Assembly: GCF_001462395.1 (NCBI RefSeq)
Contig: NZ_LNTB01000001.1
Coordinates: forward strand, 300,001-332,000
Origin: Pyrodictium occultum
Lineage (GTDB): Archaea; Thermoproteota; Thermoprotei_A; Sulfolobales; Pyrodictiaceae
Length of the DNA: 32,000 bases
Reading direction: 5' to 3'
The first letter of the stretch is position 1. The number at the start of each line of letters is the position of its first letter. The notes beneath the pieces were generated by a model, which was given only the letters and a program-made list of their open reading frames with translations, was not told the origin of the DNA and did no database searches. The position numbers and the translations under genes are program-made. Of the stretch, positions 1 to 32,000 are shown piece by piece.

Positions 1-1
1 T

Positions 2-1108
2 GCAACGGTCACCAGGACTGTGACCAGGACGGTGGCCACCGGTGCCACGGGCACCTGGGCCACCGCGGCTGGCACAGCCACCACCAAGCCGGCGCGGGAG
101 CTCCTGGTCTACGTCTACGAGGACTTCATGGCCTGGGGAGAAGACCCGAAGCTATTCGACAAGCTCGTGGAGAACTTCACCCGGGAGACCGGGATAAAGG
201 TGGTGCTCCGCAAGTTCAAAGGCGCCCGCTCCATGGTGGCCCAGGTCATAGCCGAGAAGAGGGTCGGCGCTAGGACAGCCGACGTCGTGGTGGGCGTTGA
301 CCCGCTGCTGCTCTCGGAGCTCAAGGCACGCGGGCTCGTGGAGTGCTACGCCTCGCCCCAGGCGCCGGCCCAGCTAGTCAGGGCCCTCGACCCGGAGGGC
401 TGCGCGACCCCGGTGGACTACGGGCTCATAGCACTGGTCTACGACCCCTCCAGGCTCAACGAGACCGAGAAGGCCATGCTCCGCGACGGGGTGACGCTGG
501 ACGAGCTGGTGAAGCTGGCCCCGAGGCTGGTAGTGGAGGACCCGACGCAGAGCAGCACGGGGCTCAACTTCCTCCTCTACACCATAGCCGTCTCCAGGAT
601 GGAGGGCAGGGACTGGAAGCAGCTCTGGAAGCAGCTGAAGAGCCGCGGCGTAATGGTGGCCCCCAGCTGGGGCGACGCCTACGACGAGTTCTACAGGGAG
701 GGGAGCCCCAGGGCGATAGTAGTGAGCTACGGCACCGACCCGGCCTACAGCGCCTGGTACAACGCCAGGAAGGGCCGCGGCGAGAAGCCCAGCATCGAGG
801 CCACCGTGCTGGTGGCCAACGGCTCCAGGGTGGGCTGGGTCCAGGTGGAGGGCGCGGCGGTGATCAAGGGGGCGCCCCTCGAGGAGGCTAGGAGGTTCGT
901 CGACTGGCTGCTCAGCCACGAGGTGCAGGACAGGATACCCACCAGCCAGTGGATGATGCCCGTCCGCGGCGACGCCAGGCTGCCAGGCTTCTACCGCTAC
1001 GCCATGGGGCTCGGCAGCGTCGACACCTTGGCTAACACTGGGCTCAGGGCCGGGCCGGGGGAGCTTGAGGAGTGGCTCCGCGACTGGCTGCTGATCATGA
1101 GCGGCTGA
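2..1108 (+). CDS. ABC transporter substrate-binding protein, TbpA/AfuA-like (thiamine / Fe3+ class); the 5' end lies outside the window
   Basis: The frame is open from nt 2. It begins with a Thr-rich surface linker (ATVTRTVTRTVATGATGT...), followed by an SBP-like body (LLVYVYEDFMAWG..., VVSYGTDPAYS...). It is followed, with overlap, by a 12-TM ABC permease. Confidence 0.7.
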   Translation, partial: ATVTRTVTRTVATGATGTWATAAGTATTKPARELLVYVYEDFMAWGEDPKLFDKLVENFTRETGIKVVLRKFKGARSMVAQVIAEKRVGARTADVVVGVDPLLLSELKARGLVECYASPQAPAQLVRALDPEGCATPVDYGLIALVYDPSRLNETEKAMLRDGVTLDELVKLAPRLVVEDPTQSSTGLNFLLYTIAVSRMEGRDWKQLWKQLKSRGVMVAPSWGDAYDEFYREGSPRAIVVSYGTDPAYSAWYNARKGRGEKPSIEATVLVANGSRVGWVQVEGAAVIKGAPLEEARRFVDWLLSHEVQDRIPTSQWMMPVRGDARLPGFYRYAMGLGSVDTLANTGLRAGPGELEEWLRDWLLIMSG

Positions 1109-2667
1109 GCCTCGGCAGGCTAGGCGGCGCCCTGGCCACGGCGGCGTGGCTGGTGGCGCTGCTCTACACCCTCCCCCTAGCCCTGGCCCTCGCCCTTTTC
1201 TGGCCCCCGGGCTGGCCCCCTCCCTTCAGCCTGCCCCGGGTGCTGGCCTGGACCCTCGCCCAGGCGGCCGCGAGCGCCACCCTGGCCGTCGCAGTGGGCT
1301 GGCCCCTCGGTGTCCTCGCCGGCTTCTACGGCTCCAGGGCGGCCAGGGCCGCGGTGGCCGCCAGCCTAGCCCCCTTCATGTCCCCCGTAGCGGCCGTCGC
1401 CGCGGGGATGAGGGCCCTCTACGGGGAGGGCGGGCTGGCCTCCAGGCTCCTCCCCTGGCTCGAGCCGCTGGCCAGGGGCTGGACCGGGGTGCTGGCGCTC
1501 CACAGCTACTTCAACATAGGCCTCGCCGCCGCGCTGGCTGCGGCCGCGGCGGGCTCCACCGAGGCCGCTGTGGCGGAGCACGCCCGGATGCTGGGGCTCC
1601 GGGGCGCCAGGCTCTGGCTGCGCGTCCTCCTCCCCCTCACCGCCAGGGTCGCGCTCTACGCCTGGGGGATAGCCTTCCTCTACTCCGCCACCAGCGCGGC
1701 GCCGCTCCTCGTGGAGGGCGCGGCGTACCGCTACTACACGCTCGAGGCCTGGCTCTACGTCGTCTACCGCGGCTTCCCCGGCCTGGCCGGCCTCGTCCCC
1801 GTCCTCGCCCTCCTGGAGCTGGGGGCCGCTGCCGCCGCCTCGATGCTCCTTCTGCGCGCCGCCCGGGGGCTCCCCTCCAGCCCGCTCGCCGCCCGGGGCG
1901 AGGGCTCGCTGCCCCTGAGCCGGGGCTGGAGGCTCGCCGCCGCCTCCTACTCGGCGCTGGTCACCGCCTACCTCTACGCCCCGGTGGCCGCCCTCGCCGT
2001 GCAGGCCGCGGGGGCGGATCCCGGCAGGCTGCTGGAGGCCGCGGCCGCGGGCCCGGGGCTGGCGGGGGCGGTGGCTAACAGCCTCGCCTACGCGGCCGCC
2101 GCCACCGCTCTCTCCCTACTTCTGGGGGTCCCCGCCTCGGGCGGGAGGCTCGCCGTGGCTGCGCTCTCCCTCGTGGCGGTGGCGCCCGTCGCCTACGGGG
2201 TCTCGGCCAGCCTCGCCTATTTCCGGCCCCTCTCCCGGCTCCTCGGCGAGGCCAACGCCTCCAGGCTCCTGATAGTGCTGGCCCACACGGCTGCGGGGCT
2301 CCCCCTGGCCAGCAGGGTGCTGGCCGAGGCCTGGGGGAGGCTCCAGCGGGAGGTGGGCGACACCATGCTCCTCCTCGGGCTCCGGGGCGCCAGGCTCCTC
2401 CGCCACATCCTCGCCGCCACGGCCCCCGTGGCCGCCATGGCAGCCGGGCTGGCGGCGGCCGCGAGCCTCGGGGAGTTCGGCGCGAGCATAGTGGTGTCGG
2501 TGCCGGCCACCTGGAGCATGACAGTGCTCGTCTACGAGCTCCTCTCGGCCGGGAGGCTGTTCCACGAGGCCTGCCTGGCGGCCCTCATCCTCGAGGCTAT
2601 GAGCCTCTCAGCCATACTCCTGGCGCAGGCGGCGGCGGGGAGGCTGGCTGGCCAGGGGCGCCTCTAG
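1072..2667 (+). CDS. ABC transporter permease, duplicated two-domain ThiP/FbpB-like type
   Basis: 531 aa, extremely hydrophobic and Ala/Leu-rich, with two repeated about 6-TM halves. It overlaps the stop of the binding-protein gene. No ATPase gene follows. The start codon is uncertain. Confidence 0.7.
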   Translation: MAPRLAADHERLSLGRLGGALATAAWLVALLYTLPLALALALFWPPGWPPPFSLPRVLAWTLAQAAASATLAVAVGWPLGVLAGFYGSRAARAAVAASLAPFMSPVAAVAAGMRALYGEGGLASRLLPWLEPLARGWTGVLALHSYFNIGLAAALAAAAAGSTEAAVAEHARMLGLRGARLWLRVLLPLTARVALYAWGIAFLYSATSAAPLLVEGAAYRYYTLEAWLYVVYRGFPGLAGLVPVLALLELGAAAAASMLLLRAARGLPSSPLAARGEGSLPLSRGWRLAAASYSALVTAYLYAPVAALAVQAAGADPGRLLEAAAAGPGLAGAVANSLAYAAAATALSLLLGVPASGGRLAVAALSLVAVAPVAYGVSASLAYFRPLSRLLGEANASRLLIVLAHTAAGLPLASRVLAEAWGRLQREVGDTMLLLGLRGARLLRHILAATAPVAAMAAGLAAAASLGEFGASIVVSVPATWSMTVLVYELLSAGRLFHEACLAALILEAMSLSAILLAQAAAGRLAGQGRL

Positions 2668-2744
2668 CGGCGGCTGCAGCGGCTAGAGCCTACGGCGGGT
2701 AACCGTAATCTACACCGGCGCCGCGCCACAGGGCCCCTGGGGGG

Positions 2745-3200
2745 ATGTTGGCGGGGAGGACGGGGCCGGAGCGCGAGGCCGTGGTCGACACCAGCGTGCT
2801 GCACGCCCTCCTAGTGGAGGAGGACCCCCACCACGGCCCGGCGGCCCTGCTGGCCTCGAGGATAGCGGCCGTGGTGCCGAGCAGCGTCGTCCACGAGCTG
2901 GTGTGGAGCCTGCGCCGCCGCCTCGGCGCCGCCGCGGCTGGCTCCAGGGTGGGCTGGCTCCTAGCCCGCGGCGTCAGGGTGGAGCCCGTGAGGCTCGATG
3001 ACGTGTGGTTCGCCCTCCGCGACCCGCGGCGCTACGAGGACCTCCTAGTGGTCTCGGTGGCCAGGCGCCTAGGCCTCCCCTTGGCGACCCTGGACCGGGG
3101 CATGGCCAGGCTCGCCGCCCGGCACGGGGTCGAGCTGCTCCCCATCCCCGGGGCCCCGGGGGCACATGGGAGGGCTGGCGAGGAGACAGGGCAGGCTTGA
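2745..3200 (+). CDS. PIN-domain ribonuclease (VapC-like toxin), with no adjacent antitoxin ORF
   Basis: 151 aa with the ordered acidic PIN residues: VVDTSV (D), VVHELV (E), YEDLLVVSVA (D), ATLDRG (D). Only 77 nt of non-coding sequence lies upstream. Confidence 0.7.
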   Translation: MLAGRTGPEREAVVDTSVLHALLVEEDPHHGPAALLASRIAAVVPSSVVHELVWSLRRRLGAAAAGSRVGWLLARGVRVEPVRLDDVWFALRDPRRYEDLLVVSVARRLGLPLATLDRGMARLAARHGVELLPIPGAPGAHGRAGEETGQA

Positions 3201-3202
3201 TC

Positions 3203-3408
3203 GTGATGGGGCATAGGGCCAACACGGCCAGGTGGCTCCGCCGCCACCTCTCCCGCACCCTGGTCGGCGAGCTGCATAGCCGCGGCCTCGCCGTGGCCGC
3301 CTGGACGGTGAACGACCCCCGGGGGCGAGGAGGCTCGCGGGAATGGGCGTGGACGTAATCGTAACCGACGCCCCCTGCGAGATAGCGGAGGCGCTGGCGG
3401 CTAGGTGA
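3203..3408 (+). pseudogene. Remnant of a glycerophosphodiester phosphodiesterase (GDPD) gene: C-terminal about 65 codons only, with a frameshift
   Basis: Frame 1 reads ...LVGELHSRGLAVAAWTVNDPRG. After a 1-nt slip in the c5g5 run (about 3316-3325) the next frame reads (A)RRLAGMGVDVIVTDAPCEIAEALAAR*. Together these give the canonical GDPD C-terminus (WTVND...GVDxIxTDxP). The N-terminal about 170 codons of a normal GDPD are absent. Confidence 0.55.
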
Positions 3409-4471
3409 CCACCTGCTCCAGCATCCCCCTCGCAGCCGCCTCCCTCAGCTCCCTAGCCACCCTCCTCCCCATGTACATGGGCTCGCTCCAGTAGAGGCTG
3501 GCGTAGGGCGTCTGGAGCCCCGTGTAGACGTTAGTGCCGGCCACTATCCTGCCGCTGAACTCGAACACCTTGTACTCCAGGCTCTCCGTCACCACCCCCT
3601 CCAGGCTGTAGGGGCCGACGAGCGGGTAGCCCGTCTCCCTCTCAACCGCCCTGGCGAACCTCTCCCCGTAGTCCAGCACCCTGGCCAGGAGGCTCTCCCT
3701 AGCCACCACCGGGACGTTGGCCACCACGGTGTAGCTGGGCTCTATGCCCAGCTCCTCGACCAGCCGGGGCGGGAGCCGCTGGAGCCCATCCACGTTGCTC
3801 TCCAGCCTCAAATCCATGCCCAGCAGCTCCACCCTCCCGTGGACAAGGCTGTTGAAGAAGTGGCTGTAGAGCCTCACCCCCACCACGTACTCCTGCACCA
3901 CAGCCCCCTGGGGCAGCGCCCCCTCAAGCCCCCGGGCCTCCCGGGGCGAGACCAGCCGGTAGCCCCGGCCCCCCTTCGCGCCCGGGAGTTTCACTATAAC
4001 CGGCGCCCCGGCCTCGGCCGCCTCCCCGAGGCTCCGGAACCTCCGCGGCGTCTCAATCCCGGCCTCCTCCAGGAGCCCCAGCTTCCTCTCCCAGTCAGCC
4101 TCTATCTCCAGCAGATACCTGTTCCCCAGCATGGGGAGCTCGAGCTCCAGCAGCCTCTCCGCGCCAACGTACTCTATCAGGCTGGCGTGGGGCACAAGCA
4201 CGGCGTTAGCCTCCCTAAGCTCCTCCACAACCCTGCCGCTCAGCAGCTCCCCCCACGAGTCCACAACCACCACGCGGCTGTAGAGCCACGGGAACCTAGA
4301 GTATATCGACTCGTAGTACCTCCTGGCGGCGAGGAGGATGGCCTCGACACCCTCGTCCCTGGCGCCGCGGAGCAGCTGGAGCGCCGAGTGGCTCGCCGGC
4401 ACAGCCAGCCTTACCCTGGAGGGGTCGTAGCCCCTAACCACCTCCCTCCCAGGGCTCCTAGCCCGGGCCAA
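3401..4471 (-). CDS. purP: 5-formaminoimidazole-4-carboxamide ribonucleotide (FAICAR) synthetase PurP, ATP-grasp
   Basis: 356 aa. The N-terminus (AVPASHSALQLLRGARDEGVEAILLA) and the ATP-grasp body (VIVKLPGAKGGRGY, QEYVVGV) match the archaeal PurP family layout. Confidence 0.8.
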   Translation of the reverse strand: MARARSPGREVVRGYDPSRVRLAVPASHSALQLLRGARDEGVEAILLAARRYYESIYSRFPWLYSRVVVVDSWGELLSGRVVEELREANAVLVPHASLIEYVGAERLLELELPMLGNRYLLEIEADWERKLGLLEEAGIETPRRFRSLGEAAEAGAPVIVKLPGAKGGRGYRLVSPREARGLEGALPQGAVVQEYVVGVRLYSHFFNSLVHGRVELLGMDLRLESNVDGLQRLPPRLVEELGIEPSYTVVANVPVVARESLLARVLDYGERFARAVERETGYPLVGPYSLEGVVTESLEYKVFEFSGRIVAGTNVYTGLQTPYASLYWSEPMYMGRRVARELREAAARGMLEQVVT

Positions 4472-4498
4472 CCCAGCAGCCCCAGGGGGTGCTGCCCA

Positions 4499-4538
4499 GG
4501 GCTCCTCCAGGGGGTAAAAAGAGGGCCCGGAGGAGCCC
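4499..4538 (-). promoter_or_regulatory. Putative purP promoter: TATA-like box enclosed by a perfect 10-bp inverted repeat
   Basis: gggctcctcc (4499-4508) and ggaggagccc (4529-4538) are exact reverse complements. They flank agggggtaaaaagagggccc, whose minus strand carries CTTTTTAC about 45 nt upstream of the purP ATG (4471). Confidence 0.35.
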
Positions 4539-4628
4539 GGGGGCCAGGAGCCGTGTGATGGAGTGGAGAACCGGGGATGGAGCGAGGAGAAAAACCCGGG
4601 AGGGCTGTAGGGCCGCCCCCGCCCAGCC

Positions 4629-5153
4629 TTAGCTGGTGCTGAGCACCTGGAAGTTGAACGCCACGGGCACGCTGTCGAACAGCATGCCCTCCTTGGCCTC
4701 GTAGTAGGCGGTGAAGCATAGGTATGATGTCCGGTTGCCGTCGGCGTCGAAGTCGTCGGTGTCCAGCACCACCACGGTGCTAGGCTTGTCGAGGCTCACC
4801 ATGCCCTTGGTGCTGTTGTGGCGGCAGTGGTCTATCATGACGGTGAAGTAGTCGAAGTAGTTCTTCAGCTGCTCGGCATTAGCCAGGGTTACCCCCAGCT
4901 TCACGATGTTGACGTCGTTCGGCTCGCGCCAGACTATTATGTAGCCCATGTCCTGGCTGCCCTGGGCGCCGGCGGCGGGGGAGACGCTGTGAATGAGGCT
5001 GTCGGTTATCTTCACGGGCTCGTTGGGCGCCTCGGCGCCGCCCACCGCGTAGAAGCTGTTCAGCGGGCTCCGGGTGGTGGCGAAGCCGGCTAGCAGGGCG
5101 AGGGCGGCAGCCGAAGCGACTAGGCCGGCCAGAGCCAGGGTCGTGTACCTCAC
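4629..5153 (-). CDS. Hypothetical exported / membrane-anchored protein
   Basis: 174 aa with a GTG start and an N-terminal hydrophobic segment (MRYTTLALAGLVASAAALALLAGFA). It has a beta-rich body with NST and NRT sequons. It is visibly less G+C-rich than its neighbours, with regular coding periodicity. Confidence 0.6.
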   Translation of the reverse strand: MRYTTLALAGLVASAAALALLAGFATTRSPLNSFYAVGGAEAPNEPVKITDSLIHSVSPAAGAQGSQDMGYIIVWREPNDVNIVKLGVTLANAEQLKNYFDYFTVMIDHCRHNSTKGMVSLDKPSTVVVLDTDDFDADGNRTSYLCFTAYYEAKEGMLFDSVPVAFNFQVLSTS

Positions 5154-5243
5154 GGCGTCGACCCCTCCAGGGGTTCCAGCATGAACTCGCTCGATATGGT
5201 TTGTGATGTATGACGTAGAAGAGGCTTTCCCCGCCCGGGGGGC

Positions 5244-5714
5244 TCACTCCCCGCGGCCGAGCATCTCCCGGTAGAGCCGCGCCGGGTCCTCCACGGGGAG
5301 CAGCGCGTAGGCTATGTCCTCGTCCCTCCCGCCCTCGATGAGGAGGTGGCGGTTCTCCCAGCCGAGGCAGCGGATGAGCACGTGCCTCCTCCCCTCAGCG
5401 CTGGAGATCTCCGCGAGAAAGCCGTCCACCAGCCTGGGGTGCAGCAGGCAGTCGAGGGCCGCCCGGAGGAGGCCGCGGAGCCTCTCCAGGTGCCCGGCCA
5501 GCTCCTCCTCCCCCGGCTCCCCCGCGCCGGCCTCGCGGTAGAGCCGGCGCAGGTCCTCAAGGTAGCCGGTGAGCAGCTCCGCGTAGGCCTCCGGGGCGTC
5601 CGCGAGAGCCTCCCGCACCAGCTCCTCCTCGCCCCGGCCGTGGATCCTCAGCAGGGCCCTCTCGAGCACGCTCCGAGCCTCCTCAACCAGCTCCTCGCGC
5701 CCCGGCAGAGGCAT
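5244..5714 (-). CDS. Hypothetical protein (helical, acidic, no recognisable family)
   Basis: 156-aa ORF with protein-like composition (EELVEEARSVLERALL..., RHVLIRCLGWENRHLLIEGG). The overlapping ORFs in other frames are Arg/Pro/Gly junk. Confidence 0.5.
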   Translation of the reverse strand: MPLPGREELVEEARSVLERALLRIHGRGEEELVREALADAPEAYAELLTGYLEDLRRLYREAGAGEPGEEELAGHLERLRGLLRAALDCLLHPRLVDGFLAEISSAEGRRHVLIRCLGWENRHLLIEGGRDEDIAYALLPVEDPARLYREMLGRGE

Positions 5715-5800
5715 CCCAAGCGTCCTCCAGCCCCCAGGGGCCAGGGGAGGGGTTTTGATACCACCCGGGGCCCCGAGGGGCCAGGGAGAGGGGAGACGCC

Positions 5801-6709
5801 ATGGAGCTGGGCCTAGTCTTCCTCGGCACCGGCGCCGCCCTGGCAGCCAGGCACCGCGGCCTCCCCTCCATAGCCCTCGTCTACCGCGGCAGCATAGTCC
5901 TCCTCGACTGCGGCGAGGGAACCCAGCACACCCTGGCCAGGGCCGGCCTAAGCCCCCTAAAGGTCGAGGCAGTGCTGATCACCCACCTCCACGGCGACCA
6001 CGTCCTCGGGCTCCCCGGCCTCCTCCAGACAATGGCCATGCAGGGCCGCAGGAGGCCACTCCTCGTAGCAGGCCCACCCGGCCTAAAGGAGCTGATCGAG
6101 GCAGCGTCAAAGCTCACCCACTGGCTCCCAAGCTACCCCATATACATCGCCGAGCCGGCACCCTGGCAGACCCTCCACCTCCCCAGCGGCCTAGAAGCAA
6201 AAACCTTCCCAGCCGACCACACCGTGCCAGCCCTAGGATATAGGATCCAGGAGCCCAGGAGAAAACCCAGAATAAACCTCGAGAAAGCACGGAAGCTAGG
6301 CCTACAGCCAGGACCCCAGCTAGCAAGACTACAGCGAGACGAGCCAGTAAGAATAGGCACCAAGATAATATACCCGGAAGACGTGGTAGAGGAGAAGCCA
6401 AGAGCATCAATAACTTACACCGGGGACACAAGGCCAAGCCAGGCAACGATAAAGGCAGCCAAACACACAACAATACTGATCCACGACTCCACCTTCACCA
6501 GCGAATACGCCCGCGAAGCCCACGAGAAAGGCCACAGCACAGCCAAGGACGCAGCAACAATAGCAAAGCAGGCGGGAGCACAGCTACTAATACTAACCCA
6601 CATCAGCGCCCGCTACAGGACAACACGCCCCCTACTCGACGAAGCCCGGAGAATATTCCCCAGGACAATAGCAGCAGAGGACCTAGCCAAACTACCAATA
6701 CGGCCATAA
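5801..6709 (+). CDS. rnz: Ribonuclease Z (tRNA 3' endonuclease, short ElaC form)
   Basis: The motifs LGTGAA...LLDCGEGTQHTL...ITHLHGDHVLGLPGLLQTM, ...GDTRPS..., LIHDSTF..., GHSTAKDAA..., LTHISARY give the full MBL/RNase Z motif set. A TATA-like ggttttgatacc lies about 45 nt upstream. Confidence 0.9.
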   Translation: MELGLVFLGTGAALAARHRGLPSIALVYRGSIVLLDCGEGTQHTLARAGLSPLKVEAVLITHLHGDHVLGLPGLLQTMAMQGRRRPLLVAGPPGLKELIEAASKLTHWLPSYPIYIAEPAPWQTLHLPSGLEAKTFPADHTVPALGYRIQEPRRKPRINLEKARKLGLQPGPQLARLQRDEPVRIGTKIIYPEDVVEEKPRASITYTGDTRPSQATIKAAKHTTILIHDSTFTSEYAREAHEKGHSTAKDAATIAKQAGAQLLILTHISARYRTTRPLLDEARRIFPRTIAAEDLAKLPIRP

Positions 6710-6743
6710 ACCCAGCCCCTCCGGGGTTGCGGGCTGGGGGTTT
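6708..6743 (+). terminator. Hairpin directly after the rnz stop codon
   Basis: cccagccc (6711-6718) pairs perfectly with gggctggg (6731-6738) around a 12-nt loop. It is flanked by aaa/ttt and followed by tttg. Confidence 0.4.
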
Positions 6744-6947
6744 GCCGGCTGTGTGTTTGGCCTGGTGTGGCTCGTCTCCGGCTTGTTGCTCCCCGTGATG
6801 TGGTGCTTCCGCCTGCTAGCAGTAAGGTTGTGAAGTCCCTGGTTCTCCAGCGTGGCGGGTGGCTGGCTGGGCTCGCCTCGCCGAGGCAGGGCTACAAGCC
6901 GCTGTTCATCTCCATGCTGTACCGGGGTGGGAGGCACCTCTACGCGA

Positions 6948-6967
6948 GGGCTGGGCTCTCCCAGCCC
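6948..6967 (-). terminator. Hairpin about 40 nt downstream of the hisI-fusion stop (end of the his cluster)
   Basis: gggctggg (6948-6955), ctct, cccagccc (6960-6967): a perfect 8-bp stem with a 4-nt loop. No U-run follows, so a terminator role is only inferred. Confidence 0.3.
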
Positions 6968-7007
6968 CAGGAGAATGTCCCCTTCTACGCCTTCTAGCCC
7001 TCGCCCT

Positions 7008-7814
7008 CTAGGCCCGGGGGGCCCGCAGCCTCAGCCCCGGCGGGTGCCCGGGGCTGGCCTCTATGAGCACGTCGACGCCCTCGGGGGCCTCGCCCTCGGG
7101 GGCGAGGAGGGCTGTCACGGCTGCGGGGGTCGCCGAGCGCTTCTCCGCCTCCTCCGCCAGCTTCTGGGCTGTGGCCGGGTCGGGGGCGTAGACTGCGACG
7201 CGGTCCAGCTCCCCCAGGGACTCGGGGACCCTGCCGCCCGCGGCGAGGTGGAGGCTTGCCTTCAGCCTCTGGGCCGCGAGGAGTGCTAGGAGCGAGCTGG
7301 GCCCTTCGGGGGCGAGGAGCGCCGTGACCCCTGCCCCCGCCCTGGCGCGTATCCTCTCGGCCAGGAGGCTTGCCGCCAGGGCTGCCAGGAGGGGGCTGGG
7401 CGGGGGCCTCCAGGTGGCGAGGGGGTGGGCCACCCTGCCGCCCTCGATCCTCGTGTATGGCCTCGTCTCCTCCAGTAGCCTCTCGAGCATCTCCCCCCTC
7501 CGGTCCGCCAGGTGGTTGTGGAAGCAGCTCCTCCTCCCCAGGTGGCAGACGTGCCTCCTCGGCGCGGCGACGTAGGCTGCCGCGTCCCGGTCGCAGTCGA
7601 GGATGACCTCCAGCACCTCGAGGACGCCGCCGCTGGTGGAGCCCTTGAGCCAGAGGCTGCCCCTGCTCCTGGAGTGGAAGTGGGCCAGCCCCGTCTCGGC
7701 TGTGAGCCTCAGCGCCTCCTCGCTGGCGTAGGCTAGCATGAGGGGCTCGCCGGTCACTGCGTCCACCACGGCTACGGGTACCAGCCTCCCCCTGGGGGCC
7801 TCGCCCTCAGCCAT
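7008..7814 (-). CDS. hisI: Phosphoribosyl-AMP cyclohydrolase (HisI) fused to an uncharacterised C-terminal domain of about 160 aa
   Basis: The N-terminal about 105 aa are HisI-like (VPVAVVDAVTGEPLMLAYASEEAL..AHFHSRSRGSLWLKGSTSGGV..ILDCDRDA...CHLGRRSCF). The rest (LERLLEETRPY...VTALLAPEG...VTALLAPEG...) has no HisE or other his-enzyme motifs. Confidence 0.8.
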   Translation of the reverse strand: MAEGEAPRGRLVPVAVVDAVTGEPLMLAYASEEALRLTAETGLAHFHSRSRGSLWLKGSTSGGVLEVLEVILDCDRDAAAYVAAPRRHVCHLGRRSCFHNHLADRRGEMLERLLEETRPYTRIEGGRVAHPLATWRPPPSPLLAALAASLLAERIRARAGAGVTALLAPEGPSSLLALLAAQRLKASLHLAAGGRVPESLGELDRVAVYAPDPATAQKLAEEAEKRSATPAAVTALLAPEGEAPEGVDVLIEASPGHPPGLRLRAPRA

Positions 7815-7820
7815 CCCTCC

Positions 7821-8441
7821 TCACCTCCGGAGGAGCCTCACCCAGTTCTCCAGCACCCTCCTGCCCTGCCTCCCGCTCCTCTCGGGGTGGAACTGGGTAC
7901 CGTAGACCGGCGGCGCCTCCACCACGGCAGCGTACAGGGTCTCGCCGTAGCGGCTGGCTGCGCAGACCCAGGGCTCCTCAACCCGGGTGTAGGCGTAGCT
8001 GTGGACGTAGTAGAAGTACTCGCCGTCCTCCACGCCCTCGAGGAGCCTGCAGTCCCTCCCGGGAACCCGGTGGACCCTGCTCCAGCCTATGTGGGGGAGC
8101 TTGGCCGCCACGAGCCGCTCCACCTTGCCGGGGAGGAGGGCCAGCCCGAAGCCCTGCTCCCCCGCCTCCCTCCCCTCGGTGAAGACCAGCTGGAGGCCCA
8201 GGCAGACGCCGAGCAGCTGGGCCCCCATGCGCAGCGCCTCCCCCAGCTCCCGGGCGCAGTCGTGGAGCCGGGCGGAGGCGGCCTGGTAGGCGCCGACCCC
8301 GGGGAGCACGATGCCGTCCCACTCGCCGGGGTTGCGGATGCACTCCACCACCACCGGCTCCGCGCCGGCGCGGCGTAGGCCGGAGACGATGCTGTAGATG
8401 TTGCCCACCCCGTACCTCACCACCGCTACCCTCGGCGCCAC
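7821..8441 (-). CDS. hisH: Imidazole glycerol phosphate synthase, glutamine amidotransferase subunit
   Basis: VAVVRYGVGNIYSI..., LPGVGAY, GVCLGLQL (catalytic Cys), PHIGW, YYVHSY, FHPERSG. GTG start. Confidence 0.9.
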   Translation of the reverse strand: MAPRVAVVRYGVGNIYSIVSGLRRAGAEPVVVECIRNPGEWDGIVLPGVGAYQAASARLHDCARELGEALRMGAQLLGVCLGLQLVFTEGREAGEQGFGLALLPGKVERLVAAKLPHIGWSRVHRVPGRDCRLLEGVEDGEYFYYVHSYAYTRVEEPWVCAASRYGETLYAAVVEAPPVYGTQFHPERSGRQGRRVLENWVRLLRR

Positions 8442-8725
8442 CCGGCCCTCGCCTCCAGCTCCTCCACCACGTCGCAGATGCTCAGCCCCCTGAGCCGGAG
8501 CACGACCATGAGGTGGTATAGGAGGTCGGCGGCCTCCTCCAGCAGCCTCTCCCTCGGCCCGGCCAGCGCCTCCACCATGGCCTCCGCGGCCTCCTCGCCG
8601 AGCTTCCTGGCCGCGAGCCGTGGGTCGCGGAGCAGCCTCGCGGTGTAGCTGCCCTCGGGCATCTCCCTGGCCCGCCCCGCTATTACCCGGTCGAGCTCCT
8701 CCAGGAACCCGGTGCAGCCCGTCAC
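8426..8725 (-). CDS. hisE: Phosphoribosyl-ATP pyrophosphatase
   Basis: FLEELDRVIAGRAREMPEGSYTARLL...KLGEEAAEAMVEA...EEAADLLYHLMVVL is the MazG-like HisE pattern. I trimmed the track ORF (8426..8899) to the GTG that forms a GTGA overlap with the hisD stop (8722-8725). The upstream part is Arg/Gly junk overlapping hisD. Confidence 0.75.
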   Translation of the reverse strand: MTGCTGFLEELDRVIAGRAREMPEGSYTARLLRDPRLAARKLGEEAAEAMVEALAGPRERLLEEAADLLYHLMVVLRLRGLSICDVVEELEARAGWRRG

Positions 8726-9990
8726 CTCCCCCCGCCCCTCTCCAGCCGCCCCGCGTAGTACTCTATGCTCCTGGCGTGCCTGGTGAAGCCCTCCAGCCTC
8801 GCCAGCTCGGCCGCCGCCTCGGCGTACTCCTCGCCCAGCCCCGGCTCGGCGTAGGCCACGGGCCTCAGGAAAGTGTAGACGCCGAGCCCGCCCCTCCACC
8901 TTGCAGCGCCCCCGGTGGGGAGGACGTGGCTGGGCCCGTAGGCGTAGTCCAGCAGCGCCGGCGGGACCCCGAGGCTGACGAGCCCGGCGGGCGGCCGGGC
9001 CTCCAGCAAGGGCCCCGGGTCCCGGAGGTAGGCCACCAGGTGCTCCGGCGCCATCCTGGAGACTAGCTCCAGCGCCTCCCCGAGCCCCGGGGTGACTGCC
9101 ACCGCCAGGCCCCCTATCTCCCCGGCCGCCTCCCTCCTCAGGATCCTGTAAACCTCCTCCGCCAGGCCCCGGGAGGGGGTCGCCAGCAGCGAGAGGCTGA
9201 GGGGGCCGTGCTCAGCCTCGGCAAGCATGTCCAGCGCCACCTGCACCGGGTCGGCGGACTCGTCTGCCACCACCGCTAGCTCCGTGGGCCCCGCGATCAT
9301 GTCGACGCCGACCACGCTGGATACCAGGAGCTTCGCCGCCTGCACGTAGGGGCTCCCCGGCCCCACCACCATGTCCACCTTCTCCACCGGCTCGGCGCCG
9401 TAGGCCAGCGCCGCCACCGCCTGGGCGCCGCCCAGCGCGTAGACCGCGTCGGCCCCCGCCAGGTAGGCGGCTGCCAGCACAGCCGGGTGGACGGGGCTCC
9501 CCCCGCAGCCGCTCCTGCAGGGCGGGGAGGCCACCACCACCCTGCGGCAGCCCGCGACCCTGGCGGGGACCACGGTGTGGACCACGGTGGAGGGGTAGGG
9601 GTGAAGCCCCCCGGGCGCGTAGACCCCTACCCTCTCCACGGGGTGCCAGCGGAGCCGGGCGCCGGGCGCCCCGGCCTCCGGGGGGAGGGTGGAGGAGTGG
9701 TAGCGGCGGAGGGCCTCGACGGCCCTCTCCAGCGCCTCCACCGCCCGGGAGGGGAGCGCGTCCAGGGCCTGGCTCATCTCCTCCCTGCCCAGCCTCGGGT
9801 CCTCGAGGCCCACCCCGTCGAACCTCTCGCTGTACTCCCTCGCCGCCTCGTAGCCGCGGCGCCGGACGTCCTCGACTATCGGCCTAACCCTCTCAACGTA
9901 CTCCTCGAGGCTGTAGCTCCTCCCGAGGAGCTCCTCCAGCTCCTCGGCGCCCGGGCCCCGGGGCCACTCCGCGTAGAGGATGCGCGGCAC
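8722..9990 (-). CDS. hisD: Histidinol dehydrogenase
   Basis: 422 aa with ...YAPGG..PYPSTV..., GPTELAVVADESADP, LDMLAEAEHGP, ...HVLPTGGAAR.... It abuts the hisF stop. Confidence 0.9.
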   Translation of the reverse strand: MPRILYAEWPRGPGAEELEELLGRSYSLEEYVERVRPIVEDVRRRGYEAAREYSERFDGVGLEDPRLGREEMSQALDALPSRAVEALERAVEALRRYHSSTLPPEAGAPGARLRWHPVERVGVYAPGGLHPYPSTVVHTVVPARVAGCRRVVVASPPCRSGCGGSPVHPAVLAAAYLAGADAVYALGGAQAVAALAYGAEPVEKVDMVVGPGSPYVQAAKLLVSSVVGVDMIAGPTELAVVADESADPVQVALDMLAEAEHGPLSLSLLATPSRGLAEEVYRILRREAAGEIGGLAVAVTPGLGEALELVSRMAPEHLVAYLRDPGPLLEARPPAGLVSLGVPPALLDYAYGPSHVLPTGGAARWRGGLGVYTFLRPVAYAEPGLGEEYAEAAAELARLEGFTRHARSIEYYAGRLERGGGR

Positions 9991-10857
9991 CTAGAGCCTC
10001 ACCTCCACGCCCTTCTCGGCCAGGTACCTCTTAACCTCCCCTATGCTGAGCACCCCGTAGTGGAAGACGCCGGCCGCCAGCGCCGCGTCGGCCCCGGCCA
10101 GGGTGAACGCCTCGAGGAAGTGCCTCGGCTCCCCGGCGCCCCCGCTGGCTATCACCGGCACGTCCACCGCCTCCACCACCGCCCTGGTGAGCTCTATGTC
10201 GTAGCCCATCCTGGTCCCGTCCCTGTCTATGCTGGTGAGGAGTATCTCCCCCGCCCCCAGCTCGGCGGCCCTCCGGGCCCACTCGACGGCGTCGAGCCCG
10301 GTCGCGGCCCTCCCCCCGGAGACGTAGACCTCCCAGCCGCTCCTCGTCCTCCCCGTGCGCCTCGCGTCGATAGCGACCACCACCGCCTGGCTGCCGTACT
10401 CCCTGGCGGCCTCAGCCACCAGCCCCGGGTTCCTCACCGCGGCCGTGTTTACCGAGACCTTGTCTGCGCCGCTGCCGAGGAGACGGTCGAAGTCCCTGAG
10501 GCCGCGGACGCCACCGCCCACGGTGAAGGGTATCGAGACCACCGAGGCCACGTCGCGGACGAGGCTGTAGAGGGGCTCCCTCTGCTCAGGCGTGGCGCTG
10601 ATATCCAGGAAGACCAGCTCGTCCGCCCCCTCCTCCTCGTAGCGGGCCGCTAGTTCCACGGGGTCCCCGGCGTCGCGGAGCCCCCGGAACCTGACCCCCT
10701 TGACCACCCTTCCCCCCGCGACGTCGAGGCAGGGGATTATCCTGCGGGCGGGCTGCCTGGAGCGGGTGGCGAGGAGAGCGTCTACCCATGCAATAGCCGC
10801 GGCCACCCCCGTGGAGCGGTGCCTGCCGGAGACGAGTCCACGGGCCCAGGGGCCCAC
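9991..10857 (-). CDS. hisF: Imidazole glycerol phosphate synthase, cyclase subunit
   Basis: [45 protein letters not shown]...SVNTAAV..., IASGGAG. The only in-frame start upstream of RIIPCLDV is the ATG at 10857, giving an unusual N-terminal extension of about 38 aa. Confidence 0.88.
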
Positions 10858-10869
10858 CGGAAGCCCCTG

Positions 10870-11394
10870 CTATAACCCCTTCCCCCGGCCCCTCCTCGGC
10901 GGCCTCGGGCCGAGGGCCTTGGCGAGGCACCGGGGCTGGGGGTTGAAGGCGGGGACCCTCCTCCGGTACTCGAGGTACGCCTCGCCGAACCTCTCCAGGC
11001 TCTCCCTCTCGTCCAGCACCACGGCCAGGGCGAGGACAAGTACAGCCTCAGCCACCGCCAGGGCCACGGCGCCGGGCTCGGCGAGCAGGAGGGCTACGCC
11101 CAGCGGGAGCCAGGCCAGGAAGAAGTGCATGGGGTGCCTCATGCAGGAGTAGGGCCCCACGGTGACCAGCCGGTCCAGCTCGCCGAAGCCCCTCCCGGGG
11201 CTGCTCTTCCCGTAGACGGCCAGGTAGCGGCCGGTGACGGCCGCGGCGCGGAGCACCACGAGGAGCAGCAGGGCCCCGGCGGCGCGGCAGGCCAGGGGGC
11301 AGCAGCATCCAGCCCTCAGGGCGCGGCCGGCGAGGGGCAGGGCGGCTATCATCGCCAGCCAGGCGAGGCCCCGCACGGCGTTGCTGATCCTCAA
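10870..11394 (-). CDS. Membrane methyltransferase of the ICMT/PEMT (isoprenylcysteine carboxyl / phospholipid methyltransferase) type
   Basis: Multi-TM protein with the family C-terminal signature LVTVGPYSCMRHPMHF...DERESLERFGEAYLEYRRRVP. It is embedded in the his gene string, 12 nt upstream of hisF. Confidence 0.65.
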   Translation of the reverse strand: MRISNAVRGLAWLAMIAALPLAGRALRAGCCCPLACRAAGALLLLVVLRAAAVTGRYLAVYGKSSPGRGFGELDRLVTVGPYSCMRHPMHFFLAWLPLGVALLLAEPGAVALAVAEAVLVLALAVVLDERESLERFGEAYLEYRRRVPAFNPQPRCLAKALGPRPPRRGRGKGL

Positions 11395-11480
11395 GGCTCC
11401 CCGCTCCAGCCAGCGTCTTCCTCCTGTGGCCGCGTTGGAGCTAAGGCTGTGATACCGCAGCCCCCTGGACGGGCTACCCG

Positions 11481-12158
11481 GTGCCCCGCGGCCTCCGGTA
11501 TAAGAGGATGGCTGGCCTCCTCCACCGCCTGGCCGAGAGGCTGGGGCTGGGGCCGGGGGAGGCTCAGCCGGTCGTGGAGCGGCTCTCGGGCCTCTACGCC
11601 CACGGGGTCCTCGGCGCCAGCCACGTTGTGCTCGAGGCGCTCACCGCCTTCTGGCTCCACCGGGACGGCTACACTGTGTCGGTCGAGGAGCCCGTGGAGG
11701 GGCTTGTGGCCGACGTGGTTGCCCGCGGCGGCGGGGAGACGCTGGTGGTCGAGGTCGAGACCGGCTACACCCCGCCCCGGTGGAGCCATGCCCCGCTGGC
11801 CTACCACGCCGCGAGGCTCGCGGCCAAGGCGGCCAGGTACAGCAGGCTGGGGGACAGGTTTGCCCTCGCGATCCCCCTCGGCTACGCCGCGCCCATCCAC
11901 CCGGCCCTCCTGGAGCCCCCGTGGAGGAGGAGCGTGGACGAGGTAGCGTGGCTGAAGAGGCTGGTCGACATGTTCTACACCAGGCCCCCGCTGGACGCCG
12001 GCATGCTGCGGGAGGCCCGGCTCGACGCGGTGCTGCTCCTCGACCCGGACAACGCCGCTGCCTACCCGCTCCCGCCCCGCAGGCTCCAGGGGCTCCAGCA
12101 CCTAGTGGTCCAGGCCGCCCTCGCCGCCCTCTCGGCGCCCGGGGACTGGGAGGGCTAA
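11481..12158 (+). CDS. Hypothetical protein with a PD-(D/E)xK nuclease-like core motif
   Basis: 225 aa (possibly starting at the ATG at 11508). The segment WLHRDGYTVSVEEPVEGLVADVVARGGGETLVVEVETG resembles the D...ExK/ExE beta-hairpin of Hjc/YraN/restriction-endonuclease-fold proteins. It lies on the opposite strand to the his genes that flank it. Confidence 0.5.
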   Translation: MPRGLRYKRMAGLLHRLAERLGLGPGEAQPVVERLSGLYAHGVLGASHVVLEALTAFWLHRDGYTVSVEEPVEGLVADVVARGGGETLVVEVETGYTPPRWSHAPLAYHAARLAAKAARYSRLGDRFALAIPLGYAAPIHPALLEPPWRRSVDEVAWLKRLVDMFYTRPPLDAGMLREARLDAVLLLDPDNAAAYPLPPRRLQGLQHLVVQAALAALSAPGDWEG

Positions 12159-12311
12159 GGGCCGGCGGCTCGGCGAGGCCGGGGCACGCTCCTCGGGTCC
12201 ACGCCCGCCGCCTCGCCCGGCCCAATCCCCCTAGGCCACGGCGCTGAGCATGGCCAGGTAGCTCCCCGGCTCCTGCAGCCCCCGCCGGAGCAGCGCCACA
12301 CGCCTCCGGCG

Positions 12312-12941
12312 CTACTCCTCCCCCGCCCCTCCCCTGGCCCCCGCACCCGGGGGCAGGATCACGCCCTTGGTGGAGACCACCGCGGCGCTGGGCGCCAGGG
12401 CCTGGCGGAGCGCCATGCCCAGGGCCTTGAACGCGGCCTCGGCCAGGTGGTGGTTGTTCCCGCCCTGGAGGGCCCTCACGTGCACCGTCATCGCCGAGGC
12501 GGAGGCGAGGCTCCACACGAAGTGCGGGATGTTCTCCGTGGCGAGGCCGCCCACCTCCTCCCTGGTGAAGGGGAGATCGACCCAGGCCCCGGGCCTCCCC
12601 GAGTAGTCGACGGCCGCGAGGACGAGCACCTCGTCCATGGGGACTATGGCGTGGCCGAAGCGGGCGACGCGGTAGCCGCCGGAGGCCACCGCCCTGGCCA
12701 CAGCCTCGCCCAGGGCCAGGGCGAGGTCCTCCGCCACGTGGTGGTCGTCGACCCTCTTAGCCTCCTCGACCCGGGCCTCCAGGCCCCAGCCGGCGTAGTA
12801 GGCGAGGGTCTCAACCATGTGGTCGAGGAAGGGCACGCCGGTGGACACGCTCACCCCCCGCAGCTCGCGGGCGTCGAGGTCGAGGTCCACCAGGACCCTC
12901 GTCTCCCCCGTGACGCGCTCGACTCGGGCACGCCTGGCCAA
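12312..12941 (-). CDS. hisB: Imidazoleglycerol-phosphate dehydratase
   Basis: RVTGETRV.VDLDLD, STGVPFLDHMVETLA, DDHHVAEDLALALG, MDE, GGNNHHLAEAAFKALG. It is monofunctional, with no HAD phosphatase domain. Confidence 0.9.
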   Translation of the reverse strand: MARRARVERVTGETRVLVDLDLDARELRGVSVSTGVPFLDHMVETLAYYAGWGLEARVEEAKRVDDHHVAEDLALALGEAVARAVASGGYRVARFGHAIVPMDEVLVLAAVDYSGRPGAWVDLPFTREEVGGLATENIPHFVWSLASASAMTVHVRALQGGNNHHLAEAAFKALGMALRQALAPSAAVVSTKGVILPPGAGARGGAGEE

Positions 12942-13024
12942 GACTCCCTCAGCCTCCGCACGGGTGCCTCCGGGTGGACGCGTCCCCGAGGGTTAAGGAT
13001 GCAGCCCCGGAGCGGCCGGTGCTG

Positions 13025-13771
13025 CTAGAGGAGGCCCAGGGGGTTGAGGGCGCCGGTGTAGAGGGCCATCCCAGCCACGGCCTCGTCGTAGCCCAGGGGG
13101 GCGAGCAGCTCGAGGTCCCTGGGCCCCGCCACGCCGCCGCTGTAGGCGAGCCTCTCCACGCCACGCTCCCTGGCGAGCCTGGCGAGCCTCGCGGCGCGGT
13201 GGAGGTCGACACCCCTCCCCTCGCCCTCGTGGAAGACCTGGGTGTAGAGTATGCCCCAGAGCCCCGGGGTGGAGGCCGCCCTCTCCACGGCCTCCCGCAG
13301 GGTGAGGGGCTCCCGGAGCCTCCAGCCCTGGGAGGCAGGGGTGGCGTCCCAGTGTTCCTCCACCGCCGCTACCAACACCCCGCTGTCGAGCGCCTCGACC
13401 GCCTCCTCCAGGAAGCCGGGGTCGCGGAGCCAGGCGCTGGCCACCACCAGCCGGTCCGCGCCGGCGGCGTAGGCCTCGCGGAGCGCCTCGATGCTCCTCA
13501 GCCCCCCGCCCAGCTGCACCCTGGCCCCGGTCTCCCTCTTCACCCTCGAGACCAGCTCGAGGACGCAGCGGCTGGGCCTCCCCCTCTCGGCGCCGTCCAG
13601 GTCCACTATGTGGATCGCCTCGGCGCCGAGGCTGTGCCAGTGGAGGGCGAGGCGGAGGGGGTCGCCGAGCCGGAGCCCGGTGCCCGGCAGGCCCCTCACC
13701 CTCTTCACCGCCTCGCAGCCGGAGACGTCTATGCTGGGCACCAGCCTGGGCCTCGAGGCCAGCCTCGGCAT
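13025..13771 (-). CDS. hisA: ProFAR isomerase (1-(5-phosphoribosyl)-5-[(5-phosphoribosylamino)methylideneamino]imidazole-4-carboxamide isomerase)
   Basis: LVPSIDVSGCEAVKRV..., HIVDLDGA, VQLGGGLRS, YSGGV: the TIM-barrel HisA pattern. It lies between hisG and hisB. Confidence 0.85.
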   Translation of the reverse strand: MPRLASRPRLVPSIDVSGCEAVKRVRGLPGTGLRLGDPLRLALHWHSLGAEAIHIVDLDGAERGRPSRCVLELVSRVKRETGARVQLGGGLRSIEALREAYAAGADRLVVASAWLRDPGFLEEAVEALDSGVLVAAVEEHWDATPASQGWRLREPLTLREAVERAASTPGLWGILYTQVFHEGEGRGVDLHRAARLARLARERGVERLAYSGGVAGPRDLELLAPLGYDEAVAGMALYTGALNPLGLL

Positions 13772-13773
13772 GG

Positions 13774-14643
13774 CTAGGGTATCACCCTGTCCACGCTCAG
13801 AACAAGTATGTCGCGGGCGCCCCTCCTCCGGGCCTCCACGAGCACCCTGGCGAGCCGGTCCTCGGGCACCACGGTGACCACCTCCATCATGGGCCTCGGG
13901 CCCTCCACCCTGGCCAGCGTGGGCCCCGACATGGAGGGGAGCGCCTCCAGCACCCTCTCCAGCGCCTCCACCGGCACGTTCATCAGCACCAGCTTGTACC
14001 CCCGGGCCCTCACCACGCTCCGCAGCGCCTCCACCACTGCCTCCACGACCGGGTCGCCCGGGTCCACGTGGTGGCCCCGGATGAGCTTAGCCTCGGTCTT
14101 CATAACCTCGGCTATCACCCTGAGCCTGTGGAGCCTGAGGGTCGTGCCCGTGGAGGAGACGTCGAGGATCGCGTCGGCCACCCCGAGCCTCGGCATGGCC
14201 TCCGCGGAGCCGGTTATCCTAACGATCCTCGCCCGGACCCCCGACTCCTCGAAGAACCTCCTCGCTATGTTGACAAACTTGGTGGCCACCCTCACCCCGT
14301 CCGGCAGGTCCTCCACCCTCTCAACCGGGGCCTCGTCCGGCACCGCCACTACCAGCCGGGCCCTCCCTATGCCGAGGCCCTCGACGACCTCGAGCCCCTC
14401 GCCGCCGTGCTCGGCTATATAGTCGAGCCCCGTCACCCCCAGCTCGGCGCCCCCCGCGGAGACCACCGCGGGTATGTCCTCGGGCCTCACGTAGACCAGA
14501 GTCACGTCCTCCCAGTTGGTGGGCACTATCAGCGCCCTGGCGGAGTCGGGGCTGTACTGGGGCTCGATCCCCGCGGCCTCGAGGAGCCGGAGCACGGGCT
14601 CCCTCAGCCTGCCCTTGCTAGGCACCGCTATCCTCAGGGTCAA
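13774..14643 (-). CDS. hisG: ATP phosphoribosyltransferase, long form with C-terminal regulatory domain
   Basis: (M)TLRIAVPSKGRLREPVLRLLEAAGI..., DIPAVVSAGGAELGVTGLD, DVSSTGTTLR, C-terminal ...LPSMSGPTLARV.... I trimmed the track ORF (to 14769) to the TTG at 14643, because the upstream 42 codons are Arg/Gly/Ser junk. This gives about 290 aa, the normal long-HisG length. Confidence 0.85.
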   Translation of the reverse strand: MTLRIAVPSKGRLREPVLRLLEAAGIEPQYSPDSARALIVPTNWEDVTLVYVRPEDIPAVVSAGGAELGVTGLDYIAEHGGEGLEVVEGLGIGRARLVVAVPDEAPVERVEDLPDGVRVATKFVNIARRFFEESGVRARIVRITGSAEAMPRLGVADAILDVSSTGTTLRLHRLRVIAEVMKTEAKLIRGHHVDPGDPVVEAVVEALRSVVRARGYKLVLMNVPVEALERVLEALPSMSGPTLARVEGPRPMMEVVTVVPEDRLARVLVEARRRGARDILVLSVDRVIP

Positions 14644-14770
14644 GCCGCTGCACCCCCTGGAGCGGCCGCTGGAGAGCCGCCGGCAGGCCAGCCACAGGGA
14701 GGAGTCCCGGGCTAGCGGTGAACCCGGCTCATCTCCGCCCAGCCTCCGCGTAGCCCACGCCCAGCCCACA

Positions 14771-14780
14771 GGATTTAAGG
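14771..14780 (-). promoter_or_regulatory. TATA-like box (minus strand CCTTAAATCC) upstream of hisG
   Basis: It is the only AT-rich element between the stop of the upstream gene (14795) and hisG. It sits about 130 nt upstream of the proposed TTG start, implying a 5' leader of about 100 nt. Confidence 0.3.
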
Positions 14781-14794
14781 CTGAGCCCCCGGGG

Positions 14795-15538
14795 CTAGAG
14801 CCCCGGCATCCTCCTGCTCATCCCCGGCTTGGTGAGGTGTATCAGCGCCTCAACCTCCTCGACGCCGCTCGTCTCCCTCCACTCCTCCCCCACCACCGCC
14901 ACAGCGGCCACCGCCTCCAGCCGGGCCCGGGCCCGCTCCACCAGGAGCCGGAGCGCCCTGAGGGTGCGGCCGGTCTCCACGATGTCGTCCACCACAAGCA
15001 CCCGGTCGCTCCTCCCCAGCGTGCCCCTGGGTATGCAGAAGCTCGGCTCCCCCGGGCTGCAGTCGTAGCCCTCCAGCCCGGGGCGGCGGCGCCTGGCGAC
15101 CGTGAACGGGGTCTCAAGCGCGAGGCTGAGGCTGGTCGCCAGCGGTATCCCCGAGGCCTCCGGCACGAGGATCCTCGTAACCCCCCGGCCCTGGAGCCTC
15201 CTCGTGTAGTAGAGGGTCGCCAGCAGCAGGTAGAGGGGGTCCGTCAGCACTATGCTGGTGTCGAGCACCCCGCCGGTCTCAGCCATCCTCTCGGCCAGCG
15301 CCCTGCGGGGGTCGGCGAGCCTCCAGAGGCCCTCCAGGATAGCCCCCGCCTTCTCCGGGCCCGGGAGGCTCCTCCCGGTGACGTAGCGGGAGAGGAGGGG
15401 CGCCGGCACCCCCGTCGCCTTGGAGAGCTCCCTGTAGCTGTACCTCCTCTTCGCCAGCCGGAGCGCGGCCGCCACCACCGTGGATAGCTGGGCGCGCTCC
15501 AGCCTCCCGCCCCGCTTCCCAGGCATCCCGGTCTCCAC
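14795..15538 (-). CDS. HTH DNA-binding domain fused to a type I phosphoribosyltransferase domain (PurR/GfcR-like putative PRPP-sensing regulator)
   Basis: The N-terminus is an HTH (YSYRELSKATGVPAPLLSRYVTGRSLP). The C-terminus is a PRTase with the PRPP loop RVLVVDDIVETGRTLRAL. Confidence 0.75.
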   Translation of the reverse strand: METGMPGKRGGRLERAQLSTVVAAALRLAKRRYSYRELSKATGVPAPLLSRYVTGRSLPGPEKAGAILEGLWRLADPRRALAERMAETGGVLDTSIVLTDPLYLLLATLYYTRRLQGRGVTRILVPEASGIPLATSLSLALETPFTVARRRRPGLEGYDCSPGEPSFCIPRGTLGRSDRVLVVDDIVETGRTLRALRLLVERARARLEAVAAVAVVGEEWRETSGVEEVEALIHLTKPGMSRRMPGL

Positions 15539-15554
15539 GCCCCCCGGGGTCTCG

Positions 15555-15611
15555 TTAACACGGCTGTTTTAACAAGGAGCGCTCCACGCGTTATAGAACC
15601 CGCTTAATAAC
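15555..15611. promoter_or_regulatory. Divergent promoter region with three AT-rich boxes
   Basis: gttaacacggctgttttaac (15554-15573). Its minus-strand TTAAAA lies about 27-34 nt from the ATG at 15538, which suggests a leaderless transcript. ttatagaa (15591-15598) and cttaataa (15603-15610) lie about 40-55 nt upstream of the ATG at 15650. Confidence 0.4.
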
Positions 15612-15649
15612 CGCCCCGGGGCCCCGGCCCGCCATGGGTGCAGGCCTGG

Positions 15650-17020
15650 ATGACGGACAGGCGCGAGTTCCTTAAGGCCCTCGGCGCCGGCGTAGCCGGT
15701 CTCATAATAGGCGCCGGGCTCGGCTACGGGCTCCGGGGCGGCGGGGGCGGCCAGGCCGGGACGCTGACCGAGACCAGGACGGTGACCGTCACCAGGACGG
15801 CGGCCGCCGGGGCCCAGGCCGGCGGGGCCGGGGGGAGGCTCAGGGCGCTCTGGGTCTACGTGGGCCCCATAGGCGACTACGGCTGGACCCACGCGCACGA
15901 CGTCGGGAGGAGGAACGCTGAGAGGATTCTCCACGGCCTCGTGGAGACCAAGTACCTGGAGAAGGTGGCCGAGGACCAGGCCTACCAGGCTATAAAGCAG
16001 GCGCTCGAGCAGGAGCGCTTCGACGCCGTCTTCGCCACCAGCTACGGCTTCATGGACGCTGTGAAGAGGCTGGCCAGGGAGTACCCAGATGTGACGTTCT
16101 ACCACTGCAGCGGGCCCTGGGAGGAGTTCGCGGACCTGCCCAACGTGGTGACCTACTTCGCCGAGTTCTACCAGCTCTACTACCTCAACGGGATAGCCGC
16201 CGGCGCCGTGACCAAGACCTGCAGGGTAGGCTACGTGCCCGCCTTCCTGACCCCAGAGGTGGTGCGCCACATAAACGCCTACGCCATGGGCTCCGTCCAC
16301 GGCGCCAAGCTTATGGGCAAGTGCGGGAACGGGGAGAAGCTGGAGATCTATGTCTCCCCGCCCCTGCACGCCTGGTTCAACCCCGACAAGGCCCGCCAGT
16401 ATGCCGAGACCCTGATCAACCAGTACAAGGTAGACGCTATAGCCTACACCGAGGACTCGACGGCGGTGCTAGAGACGGCTGCAGAGTACGGGGTCTACAG
16501 CTTCAGCCACTACAGCAACATGCTCGAGTACTTCACCAAGGGGAAGGGCTCTTCGAGCCCTATAGCGAAGAGGATAGCCAAGTACCACCTCACCGGCCAG
16601 GTGGCCGACTGGACCCCGATCTACGTCTACCTCCTGGCCAAGAATATAACCGGGACGGCCAGGAAGGAGGACATCTGGGCCAGGATAGGCGACTTCGTCC
16701 CGATAAGGTGGAGGAGGCCGGTCAGCGAGTCCACGGCCGGCCGGCATGAGGGCGCTGTCTACCTGGCGCCCCTCAATACCCAGGCGATACCCGCCAAGGC
16801 CCTGGAGGAGATAAAGAGGCTCTACGAAGACATGAAGGAGCTGCTCTTCGAGCCCTACACGGGCCCGATAAGGGGCTACACCATAGACCCCGCGAGCGGC
16901 AAGAAGACCGGCGACGTGGAGGTCAAGGTGCCGCCGGGGACCCGCTGGGGCCGCAACGAGCTCTGGAGCCCCAAGACGATGAACTGGTTCTACGAGAAGA
17001 TAGTCACTCTGGCCGGCTAG
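15650..17020 (+). CDS. BMP/PnrA-family (basic membrane protein, nucleoside-type) ABC substrate-binding protein with a Tat signal
   Basis: MTDRREFLKALGAGVAGLIIG is a twin-arginine signal. It is followed by a Thr-rich linker (TLTETRTVTVTRT), then a BMP-like body (LWVYVGPIGDYGWTHAHD...). The track start at 15638 (GTG) is also possible. No permease or ATPase lies nearby. Confidence 0.78.
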   Translation: MTDRREFLKALGAGVAGLIIGAGLGYGLRGGGGGQAGTLTETRTVTVTRTAAAGAQAGGAGGRLRALWVYVGPIGDYGWTHAHDVGRRNAERILHGLVETKYLEKVAEDQAYQAIKQALEQERFDAVFATSYGFMDAVKRLAREYPDVTFYHCSGPWEEFADLPNVVTYFAEFYQLYYLNGIAAGAVTKTCRVGYVPAFLTPEVVRHINAYAMGSVHGAKLMGKCGNGEKLEIYVSPPLHAWFNPDKARQYAETLINQYKVDAIAYTEDSTAVLETAAEYGVYSFSHYSNMLEYFTKGKGSSSPIAKRIAKYHLTGQVADWTPIYVYLLAKNITGTARKEDIWARIGDFVPIRWRRPVSESTAGRHEGAVYLAPLNTQAIPAKALEEIKRLYEDMKELLFEPYTGPIRGYTIDPASGKKTGDVEVKVPPGTRWGRNELWSPKTMNWFYEKIVTLAG

Positions 17021-17023
17021 CCC

Positions 17024-17051
17024 GGGGAGGGGCCTCTTTTTCACCCTCCCC
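17024..17051 (+). terminator. Hairpin with an internal T5 run just after the BMP gene stop
   Basis: ggggaggg (17024-17031) pairs with ccctcccc (17044-17051). The loop gcctctttttca contains the T-run (17037-17041) typical of archaeal termination. Confidence 0.5.
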
Positions 17052-17086
17052 CAGCGCCCTCTAACACCCCCGGTGTAGGCCTCGCC

Positions 17087-17965
17087 TTGAAGGGGGACGC
17101 GGCTGGCAGCATCATATCGCTGCTCTTCTGGCTGCTCCTGCTGATAGCGCTGATGGAGCCCGCGCTCAGCGTGCGCAGGCTCCAGGCGGCCAGGCTCTCG
17201 CTGATAAAGAATATGGAGAGGAAGTACGGCTGGCGCGTGGTGACGATGATACACAGGGAGGAGAGGGTCACGTTCTTCGGCATCCCCCTGCAGAGGTTCA
17301 TAGACATAGACGACTCGGAGGCGGTGCTCCGCGCCATAAGGACGACCCCGCCCGACAAGCCGATAGCGCTGATACTCCACACCCCCGGCGGCCTGGTGCT
17401 GGCGGCAAGCCAGATAGCGATGGCCCTGAAGAGGCACCCGGGGCGGAAGATAGTGATAATCCCCCACTACGCTATGAGCGGCGGCACCCTGATAGCGCTG
17501 GCCGCCGACGAGATACTGATGGACCCGAACGCGGTGCTGGGGCCCCTCGACCCCCAGCTCTCCCTGGGCCCCCAGGGGCCCGTGGTGCCGGCCCCCAGCG
17601 TGCTCCGGGCCGCGGAGGTTAAGGGCGACAAGGCCAGCGACACAACGCTCATAATAGCTGATATAGCGAGGAAGGCTATAGCGGAGATGCAGGAGACAAT
17701 AGTAGAGCTGCTCCGCGACAAGATGGGCGAGGAGAGGGCCAGGGAGATCGCCAAGACGCTGACGGAGGGCAGGTGGACCCACGACTATCCGATAACCCCG
17801 GAGAAGGCCAGGGAGCTGGGCCTCCCGGTGAAGACCGAGGTGCCCCCGGAGGTCTACGAGCTGATGGAGCTCTATCCCCAGGCGCCGGGCAACAGGCCAG
17901 GCGTCGAGTTCATCCCGCAGCCGCTGCCCCACCAGCCGCCGCACCGGGGCCACAGCGGCAAGTAG
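17087..17965 (+). CDS. Membrane-anchored ClpP-fold serine protease (SDH / DUF114, NfeD/SppA-like)
   Basis: N-terminal TM (IISLLFWLLLLIALM), then the family core VVTMIHREE..., ILHTPGGLVLAASQIA, IIPHYAMSGGTLIALAADEILM. TTG start. Confidence 0.72.
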   Translation: MKGDAAGSIISLLFWLLLLIALMEPALSVRRLQAARLSLIKNMERKYGWRVVTMIHREERVTFFGIPLQRFIDIDDSEAVLRAIRTTPPDKPIALILHTPGGLVLAASQIAMALKRHPGRKIVIIPHYAMSGGTLIALAADEILMDPNAVLGPLDPQLSLGPQGPVVPAPSVLRAAEVKGDKASDTTLIIADIARKAIAEMQETIVELLRDKMGEERAREIAKTLTEGRWTHDYPITPEKARELGLPVKTEVPPEVYELMELYPQAPGNRPGVEFIPQPLPHQPPHRGHSGK

Positions 17966-17997
17966 GCGGCCCCTCCAGCCCCGCGGGGATAAGGGGG

Positions 17998-18468
17998 TTG
18001 CAGCTGGTCCTGCTCGCGGGCTCGGGCAGCGGCGTGGGGAAGACGCTGCTGGGCACGATGCTCGTGGAGGAGCTTAGGCGCCGGGGGCTGAGGGTGGGGG
18101 TGGTAAAGCACGTCCACCACGGCGTGGACTATAGGGTGAAGGACACTGGCCGCTACCTCGAGGCCGGGGCCTCCAGGGTGGTGGCGGCGGGGCCCGGCGA
18201 GTACATGCTCGTCGAGCCCGCGGCGCTCGGCTTCTGGGACGCCGTCAGGCTCCTCGGGGAGGTCGACGTGGCCGTGGTGGAGGGGTTCCGCCTCCACATA
18301 GGCGAGGCCGTCTCGAAGGGCGGGTGCGTGGTCTATATAGACGCCTCCAGGGCCGAGCCCCTGGCCAGGGGGAGGCTGGTGGAGGCCTGCCCGGGCTGCC
18401 TCGGGGCCGCGCTGGAGGCGGTCCTGGGCCTGCTGGGGGAGGGGGGCTGCAGCGTCGGGGAGGTGTAG
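17998..18468 (+). CDS. mobB: Molybdopterin-guanine dinucleotide biosynthesis adapter protein MobB
   Basis: (L)QLVLLAGSGSGVGKTLLGTMLVEEL (P-loop), GVVKHVHHGVDY..KDTGRYLEAGA. I trimmed the track ORF (17773) to the in-frame TTG at 17998, because the upstream part overlaps the protease gene. Confidence 0.72.
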   Translation: MQLVLLAGSGSGVGKTLLGTMLVEELRRRGLRVGVVKHVHHGVDYRVKDTGRYLEAGASRVVAAGPGEYMLVEPAALGFWDAVRLLGEVDVAVVEGFRLHIGEAVSKGGCVVYIDASRAEPLARGRLVEACPGCLGAALEAVLGLLGEGGCSVGEV

Positions 18469-18472
18469 CGGC

Positions 18473-19315
18473 TTGCCCGCGCCGGCGGGGGCCCTGGGGC
18501 TGGCCTCCAGGATACTCGAGGAGCTGGACAGGGGCGAGGAGCTGGCCTCGGGGACCCGCACGCTCCGGCTGCACTCGCTCCTCGTAGCGCACTACGCCTC
18601 CCTCATAGCCTCCAGGCTCGGGCTGGACCCCGTGGCCTACTACCTGGCCGGCCTCCTCCACGACTACGGGAAGCTCGAGGCCCGTGAGAGGGGGCTCGAC
18701 GAGGACGAGTACACCGCCGAGAAGGCCGCGGGGCTCCTGGAGGTGCTAGGCGCCCCGGAGGAGCTGGCCCGCAGGGTGGCCGGGATCCTCCGCAGGGGCG
18801 CCCGCCGCGACCCCGTCCTCGGCGACGCGGATGTGCTGGCCAAGCTCGGGCTCCAGGGGGTGGCCCAGTTCATAGCGAAGTGGACCGCCCGGGGCAGCAG
18901 CCTGGCGGAGATGCTGGTCGAGGGGCTCCCCAGGGAGCTGACCGTGGCGCTCAACCCCCGCCTCTACCTCTGCACCGGGCCTGCGAGGGAGGCCGGCGAG
19001 CGGCTCGCCGGGGAGGCGGTGGAGGCCTACACCCGGCTCCTCGAGGAAGCCGAGGAGGCGCTGGGCCTGGGCCTGCGCCTCGTCGAGGAGAGGGTGGAGG
19101 GGGTGAGAGCGGTCTTCGTGGCCGTCGAGAGGTGCCCCCGGTGCCTCTCCCCCGGGCTGGAGAGGAGGCTGGAGCCCCACAGGGGCAGGCTCTGCAGGGG
19201 GCTCAGGATGGTGCACCGCTGCCCCCGCTGCGGCTGGGCCGGGCGCGGGGGCGTCTGCCTGCCATGGAGGCGCTGCGGGCCGGGGGAGCCCACAACAACC
19301 CCCGGCCCCGCCTAG
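18473..19315 (+). CDS. HD-domain phosphohydrolase with a C-terminal CPRC...CPRC zinc ribbon
   Basis: LRLHSLLVAHYASLIASRLG...YLAGLLHDYGK gives the H...HD metal site. The C-terminal RCPRCLSPG...HRCPRCGW supplies four Cys. It lies 4 nt after mobB and 21 nt before moaDE. Confidence 0.62.
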   Translation: MPAPAGALGLASRILEELDRGEELASGTRTLRLHSLLVAHYASLIASRLGLDPVAYYLAGLLHDYGKLEARERGLDEDEYTAEKAAGLLEVLGAPEELARRVAGILRRGARRDPVLGDADVLAKLGLQGVAQFIAKWTARGSSLAEMLVEGLPRELTVALNPRLYLCTGPAREAGERLAGEAVEAYTRLLEEAEEALGLGLRLVEERVEGVRAVFVAVERCPRCLSPGLERRLEPHRGRLCRGLRMVHRCPRCGWAGRGGVCLPWRRCGPGEPTTTPGPA

Positions 19316-19336
19316 GGGGTTCCGGGCCTGGCAGCT

Positions 19337-20002
19337 ATGCGCTGCAGGGCAAGGGTTGTGGGGCTTGTGGACGGCCGCCCCGTGGACGGGGAGCGGGCCG
19401 CCGAGGCCTCCACCGCGGGGGAGCTACTCGAGGGCCTCGGGCTCCAGGGGAGGGCCGCGGTCTACGCCTCGGGGAGGAGGCTGGAGCCGGGCGACAGGCT
19501 CCCGGAGGGCTGCAGGGGCGTAGCGGTGCTGGCGCCCCCGCCCGGGGTGCTGGTGGCGAGGCTCGCCGGGCCCGGGGAGAGGGTGGACCTGGACCAGCTG
19601 GCCGGCCTCATGGCAGCCCGCGCGGCCCTTCTCGGCGGGGGAGCCCTCGTAGCCTTCATGGGGTTCGTCAAGGGCGTCGTCGACGGCGCGGAGGTGGCGA
19701 GCCTGGAGTACGAGGCCGTGGAGCCCCATGCCTCCAGGAGGCTGCGCGAGCTGGCGGAGCGCTACGCCTCGGCCCCCGGCGTGATAGACGTGGCGGTCAT
19801 CCACCACTACGGGCCCCGCCGGCCCGGCGACCCCACGGTCTACGTGCTCGTCACCGCCGAGACCCGGGGCGTAGCCTTCCACGCGGCCGCCCTCCTCCTC
19901 GAGGAGGTGAAGCACCGGGCCCCCATCTACAAGCTGGAGCGCCGCAGCGACGGGGACTACTGGGTCCTCGGGGACGGGGCCCGCCTACCCCGCAGAGGCT
20001 AG
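19337..20002 (+). CDS. moaE: Molybdopterin synthase: MoaD/ThiS-like beta-grasp fused to the catalytic subunit MoaE
   Basis: The first about 70 aa are beta-grasp-like (VDGRPVDGE..AGELLEGLGL....RLEPGDRLPEGCRGVAVLAPPPG). The MoaE part follows (GALVAFMGFVKG...VASLEYEAVEPHA..., VIHHYG.RRPGDPTVYVLVTAETRGVAFHAA..LLEEVKHRAPIYKLE). Confidence 0.78.
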   Translation: MRCRARVVGLVDGRPVDGERAAEASTAGELLEGLGLQGRAAVYASGRRLEPGDRLPEGCRGVAVLAPPPGVLVARLAGPGERVDLDQLAGLMAARAALLGGGALVAFMGFVKGVVDGAEVASLEYEAVEPHASRRLRELAERYASAPGVIDVAVIHHYGPRRPGDPTVYVLVTAETRGVAFHAAALLLEEVKHRAPIYKLERRSDGDYWVLGDGARLPRRG

Positions 20003-20289
20003 CCCCTCCACCGCCCCGTGGCCAGCCTCTCGACCGCCTCGACGAGCCTCTCCACGAGCCCCAGGGCCTCCTCCTATCAACCAGGCCCTAGACCCGCTCA
20101 GCGCGGCGTAGCCACTCACAGCCAGCCCCGCCGCCCGGACCCCGCTCCGCAGCCCTCCCCGCGTCACCCCGCGCCAGCGCCTCCCGCGCCTCCCCAAGAG
20201 CCAGCCGGGCGGCCTCCACCAGGCCCCGCGCAGCAACCCCCCGGGGGCGCGCCGCTGAGGAGGGAGAGCACGTACTCGTCAACACTCAT
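19999..20289 (-). pseudogene. Decayed PaREP1/HEPN-like helical protein gene (at least two frameshifts)
   Basis: Minus-strand pieces in three frames join into one helical protein: MSVDEYVLSLLSGAP / RGVAARGLVEAARLALGEAREALARGDAGRAAE / RVRAAGLAVSGYAALSGS / EALGLVERLVEAVERLATGRWRG*. The L..A...L..GD...AAE...A core resembles archaeal PaREP1/HEPN proteins. The family assignment comes from pattern memory only. Confidence 0.35.
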
Positions 20290-20860
20290 GCCCAGCCCCT
20301 CCGCCGCCCCCGAGGGCTTGAAGCAGGCTACGCCGGAGGCCCCAGCTCCTCAGCCCAAAACCCTAGCCCACAGCCAGCCCTCCCCATCGGGGACGGGCGC
20401 GAGCAGAAGCAGCCGGCCCCAGCCACACGCCCCCTCCTCCCCGCTAGCCTCCCCGCCCACAGCAACCCGGAGCGGGGGCGCAGACACCTCGAAGGGAGGC
20501 CCCACCACACGCCCCAAGCCCAGAGGACAGCCGGCAGCACGAAGAACAACAACCTCCCCACGCCCACGCAGCACAAGCCGCATACCAGGAGGCTTCACAG
20601 CAAGCCAGCCAGCACCAAGAGAGAAGCCGTTAGCCCACACAGCACCACGCAGAACTAGAACAAGAACACAGCCACCACGCCCAAAAACAACACTATCCCC
20701 ACCAAGACCCAGAAGCCTAGCCAAACCATCCCTAACGAGACCAGCCAGGGATAATACCCAGCCACCCCCGCAGCCACAGCCACACCAGGAGCCACAAAAA
20801 GCCCCCTAGTAAACCAAACGCTCAAACCCCCAACCCATCCACAGCCCCCACCCCAGCCAG

Positions 20861-20953
20861 CTTCCAATTCCATTTATTTGATTCCGAAGAGCGAGAAGGA
20901 GCGCGCCTGCTCCTCCGAGCCGTAGTGCTCCCGATTCTATCAATTCCTCTTCG
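20861..20953. promoter_or_regulatory. AT-rich core with four RATTCY direct repeats and a small GC hairpin (candidate bidirectional promoter or unwinding element)
   Basis: cttccaattccatttatttgattccgaa (20861-20888) is the most AT-rich tract I see in the window. Repeats: AATTCC 20866-71, GATTCC 20880-85, GATTCT 20933-38, AATTCC 20942-47. A hairpin ggagc/gctcc spans 20898-20913. Confidence 0.35.
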
Positions 20954-21280
20954 TTTAGGCTCCGCTCCGTTTCTGCTCCTGACTCCCGTGTTTTGGGGTT
21001 GTGGGTGGTTGCTCCTCGGCCTCGTACTCGGGGCATGTGCTTTGCTACGTGGCTCCATCGCCGGGCATCGGTGTTGGCCCGTGTTGCCAGAAGGGGGCTT
21101 CATTGCTCTATAGCTCTGCCTACCCGCCGGGCTCCGCGCCTCACGCCCCAGCCGCCGTGGCCGGGTGCGGGGCCGGCAGCCCGCGCCGCCGGGCCAAGGA
21201 TAGGGACCAGCCCTCCTCCCAGCCTCCACCCAGATCTCGGGTTCCTACAGCGCCTGAATCCAAGCAAAGCAAAGAGAATT

Positions 21281-21302
21281 GGGAGAGGGGGTTGGGTGTG
21301 GG
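21281..21302 (+). other. Canonical G-quadruplex motif (G3+N1-7)x4
   Basis: gggagagggggttgggtgtggg has G-tracts of 3, 5, 3 and 3 with loops AGA, TT and TGT. A mirror-positioned motif lies on the minus strand at 20827-20854 (GGGG T GGGGG CTGTGGAT GGG TT GGGGG). Confidence 0.5.
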
Positions 21303-21371
21303 CTGGTGCTTCTGCTGGGTGCTGTGTTGCCGGTTCTGTGCCTCCTCATCCTCTCTGCGGTGGGGGTTGTC

Positions 21372-22670
21372 TTAGCCGTGGTTTGTGGGGTTTTTGTTGC
21401 CGGTTTTTGCCTCGCCTCTTCCTAGGAGACGGTGGGCTCTGGCTAGCTCGTTGGCTGCTAGGGCTGCTAGGAGGTTTAGCTCTCCTGCTAGTACTGCTGC
21501 TGCTGTTACCTCTGCTAGTTTCTTGGCGTTGGCGCCTGGGGGGTTTCCTCCACCGGCTGCTCCTAGGAGGGCTAGGGCTTCCCGCTGAGTCGGGAGCCTT
21601 GTTCCGCCTCCGACTGTGCCTAGCTCGAGGCTGGGGAGGGTTACCGATATGTAGAGGTCTCCGTTTCTCACCTCGGTCCAGGTGTAGCCCATGCTGCTCT
21701 CCACTACCTGTGCCACGTCCTGGCCGGTGGCGATGAATATGGCTGCTATTATGTTGGCGTAGTGGGCGTTGAAGCTTGGGCTTCCCGCCCTGGCGCTGCC
21801 GAGGAGGTTCTTTACCCTGTTCACTGTGTCTATGTCCTCGGGCGCCGCCTTCAGCACCCTGAGGGCTATGTCCCGCTTTATGGTGGCTTCTGCTACCACT
21901 GTCTTGCCGCGGCCTAGGATCGCGTTGAGGAGGGCTGGCTTCTTGTCGGTGCAGAGGTTCCCGCTTATTGCTATCAGCTTCGCCTCGCCGGGGTAGTTGC
22001 GGAGTATCCACTCGGCCGCCTTGTCGGTCGCAATGGTTGCCATGTTCATGCCCATAGCGTCGCCGGTGCTGTAGACGAAGCGGAGCCAGACTATGTTCCC
22101 GGCTATGAAGGGCTGGATCTCGAGCAGCCTCCCGTGGCGGGTGGTGGACTCGGCCTCCCTCCGCACCTCCTCCATGTGCTCCTGGACCCATTCGGCGAGC
22201 CGGGCCGCCTCCTCCACCCCGGGGGTCCAGAAGACGGGGGCCCTGGCCATCCCGTCGCGGAGCACCCGGGCCCGGGCCCCGCCGCTCAGCGTCACCGCCT
22301 TGGCCCCGCGGTTGACGCTGGCCACCAGCGCGCCCTCGGTGGTGGCGAGGGGGATGTAGAAGTCGCCTCGGGCGTACTCGCCGTGGACCCGGAGGGGCCC
22401 GGCGACCCCCAGGGGGATCTGGACCGCGCCTATGGGGTTCTCTATGTTCCTCCCCACCAGCTCCTCGAAGTCGAGGATGGTGCTGCCGATGCTCGAGAGC
22501 CCGACGCCCAGCATCCTCTCCAGCGCCAGCCTCCGCGCCAGCGCGGCGGCGTTGGCGTTCCCCAGCAGCCGGTCGGCCTCGTGGAGCCGGATCCTGCCCT
22601 CCACTATGCCCTGGACTACCTCCTCGAGCCTATCCCGGAGGGAGCGCTCCTCCCCCAAGGAGCGGTGCAC
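21372..22670 (-). CDS. hmgA: 3-hydroxy-3-methylglutaryl-CoA reductase (class I, archaeal)
   Basis: [48 protein letters not shown], ...GTVGGGT.... 432 aa, 57 nt downstream of the DUF35 gene. Confidence 0.92.
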
Positions 22671-22727
22671 ACCCTCGGCTGGCTGGGGCGCCGTGGAGGT
22701 ATTAGGCGTGCCCCGGGGGCCGGGGGC

Positions 22728-23162
22728 TCACCCCTGGCTCCGCCGCGTCCTGGGCTCCCGGAGGGCTGGGCGGAAGGCGATGCCGTAGGCTATGAGGCCG
22801 TGCTCGCCGTCGCGCCTTATCCTGCGGAGCACCGCCTCAACCCTCATACCGGTCCGTATCTCGCCGGGCTCGACGTCGGTGAGCGGGGCCAGCACCCTGG
22901 TGCCGTCGTCCAGCCTGACCACGGCCACCGGGTGGGGCGCCCTGTCCCGGAACCCGTCCATCACAGTGTATATCACCGCGTAGGTCTCGACCACGCCGGT
23001 GCGGGGCAGCTCGACCTCCTCGAGCTCCCTGGAGCCGCAGTAGGGGCAGGCCGGCCGGGGCGGGTAGTGGCGGCGGCCGCAGCGCCTGCACTGCCTGCCG
23101 GCCAGACGGTAGCGGGGTATGCGCTCCCTCCAGACCCTCGCGGGGGATATGCGCAGGGCCAC
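22728..23162 (-). CDS. DUF35 OB-fold / zinc-ribbon protein (scaffold of the archaeal thiolase-HMG-CoA synthase complex)
   Basis: RLAGRQCRRCGRRHYPPRPACPYCGS is the Zn ribbon, followed by an OB-fold (GVVETYAVIYT..., VAVVRLDDGTRVLAPL). It is positioned between the thiolase gene and hmgA. Confidence 0.85.
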   Translation of the reverse strand: MALRISPARVWRERIPRYRLAGRQCRRCGRRHYPPRPACPYCGSRELEEVELPRTGVVETYAVIYTVMDGFRDRAPHPVAVVRLDDGTRVLAPLTDVEPGEIRTGMRVEAVLRRIRRDGEHGLIAYGIAFRPALREPRTRRSQG

Positions 23163-23186
23163 TGCTCCCGGGCCTCCCTCCAGCCC

Positions 23187-24350
23187 CTAGGCGTGGCGCA
23201 GGATAAAGGCTGTGAGGGTTGAGCCGTCGCCGCCCATGTTAACCGCTATCCCCGTCTCGGCCCCCTCGACCCGGACCCCGGGGAAGTCGCCGCGGATCTG
23301 CATCGCCACCTCCGCCACCTGGTAGACGCCGGTGGCGCCGACAGGGTGGCCCCTGGCCTTGAGGCCGCCGCTGGGGTTGAGGGTCGGCCGGTCCCCGGGG
23401 CGGAACCTCCCCTCCGCCAGCGCCCTGGCCGCCTTGCCCCTCTCGGCGAAGCCCAGCTCCTCTATGAGGAGTATAGCGTTTATCGTAAAGGCGTCGTGTA
23501 TCTCGCCCACGTCTATGTCCTCGGGCCTCACCCCTGCGGCGCGGAGGGCCTGCTCGGCCGCCATCCTGGCGGCGGGGATCCGGTCGAGGGCCTCCCGGCT
23601 GCCCAGCTCCACCGTGTCGGTGGCCGCCCCGGCCCCGGCTATGTAGACGCTGGGCTTCTCGGGGAGCTTCGAGGCAAGCTCCTCGGAGACGAGGAGGACG
23701 GCGGCGGCCCCATCGCCTATCGGGCTGCTGTCGAGCAGCCTTATCGGGTCGGCCACCACCTGGCTCCTCGCCACGTCCTCCCTGGTTATCCTCCTGCGGA
23801 GCTGCGCGTAGGGGTTGATGAGCGCGTTCTCGTGCATCATCACCGGCCACTCGCTCATCGTGTCCCGGTCGACGCCGTACCGCTCCATGTAGTACCTCAT
23901 CATGAGGGCGTTGAGCCCGGTGAAGCTAGCCCCGTAGAAGAGCTCATACTCCGCGTCCGCCGCCTGCGCCAGCGCCGAGGTGACGGTGGAGGTGGGGTAG
24001 TCGGTCATCTTCTCCACGCCGACCACGAGCACGCTGTCCACGAGCCCGGAACGCACCATGGCGTAGCCGGTGTAGAGGCCGGCGCCACCGCTGCCGCAGG
24101 CCGCCTCCACGTGCAGGGCGGGCCTCCCCCTCAGCCCTATCCCCGAGGCTATGTAGGCGCCGAGGCTGTCCTGCTCCTGGAGCCTGCTGGCCAGCATGTT
24201 GGTGACCACCACCGCGCCGGGCTCCACCCCAGCCTCGTCGATCGCCCTGAAAGCAGCCTCGGCCGCGAGGTCGAGGAGGCCGCGGCCGTAGTGGCGCCCG
24301 ACCCTGGTCACGCCGACCCCGGCCACGTACACCCTGGCCACCGCTCCCAC
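23187..24350 (-). CDS. Acetyl-CoA C-acetyltransferase (archaeal thiolase)
   Basis: VYVAGVGVTRVGRHY..., AACGSGGAGL (active-site Cys), ...NPSGGLKARGHPVGATG..., 387 aa. Confidence 0.9.
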   Translation of the reverse strand: MGAVARVYVAGVGVTRVGRHYGRGLLDLAAEAAFRAIDEAGVEPGAVVVTNMLASRLQEQDSLGAYIASGIGLRGRPALHVEAACGSGGAGLYTGYAMVRSGLVDSVLVVGVEKMTDYPTSTVTSALAQAADAEYELFYGASFTGLNALMMRYYMERYGVDRDTMSEWPVMMHENALINPYAQLRRRITREDVARSQVVADPIRLLDSSPIGDGAAAVLLVSEELASKLPEKPSVYIAGAGAATDTVELGSREALDRIPAARMAAEQALRAAGVRPEDIDVGEIHDAFTINAILLIEELGFAERGKAARALAEGRFRPGDRPTLNPSGGLKARGHPVGATGVYQVAEVAMQIRGDFPGVRVEGAETGIAVNMGGDGSTLTAFILRHA

Positions 24351-24353
24351 CCT

Positions 24354-25433
24354 CTAAGCTATCCTCGTGTAGAGTCCCCTCATCTTAGCGTAGACCGCGT
24401 AGTCCACGTACCTCTTCGCCTCCATGTAGTCGTCCACGCTGGGGGCCCGGCCCCTCCTCTCCTCTATCCTGTCGGTGACCAGGAAGCTGTAGGCGTCGCT
24501 GCCCGCGCCGCTGCCGAAGGGGGCTAGGAGTATCCTCTGCCCGGGCCTAGCCTGGTCCAGCACCCTGGCGAAGCCGAGGAGGGCGCTGGCGTTGTATGTA
24601 TTGCCTATCCTGGGGGTGACAAGGCCGGGGAGCACCTTCTCCCTGGGGAAGCCGAGCCTCTGAGCCACCCGCAGGGGGAACCTCCCGTTGGGCTGGTGGA
24701 AGACGGCGTAGTCGAAGTCGCCGGGGCGCAGCCCGAGCCTCTCCATGAGCCCCTTCACCGCGCTCTCTATGTGGTGGAAGTAGGCCGGCTCGCCGGTGAA
24801 CCCCTCGCCGTGGAGGGGGTAGGGGCTGTGGGCGCCCCTCCAGAAGTCGGGGGTGTCGGTCACGTAGGTGTAGACGCCCTCCAGCACCGCGACGCTGTCG
24901 CCCGAGGGCCCGACGACGAGGGCCGCCGCGCCGCTCGCGGCGGTGAACTCCAGCACATCCCCGGGGCTGGCCTGCGCCGTGTCGGAGCCTATCACCAGCG
25001 CGTACTCCACGTGGCCCGCCTCCACCAGGGCCAGGGCGGAGCGGAGCCCCTCGCTGGCGGCGCGGCAGGCGAACTCCAGGTCGGAGGCCATGGTCTCGGG
25101 TGTCACCCCGAGCGCCTCGGCCACTATGGTGGCCGAGGGCTTCACCGCGTAGGGCTTCGACTCGGTGCCGAAGAAGACGGCGCCTATTCTCCCAGGCTCC
25201 ACGCCGGCCCTGGCTATAGCGTTGAGCGCCGCCTCCACGCCCATAGTGACCGAGTCCTCGTCTACGCCCGCAACAGCCTTCTCCTCCACGCCGAGGCTCC
25301 TGGGGACGCTGGGCTCCCAGCCCCAGACCCTAGCTATCTCCTCGGCCTTAACCCTGTAGCGGGGCACGTAGGCGCCCCAGCCTGCTATGCCGCTGCCCCG
25401 CGCCAAGACAGGCACGCCATGCACGCCGGGCAT
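24354..25433 (-). CDS. Hydroxymethylglutaryl-CoA synthase (archaeal)
   Basis: MPGVHGVPVLARGSGIAGWGAYVPRYRV..., FACRAASEG (Cys), VFHQPNGRFP, IGNTYNASAL. I trimmed the track ORF (to 25652) to the ATG at 25433, because the upstream 73 codons are Trp/Arg/Pro junk overlapping the neighbouring gene fragment. Confidence 0.9.
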   Translation of the reverse strand: MPGVHGVPVLARGSGIAGWGAYVPRYRVKAEEIARVWGWEPSVPRSLGVEEKAVAGVDEDSVTMGVEAALNAIARAGVEPGRIGAVFFGTESKPYAVKPSATIVAEALGVTPETMASDLEFACRAASEGLRSALALVEAGHVEYALVIGSDTAQASPGDVLEFTAASGAAALVVGPSGDSVAVLEGVYTYVTDTPDFWRGAHSPYPLHGEGFTGEPAYFHHIESAVKGLMERLGLRPGDFDYAVFHQPNGRFPLRVAQRLGFPREKVLPGLVTPRIGNTYNASALLGFARVLDQARPGQRILLAPFGSGAGSDAYSFLVTDRIEERRGRAPSVDDYMEAKRYVDYAVYAKMRGLYTRIA

Positions 25434-25477
25434 GGCCGGGGCGTGGTAGAAGAGCCCTTCCCCTCCAGCAGTAGTCG

Positions 25478-25490
25478 AATACCTTTTTAG
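25478..25490 (-). promoter_or_regulatory. TATA-like box for the mevalonate operon (minus strand CTAAAAAGGTATT)
   Basis: It is the only AT-rich element upstream of the HMG-CoA synthase ATG, about 45-55 nt away. Confidence 0.4.
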
Positions 25491-25530
25491 ACGATAGACG
25501 TAGCGGCCCCGTGGCAGCGCCAGGGCCCGC

Positions 25531-26366
25531 CTAGCCCGCCGCGCCGCAGGCCCGGTGGGCGGTCTCCACCACGAGGGCGGCGTAGCGGGCGGGGCCCAGC
25601 ACGTCCACCGCCTCCACGTGGCCCGCGCCCGGCAGCTCCACCAGGCGGCCACAGGGGCTGAGCCCGGCTATCTTCCCCGCCTCCTCCCTCGTCACCAGGG
25701 GTCGCGGCCGCCATGGATCACGAGGAGCGGCTTATCCAGCTTCCTCACCTCGGCCGGGCCGAAGCCGGCGTCTATACCGTAGAGCGCTGAGGCGTAGGCG
25801 GCGGCGAGGCTGCCGATCCAGCCGGGCAGCGGCGTCTTGTACTCGATCCACCTGGGGACCACCAGGCGGAGGCTGTAGTAGGGGCTATCGGCCACCACCG
25901 CGTAGACCCTCGGGTCCCTGGAGCCCTCCACCACCGCCACCGCCGCCCCCATGCTGAAGCCAACCAGCGCTATCCTCTTATGGGGGAAGCGGGAGGCTGT
26001 GTAGCCCACCACCGCCTCGGCGTCCAGCACCTCCCTGGGCCCGATAGTGGTGGTGCCGCCGCTGAGCCCGTGGCCCCGGAAGTCGAAGACCACCACCGGG
26101 TACCCCATGGAGACCAGCTGCCTGGCTAGCAGCATCACGTAGTGGGAGCTGCGGCAGCCGGTATAGCCGTGCATCAGTATGAACACCGTGTCGCCGGGCC
26201 CCTGGGGGTTGAGCACCCAGCCCCTCAACACCACGCCGTCCCTCGTCGACACGTTGAAGTCCTCGTGGCTCGTCCAGCCCGGCGGCTGGCCCGGCCTGCA
26301 GCGGGCGGGGTGGAGGCCGCTGTAGGCCACGTAGAGCGGGAGAGCGGCCAGCAGGACGATCGCCAC
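25531..26366 (-). pseudogene. Alpha/beta-fold serine hydrolase, split by a 1-nt frameshift in a C4 run (coding strand)
   Basis: The first frame (26366..25692) has an N-terminal anchor, HGYTG, the nucleophile elbow GFSMGAAV, and ends ...LLVIHGGRDPW*. The adjacent frame continues LVTREEAGKIAGLSPCGRLVELPGAGHVEAVD...*, carrying the catalytic-His motif, down to the stop at 25531-25533. The slip is at gggg 25698-25701. Confidence 0.7.
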
Positions 26367-26484
26367 GGCGGCCGCGGCGGCCGCCCCTGCCCTGGCGGCA
26401 CGGCTAGCCAGGCCCGGCCACCCCCGGGCTTACAGGGTAGCGGGAAGGCGAAATATTACAGCGCCGGGGCCGCGGGCCCCCTTC

Positions 26485-28662
26485 TCAGCGTCCCTCCGGC
26501 AGCTCGTCCACCAGCGCGGCGAGCGCGGAGGCCACGGCGGCCGCCCGGAGGAGGAGCCTGCTCTGGAGCACCACGCCAGCAGCAGCCGCCGCGATGAAGG
26601 GCCAGGGGCTGTAGCCCCTACCGCCCCTCCCCGGGGGAGCGGCCGCGAGCACCGCCATCGTGTCGGGGCTGTAGGCGGCGAGCGCCGCCAGGAGGAGCCT
26701 GGGCCTCCCCTCGAGGAGCACGGCGAGCCCCGCCCCCGCGGCGGAGGCGGCGAGGGCCCTGGGGGAGAAGGGCCCCGCGGCGGAGGCGGCGGCGAGCCCG
26801 GCAGCCATGCCTAGGAGGTAGAGGCCCCGGCGCAGCCTGTCCCCCTGGAGCCCGGCGAGCCCCGCGTAGAGGGGGCTGGGCGCCAGGAGCCCGGCGGCGA
26901 GGCCGTCGAGGAGCCCCGGCCCGGCGGAGGCCGCCACGGCCAGCACGGGGGCGAAGACCCCGGCGGGCCCCGTGTAGGCCAGGAGGCCCAGAGCGAGCCA
27001 GGAGCCTGCCACCAGGAGGGGGCTCCTCCTGCCCGGCAGGTGGTGGAGGGGGGCGAGCCTGTAGCCCAGGACCAGGTAGAAGCTGGCGGCGGAGGCGGCG
27101 AGGAGGAGGCGGGCCAGCTTGCCCCCGGAGGCGAGCGCCGCCAGGAGCGGCGCCTCGCCCGCAGCCCAGCCGGGCCAGGGCGCCCCGTGGGCCAGCGCCG
27201 CGGAGGCGAGGGCGCCCACGGAGGCGGAGAGCCCGGCGAGCCAGCGGACGCCCGTGTCGCTGGCGAGGCAGAGGCGGGTGCTCTCCACCCCGAGTATCCT
27301 GGCCTCCGGGCGGGCCGCCGGGGAGGCGGCGAGCACCACGCCGGAGAGCATGGAGAGCTGGACCCCGTAGAAGTTGTAGAGCGTGTGGTTGCCCGCGGCG
27401 TAGACGGCGGCGTAGCCGAGGACGGCGGAGACCAGGGCGGCGGAGGCTGCGGCGGGGCCCGGCCGCGGCCTGAGGCCCAGGCAGGCCTCCAGCCCCGCTG
27501 CCAGCAGCAAGGCCGCCGCTGCGAGGAGGGCGGGCAGCGTCACCAGGGGGCTGGAGGCGGCCACGAGGTAGGGCTTGCCGCCGAGGTAGTAGAGGGTGAA
27601 GCCGGGGGTGCCGAGGAGGAGGCCCAGAGGCCCGGTGGAGGGGGGCCCGCCCGGCGGCCTGCTGGTGGTGTGCCAGCGCAGCGCCCCGAGCATCTCGTTG
27701 AGCCACCTCGCCGGCCCCATCCAGTGTATGAAAGGCGCCCAGAGGGCGAGCACCACGAGGATGGGGATGGAGGCGAGCAGCAGCGTCCTCCCGGGCCTCT
27801 CCCGGCGGAGCAGCGCGTAGACGAGGATGGCCGGGAGGGGGAAGAGCCCAGTGTACTTCGCCGAGCCCGCCAGCCCGGTGAAGACCGCCGCGAGGAGGGG
27901 GCGGTCGTACAGCAGCGCCGCGGCAGCCGCGGCGTCGAGGCCCGCGGCGTAGACGTCGAGCATGGCCACCGCCGACATTGACTGCACGCTCCTATCCAGC
28001 GCCGCGAGGGCGAGGGGGGCCAGGGCGGCGAGCGCGCCGAGGACGGGCGGGGAGCGGCGCATCGCCCAGAGGGCTGAGGCGGCCACAGCCGCCAGCCCCA
28101 GCGCCGCCGCGGCGAAGCTGGCCCAGCGGAGGGCGGGGAAGCTGAACCCCCGGGCCCTCATCACGGCGGCGAGGATGTACTTGACCAGCGGGGGGTGCTC
28201 GGTGTTCAGGTAATTGTCTATATTCTCCTCGTCGGGCATGACCCCGGGGACCACGTCGGTGAAGCAGGTCGAGCGCCTAGGCAGGGAGAGGGCGAGGCTA
28301 TGCTCCCCAACGGGGACCACGACCACGAGGACGTGTATCTTCTCGTACCTCCTGGAGGTTATGGCCGAGCCCGGGAGGAGGCTGTGCAGCAGGACGCTGG
28401 CCTCGGCGCCGCTGCAGTCGCCGGGGTTGTAGAACACAGTGTAGACCGCGTGGCTGGCGTTCACCCTGGGCACCATGCTCCAGCCGAGCACCTTCCTGGC
28501 CACGTTGACCGAGGCAGGTATATACCACACCTCGTCGCTGATGTAGTCGTCTATCCCGAGGGTCTTGTTGAGCCCCTCAACGTAGAGGGTCAGCAGCGAG
28601 GCGAGGTAGACCACGAGTACCAGGAGCACCCCCAGCAGGCCACGCCCATCCCTGGCCGGCAA
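26485..28662 (-). CDS. GT-C fold membrane glycosyltransferase (GT39 / PMT_2 / ArnT-like, polyprenyl-phosphate-sugar dependent)
   Basis: 725 aa with many TM segments. The first extracytoplasmic loop has an acidic motif (DDYISDEVWYIP), then TEHPPLVKYILAA typical of this family. There is no WWDYG, so it is not AglB/STT3. Confidence 0.7.
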   Translation of the reverse strand: MPARDGRGLLGVLLVLVVYLASLLTLYVEGLNKTLGIDDYISDEVWYIPASVNVARKVLGWSMVPRVNASHAVYTVFYNPGDCSGAEASVLLHSLLPGSAITSRRYEKIHVLVVVVPVGEHSLALSLPRRSTCFTDVVPGVMPDEENIDNYLNTEHPPLVKYILAAVMRARGFSFPALRWASFAAAALGLAAVAASALWAMRRSPPVLGALAALAPLALAALDRSVQSMSAVAMLDVYAAGLDAAAAAALLYDRPLLAAVFTGLAGSAKYTGLFPLPAILVYALLRRERPGRTLLLASIPILVVLALWAPFIHWMGPARWLNEMLGALRWHTTSRPPGGPPSTGPLGLLLGTPGFTLYYLGGKPYLVAASSPLVTLPALLAAAALLLAAGLEACLGLRPRPGPAAASAALVSAVLGYAAVYAAGNHTLYNFYGVQLSMLSGVVLAASPAARPEARILGVESTRLCLASDTGVRWLAGLSASVGALASAALAHGAPWPGWAAGEAPLLAALASGGKLARLLLAASAASFYLVLGYRLAPLHHLPGRRSPLLVAGSWLALGLLAYTGPAGVFAPVLAVAASAGPGLLDGLAAGLLAPSPLYAGLAGLQGDRLRRGLYLLGMAAGLAAASAAGPFSPRALAASAAGAGLAVLLEGRPRLLLAALAAYSPDTMAVLAAAPPGRGGRGYSPWPFIAAAAAGVVLQSRLLLRAAAVASALAALVDELPEGR

Positions 28663-28672
28663 GACGGCGGCC

Positions 28673-28706
28673 CCTCTAGCCCCCAGGGCTGTCGCGGGGC
28701 TAGAGG
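28673..28706. promoter_or_regulatory. Perfect 11-bp inverted repeat in the divergent intergenic region
   Basis: cctctagcccc (28673-28683) and ggggctagagg (28696-28706) flank a 12-nt spacer, 11 nt upstream of the GT-C start. A 10-bp palindrome tacatatgta lies at 28797-28806. Confidence 0.3.
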
Positions 28707-28904
28707 CCCCCCGGGCAGGATATTGCAGCTACCGCCTCCAGGCGGGATGGCGTAGGAGAAGCCTATGCCCCGAAGCCCCGGGGGCCATGGGGCAACATAC
28801 ATATGTACTTTTGGTACAGCAATAGCCTTGCTGGGGCACGGGAGAGGACTATCTAGAGGCCACTACCCCGGCGCATCCCACCCGGGTACCGAGGTACTTG
28901 GCCC

Positions 28905-30110
28905 TTGAAGCCCGCTGGGCGGCCCGCCAGCCCCATGGGGGTATCACACCTTGTTACAAGCGCGCTCCTGCTGCTAGTCAGCGTCATATCCATCGCCTTC
29001 ATCTACATCTATGCAGTGCATGTAGCGGAGGGGCCCTCGGGGAGCCCCGCCAACGCCAGGCACGCGGTGTACTCGGCCATAAGGATCGAGGTTGCGGGAG
29101 GCGGCCCGGGCTACATAGTGGTCTACGCGCGCAGCCTTGGGGAGCCCACCAGCATAACACACATCTACATATACGATGATGGTGGCAGGCTTCTAGGCGT
29201 CTACAGGCCCGCCAAGCCCGTCAGGGTTGAGCCGGGCAGGCCCGCGGCGGTGGCTATCCCCCTCATCCTGGTTCCGGGGCTCCGAGGCTACACCGGCGGG
29301 CTGCGCGTGGTGGTTTCAACAAGCTCTGGCACGCTCGGCGTAGGCTACGTCGACACCTCTGCCGCGAGGAGCCCCATTACGGTCATAGGGCTGCTGGCGG
29401 GCGAGGACGTGAGCTGCGACCTCGGCAACCTCAGCGTAGACCCCGGCCAGATGCACTGGTTCTACATGGACCTCGCCACCGGCCGCTACGATTTCAGGTA
29501 CACCACCAGCAGCGGCGTAGCGGGGGCCAGCGGCTACACAAAGGTGTTCATAGACTCCAGCGTGCTGGACCTCTATAGCATGAGGGACAGCTGGGAGGAG
29601 AGGCACAAGCTCGGCCCCGCCGTCCTGTTCATAAACCCGTACCGGGCTGGGGAGGAGTATAACGTGACGGTCATAGACATCAATGGCAATAAGCATGTAT
29701 TCACGCTCCCCAAGCTGGTGGATGACCCGGACAAGGTGGTTATAGACGCGCTGCTGCTCTGGGAGGATCTATGGAAGCCTGTTGACGGCGGGAACCTCGA
29801 CAACTACATAGACCATGTAGTGAGGGTAACCATATTCGCGAACTCGACTGTGAGGATAGAGCCCATCCGGGCCAGCGGCTGCTACCTCCACATGTTCCTC
29901 TACAGCCCCAGGGGGCTCCCCAGCATAGACAGCGTGCCGGATCTCATCAGGGAGTACATGGAGAATAATTATAGGCTCCCCGCGGGCGCTGGAGCCGTCT
30001 ACGTGAAGGCTCATGGTGCCTGGCTGCCGCCGGCGGGCACGGGCCATCTATGGGACCCGGTGAAGGGTGAATGGGTGGCGACCTGGCCGCCGGTGTTCGT
30101 GGTAAGGTAG
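28905..30110 (+). CDS. Large surface protein with an archaeal type IV pilin-like (class III) signal peptide
   Basis: MKPAGRPASPMG|VSHLVTSALLLLVSVISIAFIYIY matches the short charged leader - G - hydrophobic helix pattern cleaved by PibD/FlaK-type peptidases. The body is beta-rich with NLS, NVT and NST sequons. It is visibly less G+C-rich than its neighbours. Confidence 0.6.
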   Translation: MKPAGRPASPMGVSHLVTSALLLLVSVISIAFIYIYAVHVAEGPSGSPANARHAVYSAIRIEVAGGGPGYIVVYARSLGEPTSITHIYIYDDGGRLLGVYRPAKPVRVEPGRPAAVAIPLILVPGLRGYTGGLRVVVSTSSGTLGVGYVDTSAARSPITVIGLLAGEDVSCDLGNLSVDPGQMHWFYMDLATGRYDFRYTTSSGVAGASGYTKVFIDSSVLDLYSMRDSWEERHKLGPAVLFINPYRAGEEYNVTVIDINGNKHVFTLPKLVDDPDKVVIDALLLWEDLWKPVDGGNLDNYIDHVVRVTIFANSTVRIEPIRASGCYLHMFLYSPRGLPSIDSVPDLIREYMENNYRLPAGAGAVYVKAHGAWLPPAGTGHLWDPVKGEWVATWPPVFVVR

Positions 30111-31222
30111 CGGGGGGCGCCGAGGAGGGCGGGGAGCCCCTGGTATCCATCGTAGTCCCCACGTACAATGAGCGGGAAAACATACCCAGGCTCCTAGATG
30201 AGCTGGACCGGGTGCTGGGGGGCCGGGGTATAAGCTACGAGGTAGTCGTGGTTGATGACGACAGCCCGGACGGGACCTGGAGGGCCGCCGAGGAGTACGC
30301 GAGGCGCCGCGGGCTCCCGGTCAGGGTTGTCCGGAGGGTCGGGGAGCGGGGGCTCGGGAGCGCTATAGCCAGGGGCCTCAGGGAGGCCCGGGGCCGCTAC
30401 ATAGTGGTCATGGACGCGGATCTCCAGCACCCGCCGGAGGCTGTGCCGAGGCTCCTCGAGGAGGCGCTGAGGAGCGGGGCCGACCTGGTGGTCGCCTCCC
30501 GCTACACCCGCGGCGGGGGCGTGGAGGGGTGGAGCAGGCTCCGGCTCCTCATCTCCCGCGTCGCCTGCTTCCTAGCCCACCTCCTCCTCCCCGAGTCCCG
30601 GGCGACGAGCGACCCGATGAGCGGCTTCTTCCTCGTCTCCCGGAGGCTCGCCGGGAGGGTGCCCGAGAGGCCTAGGAGCTGGAAGGTGCTACTCGACCTC
30701 CTCGTGGCGGCGGAGGGGAGGGTGTCGGAGGTCCCCTACGTCTTCCGCCGCCGCGCCGCGGGCGAGAGCAAGCTCGGTCTGAGGGAGATGGCCGGCTACG
30801 TGCTCCACCTGCTTAGGCTCTCCGGCTACCGGCCCCTCAGGTTCGCGGCCGTGGGGGCCTCGGGGACCCTGGTCAACCTCGGGGTCCTGGGCCTCCTCCA
30901 CGGCCGGCTCGGGCTCCCCCTGCCCCCCAGCCTCCTGGCCGCCTACGAGGCCTCGCTGACCTGGAACTACGTGCTCCACGACTCCTGGACCTTCAGGGGC
31001 CAGAGGCCCCCGGGGAGGCTCAGCTGGCTCCGCCACTGGGTGCGCTACCACGCCGCCGCGGCGGCCGGGATGGCCTCCTACCTGGCTGTTGGCGAGGCTC
31101 TCGCCAGGCTCGGGGTCCACTACCTGCTGGCGGCCTTCCTCGGGATACTGGCGGGGTTCGCAGCCAACTTCACCATATCCTCGCTCCGGGTCTGGACAGG
31201 GCCACGCCGGGCGGAAGCCTAA
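30071..31222 (+). CDS. GT2 dolichyl/polyprenyl-phosphate glycosyltransferase (DPM1-like) fused to a GtrA-like membrane domain
   Basis: VSIVVPTYNERENI, VVVVDDDSPDGT, VVMDADLQHPPE, SGFFLV, then a 4-TM GtrA-like tail (FAAVGASGTLVNLGVLGLL...). The start is uncertain because the ORF overlaps the previous gene by 40 nt. Confidence 0.85.
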   Translation: MGGDLAAGVRGKVAGGAEEGGEPLVSIVVPTYNERENIPRLLDELDRVLGGRGISYEVVVVDDDSPDGTWRAAEEYARRRGLPVRVVRRVGERGLGSAIARGLREARGRYIVVMDADLQHPPEAVPRLLEEALRSGADLVVASRYTRGGGVEGWSRLRLLISRVACFLAHLLLPESRATSDPMSGFFLVSRRLAGRVPERPRSWKVLLDLLVAAEGRVSEVPYVFRRRAAGESKLGLREMAGYVLHLLRLSGYRPLRFAAVGASGTLVNLGVLGLLHGRLGLPLPPSLLAAYEASLTWNYVLHDSWTFRGQRPPGRLSWLRHWVRYHAAAAAGMASYLAVGEALARLGVHYLLAAFLGILAGFAANFTISSLRVWTGPRRAEA

Positions 31223-31261
31223 TGGCCGCCTCGGGGCCTGCCGGGCCCCGGCGCAGGTGTC

Positions 31262-32000
31262 TTGGAGGGGGCCGGCGTCCACCAGGTGGAGGTGCCCATC
31301 CCGATCCCCTCCCTGAGGAGCGTTAACGTCTACCTCGTCGCCGGCGACGGGGGCGAGCCCTGGCTGGTAGACGCGGGGATGTACACCGCCGAGGCGGCCA
31401 GGGGCCTGCTCCACGGCCTCCGGGAGGCCGGCGTGAGCCCCTGCAGCATAGCCGGCATAGTTGTTACCCACTTCCACGTGGATCACGCCACGCTGGCGCC
31501 CCTCCTGGCCGAGCTGGGCTAGCCCAGCCTCTACATGGGGCGCCGCGACCTCGAGGTGGTCAGGGAGGGTGTGGACTCGTTCATGGAGCGGGTGCTGGAG
31601 CTCTACGCGTGGAGCGGGGCCCCCAGGGAGGAGGTGGAGGGGATGAAGCACTACCACCCGGCCTCCAGGATGCTCGAGGCCTACCGCCGCGCCGCCGAGC
31701 TGGACTGGAGGCCCCTGAGCGGGGGCAGCGTGCTCAACGCCTCGGGGCTAGAGCTGCGCGTCGTGGAGGCGCCGGGGCACACGCCGGGCCACATAGTCCT
31801 CGTGGCGGACGGCCTAGTCTTCACCGGGGACACCGTGCTCCCGGGGATAACGCCCCACGTGACGCTCCACAGCCTGGACGAGGACCCGCTCGGCAGCTAC
31901 CTGGAGACGCTCAGGAGGATAGAGGAGCTGGGCCCGCTAACCGGGCTCCCCGGCCACCGGGGGGTGATCCGCGACACGGCGGCCAGGGCCAGGGAGATAC
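31262..32000 (+). pseudogene. MBL-fold metallo-hydrolase interrupted by an in-frame TAG (31520-31522); the 3' end lies outside the window
   Basis: Upstream of the TAG: VNVYLVAG..WLVDAGM...VVTHFHVDHATLAPLLAELG. In the same frame immediately after it: PSLYMGRRDLEVV...VVEAPGHTPGHIVLV..LVFTGDTVLPG...LPGHRG. This splits the metal-ligand set (HxHxDH / H / D / H) across the stop. Confidence 0.7.

Follow-up and report, generated by a model that had tools for sequence, protein, structure and literature searches.

A strand-switching compositional island at the 3' end of rnz in Pyrodictium occultum looks like one-strand mutational damage tied to transcription

At the end of the RNase Z gene (rnz) of Pyrodictium occultum, a 105 °C archaeon, the plus strand passes from an A/C-rich to a G/T-rich composition. 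Does this inversion mark a genetic element, or is it the trace of mutation, and if so, on which strand and by what process? The question was followed through a window of 32,000 nucleotides (the whole stretch of DNA that was analysed), in which an earlier note had placed an inversion at the rnz stop codon and given it the polarity of another near 21 kb. The inversion is real, it is centred on the stop codon, and its polarity is that of the 21 kb locus. Its best explanation is a compositional island of ~1-2 kb generated by strand-asymmetric point mutation, rather than any repeat, mobile element or RNA gene. The rnz locus is laid out as follows:

5801-6709, plus strand: rnz (RNase Z, CF15_01665), from its ORF, Pfam Lactamase_B_2/tRNase Z and a 100% match to a P. 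occultum protein
6100-6709, plus strand: left arm, the A/C-rich, T-poor, lower-G+C part of rnz, from base counts and amino-acid changes
6700-6712, unstranded: switch point, with the stop TAA (6707-6709) inside the A/T-rich box GGCCATAAACCC, from the sequence and a comparison with other promoter regions
6711-6738, plus strand: imperfect hairpin CCCAGCCC(N12)GGGCTGGG followed by G clusters, from the sequence and folding
6715-6900, plus strand: right arm, G/T-rich and A-poor, from base counts and an A-free run
6767-6997, plus strand: cas6 remnant (CF15_01670) of 76 codons, from Pfam Cas6_N, structure alignment and third positions
7008-7814, minus strand: hisI, a weak continuation of the right arm, from four-fold sites

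The background is strongly G/C-biased: third positions in normal window genes are ~4% A and ~4% T, and silent sites in the other window genes are 93% G/C, with A and T each near 4%. The left arm (6100-6709; A208 C205 G136 T61) is 34% A, 34% C, 22% G and 10% T, with a G+C content of 52-57%, and 6710-6900 contains A15 C56 G72 T48. Two hand counts in the note, A25 C17 G14 T4 for 6421-6480 and A0 C14 G28 T18 for 6721-6780, are exact. A third-position A fraction above 0.09 is found in only two of the 31 window genes, rnz (0.32) and hmgA (0.18, at the 21 kb locus), and high third-position T is confined to the ORF to the right of rnz, the cas6 remnant (0.23 overall, 0.47 in its first 30 codons). The longest A-free run in the window is 83 nt (6715-6797) and the second is 61 nt (21287-21347), one in each of the two G/T arms; the mean longest run in shuffled sequence is 54.5 nt. 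Absolute keto skew of at least 0.35 in 100-nt windows is almost confined to the same two loci. Relative to other genes, four-fold sites in the patches (rnz codons 101-302 and the last 90 codons of hmgA) go from 39% to 4-11% G and from 3% to ~50% A, with T staying at 1-4%; C is also down, from 53% to 40%. CpG depletion in the arms is only modestly stronger (0.55-0.66 vs 0.80) and G>A changes occur after every base, somewhat more commonly after C or T; CpG-specific deamination was rejected. A scan for R-loop-forming sequences does not discriminate at 70% G+C.

One assembly from an independent read set is 100% identical to the window over 4629-8899 and another is 99.94% identical over 4629-11413; neither differs from it at any position inside 6100-6900, and a DRR667394 contig matches 21059-32000 at 99.97%. 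Because the independent assemblies agree with the window, an assembly artefact is ruled out; they are also too alike to yield polymorphisms within the arms.

The rnz product presents the HxHxDH motif of the metallo-beta-lactamase fold as HLHGDH, matches Pfam Lactamase_B_2 (1.2e-21) and Lactamase_B_4 tRNase Z, corresponds at 100% to the P. occultum protein named Ribonuclease Z in UniRef, and matches Hyperthermus and Pyrodictium orthologues at 64-67% over its full length. The shift in codon usage that the note described within this gene persists on a recount of the whole: four-fold sites carry A in 12 of 67 cases in codons 1-100 and in 51 of 105 in codons 101-302 (Fisher p=4e-5), and comparison with ten other window genes gives a chi-square of 438 (p=1e-94). 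G is depleted at four-fold sites over the entire gene (10-13%) and T is near 0 throughout; along the gene, 5' to 3', C drops from 75% to 31% and A climbs from 14% to 54%. The four-fold skew is flat over the entire length, at -0.71 to -0.81, and the A:C ratio alone changes; the left boundary of the patch is gradual, spread over ~300 nt. The protein is affected as well. Amino-acid replacements specific to P. occultum in codons 101-302 comprise 13 G>A, no A>G and 2 C>T (p=2e-4, 7e-3); the first 100 codons hold 5 lineage-specific changes, which are unbiased. Relative to three relatives, codon positions 1-2 show A up, G down and a slight T-to-C shift in codons 101-302 only. Since the amino-acid changes are mainly G>A, the skew of rnz points to mutation and away from codon preference.

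What lies to the right of the stop is not the anonymous G/T arm of the note: it is the 5' remnant of a cas6 gene on the plus strand. Its product matches Pfam Cas6_N (E=1.9e-11, profile positions 3-63) and aligns with residues 12-74 of the S. solfataricus Cas6 structures 3ZFV and 4ILL (289-293 aa). Because the ORF has 76 codons and matches only the N-terminal part of Cas6 proteins that are ~290 aa long, it is a remnant; an intact Cas6 endoribonuclease gene, with two ferredoxin-like domains, ~240-290 aa and a C-terminal glycine-rich loop, was considered and rejected on the same length. Against 5.8e9 proteins it matches only itself. No array-like tandem or direct repeats were found in the window, and no further cas domain in the ORFs scanned or genes called; a CRISPR-Cas locus, which would bring a repeat-spacer array and more cas genes, was rejected on these results. 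In the first 30 codons of the remnant, third-position T rises from 0.04 to 0.47 and C falls from 0.50 to 0.20, with A at 0 (p=2e-12), the mirror image of the rnz patch. The ORF stops 11 nt short of the 3' end of hisI, whose four-fold sites, read on the plus strand, have 0.00 A, 9-12% T and more G than C; its third-position G+C is otherwise normal.

The second locus repeats the polarity seen at rnz, A/C-rich over 20000-20870 and G/T-rich over 21280-22100:

20003-20870, plus strand: left arm of locus 2, gene-free and A/C-rich, from composition and periodicity
20861-21285, unstranded: centre of locus 2, ~400 bp, with the inverted 15-nt motif AAAnnGAATTGGnAG (found post hoc) at both bounds
21280-22100, plus strand: right arm of locus 2, G/T-rich, from the composition of the hmgA 3' part and its flank
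21372-22670, minus strand: hmgA, with its ~240 last codons inside the right arm

The left arm is C-rich on the outside and A-rich towards 20870, has a 3-nt periodicity in 20450-20750 and gives no Pfam match. The copies of AAAnnGAATTGGnAG lie at 20861-20875 on the minus strand and 21271-21285 on the plus strand, each with G clusters outward of it, and the centre contains the A/T box CCATTTATTTGA. All the sharp A/C-to-G/T switches sit on an A/T-rich box with G clusters outward of it. Four-fold sites in hmgA codons 341-432 are 51% A and 4% G on the sense strand; the protein, too conserved to reveal bias, shows no excess divergence in the patch. A decayed copy of a neighbouring gene in 20003-21371 was excluded by tblastn: the genes that neighbour the loci in L083, L084, L085 and L087, among them the nitroreductase adjoining hmgA in L083, gave zero matches. 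The skew extends into non-coding DNA, running 90 nt past the hmgA stop, through the 870-nt gene-free arm and across a 55-nt spacer; this continuation argues for mutation rather than codon choice.

Relatives carry the same signature. In Hyperthermus butylicus the 3' ends of rnz and hmgA have the same patches: four-fold sites in its rnz codons 201-302 are A.40 C.46 G.09 T.05 (last third in P. occultum: A.49 C.39 G.11 T.01), and its hmgA goes from 39% T and 8% A in the first third to 39% A and 8% T in the last. Six lineage-specific changes fall in codons 201-302 of H. butylicus rnz (G>A 4), as against one in codons 1-200. Among four relatives, 21 of 26 genes have a lower keto skew at four-fold sites in their last third than in their first (Wilcoxon p=4e-5), a drift along the sense strand from G/T-rich to A/C-rich; there is no such drift in 79 bacterial rnz genes. 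Two loci, the patches at the orthologous 3' ends in H. butylicus and the family-wide 5'-to-3' drift together uphold the note's argument for a recurring process over a one-off accident. The possibility that it raised against itself, a general property of 3' ends or convergent gene pairs, does not hold in P. occultum, where the patches affect 2 of 31 genes and 2 of the window's 4 convergent junctions and where the window genes other than rnz, the cas6 remnant and hmgA, about 28-29 in number, have no positional trend; it survives in weaker form along the genes of the relatives. A further 7.2 kb of P. occultum holds no patch, and the literature searched, including the P. occultum genome paper, yielded no description of such patches in Pyrodictium.

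The motifs common to the G/T arms do not signify homology. Smith-Waterman alignments of the arms (10 comparisons, 200 dinucleotide shuffles) give z from -0.9 to 3.4, not clearly above the shuffles, with a best match of ~14 nt, and a repeat search returned only 14-31 nt matches at 70-90% identity. A repeat family or mobile element of which the arms would be copies was rejected, there being no alignable copies above composition and only the 15-nt inverted motif at locus 2. GGGGTTG, present 16 times vs 5.1 expected, is yet scattered across the whole window and was dropped as an arm marker. The hairpin reported after the rnz stop is present (CCCAGCCC pairing with GGGCTGGG), but shuffled sequence folds just as well (z=0.22). 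Rfam at its gathering threshold gives no match in the whole window and, at E<=1 over 19950-21450, one chance miRNA match only; a search for tRNAs found none, and folding is unexceptional (z 0.2-0.6). Searches of the island for an RNA family, a replication-origin motif or a conserved small protein all came up empty.

We favour, tentatively, strand-asymmetric mutation of the deamination type, tied to transcription units, with transcription the most likely cause. What the data show is which strand changed and in which direction, that RNase Z itself was altered, and that the pattern recurs at another locus and in another genus; for the mechanism we infer a promoter, an antisense transcript and a step of single-strand damage. 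The switch probably marks the boundary between rnz and cas6, and probably a bidirectional promoter there. Left of 6710, the minus strand has gained T from C and, to a lesser extent, from G and A, and rnz therefore displays G>A on the plus strand; right of 6710, it is the plus strand that has gained T likewise, seen as C>T in the cas6 remnant. In both arms the T-enriched strand points away from the switch in its 5'->3' direction, and the switch itself lies where the rnz unit ends and the cas6 remnant starts, on GGCCATAAACCC, the sole A/T-rich box of the spacer. This box could be the TATA box of the cas6 remnant and, should it fire both ways, as archaeal TATA boxes frequently do, that of an antisense transcript into rnz as well; the non-template strand would then be the plus strand rightward and the minus strand leftward. 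Displaced single-stranded DNA at 105 °C would be expected to deaminate fast (C to U, A to hypoxanthine), and damage repeated over evolutionary time would enrich the displaced strand in T and G, an effect that a genome-wide pull towards G/C at silent sites would mask elsewhere. 

Several observations weigh against transcription. The transcription-unit orientation of the skew fits the cas6 remnant and the relatives' genes, but rnz is skewed contrary to what its own transcription should produce; the strand enriched in rnz and hmgA is the one that serves as template for the known gene, and an antisense transcript must therefore be assumed to account for the sign. Roughly 15 other promoter regions in the window are without such arms, so that the two loci must be special somehow. 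The four-fold skew of rnz does not decay from 6710, and the box at 6700-6712 is weaker than typical promoter boxes in the window. Because four-fold C falls while A rises, transversions or a second force are needed. Convergent transcripts could also terminate at these A/T boxes, and the assignment of the sense strand would then be reversed. A bolder reading, doubtful in our estimation, is that P. occultum (and H. butylicus) has fixed hot spots with a chronically exposed strand, at which as many as half of the silent sites in an essential gene, and a dozen of its amino acids, have been changed by heat deamination, with a strand flip at a promoter-like point.

The low-G+C tracts (~6050-7000 and, likewise, 20300-22100) might instead have a history unlike that of their surroundings, imported by homologous recombination from an unsampled, less G+C-rich member of the Pyrodictiaceae, perhaps along with a cas module and with rnz as the anchor, or left behind by the G+C enrichment of P. 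occultum. The strand pattern would then be the one typical of the family, in which the A/C-rich 3' end of one gene precedes the G/T-rich 5' end of the next; given the 5'-to-3' drift in relatives, a head-to-tail junction would indeed carry an A/C-to-G/T step. Relative to contig L083, synteny breaks at both loci, csa3, a CRISPR-associated gene, lies 3.5 kb downstream of rnz in H. butylicus, the near equality of last-third rnz composition in the two genera fits, and the island has a fairly sharp edge near 7000, where cas6 is truncated against a hisI with normal third positions. The genome mean G+C of 63.4% vs ~70% in the window implies, moreover, that lower-G+C tracts must be common elsewhere. 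We nonetheless regard such a mosaic or relic origin as unlikely. There is no visible donor: both parts of RNase Z have the same closest relatives, in none of the 119 best matches among 5.8e9 proteins is the C-terminal part closer, and silent-site identity to relatives is saturated along all of rnz, stepless. Silent-site A (~50%) exceeds that of every relative, the protein changes are P. occultum-specific and G>A-biased, the left boundary is gradual, and the hmgA patch lacks excess protein divergence.

A less probable source still is DNA metabolism, not transcription. At the switch, DNA would repeatedly be nicked or broken, or replication would start there and abort; outward synthesis both ways would displace 5'-ended strands that then suffer heat damage, or lay down error-prone new ones, leaving strand-coordinated mutation clusters that flip at the centre. 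A bidirectional origin, or strand displacement starting at a centre, would have this polarity (A/C left, G/T right), A-richness increases inward in rnz, hmgA and the 20.0-20.9 kb arm, and both loci are at rearrangement junctions. T was gained from C, G and A on one strand, as deamination combined with depurination would be expected to produce. Against this, ordinary 5'->3' resection of a double-strand break should give the reverse polarity, and the rnz skew follows the limits of the gene, with no decay. The same genes are affected in another genus, H. butylicus, so that a gene-linked cause fits better than a random fragile site. The crenarchaeal origin-recognition box, searched as the consensus TCCAGTGGAAAC, which a divergent box could escape, has no match with up to 2 mismatches in the 32 kb; orc1/cdc6 and whiP are absent from the Pfam matches of the larger window ORFs and of the genes called on overlapping contigs, and a replication origin was rejected on both grounds. 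The window ORFs scanned include no reverse transcriptase, deaminase or integrase. It is very unlikely, finally, that selection shaped the arms, whether for small hydrophobic proteins or G/U-rich RNAs encoded on the G/T strands (for example 6753-6833 plus, 20658-20873 minus and 21279-21425 plus) or for an A/C-rich, unstructured 3' part of the rnz and hmgA messages. Outward ORFs with transmembrane-like sequence begin at the inner end of three arms and have similar N-termini (AGWGxxGC...GL.VW; peptide alignment z 2.3-2.8), the 15-nt motif is common to both inner ends of locus 2, and the periodicity of 20450-20750 has a weak counterpart in 6700-6850. But the 72-aa minus-strand ORF of the 20 kb arm has no homologue in 1.84e9 representative proteins, and stops break the minus-strand frame of that arm. 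Ten candidate small ORFs are absent from a collection of 15e9 proteins, a look-up reliable for the ATG-start ORF only, GTG and TTG starts having been translated as V or L. Composition alone makes hydrophobic ORFs in G/T-rich DNA and long open frames in T-poor DNA, the arms are much longer than the ORFs, Rfam and folding give no support, and selection on the message would leave the G>A protein changes of rnz unexplained.

If the mutational reading is true, such islands are a sequence-only readout of strand-specific DNA damage in an organism that ranks among the most heat-loving in culture, and local mutation pressure can beat the genome-wide G/C pull and alter the protein sequence of an essential enzyme. 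Concrete candidate sites for antisense transcription or R-loops would then be 6.7 kb and 20.9-21.3 kb, and the silent-site drift within genes (G/T-rich 5', A/C-rich 3') would be a simple statistic for all Pyrodictiaceae. The fixed hot spots, if real, would be an evolution-scale natural counterpart of strand-coordinated hypermutation and a record of persistent single-stranded DNA (R-loops, displacement bubbles) above 100 °C, with the very high silent-site G/C elsewhere as an active counter-force. In annotation, the tracts here that are poor in T or in A give rise to long spurious ORFs and to hydrophobic mini-ORFs, from which genes should not be called without further evidence.

One known counterpart is the mutational strand asymmetry associated with transcription (Beletskii & Bhagwat 1996, cited in PMC12999951). 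In human genes, C>T, A>G and G>T are in excess on the non-transcribed strand; the excess is anchored at the 5' end and greatest close to where the unit begins, a 'transcript-centric mutation gradient' (PMC5054492). The P. occultum island shares with it strand-specific transitions that would track transcription units, a sense-strand G/T enrichment at gene 5' ends that declines 5' to 3' (the cas6 remnant and the relatives' genes), and extension into non-coding, presumably transcribed DNA. It differs in its far larger amplitude (silent A or T 50% vs 4% in neighbours), its limitation to two loci in ~39 kb, the template-strand enrichment of rnz and hmgA, and the altered protein sequence. In Pyrococcus furiosus, a single TATA box fires both ways and yields antisense RNA into the upstream gene of a head-to-tail pair (PMC6640164); the junction of rnz with cas6, with one A/T box at the switch, is of the same kind, but its candidate box is weak, and no mutational consequence of antisense transcription is described in that work.

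The polarity and the pairing of skews resemble the switch at a replication origin, the leading-type strand being G- and T-rich on each side. Unlike an origin, however, the island extends over 0.2-1 kb and not a whole replichore, two or three switches fall within 15 kb, the amplitude is an order of magnitude higher, and neither the origin-recognition-box motif nor orc1/cdc6 (in the ORFs scanned) accompanies it. Strand-coordinated clustered mutation is known from the G>A hypermutation of retroviral DNA and from single-stranded-DNA clusters at breaks in yeast and cancers, and such clusters are ascribed to damage of single-stranded DNA. The runs of C>T on one strand that are G>A on the other, with a strand flip at a point, are alike; the polarity is opposite to that of a resected break, no deaminase gene is nearby in the ORFs scanned, the sequence context is weak, and the pattern is a long-term evolutionary equilibrium under selection, not a single event. 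With islands of horizontal transfer it has in common a drop of 15-20 points in G+C, a boundary inside a gene, an adjoining cas gene remnant and a location at synteny breakpoints; unlike them, it has a gradual boundary, no detectable donor and an A/T enrichment confined to one strand (A without T, then T without A). Set beside these systems, the island of P. occultum looks like one-strand mutational damage tied to transcription, and not like a new genetic element.

Across the rnz stop codon the plus strand switches from an A/C-rich arm (6100-6709) to a G/T-rich arm (6715-6900), and the base counts by which the earlier note described this inversion are reproduced exactly on recount. In a window of ~70% G+C (the genome paper gives 63.4% for the whole P. 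occultum genome), G+C goes from ~0.72 down to 0.52-0.57 across 6100-6700, and A-T skew rises to as much as +0.63, turning to -0.44 directly past the stop. The window's two longest A-free runs, of 83 nt (6715-6797) and 61 nt (21287-21347), both lie inside G/T arms; the longest run in shuffles averages 54.5 nt, against the 83 nt observed. Since two independent read-set assemblies match the window (100% over 4629-8899; 99.94% over 4629-11413, with zero differences within 6100-6900; 99.97% over 21059-32000), an assembly artefact is ruled out as the source of the skew. The observation is borne out and is clearly non-random. The genes flanking the switch are:

5801-6709, plus strand: rnz (CF15_01665), RNase Z with metallo-beta-lactamase and tRNase Z domains, 100% identical to a P. 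occultum protein
6767-6997, plus strand: cas6 remnant (CF15_01670), matching the Cas6 N-terminal domain (E=1.9e-11)

Differences between the assemblies lie elsewhere: a G-run of variable length at 7016 that alters the hisI C-terminus (268 vs 273 aa), four transitions (10818, 10937, 11316, 11524), a few indels at 15527-15630, and, at 11413, ~980 bp found in the DRR667394 assembly (6786-7768 of contig L081) and absent from the window. This last segment, in a his-gene neighbourhood with two small called ORFs, reflects either divergence between strains or stocks or a region that was collapsed. Contigs of both assemblies end at 4629-4655. A 174-aa signal-peptide-like ORF at 4629-5153 (minus strand), with no Pfam match and lower G+C at codon positions 1-2, should by locus-tag order be CF15_01655, one of five cannula-protein genes according to the genome paper.

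Four-fold sites in the window's ordinary genes are C 53%, G 39%, T 4% and A 3%, and in 98% of these genes' two-fold purine-ending codons the last base is G. Codons 101-302 of rnz have A 49%, C 39%, G 11% and T 1% (chi-square 438 against this background); the last 92 codons of hmgA, in a second island of the same polarity, have A 51%, C 40%, G 4% and T 4%. Only these two of 31 genes exceed an A share of 0.09 at third positions, so the shift is not the organism's codon usage. On the sense strand it is mainly G to A, with some C lost and no T gained; rnz is G-depleted throughout at four-fold sites (10-13%), with A taking over from C toward its 3' end. To the right of the stop, the first 30 codons of the cas6 remnant are the mirror of rnz (third-position T 0.47, C 0.20, A 0.00; p=2e-12). 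The remnant's 76 codons, which end 11 nt short of the hisI 3' end, align with residues 12-74 of the Sulfolobus solfataricus Cas6 proteins (289-293 aa), with a clearly conserved core; no CRISPR array and no further cas genes were found within the window. A weak continuation of the skew reaches hisI (plus-strand four-fold A 0.00, T 9-12%), whose third positions otherwise remain G/C. A 67-aa called gene at 3206-3409 (plus strand; L090 10462-10665), with a glycerophosphodiester phosphodiesterase (GDPD) domain match and short for that family, may be another gene remnant.

The RNase Z protein itself has been affected. In an alignment of 30 RNase Z proteins, sites where P. occultum alone differs from the majority residue were scored by the fewest nucleotide steps needed at codon positions 1-2. 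There are 21 such changes in codons 101-302, and they call for G>A 13 times, A>G never and C>T twice (binomial p=2e-4 and 7e-3); the five in codons 1-100 are unbiased. Compared with three relatives, and in the skewed part of rnz only, A is up and G down at positions 1 and 2, with a slight T to C shift at position 2. The skew extends over non-coding DNA as well. Codon preference as the cause does not fit the G>A-biased protein changes, the position 1-2 shifts or the non-coding skew; the pattern fits a directional mutation pressure on the strand opposite the rnz sense strand, by C>T and to some extent by A>G and G>T. The hmgA protein is too highly conserved for any protein-level effect to show. 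Silent sites are saturated in all comparisons at hand, because the best non-self relatives of this RNase Z (Pyrodictium sp. metagenome bins, Hyperthermus butylicus) are only 64-67% identical.

The second island changes sign twice (plus-strand reading unless stated):

20000-20870: A/C-rich stretch, C-dominated first, then more and more A
~20870-20950: first flip
20950-21130: G/T-rich stretch
21130-21280: neutral, very G+C-rich stretch
21280: second flip, G/T-rich onward, fading by ~22100
21372-22670, minus strand: hmgA, last 92 codons skewed

Within it, 20003-21371 (1.37 kb in an otherwise compact genome) holds no recognisable gene and no Rfam match; DRR667394 contigs end near 21059-21090 in this stretch, and G+C reaches 0.88 in a core at 21130-21190. 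A 3-nt periodicity at 20450-20750 may reflect a plus-strand ORF free of T and rich in P, T and S, or else a minus-strand frame of transmembrane-like segments interrupted by stops, if either ever coded. The G/T arms, which the earlier note proposed aligning for homology, are alike only in composition by repeat searches and shuffled local alignments, and GGGGTTG, offered there as a motif common to them, is enriched across the whole window (16 copies vs 5.1 expected from shuffles, through coding regions on both strands). The sole specific element common between arms is an inverted 15-nt motif, AAAnnGAATTGGnAG, at the inner ends of this island (20861-20875, minus; 21271-21285, plus), where it bounds a 400-bp centre with G clusters outward of each copy; it was picked out post hoc (2 matches vs 0.01 expected).

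The skew patch is not general in P. occultum. Two of the four convergent junctions in the window lack one. The 28 window genes other than rnz, hmgA and the cas6 remnant hold third-position A and T at 3-5% at every relative position, 29 genes tested have no trend from first to last third, hisI and moaE are normal in composition at their 3' ends adjoining the islands, and 7.2 kb more upstream of the window holds no patch. H. butylicus has a matching patch in the last 100 codons of rnz (four-fold A 40%, G 9%), reaching 250 nt into the downstream spacer, up to a G-cluster element; most amino-acid changes peculiar to the H. butylicus RNase Z fall inside the patch and are again mainly G>A, and its hmgA goes from T 39%/A 8% to A 39%/T 8% between the first and last thirds. 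At 6909-7280 of contig L085 this non-coding, A/C-rich stretch of 250 nt is followed by the G-cluster element, GGTTTGAGGGGGTTGGGGGCGG, an arrangement resembling GGGGTTGCGGGCTGGGGGTTTG directly past the P. occultum rnz stop; CRISPR-associated csa3 lies 3.5 kb downstream. Among 26 genes pooled from four Pyrodictiaceae relatives at five loci (L083, L085, L087, L088, L092), four-fold G+T minus A+C skew drops from first to last third in 21 (mean 0.26, Wilcoxon p=4e-5). The sense strand passes from G/T-rich early in the gene (pooled first third A.17, C.34, G.27 and T.22) to A/C-rich late (last third A.25, C.40, G.23 and T.12). No such drift is present in 79 bacterial rnz genes. L083, the closest relative from metagenomes, has rnz and hmgA on one strand at a distance of 3.7 kb (1078-7610), and downstream of its rnz comes the orthologue, at 68% identity, of the gene that diverges from rnz in P. 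occultum. Compared with the window (5244-6709, 21372-22670), this order makes rnz inverted relative to that neighbour and both skewed loci synteny breakpoints.

In every arm the T-enriched strand runs 5' to 3' away from the switch point, a polarity expected of the non-template strands where transcripts diverge, or of strands that synthesis from a centre would displace, and the reverse of what 5' to 3' resection at a break should leave. A replication- or repair-based centre suits this polarity but is improbable: no origin motif was found in the window and no orc1/cdc6 among the scanned ORFs, and the same genes are affected in another genus. A mosaic or relic island is somewhat less unlikely, given a right edge that is sharp where cas6 meets hisI, the breakpoints, and the nearly identical composition of the H. 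butylicus patch, but no donor is detectable, and the changes in the protein are directional and confined to the lineage. The least probable reading, with little to support it, is selection for hidden ORFs or RNAs. Small, outward-facing hydrophobic ORFs of vague mutual likeness do start at three arm starts; a search of 1.84 billion representative proteins gave no homologue for the longest, and hydrophobic ORFs arise in G/T-rich DNA from composition alone.

Tentatively preferred, at somewhat less than even odds, is transcription-linked damage to the displaced strand around a bidirectional promoter. A putative promoter at the switch would fire both ways, and the strand displaced on either side would be damaged at 105 °C, visibly so against the push to G/C at silent sites elsewhere in the genome. 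Every sharp switch coincides with an A/T-rich box that has G clusters outward of it; at locus 1 the box separates rnz from the cas6 remnant, at the place expected for a cas6 promoter. Against this model, other promoters in the window lack such arms, the rnz skew is flat along the gene and does not decay away from the switch, A has replaced C as well at four-fold sites, and the same boxes could be terminators. It draws on arm polarity and the boxes together with two precedents. In human genes the strand that is not transcribed has an excess of C>T, of A>G and of G>T, most markedly toward the unit start (PMC5054492), and in Pyrococcus furiosus many antisense transcripts come from one TATA box firing bidirectionally (PMC6640164), in the same head-to-tail arrangement as rnz and the cas6 remnant. 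The island is best filed as a strong, local, strand-asymmetric mutation bias tied, by a mechanism we infer, to transcription units: not a new element, and of a kind already known, unusual in its strength and locality.

What the first reader, a model, noticed from the sequence alone, without database searches (positions are those of the whole stretch)
20003..22150. Strand-composition inversion at about 20.9 kb: T-starved left arm, A-starved right arm running about 0.7 kb into hmgA
Left of about 20,880 the + strand is A+C-rich and almost T-free (hand count for 20581-20640: A20 C21 G14 T5). Right of about 20,920 it is G+T-rich and almost A-free (21301-21360: A1 C18 G20 T21).

The right arm continues through roughly the 3' half of hmgA (minus strand). 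Sense codons there end in A (aga, cta, gga, gca, aaa, aca; tail [23 protein letters not shown]). The 5' part of the same gene (beyond about 22,150) uses the G/C-ending codons seen everywhere else. The protein stays family-typical, so this looks like a mutational bias filtered by selection.

On both sides, the strand reading 5'->3' away from the switch point is C-poor and G/T-rich. Strand-specific cytosine deamination of the outward-reading strand would produce this. That polarity is expected at a replication origin or around strong divergent transcription with R-loops, and is the opposite of what sense transcription of the converging genes would give. I know of no described archaeal feature with kb-scale, near-total skew at converging gene ends.
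Basis: partly seen in the sequence, partly recalled or inferred. Interest (0 to 1): 0.8.

Follow-up and report, generated by a model that had tools for sequence, protein, structure and literature searches.

The report
Strand-specific mutation patches in Pyrodictium
In the genome of Pyrodictium occultum (grows at 105 °C), two short stretches have had nearly every G on one strand turned into A on one side of a point and nearly every C turned into T on the other, which looks like the footprint of one DNA strand being repeatedly left unpaired and chemically deaminated.

Summary
The left arm is a stronger keto/amino-skew outlier than any 200-nt window in about 1.3 Mb of 80 related archaeal loci. 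An independent read set reproduces the hmgA end of this locus, from 21,059 rightwards.

The window is from Pyrodictium occultum PL19. A second locus has the same geometry, with its switch near 6,710 at the 3' end of an RNase Z-like gene.

At four-fold sites the last 83 hmgA codons read A32 C23 G2 T3, against A209 C2644 G2080 T275 in 26 other genes. A Cas6_N-like ORF just right of the second switch is T-rich on its own sense strand. So the bias follows the DNA strand, not the coding sense. A is also depleted on the G+T-rich strand, so both deamination-type transitions hit the same strand.

The closest relatives lack the patches, and the protein gives no sign of foreign origin. The 3' end of hmgA shows the same bias in several other Desulfurococcales.

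Polarity fits outward transcription with R-loops, or origin-like initiation. No origin hallmarks were found.

Both loci are tandem: upstream gene end, intergenic switch, downstream unit. The mechanism is inferred, not shown.

The parts
20400..20865 (-). Locus 1, left arm core. The + strand is A+C-rich, so the minus strand, reading outward, is G+T-rich (C->T and A->G on the minus strand). It holds only unsupported minus-strand ORFs, e.g. 20655-20873 (72 aa).
   Evidence: - Composition of 20500-20880 is A130 C162 G61 T28, with skew down to -0.62.
- Pfam found no supported family for ORFs on either strand; the only match at E<=1 is a chance-level 0.11.
- There are 5 runs of three or more G in the first 60 nt of the outward strand, against a background mean of 1.6.
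20003..20399 (-). GC is normal (75-78%), and the + strand is C-rich and T-poor. It is probably a frameshifted PaREP1-like remnant on the minus strand and is only weakly part of the phenomenon.
   Evidence: - Composition profile and six-frame translation.
- A hand-merged reading frame hits PaREP1 (PF05942) at E 0.002 and 18.5 bits, below the 24.4-bit cut-off.
20866..20906 (.). Locus 1 switch. It consists of an AT-rich 19-mer, AATTCCATTTATTTGATTC, followed by a purine-rich 20-mer. It is a candidate bidirectional TATA-like element.
   Evidence: - It is the longest AT-rich stretch in the window and the only WTTTAWW match in the 32 kb on either strand.
- 20-nt composition bins flip here.
20907..21100 (+). 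Locus 1, right arm, first segment. It is non-coding, A-poor and C/T- to G/T-rich on the + strand.
   Evidence: - 20-nt bins contain 0-3 A each.
- There is one C/T difference between the two strain assemblies at 21,100.
21101..21272 (.). Compositionally normal island that interrupts the right arm (GC about 0.72; C-rich on the + strand). It ends in the T-rich tract TTCTCTTTGCTTTGCTT on the hmgA sense strand, a likely hmgA terminator.
   Evidence: - Composition: G 0.28 and C 0.42 on the + strand.
- Folding z-score 0.06, so no sign of structure.
- No Rfam match.
- Sequence read directly.
21273..21371 (+). Locus 1, right arm, second segment: the hmgA 3' untranslated stretch. It has the peak G+T richness on the + strand and starts with the G clusters GGGAGAGGGGGTTGGGTGTGGGCTGG.
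   Evidence: - 21280-21420 = A4 C29 G55 T53.
- 5 runs of three or more G in the first 60 nt.
21372..21995 (-). 3' 208 codons of hmgA (HMG-CoA reductase), with sense-strand G->A at synonymous sites. The gradient rises towards the stop codon.
   Evidence: - A3/T3 per 25 codons runs 04/00 07/00 05/00 06/00 05/00 11/02 14/00 11/01.
- Four-fold sites in codons 351-433 are A32 C23 G2 T3.
- The protein is 100% identical to P. occultum HMG-CoA reductase.
6050..6709 (+). Locus 2, left arm: the 3' two-thirds of an RNase Z-like metallo-beta-lactamase gene (5801-6709), with sense-strand G->A at synonymous sites.
   Evidence: - Pfam Lactamase_B_2 at 1.2e-21.
- A3/T3 rises to 12-13 per 25 codons with T3 of 0-1.
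- Four-fold sites in codons 101-303 are A51 C41 G12 T1.
- Reproduced by run DRR667394; run SRR5453782 is also identical but may be the reference's own reads.
6707..6743 (.). Locus 2 switch: the RNase Z stop codon, then a hairpin CCCAGCCC / GGGCTGGG, then a T-run. TTTAT lies on the minus strand at 6706.
   Evidence: - Sequence and 20-nt bins.
- Terminator-like hit at 6732-6750.
- TTTAT positions.
6720..6850 (+). Locus 2, right arm. The + strand is G+T-rich. It covers the start of a truncated Cas6_N-like ORF (6767-6997) whose first 30 codons are T-ending.
   Evidence: - Pfam Cas6_N (PF17952) at E 1.9e-11.
- Four-fold sites in codons 1-30 are A0 C5 G7 T12, and in codons 31-77 A0 C11 G12 T3.
- Bins contain 0-1 A per 20 nt.

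Best explanation
**What is shown.** Two intergenic points (about 20,880 and about 6,710) are each flanked by patches of 0.1-1.1 kb. In these patches the strand reading 5'->3' away from the point has lost most of its C (to T) and most of its A (to G). These are the two changes produced by hydrolytic deamination of single-stranded DNA (C->U, A->hypoxanthine). Where a patch lies in an essential gene, only synonymous sites are converted, so the protein stays normal.

**What is inferred.** The outward strand is recurrently exposed as single-stranded DNA, over many generations at about 105 °C, as the non-template strand of transcription leaving an intergenic promoter in both directions. One direction is the sense transcript of the downstream unit. 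The other is an upstream antisense transcript running back into the 3' end of the upstream gene.

G clusters at the start of the arms would favour R-loops. Loss of C from the displaced strand would make R-loops still more stable, so the effect reinforces itself and becomes extreme locally. The C-rich island at 21,100-21,270 would not form R-loops and so stays normal.
For: **Strand level, not codon level**
- Four-fold sites in hmgA codons 351-433 are A32 C23 G2 T3, and in RNase Z codons 101-303 A51 C41 G12 T1. In 26 other genes they are A209 C2644 G2080 T275.
- The Cas6_N-like ORF right of switch 2 is T-rich on its own sense strand (A0 C5 G7 T12).
- In relative L007, Pfam-validated genes on opposite strands show mirrored third positions.

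**Both amino bases lost from the same strand**
- 21280-21420 has A 3% and C 21%. 20500-20880 has T 7% and G 16%.

**No strict sequence motif**
- Conversion is CpR > CpY, with GpC least affected. This fits chemistry better than a motif-specific deaminase.

**Arithmetic from established rate constants (own knowledge)**
- C deamination in single-stranded DNA near 100 °C runs at roughly 1e-7 to 1e-6 per second.
- One exposure therefore cannot convert over 50% of sites, so exposure must recur, or an enzyme must act.

**Gradient and geometry**
- Conversion is strongest next to the switch and decays outward.
- Both loci are tandem, with the switch in the spacer upstream of the next unit.

**Promoter-like features**
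- The only WTTTAWW match in the window sits at switch 1.
- There are 5 G3+ runs in the first 60 nt of two arms, against 1.6 in the background.

**Wider trend**
- A strict third-position scan finds A/C-type patches mostly in 3' parts of genes and G/T-type patches mostly at 5' ends in thermophilic archaeal loci.
- In 179 non-hmgA Desulfurococcales genes, A3-T3 shifts by +0.041 +/- 0.010 from the first to the last third (p = 3e-5).

**Lineage-specific and real**
- The patches are absent from hmgA and RNase Z of the closest relatives.
- Both gene patches are reproduced in an independent assembly, DRR667394.
Against: - No transcript data exist. The two long arms need antisense transcripts that are purely hypothetical.
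- Ordinary sense transcription of the other 26 genes leaves no comparable mark. Four-fold T is 5% and C exceeds G on the sense strand. Transcription alone is therefore not enough, and something special such as R-loops must be invoked.
- G clustering is unremarkable at locus 2.
- The TATA-like evidence is weak, and the AT-rich element could equally be a terminator.
- The A/C-rich zones end exactly at the likely terminators of hmgA and RNase Z. A transcript-level selective explanation would also predict this.
- The same bias recurs at the hmgA 3' end in many lineages with different downstream neighbours. That points to something intrinsic to hmgA which this model does not explain.
- Both switches sit at synteny breakpoints relative to the nearest relatives. 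A rearrangement-linked event is therefore not excluded.
Confidence: 0.4

Rival explanations
1. Origin-like initiation. The switches are sites where DNA synthesis starts in both directions (a replication origin, or R-loop- or recombination-primed initiation). The lagging-strand template or a long-lived nascent strand on each side is then exposed and deaminated.
For: - The polarity is exactly that of an origin: A+C-rich to the left and G+T-rich to the right on the + strand.
- Relative L007 shows that very strong DNA-strand-level asymmetry of this keto/amino type exists over at least 16 kb in this group, independent of gene orientation.
- Switch 1 carries the most AT-rich stretch of the window.
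Against: - Two such points lie only 14 kb apart.
- There is no ORB-like motif: TTCCANTGGAAA with up to 2 mismatches gives 0 hits.
- No Orc1/Cdc6 family turned up among the window genes scanned with Pfam or carrying Pfam calls on the matching Logan contigs, although genes left of 5,244 were not scanned.
- The asymmetry dies out within about 1 kb, and background four-fold sites are the same for + and - strand genes. A real origin should leave a replichore-scale signal.
- The normal island at 21,100-21,270 is hard to explain.
Confidence: 0.12
2. Selection on the transcripts. The 3' parts of the hmgA and RNase Z mRNAs are kept G- and U-poor, and therefore unable to fold. This could serve loading of a termination or 3'-processing factor, or RNA survival at 105 °C. 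The complementary composition next door would be a separate coding or RNA effect.
For: - The A/C-rich zones stop at the stop codon and hairpin (RNase Z) and at a T-rich tract 100 nt past the stop (hmgA).
- The same bias recurs at the hmgA 3' end in several genera whose synonymous sites have largely diverged (L005 A54 G10 T3; L006 A65 G1; L008 A71 G0; L001 A42), with the flip near codon 200-250.
- Third-position identity gives no sign of recent transfer.
Against: - It does not explain the mirrored G+T-rich arms in non-coding DNA and in a truncated pseudogene-like Cas6_N ORF.
- It does not explain L007, where the bias follows the DNA strand.
- A span of 0.6-1 kb is far longer than any known factor-loading site.
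- Only 2 of 28 genes in the window show it.
- The context dependence is the same in coding and non-coding arms.
- The closest relatives lack it.
Confidence: 0.12
3. One-off event tied to genome rearrangement. Single-stranded intermediates of break repair or break-induced-type synthesis at the two junctions of the 14-kb segment separating hmgA from RNase Z were heavily deaminated, possibly enzymatically. This would be a kataegis-like cluster.
For: - In the nearest relatives hmgA and RNase Z lie 3.6 kb apart on the same strand.
- In P. occultum RNase Z is inverted and a 14-kb segment (his operon and others) lies between them.
- Both switches coincide with these synteny breaks.
- The changes are strand-coordinated and switch strand at a point, as in clustered mutation.
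Against: - The polarity is the opposite of 5'->3' resection at a break. It would need outward new-strand synthesis from both junctions (reasoned from the sequence).
- Conversion of over 80-90% of sites cannot come from one heat exposure (rate constants, own knowledge).
- A is converted as well as C, and there is no strict motif.
- Other synteny breaks in the window carry no patch.
- The hmgA 3' bias recurs in lineages without this rearrangement.
Confidence: 0.1
4. Recombinant tract imported from a lower-GC relative whose hmgA 3' end and RNase Z already had A-ending, T-avoiding codons.
For: - GC drops from about 73% to about 60% inside the patches.
- Several relatives have hmgA 3' ends of just this composition.
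- The highly conserved mid-gene motif would be a natural crossover point.
Against: - The protein of the 3' half is still closest to the Pyrodictium clade: 82-86% and 88-90% identity, with no shift relative to the 5' half.
- The nearest sequences in 5.8 billion proteins are 86% identical or less.
- Third-position identity is no higher in the 3' half than composition predicts.
- A donor would also need the mirrored arms and the gradient.
Confidence: 0.05

Closest known systems
Transcription-associated mutational strand asymmetry (C->T on the non-transcribed strand in E. coli, Beletskii & Bhagwat 1996; G+T excess on the coding strand of mammalian genes, Green et al. 2003; own knowledge)
   Same: - Same two substitution types (C->T and A->G) on one strand, giving a G+T-rich non-template strand.
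- The Cas6_N-like ORF and the left-arm unit are G+T-rich on the strand that reads outward.
   Different: - The effect here is near saturation, confined to 0.1-1.1 kb, and absent from the other 26 genes.
- The two longest arms are antisense to the genes they lie in.
R-loop-prone GC-skewed regions and AID-type promoter-proximal hypermutation in vertebrates (G-cluster initiation zones, Roy & Lieber 2009; own knowledge)
   Same: - G clusters at the start of the G-rich outward strand.
- Decay over about 1 kb from a promoter-like point.
- The displaced strand is the mutated one.
   Different: - No deaminase motif, and A is lost as well as C.
- This is an archaeon at 105 °C.
- No R-loop has been shown.
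Replication-associated skew switch at bacterial and archaeal origins (Lobry 1996; own knowledge)
   Same: The sign of the switch, and the keto (G+T) enrichment of the strand that reads away from it.
   Different: - Kilobase scale rather than replichore scale.
- Two switches 14 kb apart.
- No ORB motif and no Orc1/Cdc6 gene found nearby.
Strand-coordinated mutation clusters (kataegis) from damaged single-stranded DNA (Roberts et al. 2012; PMC6786661 turned up in a search, but was not read; own knowledge)
   Same: Strand-coordinated C->T runs that change strand at a point.
   Different: - Those are single somatic events with sparse mutations and the opposite switch polarity at resected breaks.
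- Here the result is a fixed, near-saturated, selection-filtered state of a genome.

Membership tests
Archaeal replication origin (oriC) | ORB or mini-ORB repeats flanking an AT-rich unwinding element | tested here: not met
   - TTCCANTGGAAA with up to 2 mismatches gives 0 hits in 32 kb.
- The only AT-rich element is 19 nt long.
- No inverted-repeat architecture around either switch beyond one 8-bp hairpin.
Archaeal replication origin (oriC) | Adjacent orc1/cdc6 or whiP gene | tested here: not met
   - Neighbouring genes scanned by Pfam or carrying Pfam calls on the matching Logan contigs: HD-domain protein, SDH protease, Bmp, the his operon, the mevalonate genes, RNase Z.
- No Orc1/Cdc6 family appeared.
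- The MoaE-like gene (19337-20002) and genes left of 5,244 were not scanned.
Archaeal replication origin (oriC) | Skew change persisting over the replichores | tested here: not met
   - Four-fold sites of + and - strand genes outside the patches are alike: C 52/G 38 against C 50/G 41 on the sense strand.
- 6 kb beyond the window is also normal.
Archaeal replication origin (oriC) | Initiation shown by marker frequency or 2D gels | not testable with these tools
   Needs experiments.
Transcription/R-loop-associated strand asymmetry | The G+T-rich strand is the non-template strand of a transcript | tested here: inconclusive
   - Met for the Cas6_N-like ORF.
- Plausible for the left-arm minus-strand frames.
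- The arms inside hmgA and RNase Z need unproven antisense RNAs.
Transcription/R-loop-associated strand asymmetry | Promoter at the switch | tested here: inconclusive
   - The only WTTTAWW match in the window is at 20,872.
- TTTAT lies on the minus strand at 6,706.
- No archaeal promoter model was available, and the sigma-70 scan is irrelevant.
Transcription/R-loop-associated strand asymmetry | G clusters at the start and G density along the displaced strand | tested here: inconclusive
   - Locus 1 arms have 5 G3+ runs per 60 nt, against a background of 1.6. Only 2.4% of windows reach 5 or more.
- Locus 2 arms have 2-3.
Enzymatic cytosine-deaminase hypermutation (APOBEC/AID-like) | Strict dinucleotide target motif, and C only | tested here: not met
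   - Conversion occurs in all contexts (CpR > CpY, GpC least).
- A is depleted on the same strand.
Horizontally acquired or recombinant tract | Discordant phylogeny or a near-identical donor | tested here: not met
   - Per-segment protein identity shows no shift.
- The best non-self hit is 86% identical.
- Third-position identity shows nothing unusual.
Codon-usage (translational) selection | Bias follows the sense strand of genes | tested here: not met
   - Mirrored bias in the Cas6_N-like ORF and in Pfam-validated minus-strand genes of L007.
- The same bias appears in non-coding arms.

The most novel reading that the evidence does not exclude
Hyperthermophilic Desulfurococcales carry fixed, self-reinforcing hot zones of single-stranded DNA: R-loop or non-canonical initiation sites. 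Heat-driven deamination of C and A on one strand there outruns repair and rewrites every tolerated site. One such zone has persisted at the 3' end of hmgA across genera. These patches would be natural in-vivo footprints of where DNA is unpaired at above 100 °C. They would also mark where the archaeal uracil/hypoxanthine read-ahead proofreading of family-B polymerases is bypassed.
Probability: 0.25. Interest if true: 0.8.

Novelty: new variant of a known kind. Interest (0 to 1): 0.62.

Why it matters
How organisms growing above 100 °C keep cytosine and adenine from deaminating is a long-standing question. Archaeal polymerases even stall at template uracil and hypoxanthine.

These patches show places where that protection has failed on one strand only, almost to saturation, inside essential genes. 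They give a sequence-level read-out of which strand is exposed, where, and over what distance.

If the cause is antisense transcription or R-loops, the patches predict unannotated transcripts and a conserved antisense unit at the key isoprenoid-lipid gene hmgA. If the cause is initiation of DNA synthesis, they mark non-canonical start sites.

Either way the prediction can be tested directly with strand-specific RNA-seq, R-loop mapping and marker-frequency sequencing of a cultivable type strain.

There is also a practical point. Such stop-poor strands inflate gene calls. That may be one reason 3,360 genes were predicted for this 1.6-Mb genome (PMC4767911); this link is my conjecture and was not tested.

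Tried and rejected
- **tRNA and Rfam scans.** Nothing found in the window or in 19,900-21,500 at E<=1 apart from a chance miRNA hit.
- **Coding test of the arms.** Pfam on eight ORFs in 19,985-21,375 found nothing. tblastn of all ORF pieces of 35 aa or more against 84 loci gave no hit outside P. occultum itself.
- **Search for an un-mutated ancestor.** A purine/pyrimidine-alphabet BLAST of the arms gave only noise.
- **Palindrome or inverted duplication of the arms.** Short complementary matches are out of register.
- **Structured RNA in the normal island.** Folding z-score 0.06.
- **Overlapping antisense gene in the hmgA 3' half.** Every antisense frame carries stops in every lineage.
- **tRNA genes as a general centre of such switches.** 24 tRNA flanks average 0.00. 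Only tRNA-Ala in L033 shows -0.55/+0.55.
- **Amino-acid composition as the cause of the hmgA flip.** The flip holds within each amino acid. In L005, Ala goes from A0 T15 to A11 T3.
- **Polarised amino-acid replacements.** Too few, and not clearly directional.
- **Strain differences as a sign of ongoing mutation.** There are 6 SNPs, all transitions, but only one lies in a patch.
- **Fetching more of the genome.**
  - The genome-contig scan did not return P. occultum.
  - Four exact-protein look-ups failed.
  - Only 6 kb beyond the window was added, and it contains no patch.
- **Literature.** Four searches found no description of such patches in archaea.


Full report
**Source and reality of the sequence**

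The hmgA product is 100% identical to HMG-CoA reductase of Pyrodictium occultum. The next best of 5.8 billion proteins is 86% identical. The published draft genome is 1.6 Mb with 63.4% G+C (PMC4767911), whereas this window has 70%.

An independent public read set assembled by Logan reproduces the critical parts:
- DRR667394 matches window 21,059-32,000 at 99.97% and 4,629-15,721 at 99.8-99.9%.
- SRR5453782 matches 4,629-8,899 at 100%, but it may be the read set behind the reference assembly, so I do not count it as independent.

The patches in hmgA and in the RNase Z-like gene are therefore not assembly artefacts. The stretch 15,722-21,058, which holds the left arm and the switch, could not be re-checked.

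**The observation**

Keto/amino skew (G+T-A-C) in 200-nt windows has mean -0.03 and sd 0.12 across the window.
- The left arm reaches -0.57 to -0.62 and the right arm +0.39.
- In 80 other archaeal loci fetched through hmgA (about 1.3 Mb), no 200-nt window exceeds 0.49 in absolute value, and 71 loci never reach 0.40.

Three refinements follow.
1. The converted core of the left arm is about 20,400-20,865. The stretch 20,003-20,400 keeps 75-78% GC.
2. The right arm is broken by a normal island at 21,100-21,270.
3. The arm enters hmgA to about codon 226, window about 21,995.

**A second locus**

The same geometry recurs at 6,050-6,850.
- The 3' two-thirds of an RNase Z-like gene (5801-6709, +; Pfam Lactamase_B_2 at 1.2e-21) is A+C-rich.
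- The 130 nt after its stop codon are G+T-rich.
- Of 28 genes examined, only these two show A-ending codons rising to 12-14 per 25 towards the 3' end with almost no T-ending codons.

**It is a DNA-strand effect of transition type**

Four-fold degenerate sites:

| Region | A | C | G | T |
|---|---|---|---|---|
| 26 other genes | 209 | 2644 | 2080 | 275 |
| hmgA codons 351-433 | 32 | 23 | 2 | 3 |
| RNase Z codons 101-303 | 51 | 41 | 12 | 1 |
| Cas6_N-like ORF, codons 1-30 | 0 | 5 | 7 | 12 |

- G has been replaced by A, while C is kept and T stays rare.
- At two-fold pyrimidine-ending codons, T is 1 of 70 inside the patches.
- The ORF 6767-6997 (+), just right of the second switch, matches the Cas6 N-terminal domain (PF17952, E 1.9e-11). 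Its first 30 codons show the mirror image on its own sense strand.
- The bias therefore does not follow the coding sense. It is G->A on the + strand left of each switch and C->T on the + strand right of it.
- A is also depleted from the G+T-rich strand (3% in 21,280-21,420; T is 7% in 20,500-20,880, against about 15% elsewhere). So A->G accompanies C->T on the same strand. These are the two products of base deamination.
- Conversion depends only mildly on neighbours (CpR > CpY, GpC least), and in the same way in coding and non-coding arms. That argues against a motif-specific enzyme and against codon choice.

**Anatomy**

- The + strand gene to the left (MoaE-like by eye; the family scan that would have checked it failed) ends at 20,002.
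- No ORF in the left arm or the spacer has a family match.
- By eye the minus strand of 20,003-20,290 reads like a frameshifted PaREP1-type gene. A hand-merged frame gives only a sub-threshold hit (E 0.002).

Read along the direction of hmgA, locus 1 runs as follows:
1. hmgA 3' half and 100 nt of trailer, A+C-rich on the sense strand.
2. A T-rich tract, the likely terminator.
3. The normal island.
4. A 190-nt A-poor stretch.
5. An AT-rich 19-mer, the only WTTTAWW match in the window.
6. A 460-nt stretch that is G+T-rich on the same strand.

Locus 2 runs RNase Z 3' part (A+C-rich sense), stop codon with hairpin, then the Cas6_N-like ORF (G+T-rich sense). Both loci are tandem, with the switch in the spacer ahead of the next unit.

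**Relatives**

In the closest available relatives (84% protein identity; L082-L084) hmgA and RNase Z lie 3.6 kb apart on one strand and carry no patch. In P. occultum RNase Z is inverted and 14 kb (his operon and other genes) lies between the two genes. Both switches therefore coincide with synteny breaks. Other synteny breaks in the window have no patch.

Several more distant Desulfurococcales show the same bias at the hmgA 3' end. Four-fold sites of the last 100 codons:

| Locus | Last 100 codons | First 200 codons |
|---|---|---|
| L005 (Aeropyrum MAG) | A54 C31 G10 T3 | A4 T30 |
| L006 | A65 G1 | A53 G15 T1 |
| L008 | A71 G0 | A45 G21 T0 |
| L007 | A58 G14 | A28 G31 T0 |
| L001 | A42 T7 | A10 T34 |

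- The flip lies near codon 200-250.
- It holds within single amino acids.
- It is not accompanied by raised third-position identity between lineages.
- It leaves no open antisense frame.

In L007, Pfam-validated genes on opposite strands have mirrored third positions over 16 kb. This shows that strong DNA-strand-level keto/amino asymmetry exists in this group.

A strict third-position scan of all loci finds A/C-type patches mostly in 3' parts of genes and G/T-type patches mostly at 5' ends. All of them are in thermophilic lineages. Across 179 non-hmgA Desulfurococcales genes the A3-T3 difference rises by 0.041 +/- 0.010 from the first to the last third (p = 3e-5).

**Mechanism**

What is shown: a strand-specific, selection-filtered excess of the two deamination-type transitions, on the strand that reads away from an intergenic point, decaying over 0.1-1.1 kb.

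What is inferred:
- Published rate constants for cytosine deamination in single-stranded DNA near 100 °C are about 1e-7 to 1e-6 per second (own knowledge). Conversion of over 80% of sites therefore cannot come from one exposure. Exposure must recur over evolutionary time, or an enzyme must act.
- Recurrent exposure of the outward-reading strand on both sides of a point is what divergent transcription gives (non-template strand, especially in R-loops). Bidirectional initiation of DNA synthesis gives it too.

I favour transcription with R-loops, for four reasons:
1. The switches sit in spacers ahead of transcription units.
2. One arm at each locus is the sense strand of the downstream unit.
3. 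Two arms begin with dense G clusters: 5 runs in 60 nt against 1.6 expected.
4. The island that escaped conversion is C-rich on the + strand, so it would not form an R-loop with a rightward transcript.

The weaknesses are serious.
- No transcript data exist.
- The other 26 genes carry no mark of their own transcription.
- The recurrence at hmgA in lineages with different downstream genes hints at a cause intrinsic to hmgA.

**Rivals**

- **Origin.** It has the right polarity but no ORB motif, no Orc1/Cdc6 family among the genes scanned, and no long-range skew. Two switches lie 14 kb apart.
- **Transcript-level selection for an unfoldable 3' region.** This would explain why the A+C-rich zones end at terminators and why hmgA shows it repeatedly. 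It does not explain the mirrored arms, the pseudogene-like ORF or L007.
- **Rearrangement-linked single event.** This fits the synteny breaks. It fails on polarity (opposite to 5'->3' resection), on the degree of conversion, and on the recurrence elsewhere.
- **Import from a lower-GC relative.** This is not supported. The 3' half of the protein stays closest to the Pyrodictium clade, and no donor exists among sampled sequences.
- **Amino-acid replacements.** Those polarised with sister and outgroup sequences are few and not clearly directional: 3' half 7 G>A against 4 A>G, 5' half 4 G>A. Selection has removed most non-synonymous hits.

**Novelty and verdict**

Four full-text searches found no description of kilobase-scale, near-saturated, strand-coordinated patches in archaea. 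A 2026 survey of archaeal skews treats only genome-wide curves (PMC12999951).

The phenomenon belongs to a known kind, mutational strand asymmetry from single-stranded exposure. Its intensity, its scale, its position inside essential genes of an organism growing at 105 °C, and its recurrence at hmgA are new as far as I can tell.

- The gene-arrangement claim is wrong.
- The cause remains inferred.

Noticed in passing
window 6767-6997 (+): A 76-aa ORF matches the Cas6 N-terminal domain (PF17952, E 1.9e-11) and stops after about two-thirds of that domain. It abuts the end of the convergent hisI-like gene. It looks like a stranded cas6 fragment, and no CRISPR array is visible nearby.
   Followed up: partly
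window 11413 (L086 6787-7767): The DRR667394 assembly of the same organism carries 981 extra bases at this point relative to the window, between his genes. The gene caller placed two small ORFs there (80 and 72 aa). This is either an insertion in that stock or a deletion in the reference. Four of the six SNPs between the two assemblies lie within 600 nt of it.
   Followed up: partly
window 4629 and 21059-21090: Both Logan assemblies (two different runs) break at exactly window 4,629. The DRR667394 contig that carries hmgA begins at 21,059, inside the right arm; where the neighbouring contig ends was not retrieved. These breaks may reflect repeats or population heterogeneity.
   Followed up: no
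window 4629-5160 (-): A lower-GC gene encodes a protein with a signal-peptide-like start (MRYTTLALAGLVASAAALALLAG...). It has no homologue in the hmgA neighbourhoods of relatives. It was not identified. Whether it relates to the cannula proteins of Pyrodictium was not tested.
   Followed up: no
L007 1-16371 (Thermoproteota MAG L_MetaBat.44): Over the whole 16 kb, third codon positions are T-poor (2-5%) and A-rich in + strand genes. They are A-poor (2-4%) and T-rich in Pfam-validated minus-strand genes. This is a very strong DNA-strand-level keto/amino asymmetry.
   Followed up: partly
L033 12330-12700 (Ca. Pelearchaeum MAG): A tRNA-Ala gene (12478-12549) is flanked by 150 nt of skew -0.55 upstream and +0.55 downstream. 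The 5' end of the divergent neighbouring gene is flagged as T-ending at third positions, and the downstream flank is G+T-rich. None of the 23 other tRNA genes examined shows this.
   Followed up: partly
L005 4723-5943 and L001 10001-11257 (hmgA): Within one gene the synonymous bias flips from T-rich/A-poor (four-fold A4 T30 in L005) to A-rich/T-poor (A54 T3) near codon 225. The flip appears for each amino acid separately.
   Followed up: partly
window 21372-25652 (-): HMG-CoA synthase, acetoacetyl-CoA thiolase, the DUF35-type OB-fold protein and HMG-CoA reductase form one co-directional cluster, and this order is conserved in most Pyrodictiaceae-type loci fetched. Only the last gene carries the bias.
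   Followed up: partly
window as a whole, against the published genome: The window and 6 kb beyond it have about 70% G+C and about 90% GC3, whereas the published genome average is 63.4%. Large parts of the genome must be much lower in GC than this region.
   Followed up: no
window against L085/L086: All six single-base differences between the reference and the DRR667394 assembly are transitions (positions 10818, 10937, 11316, 11524, 21100, 28348).
   Followed up: yes
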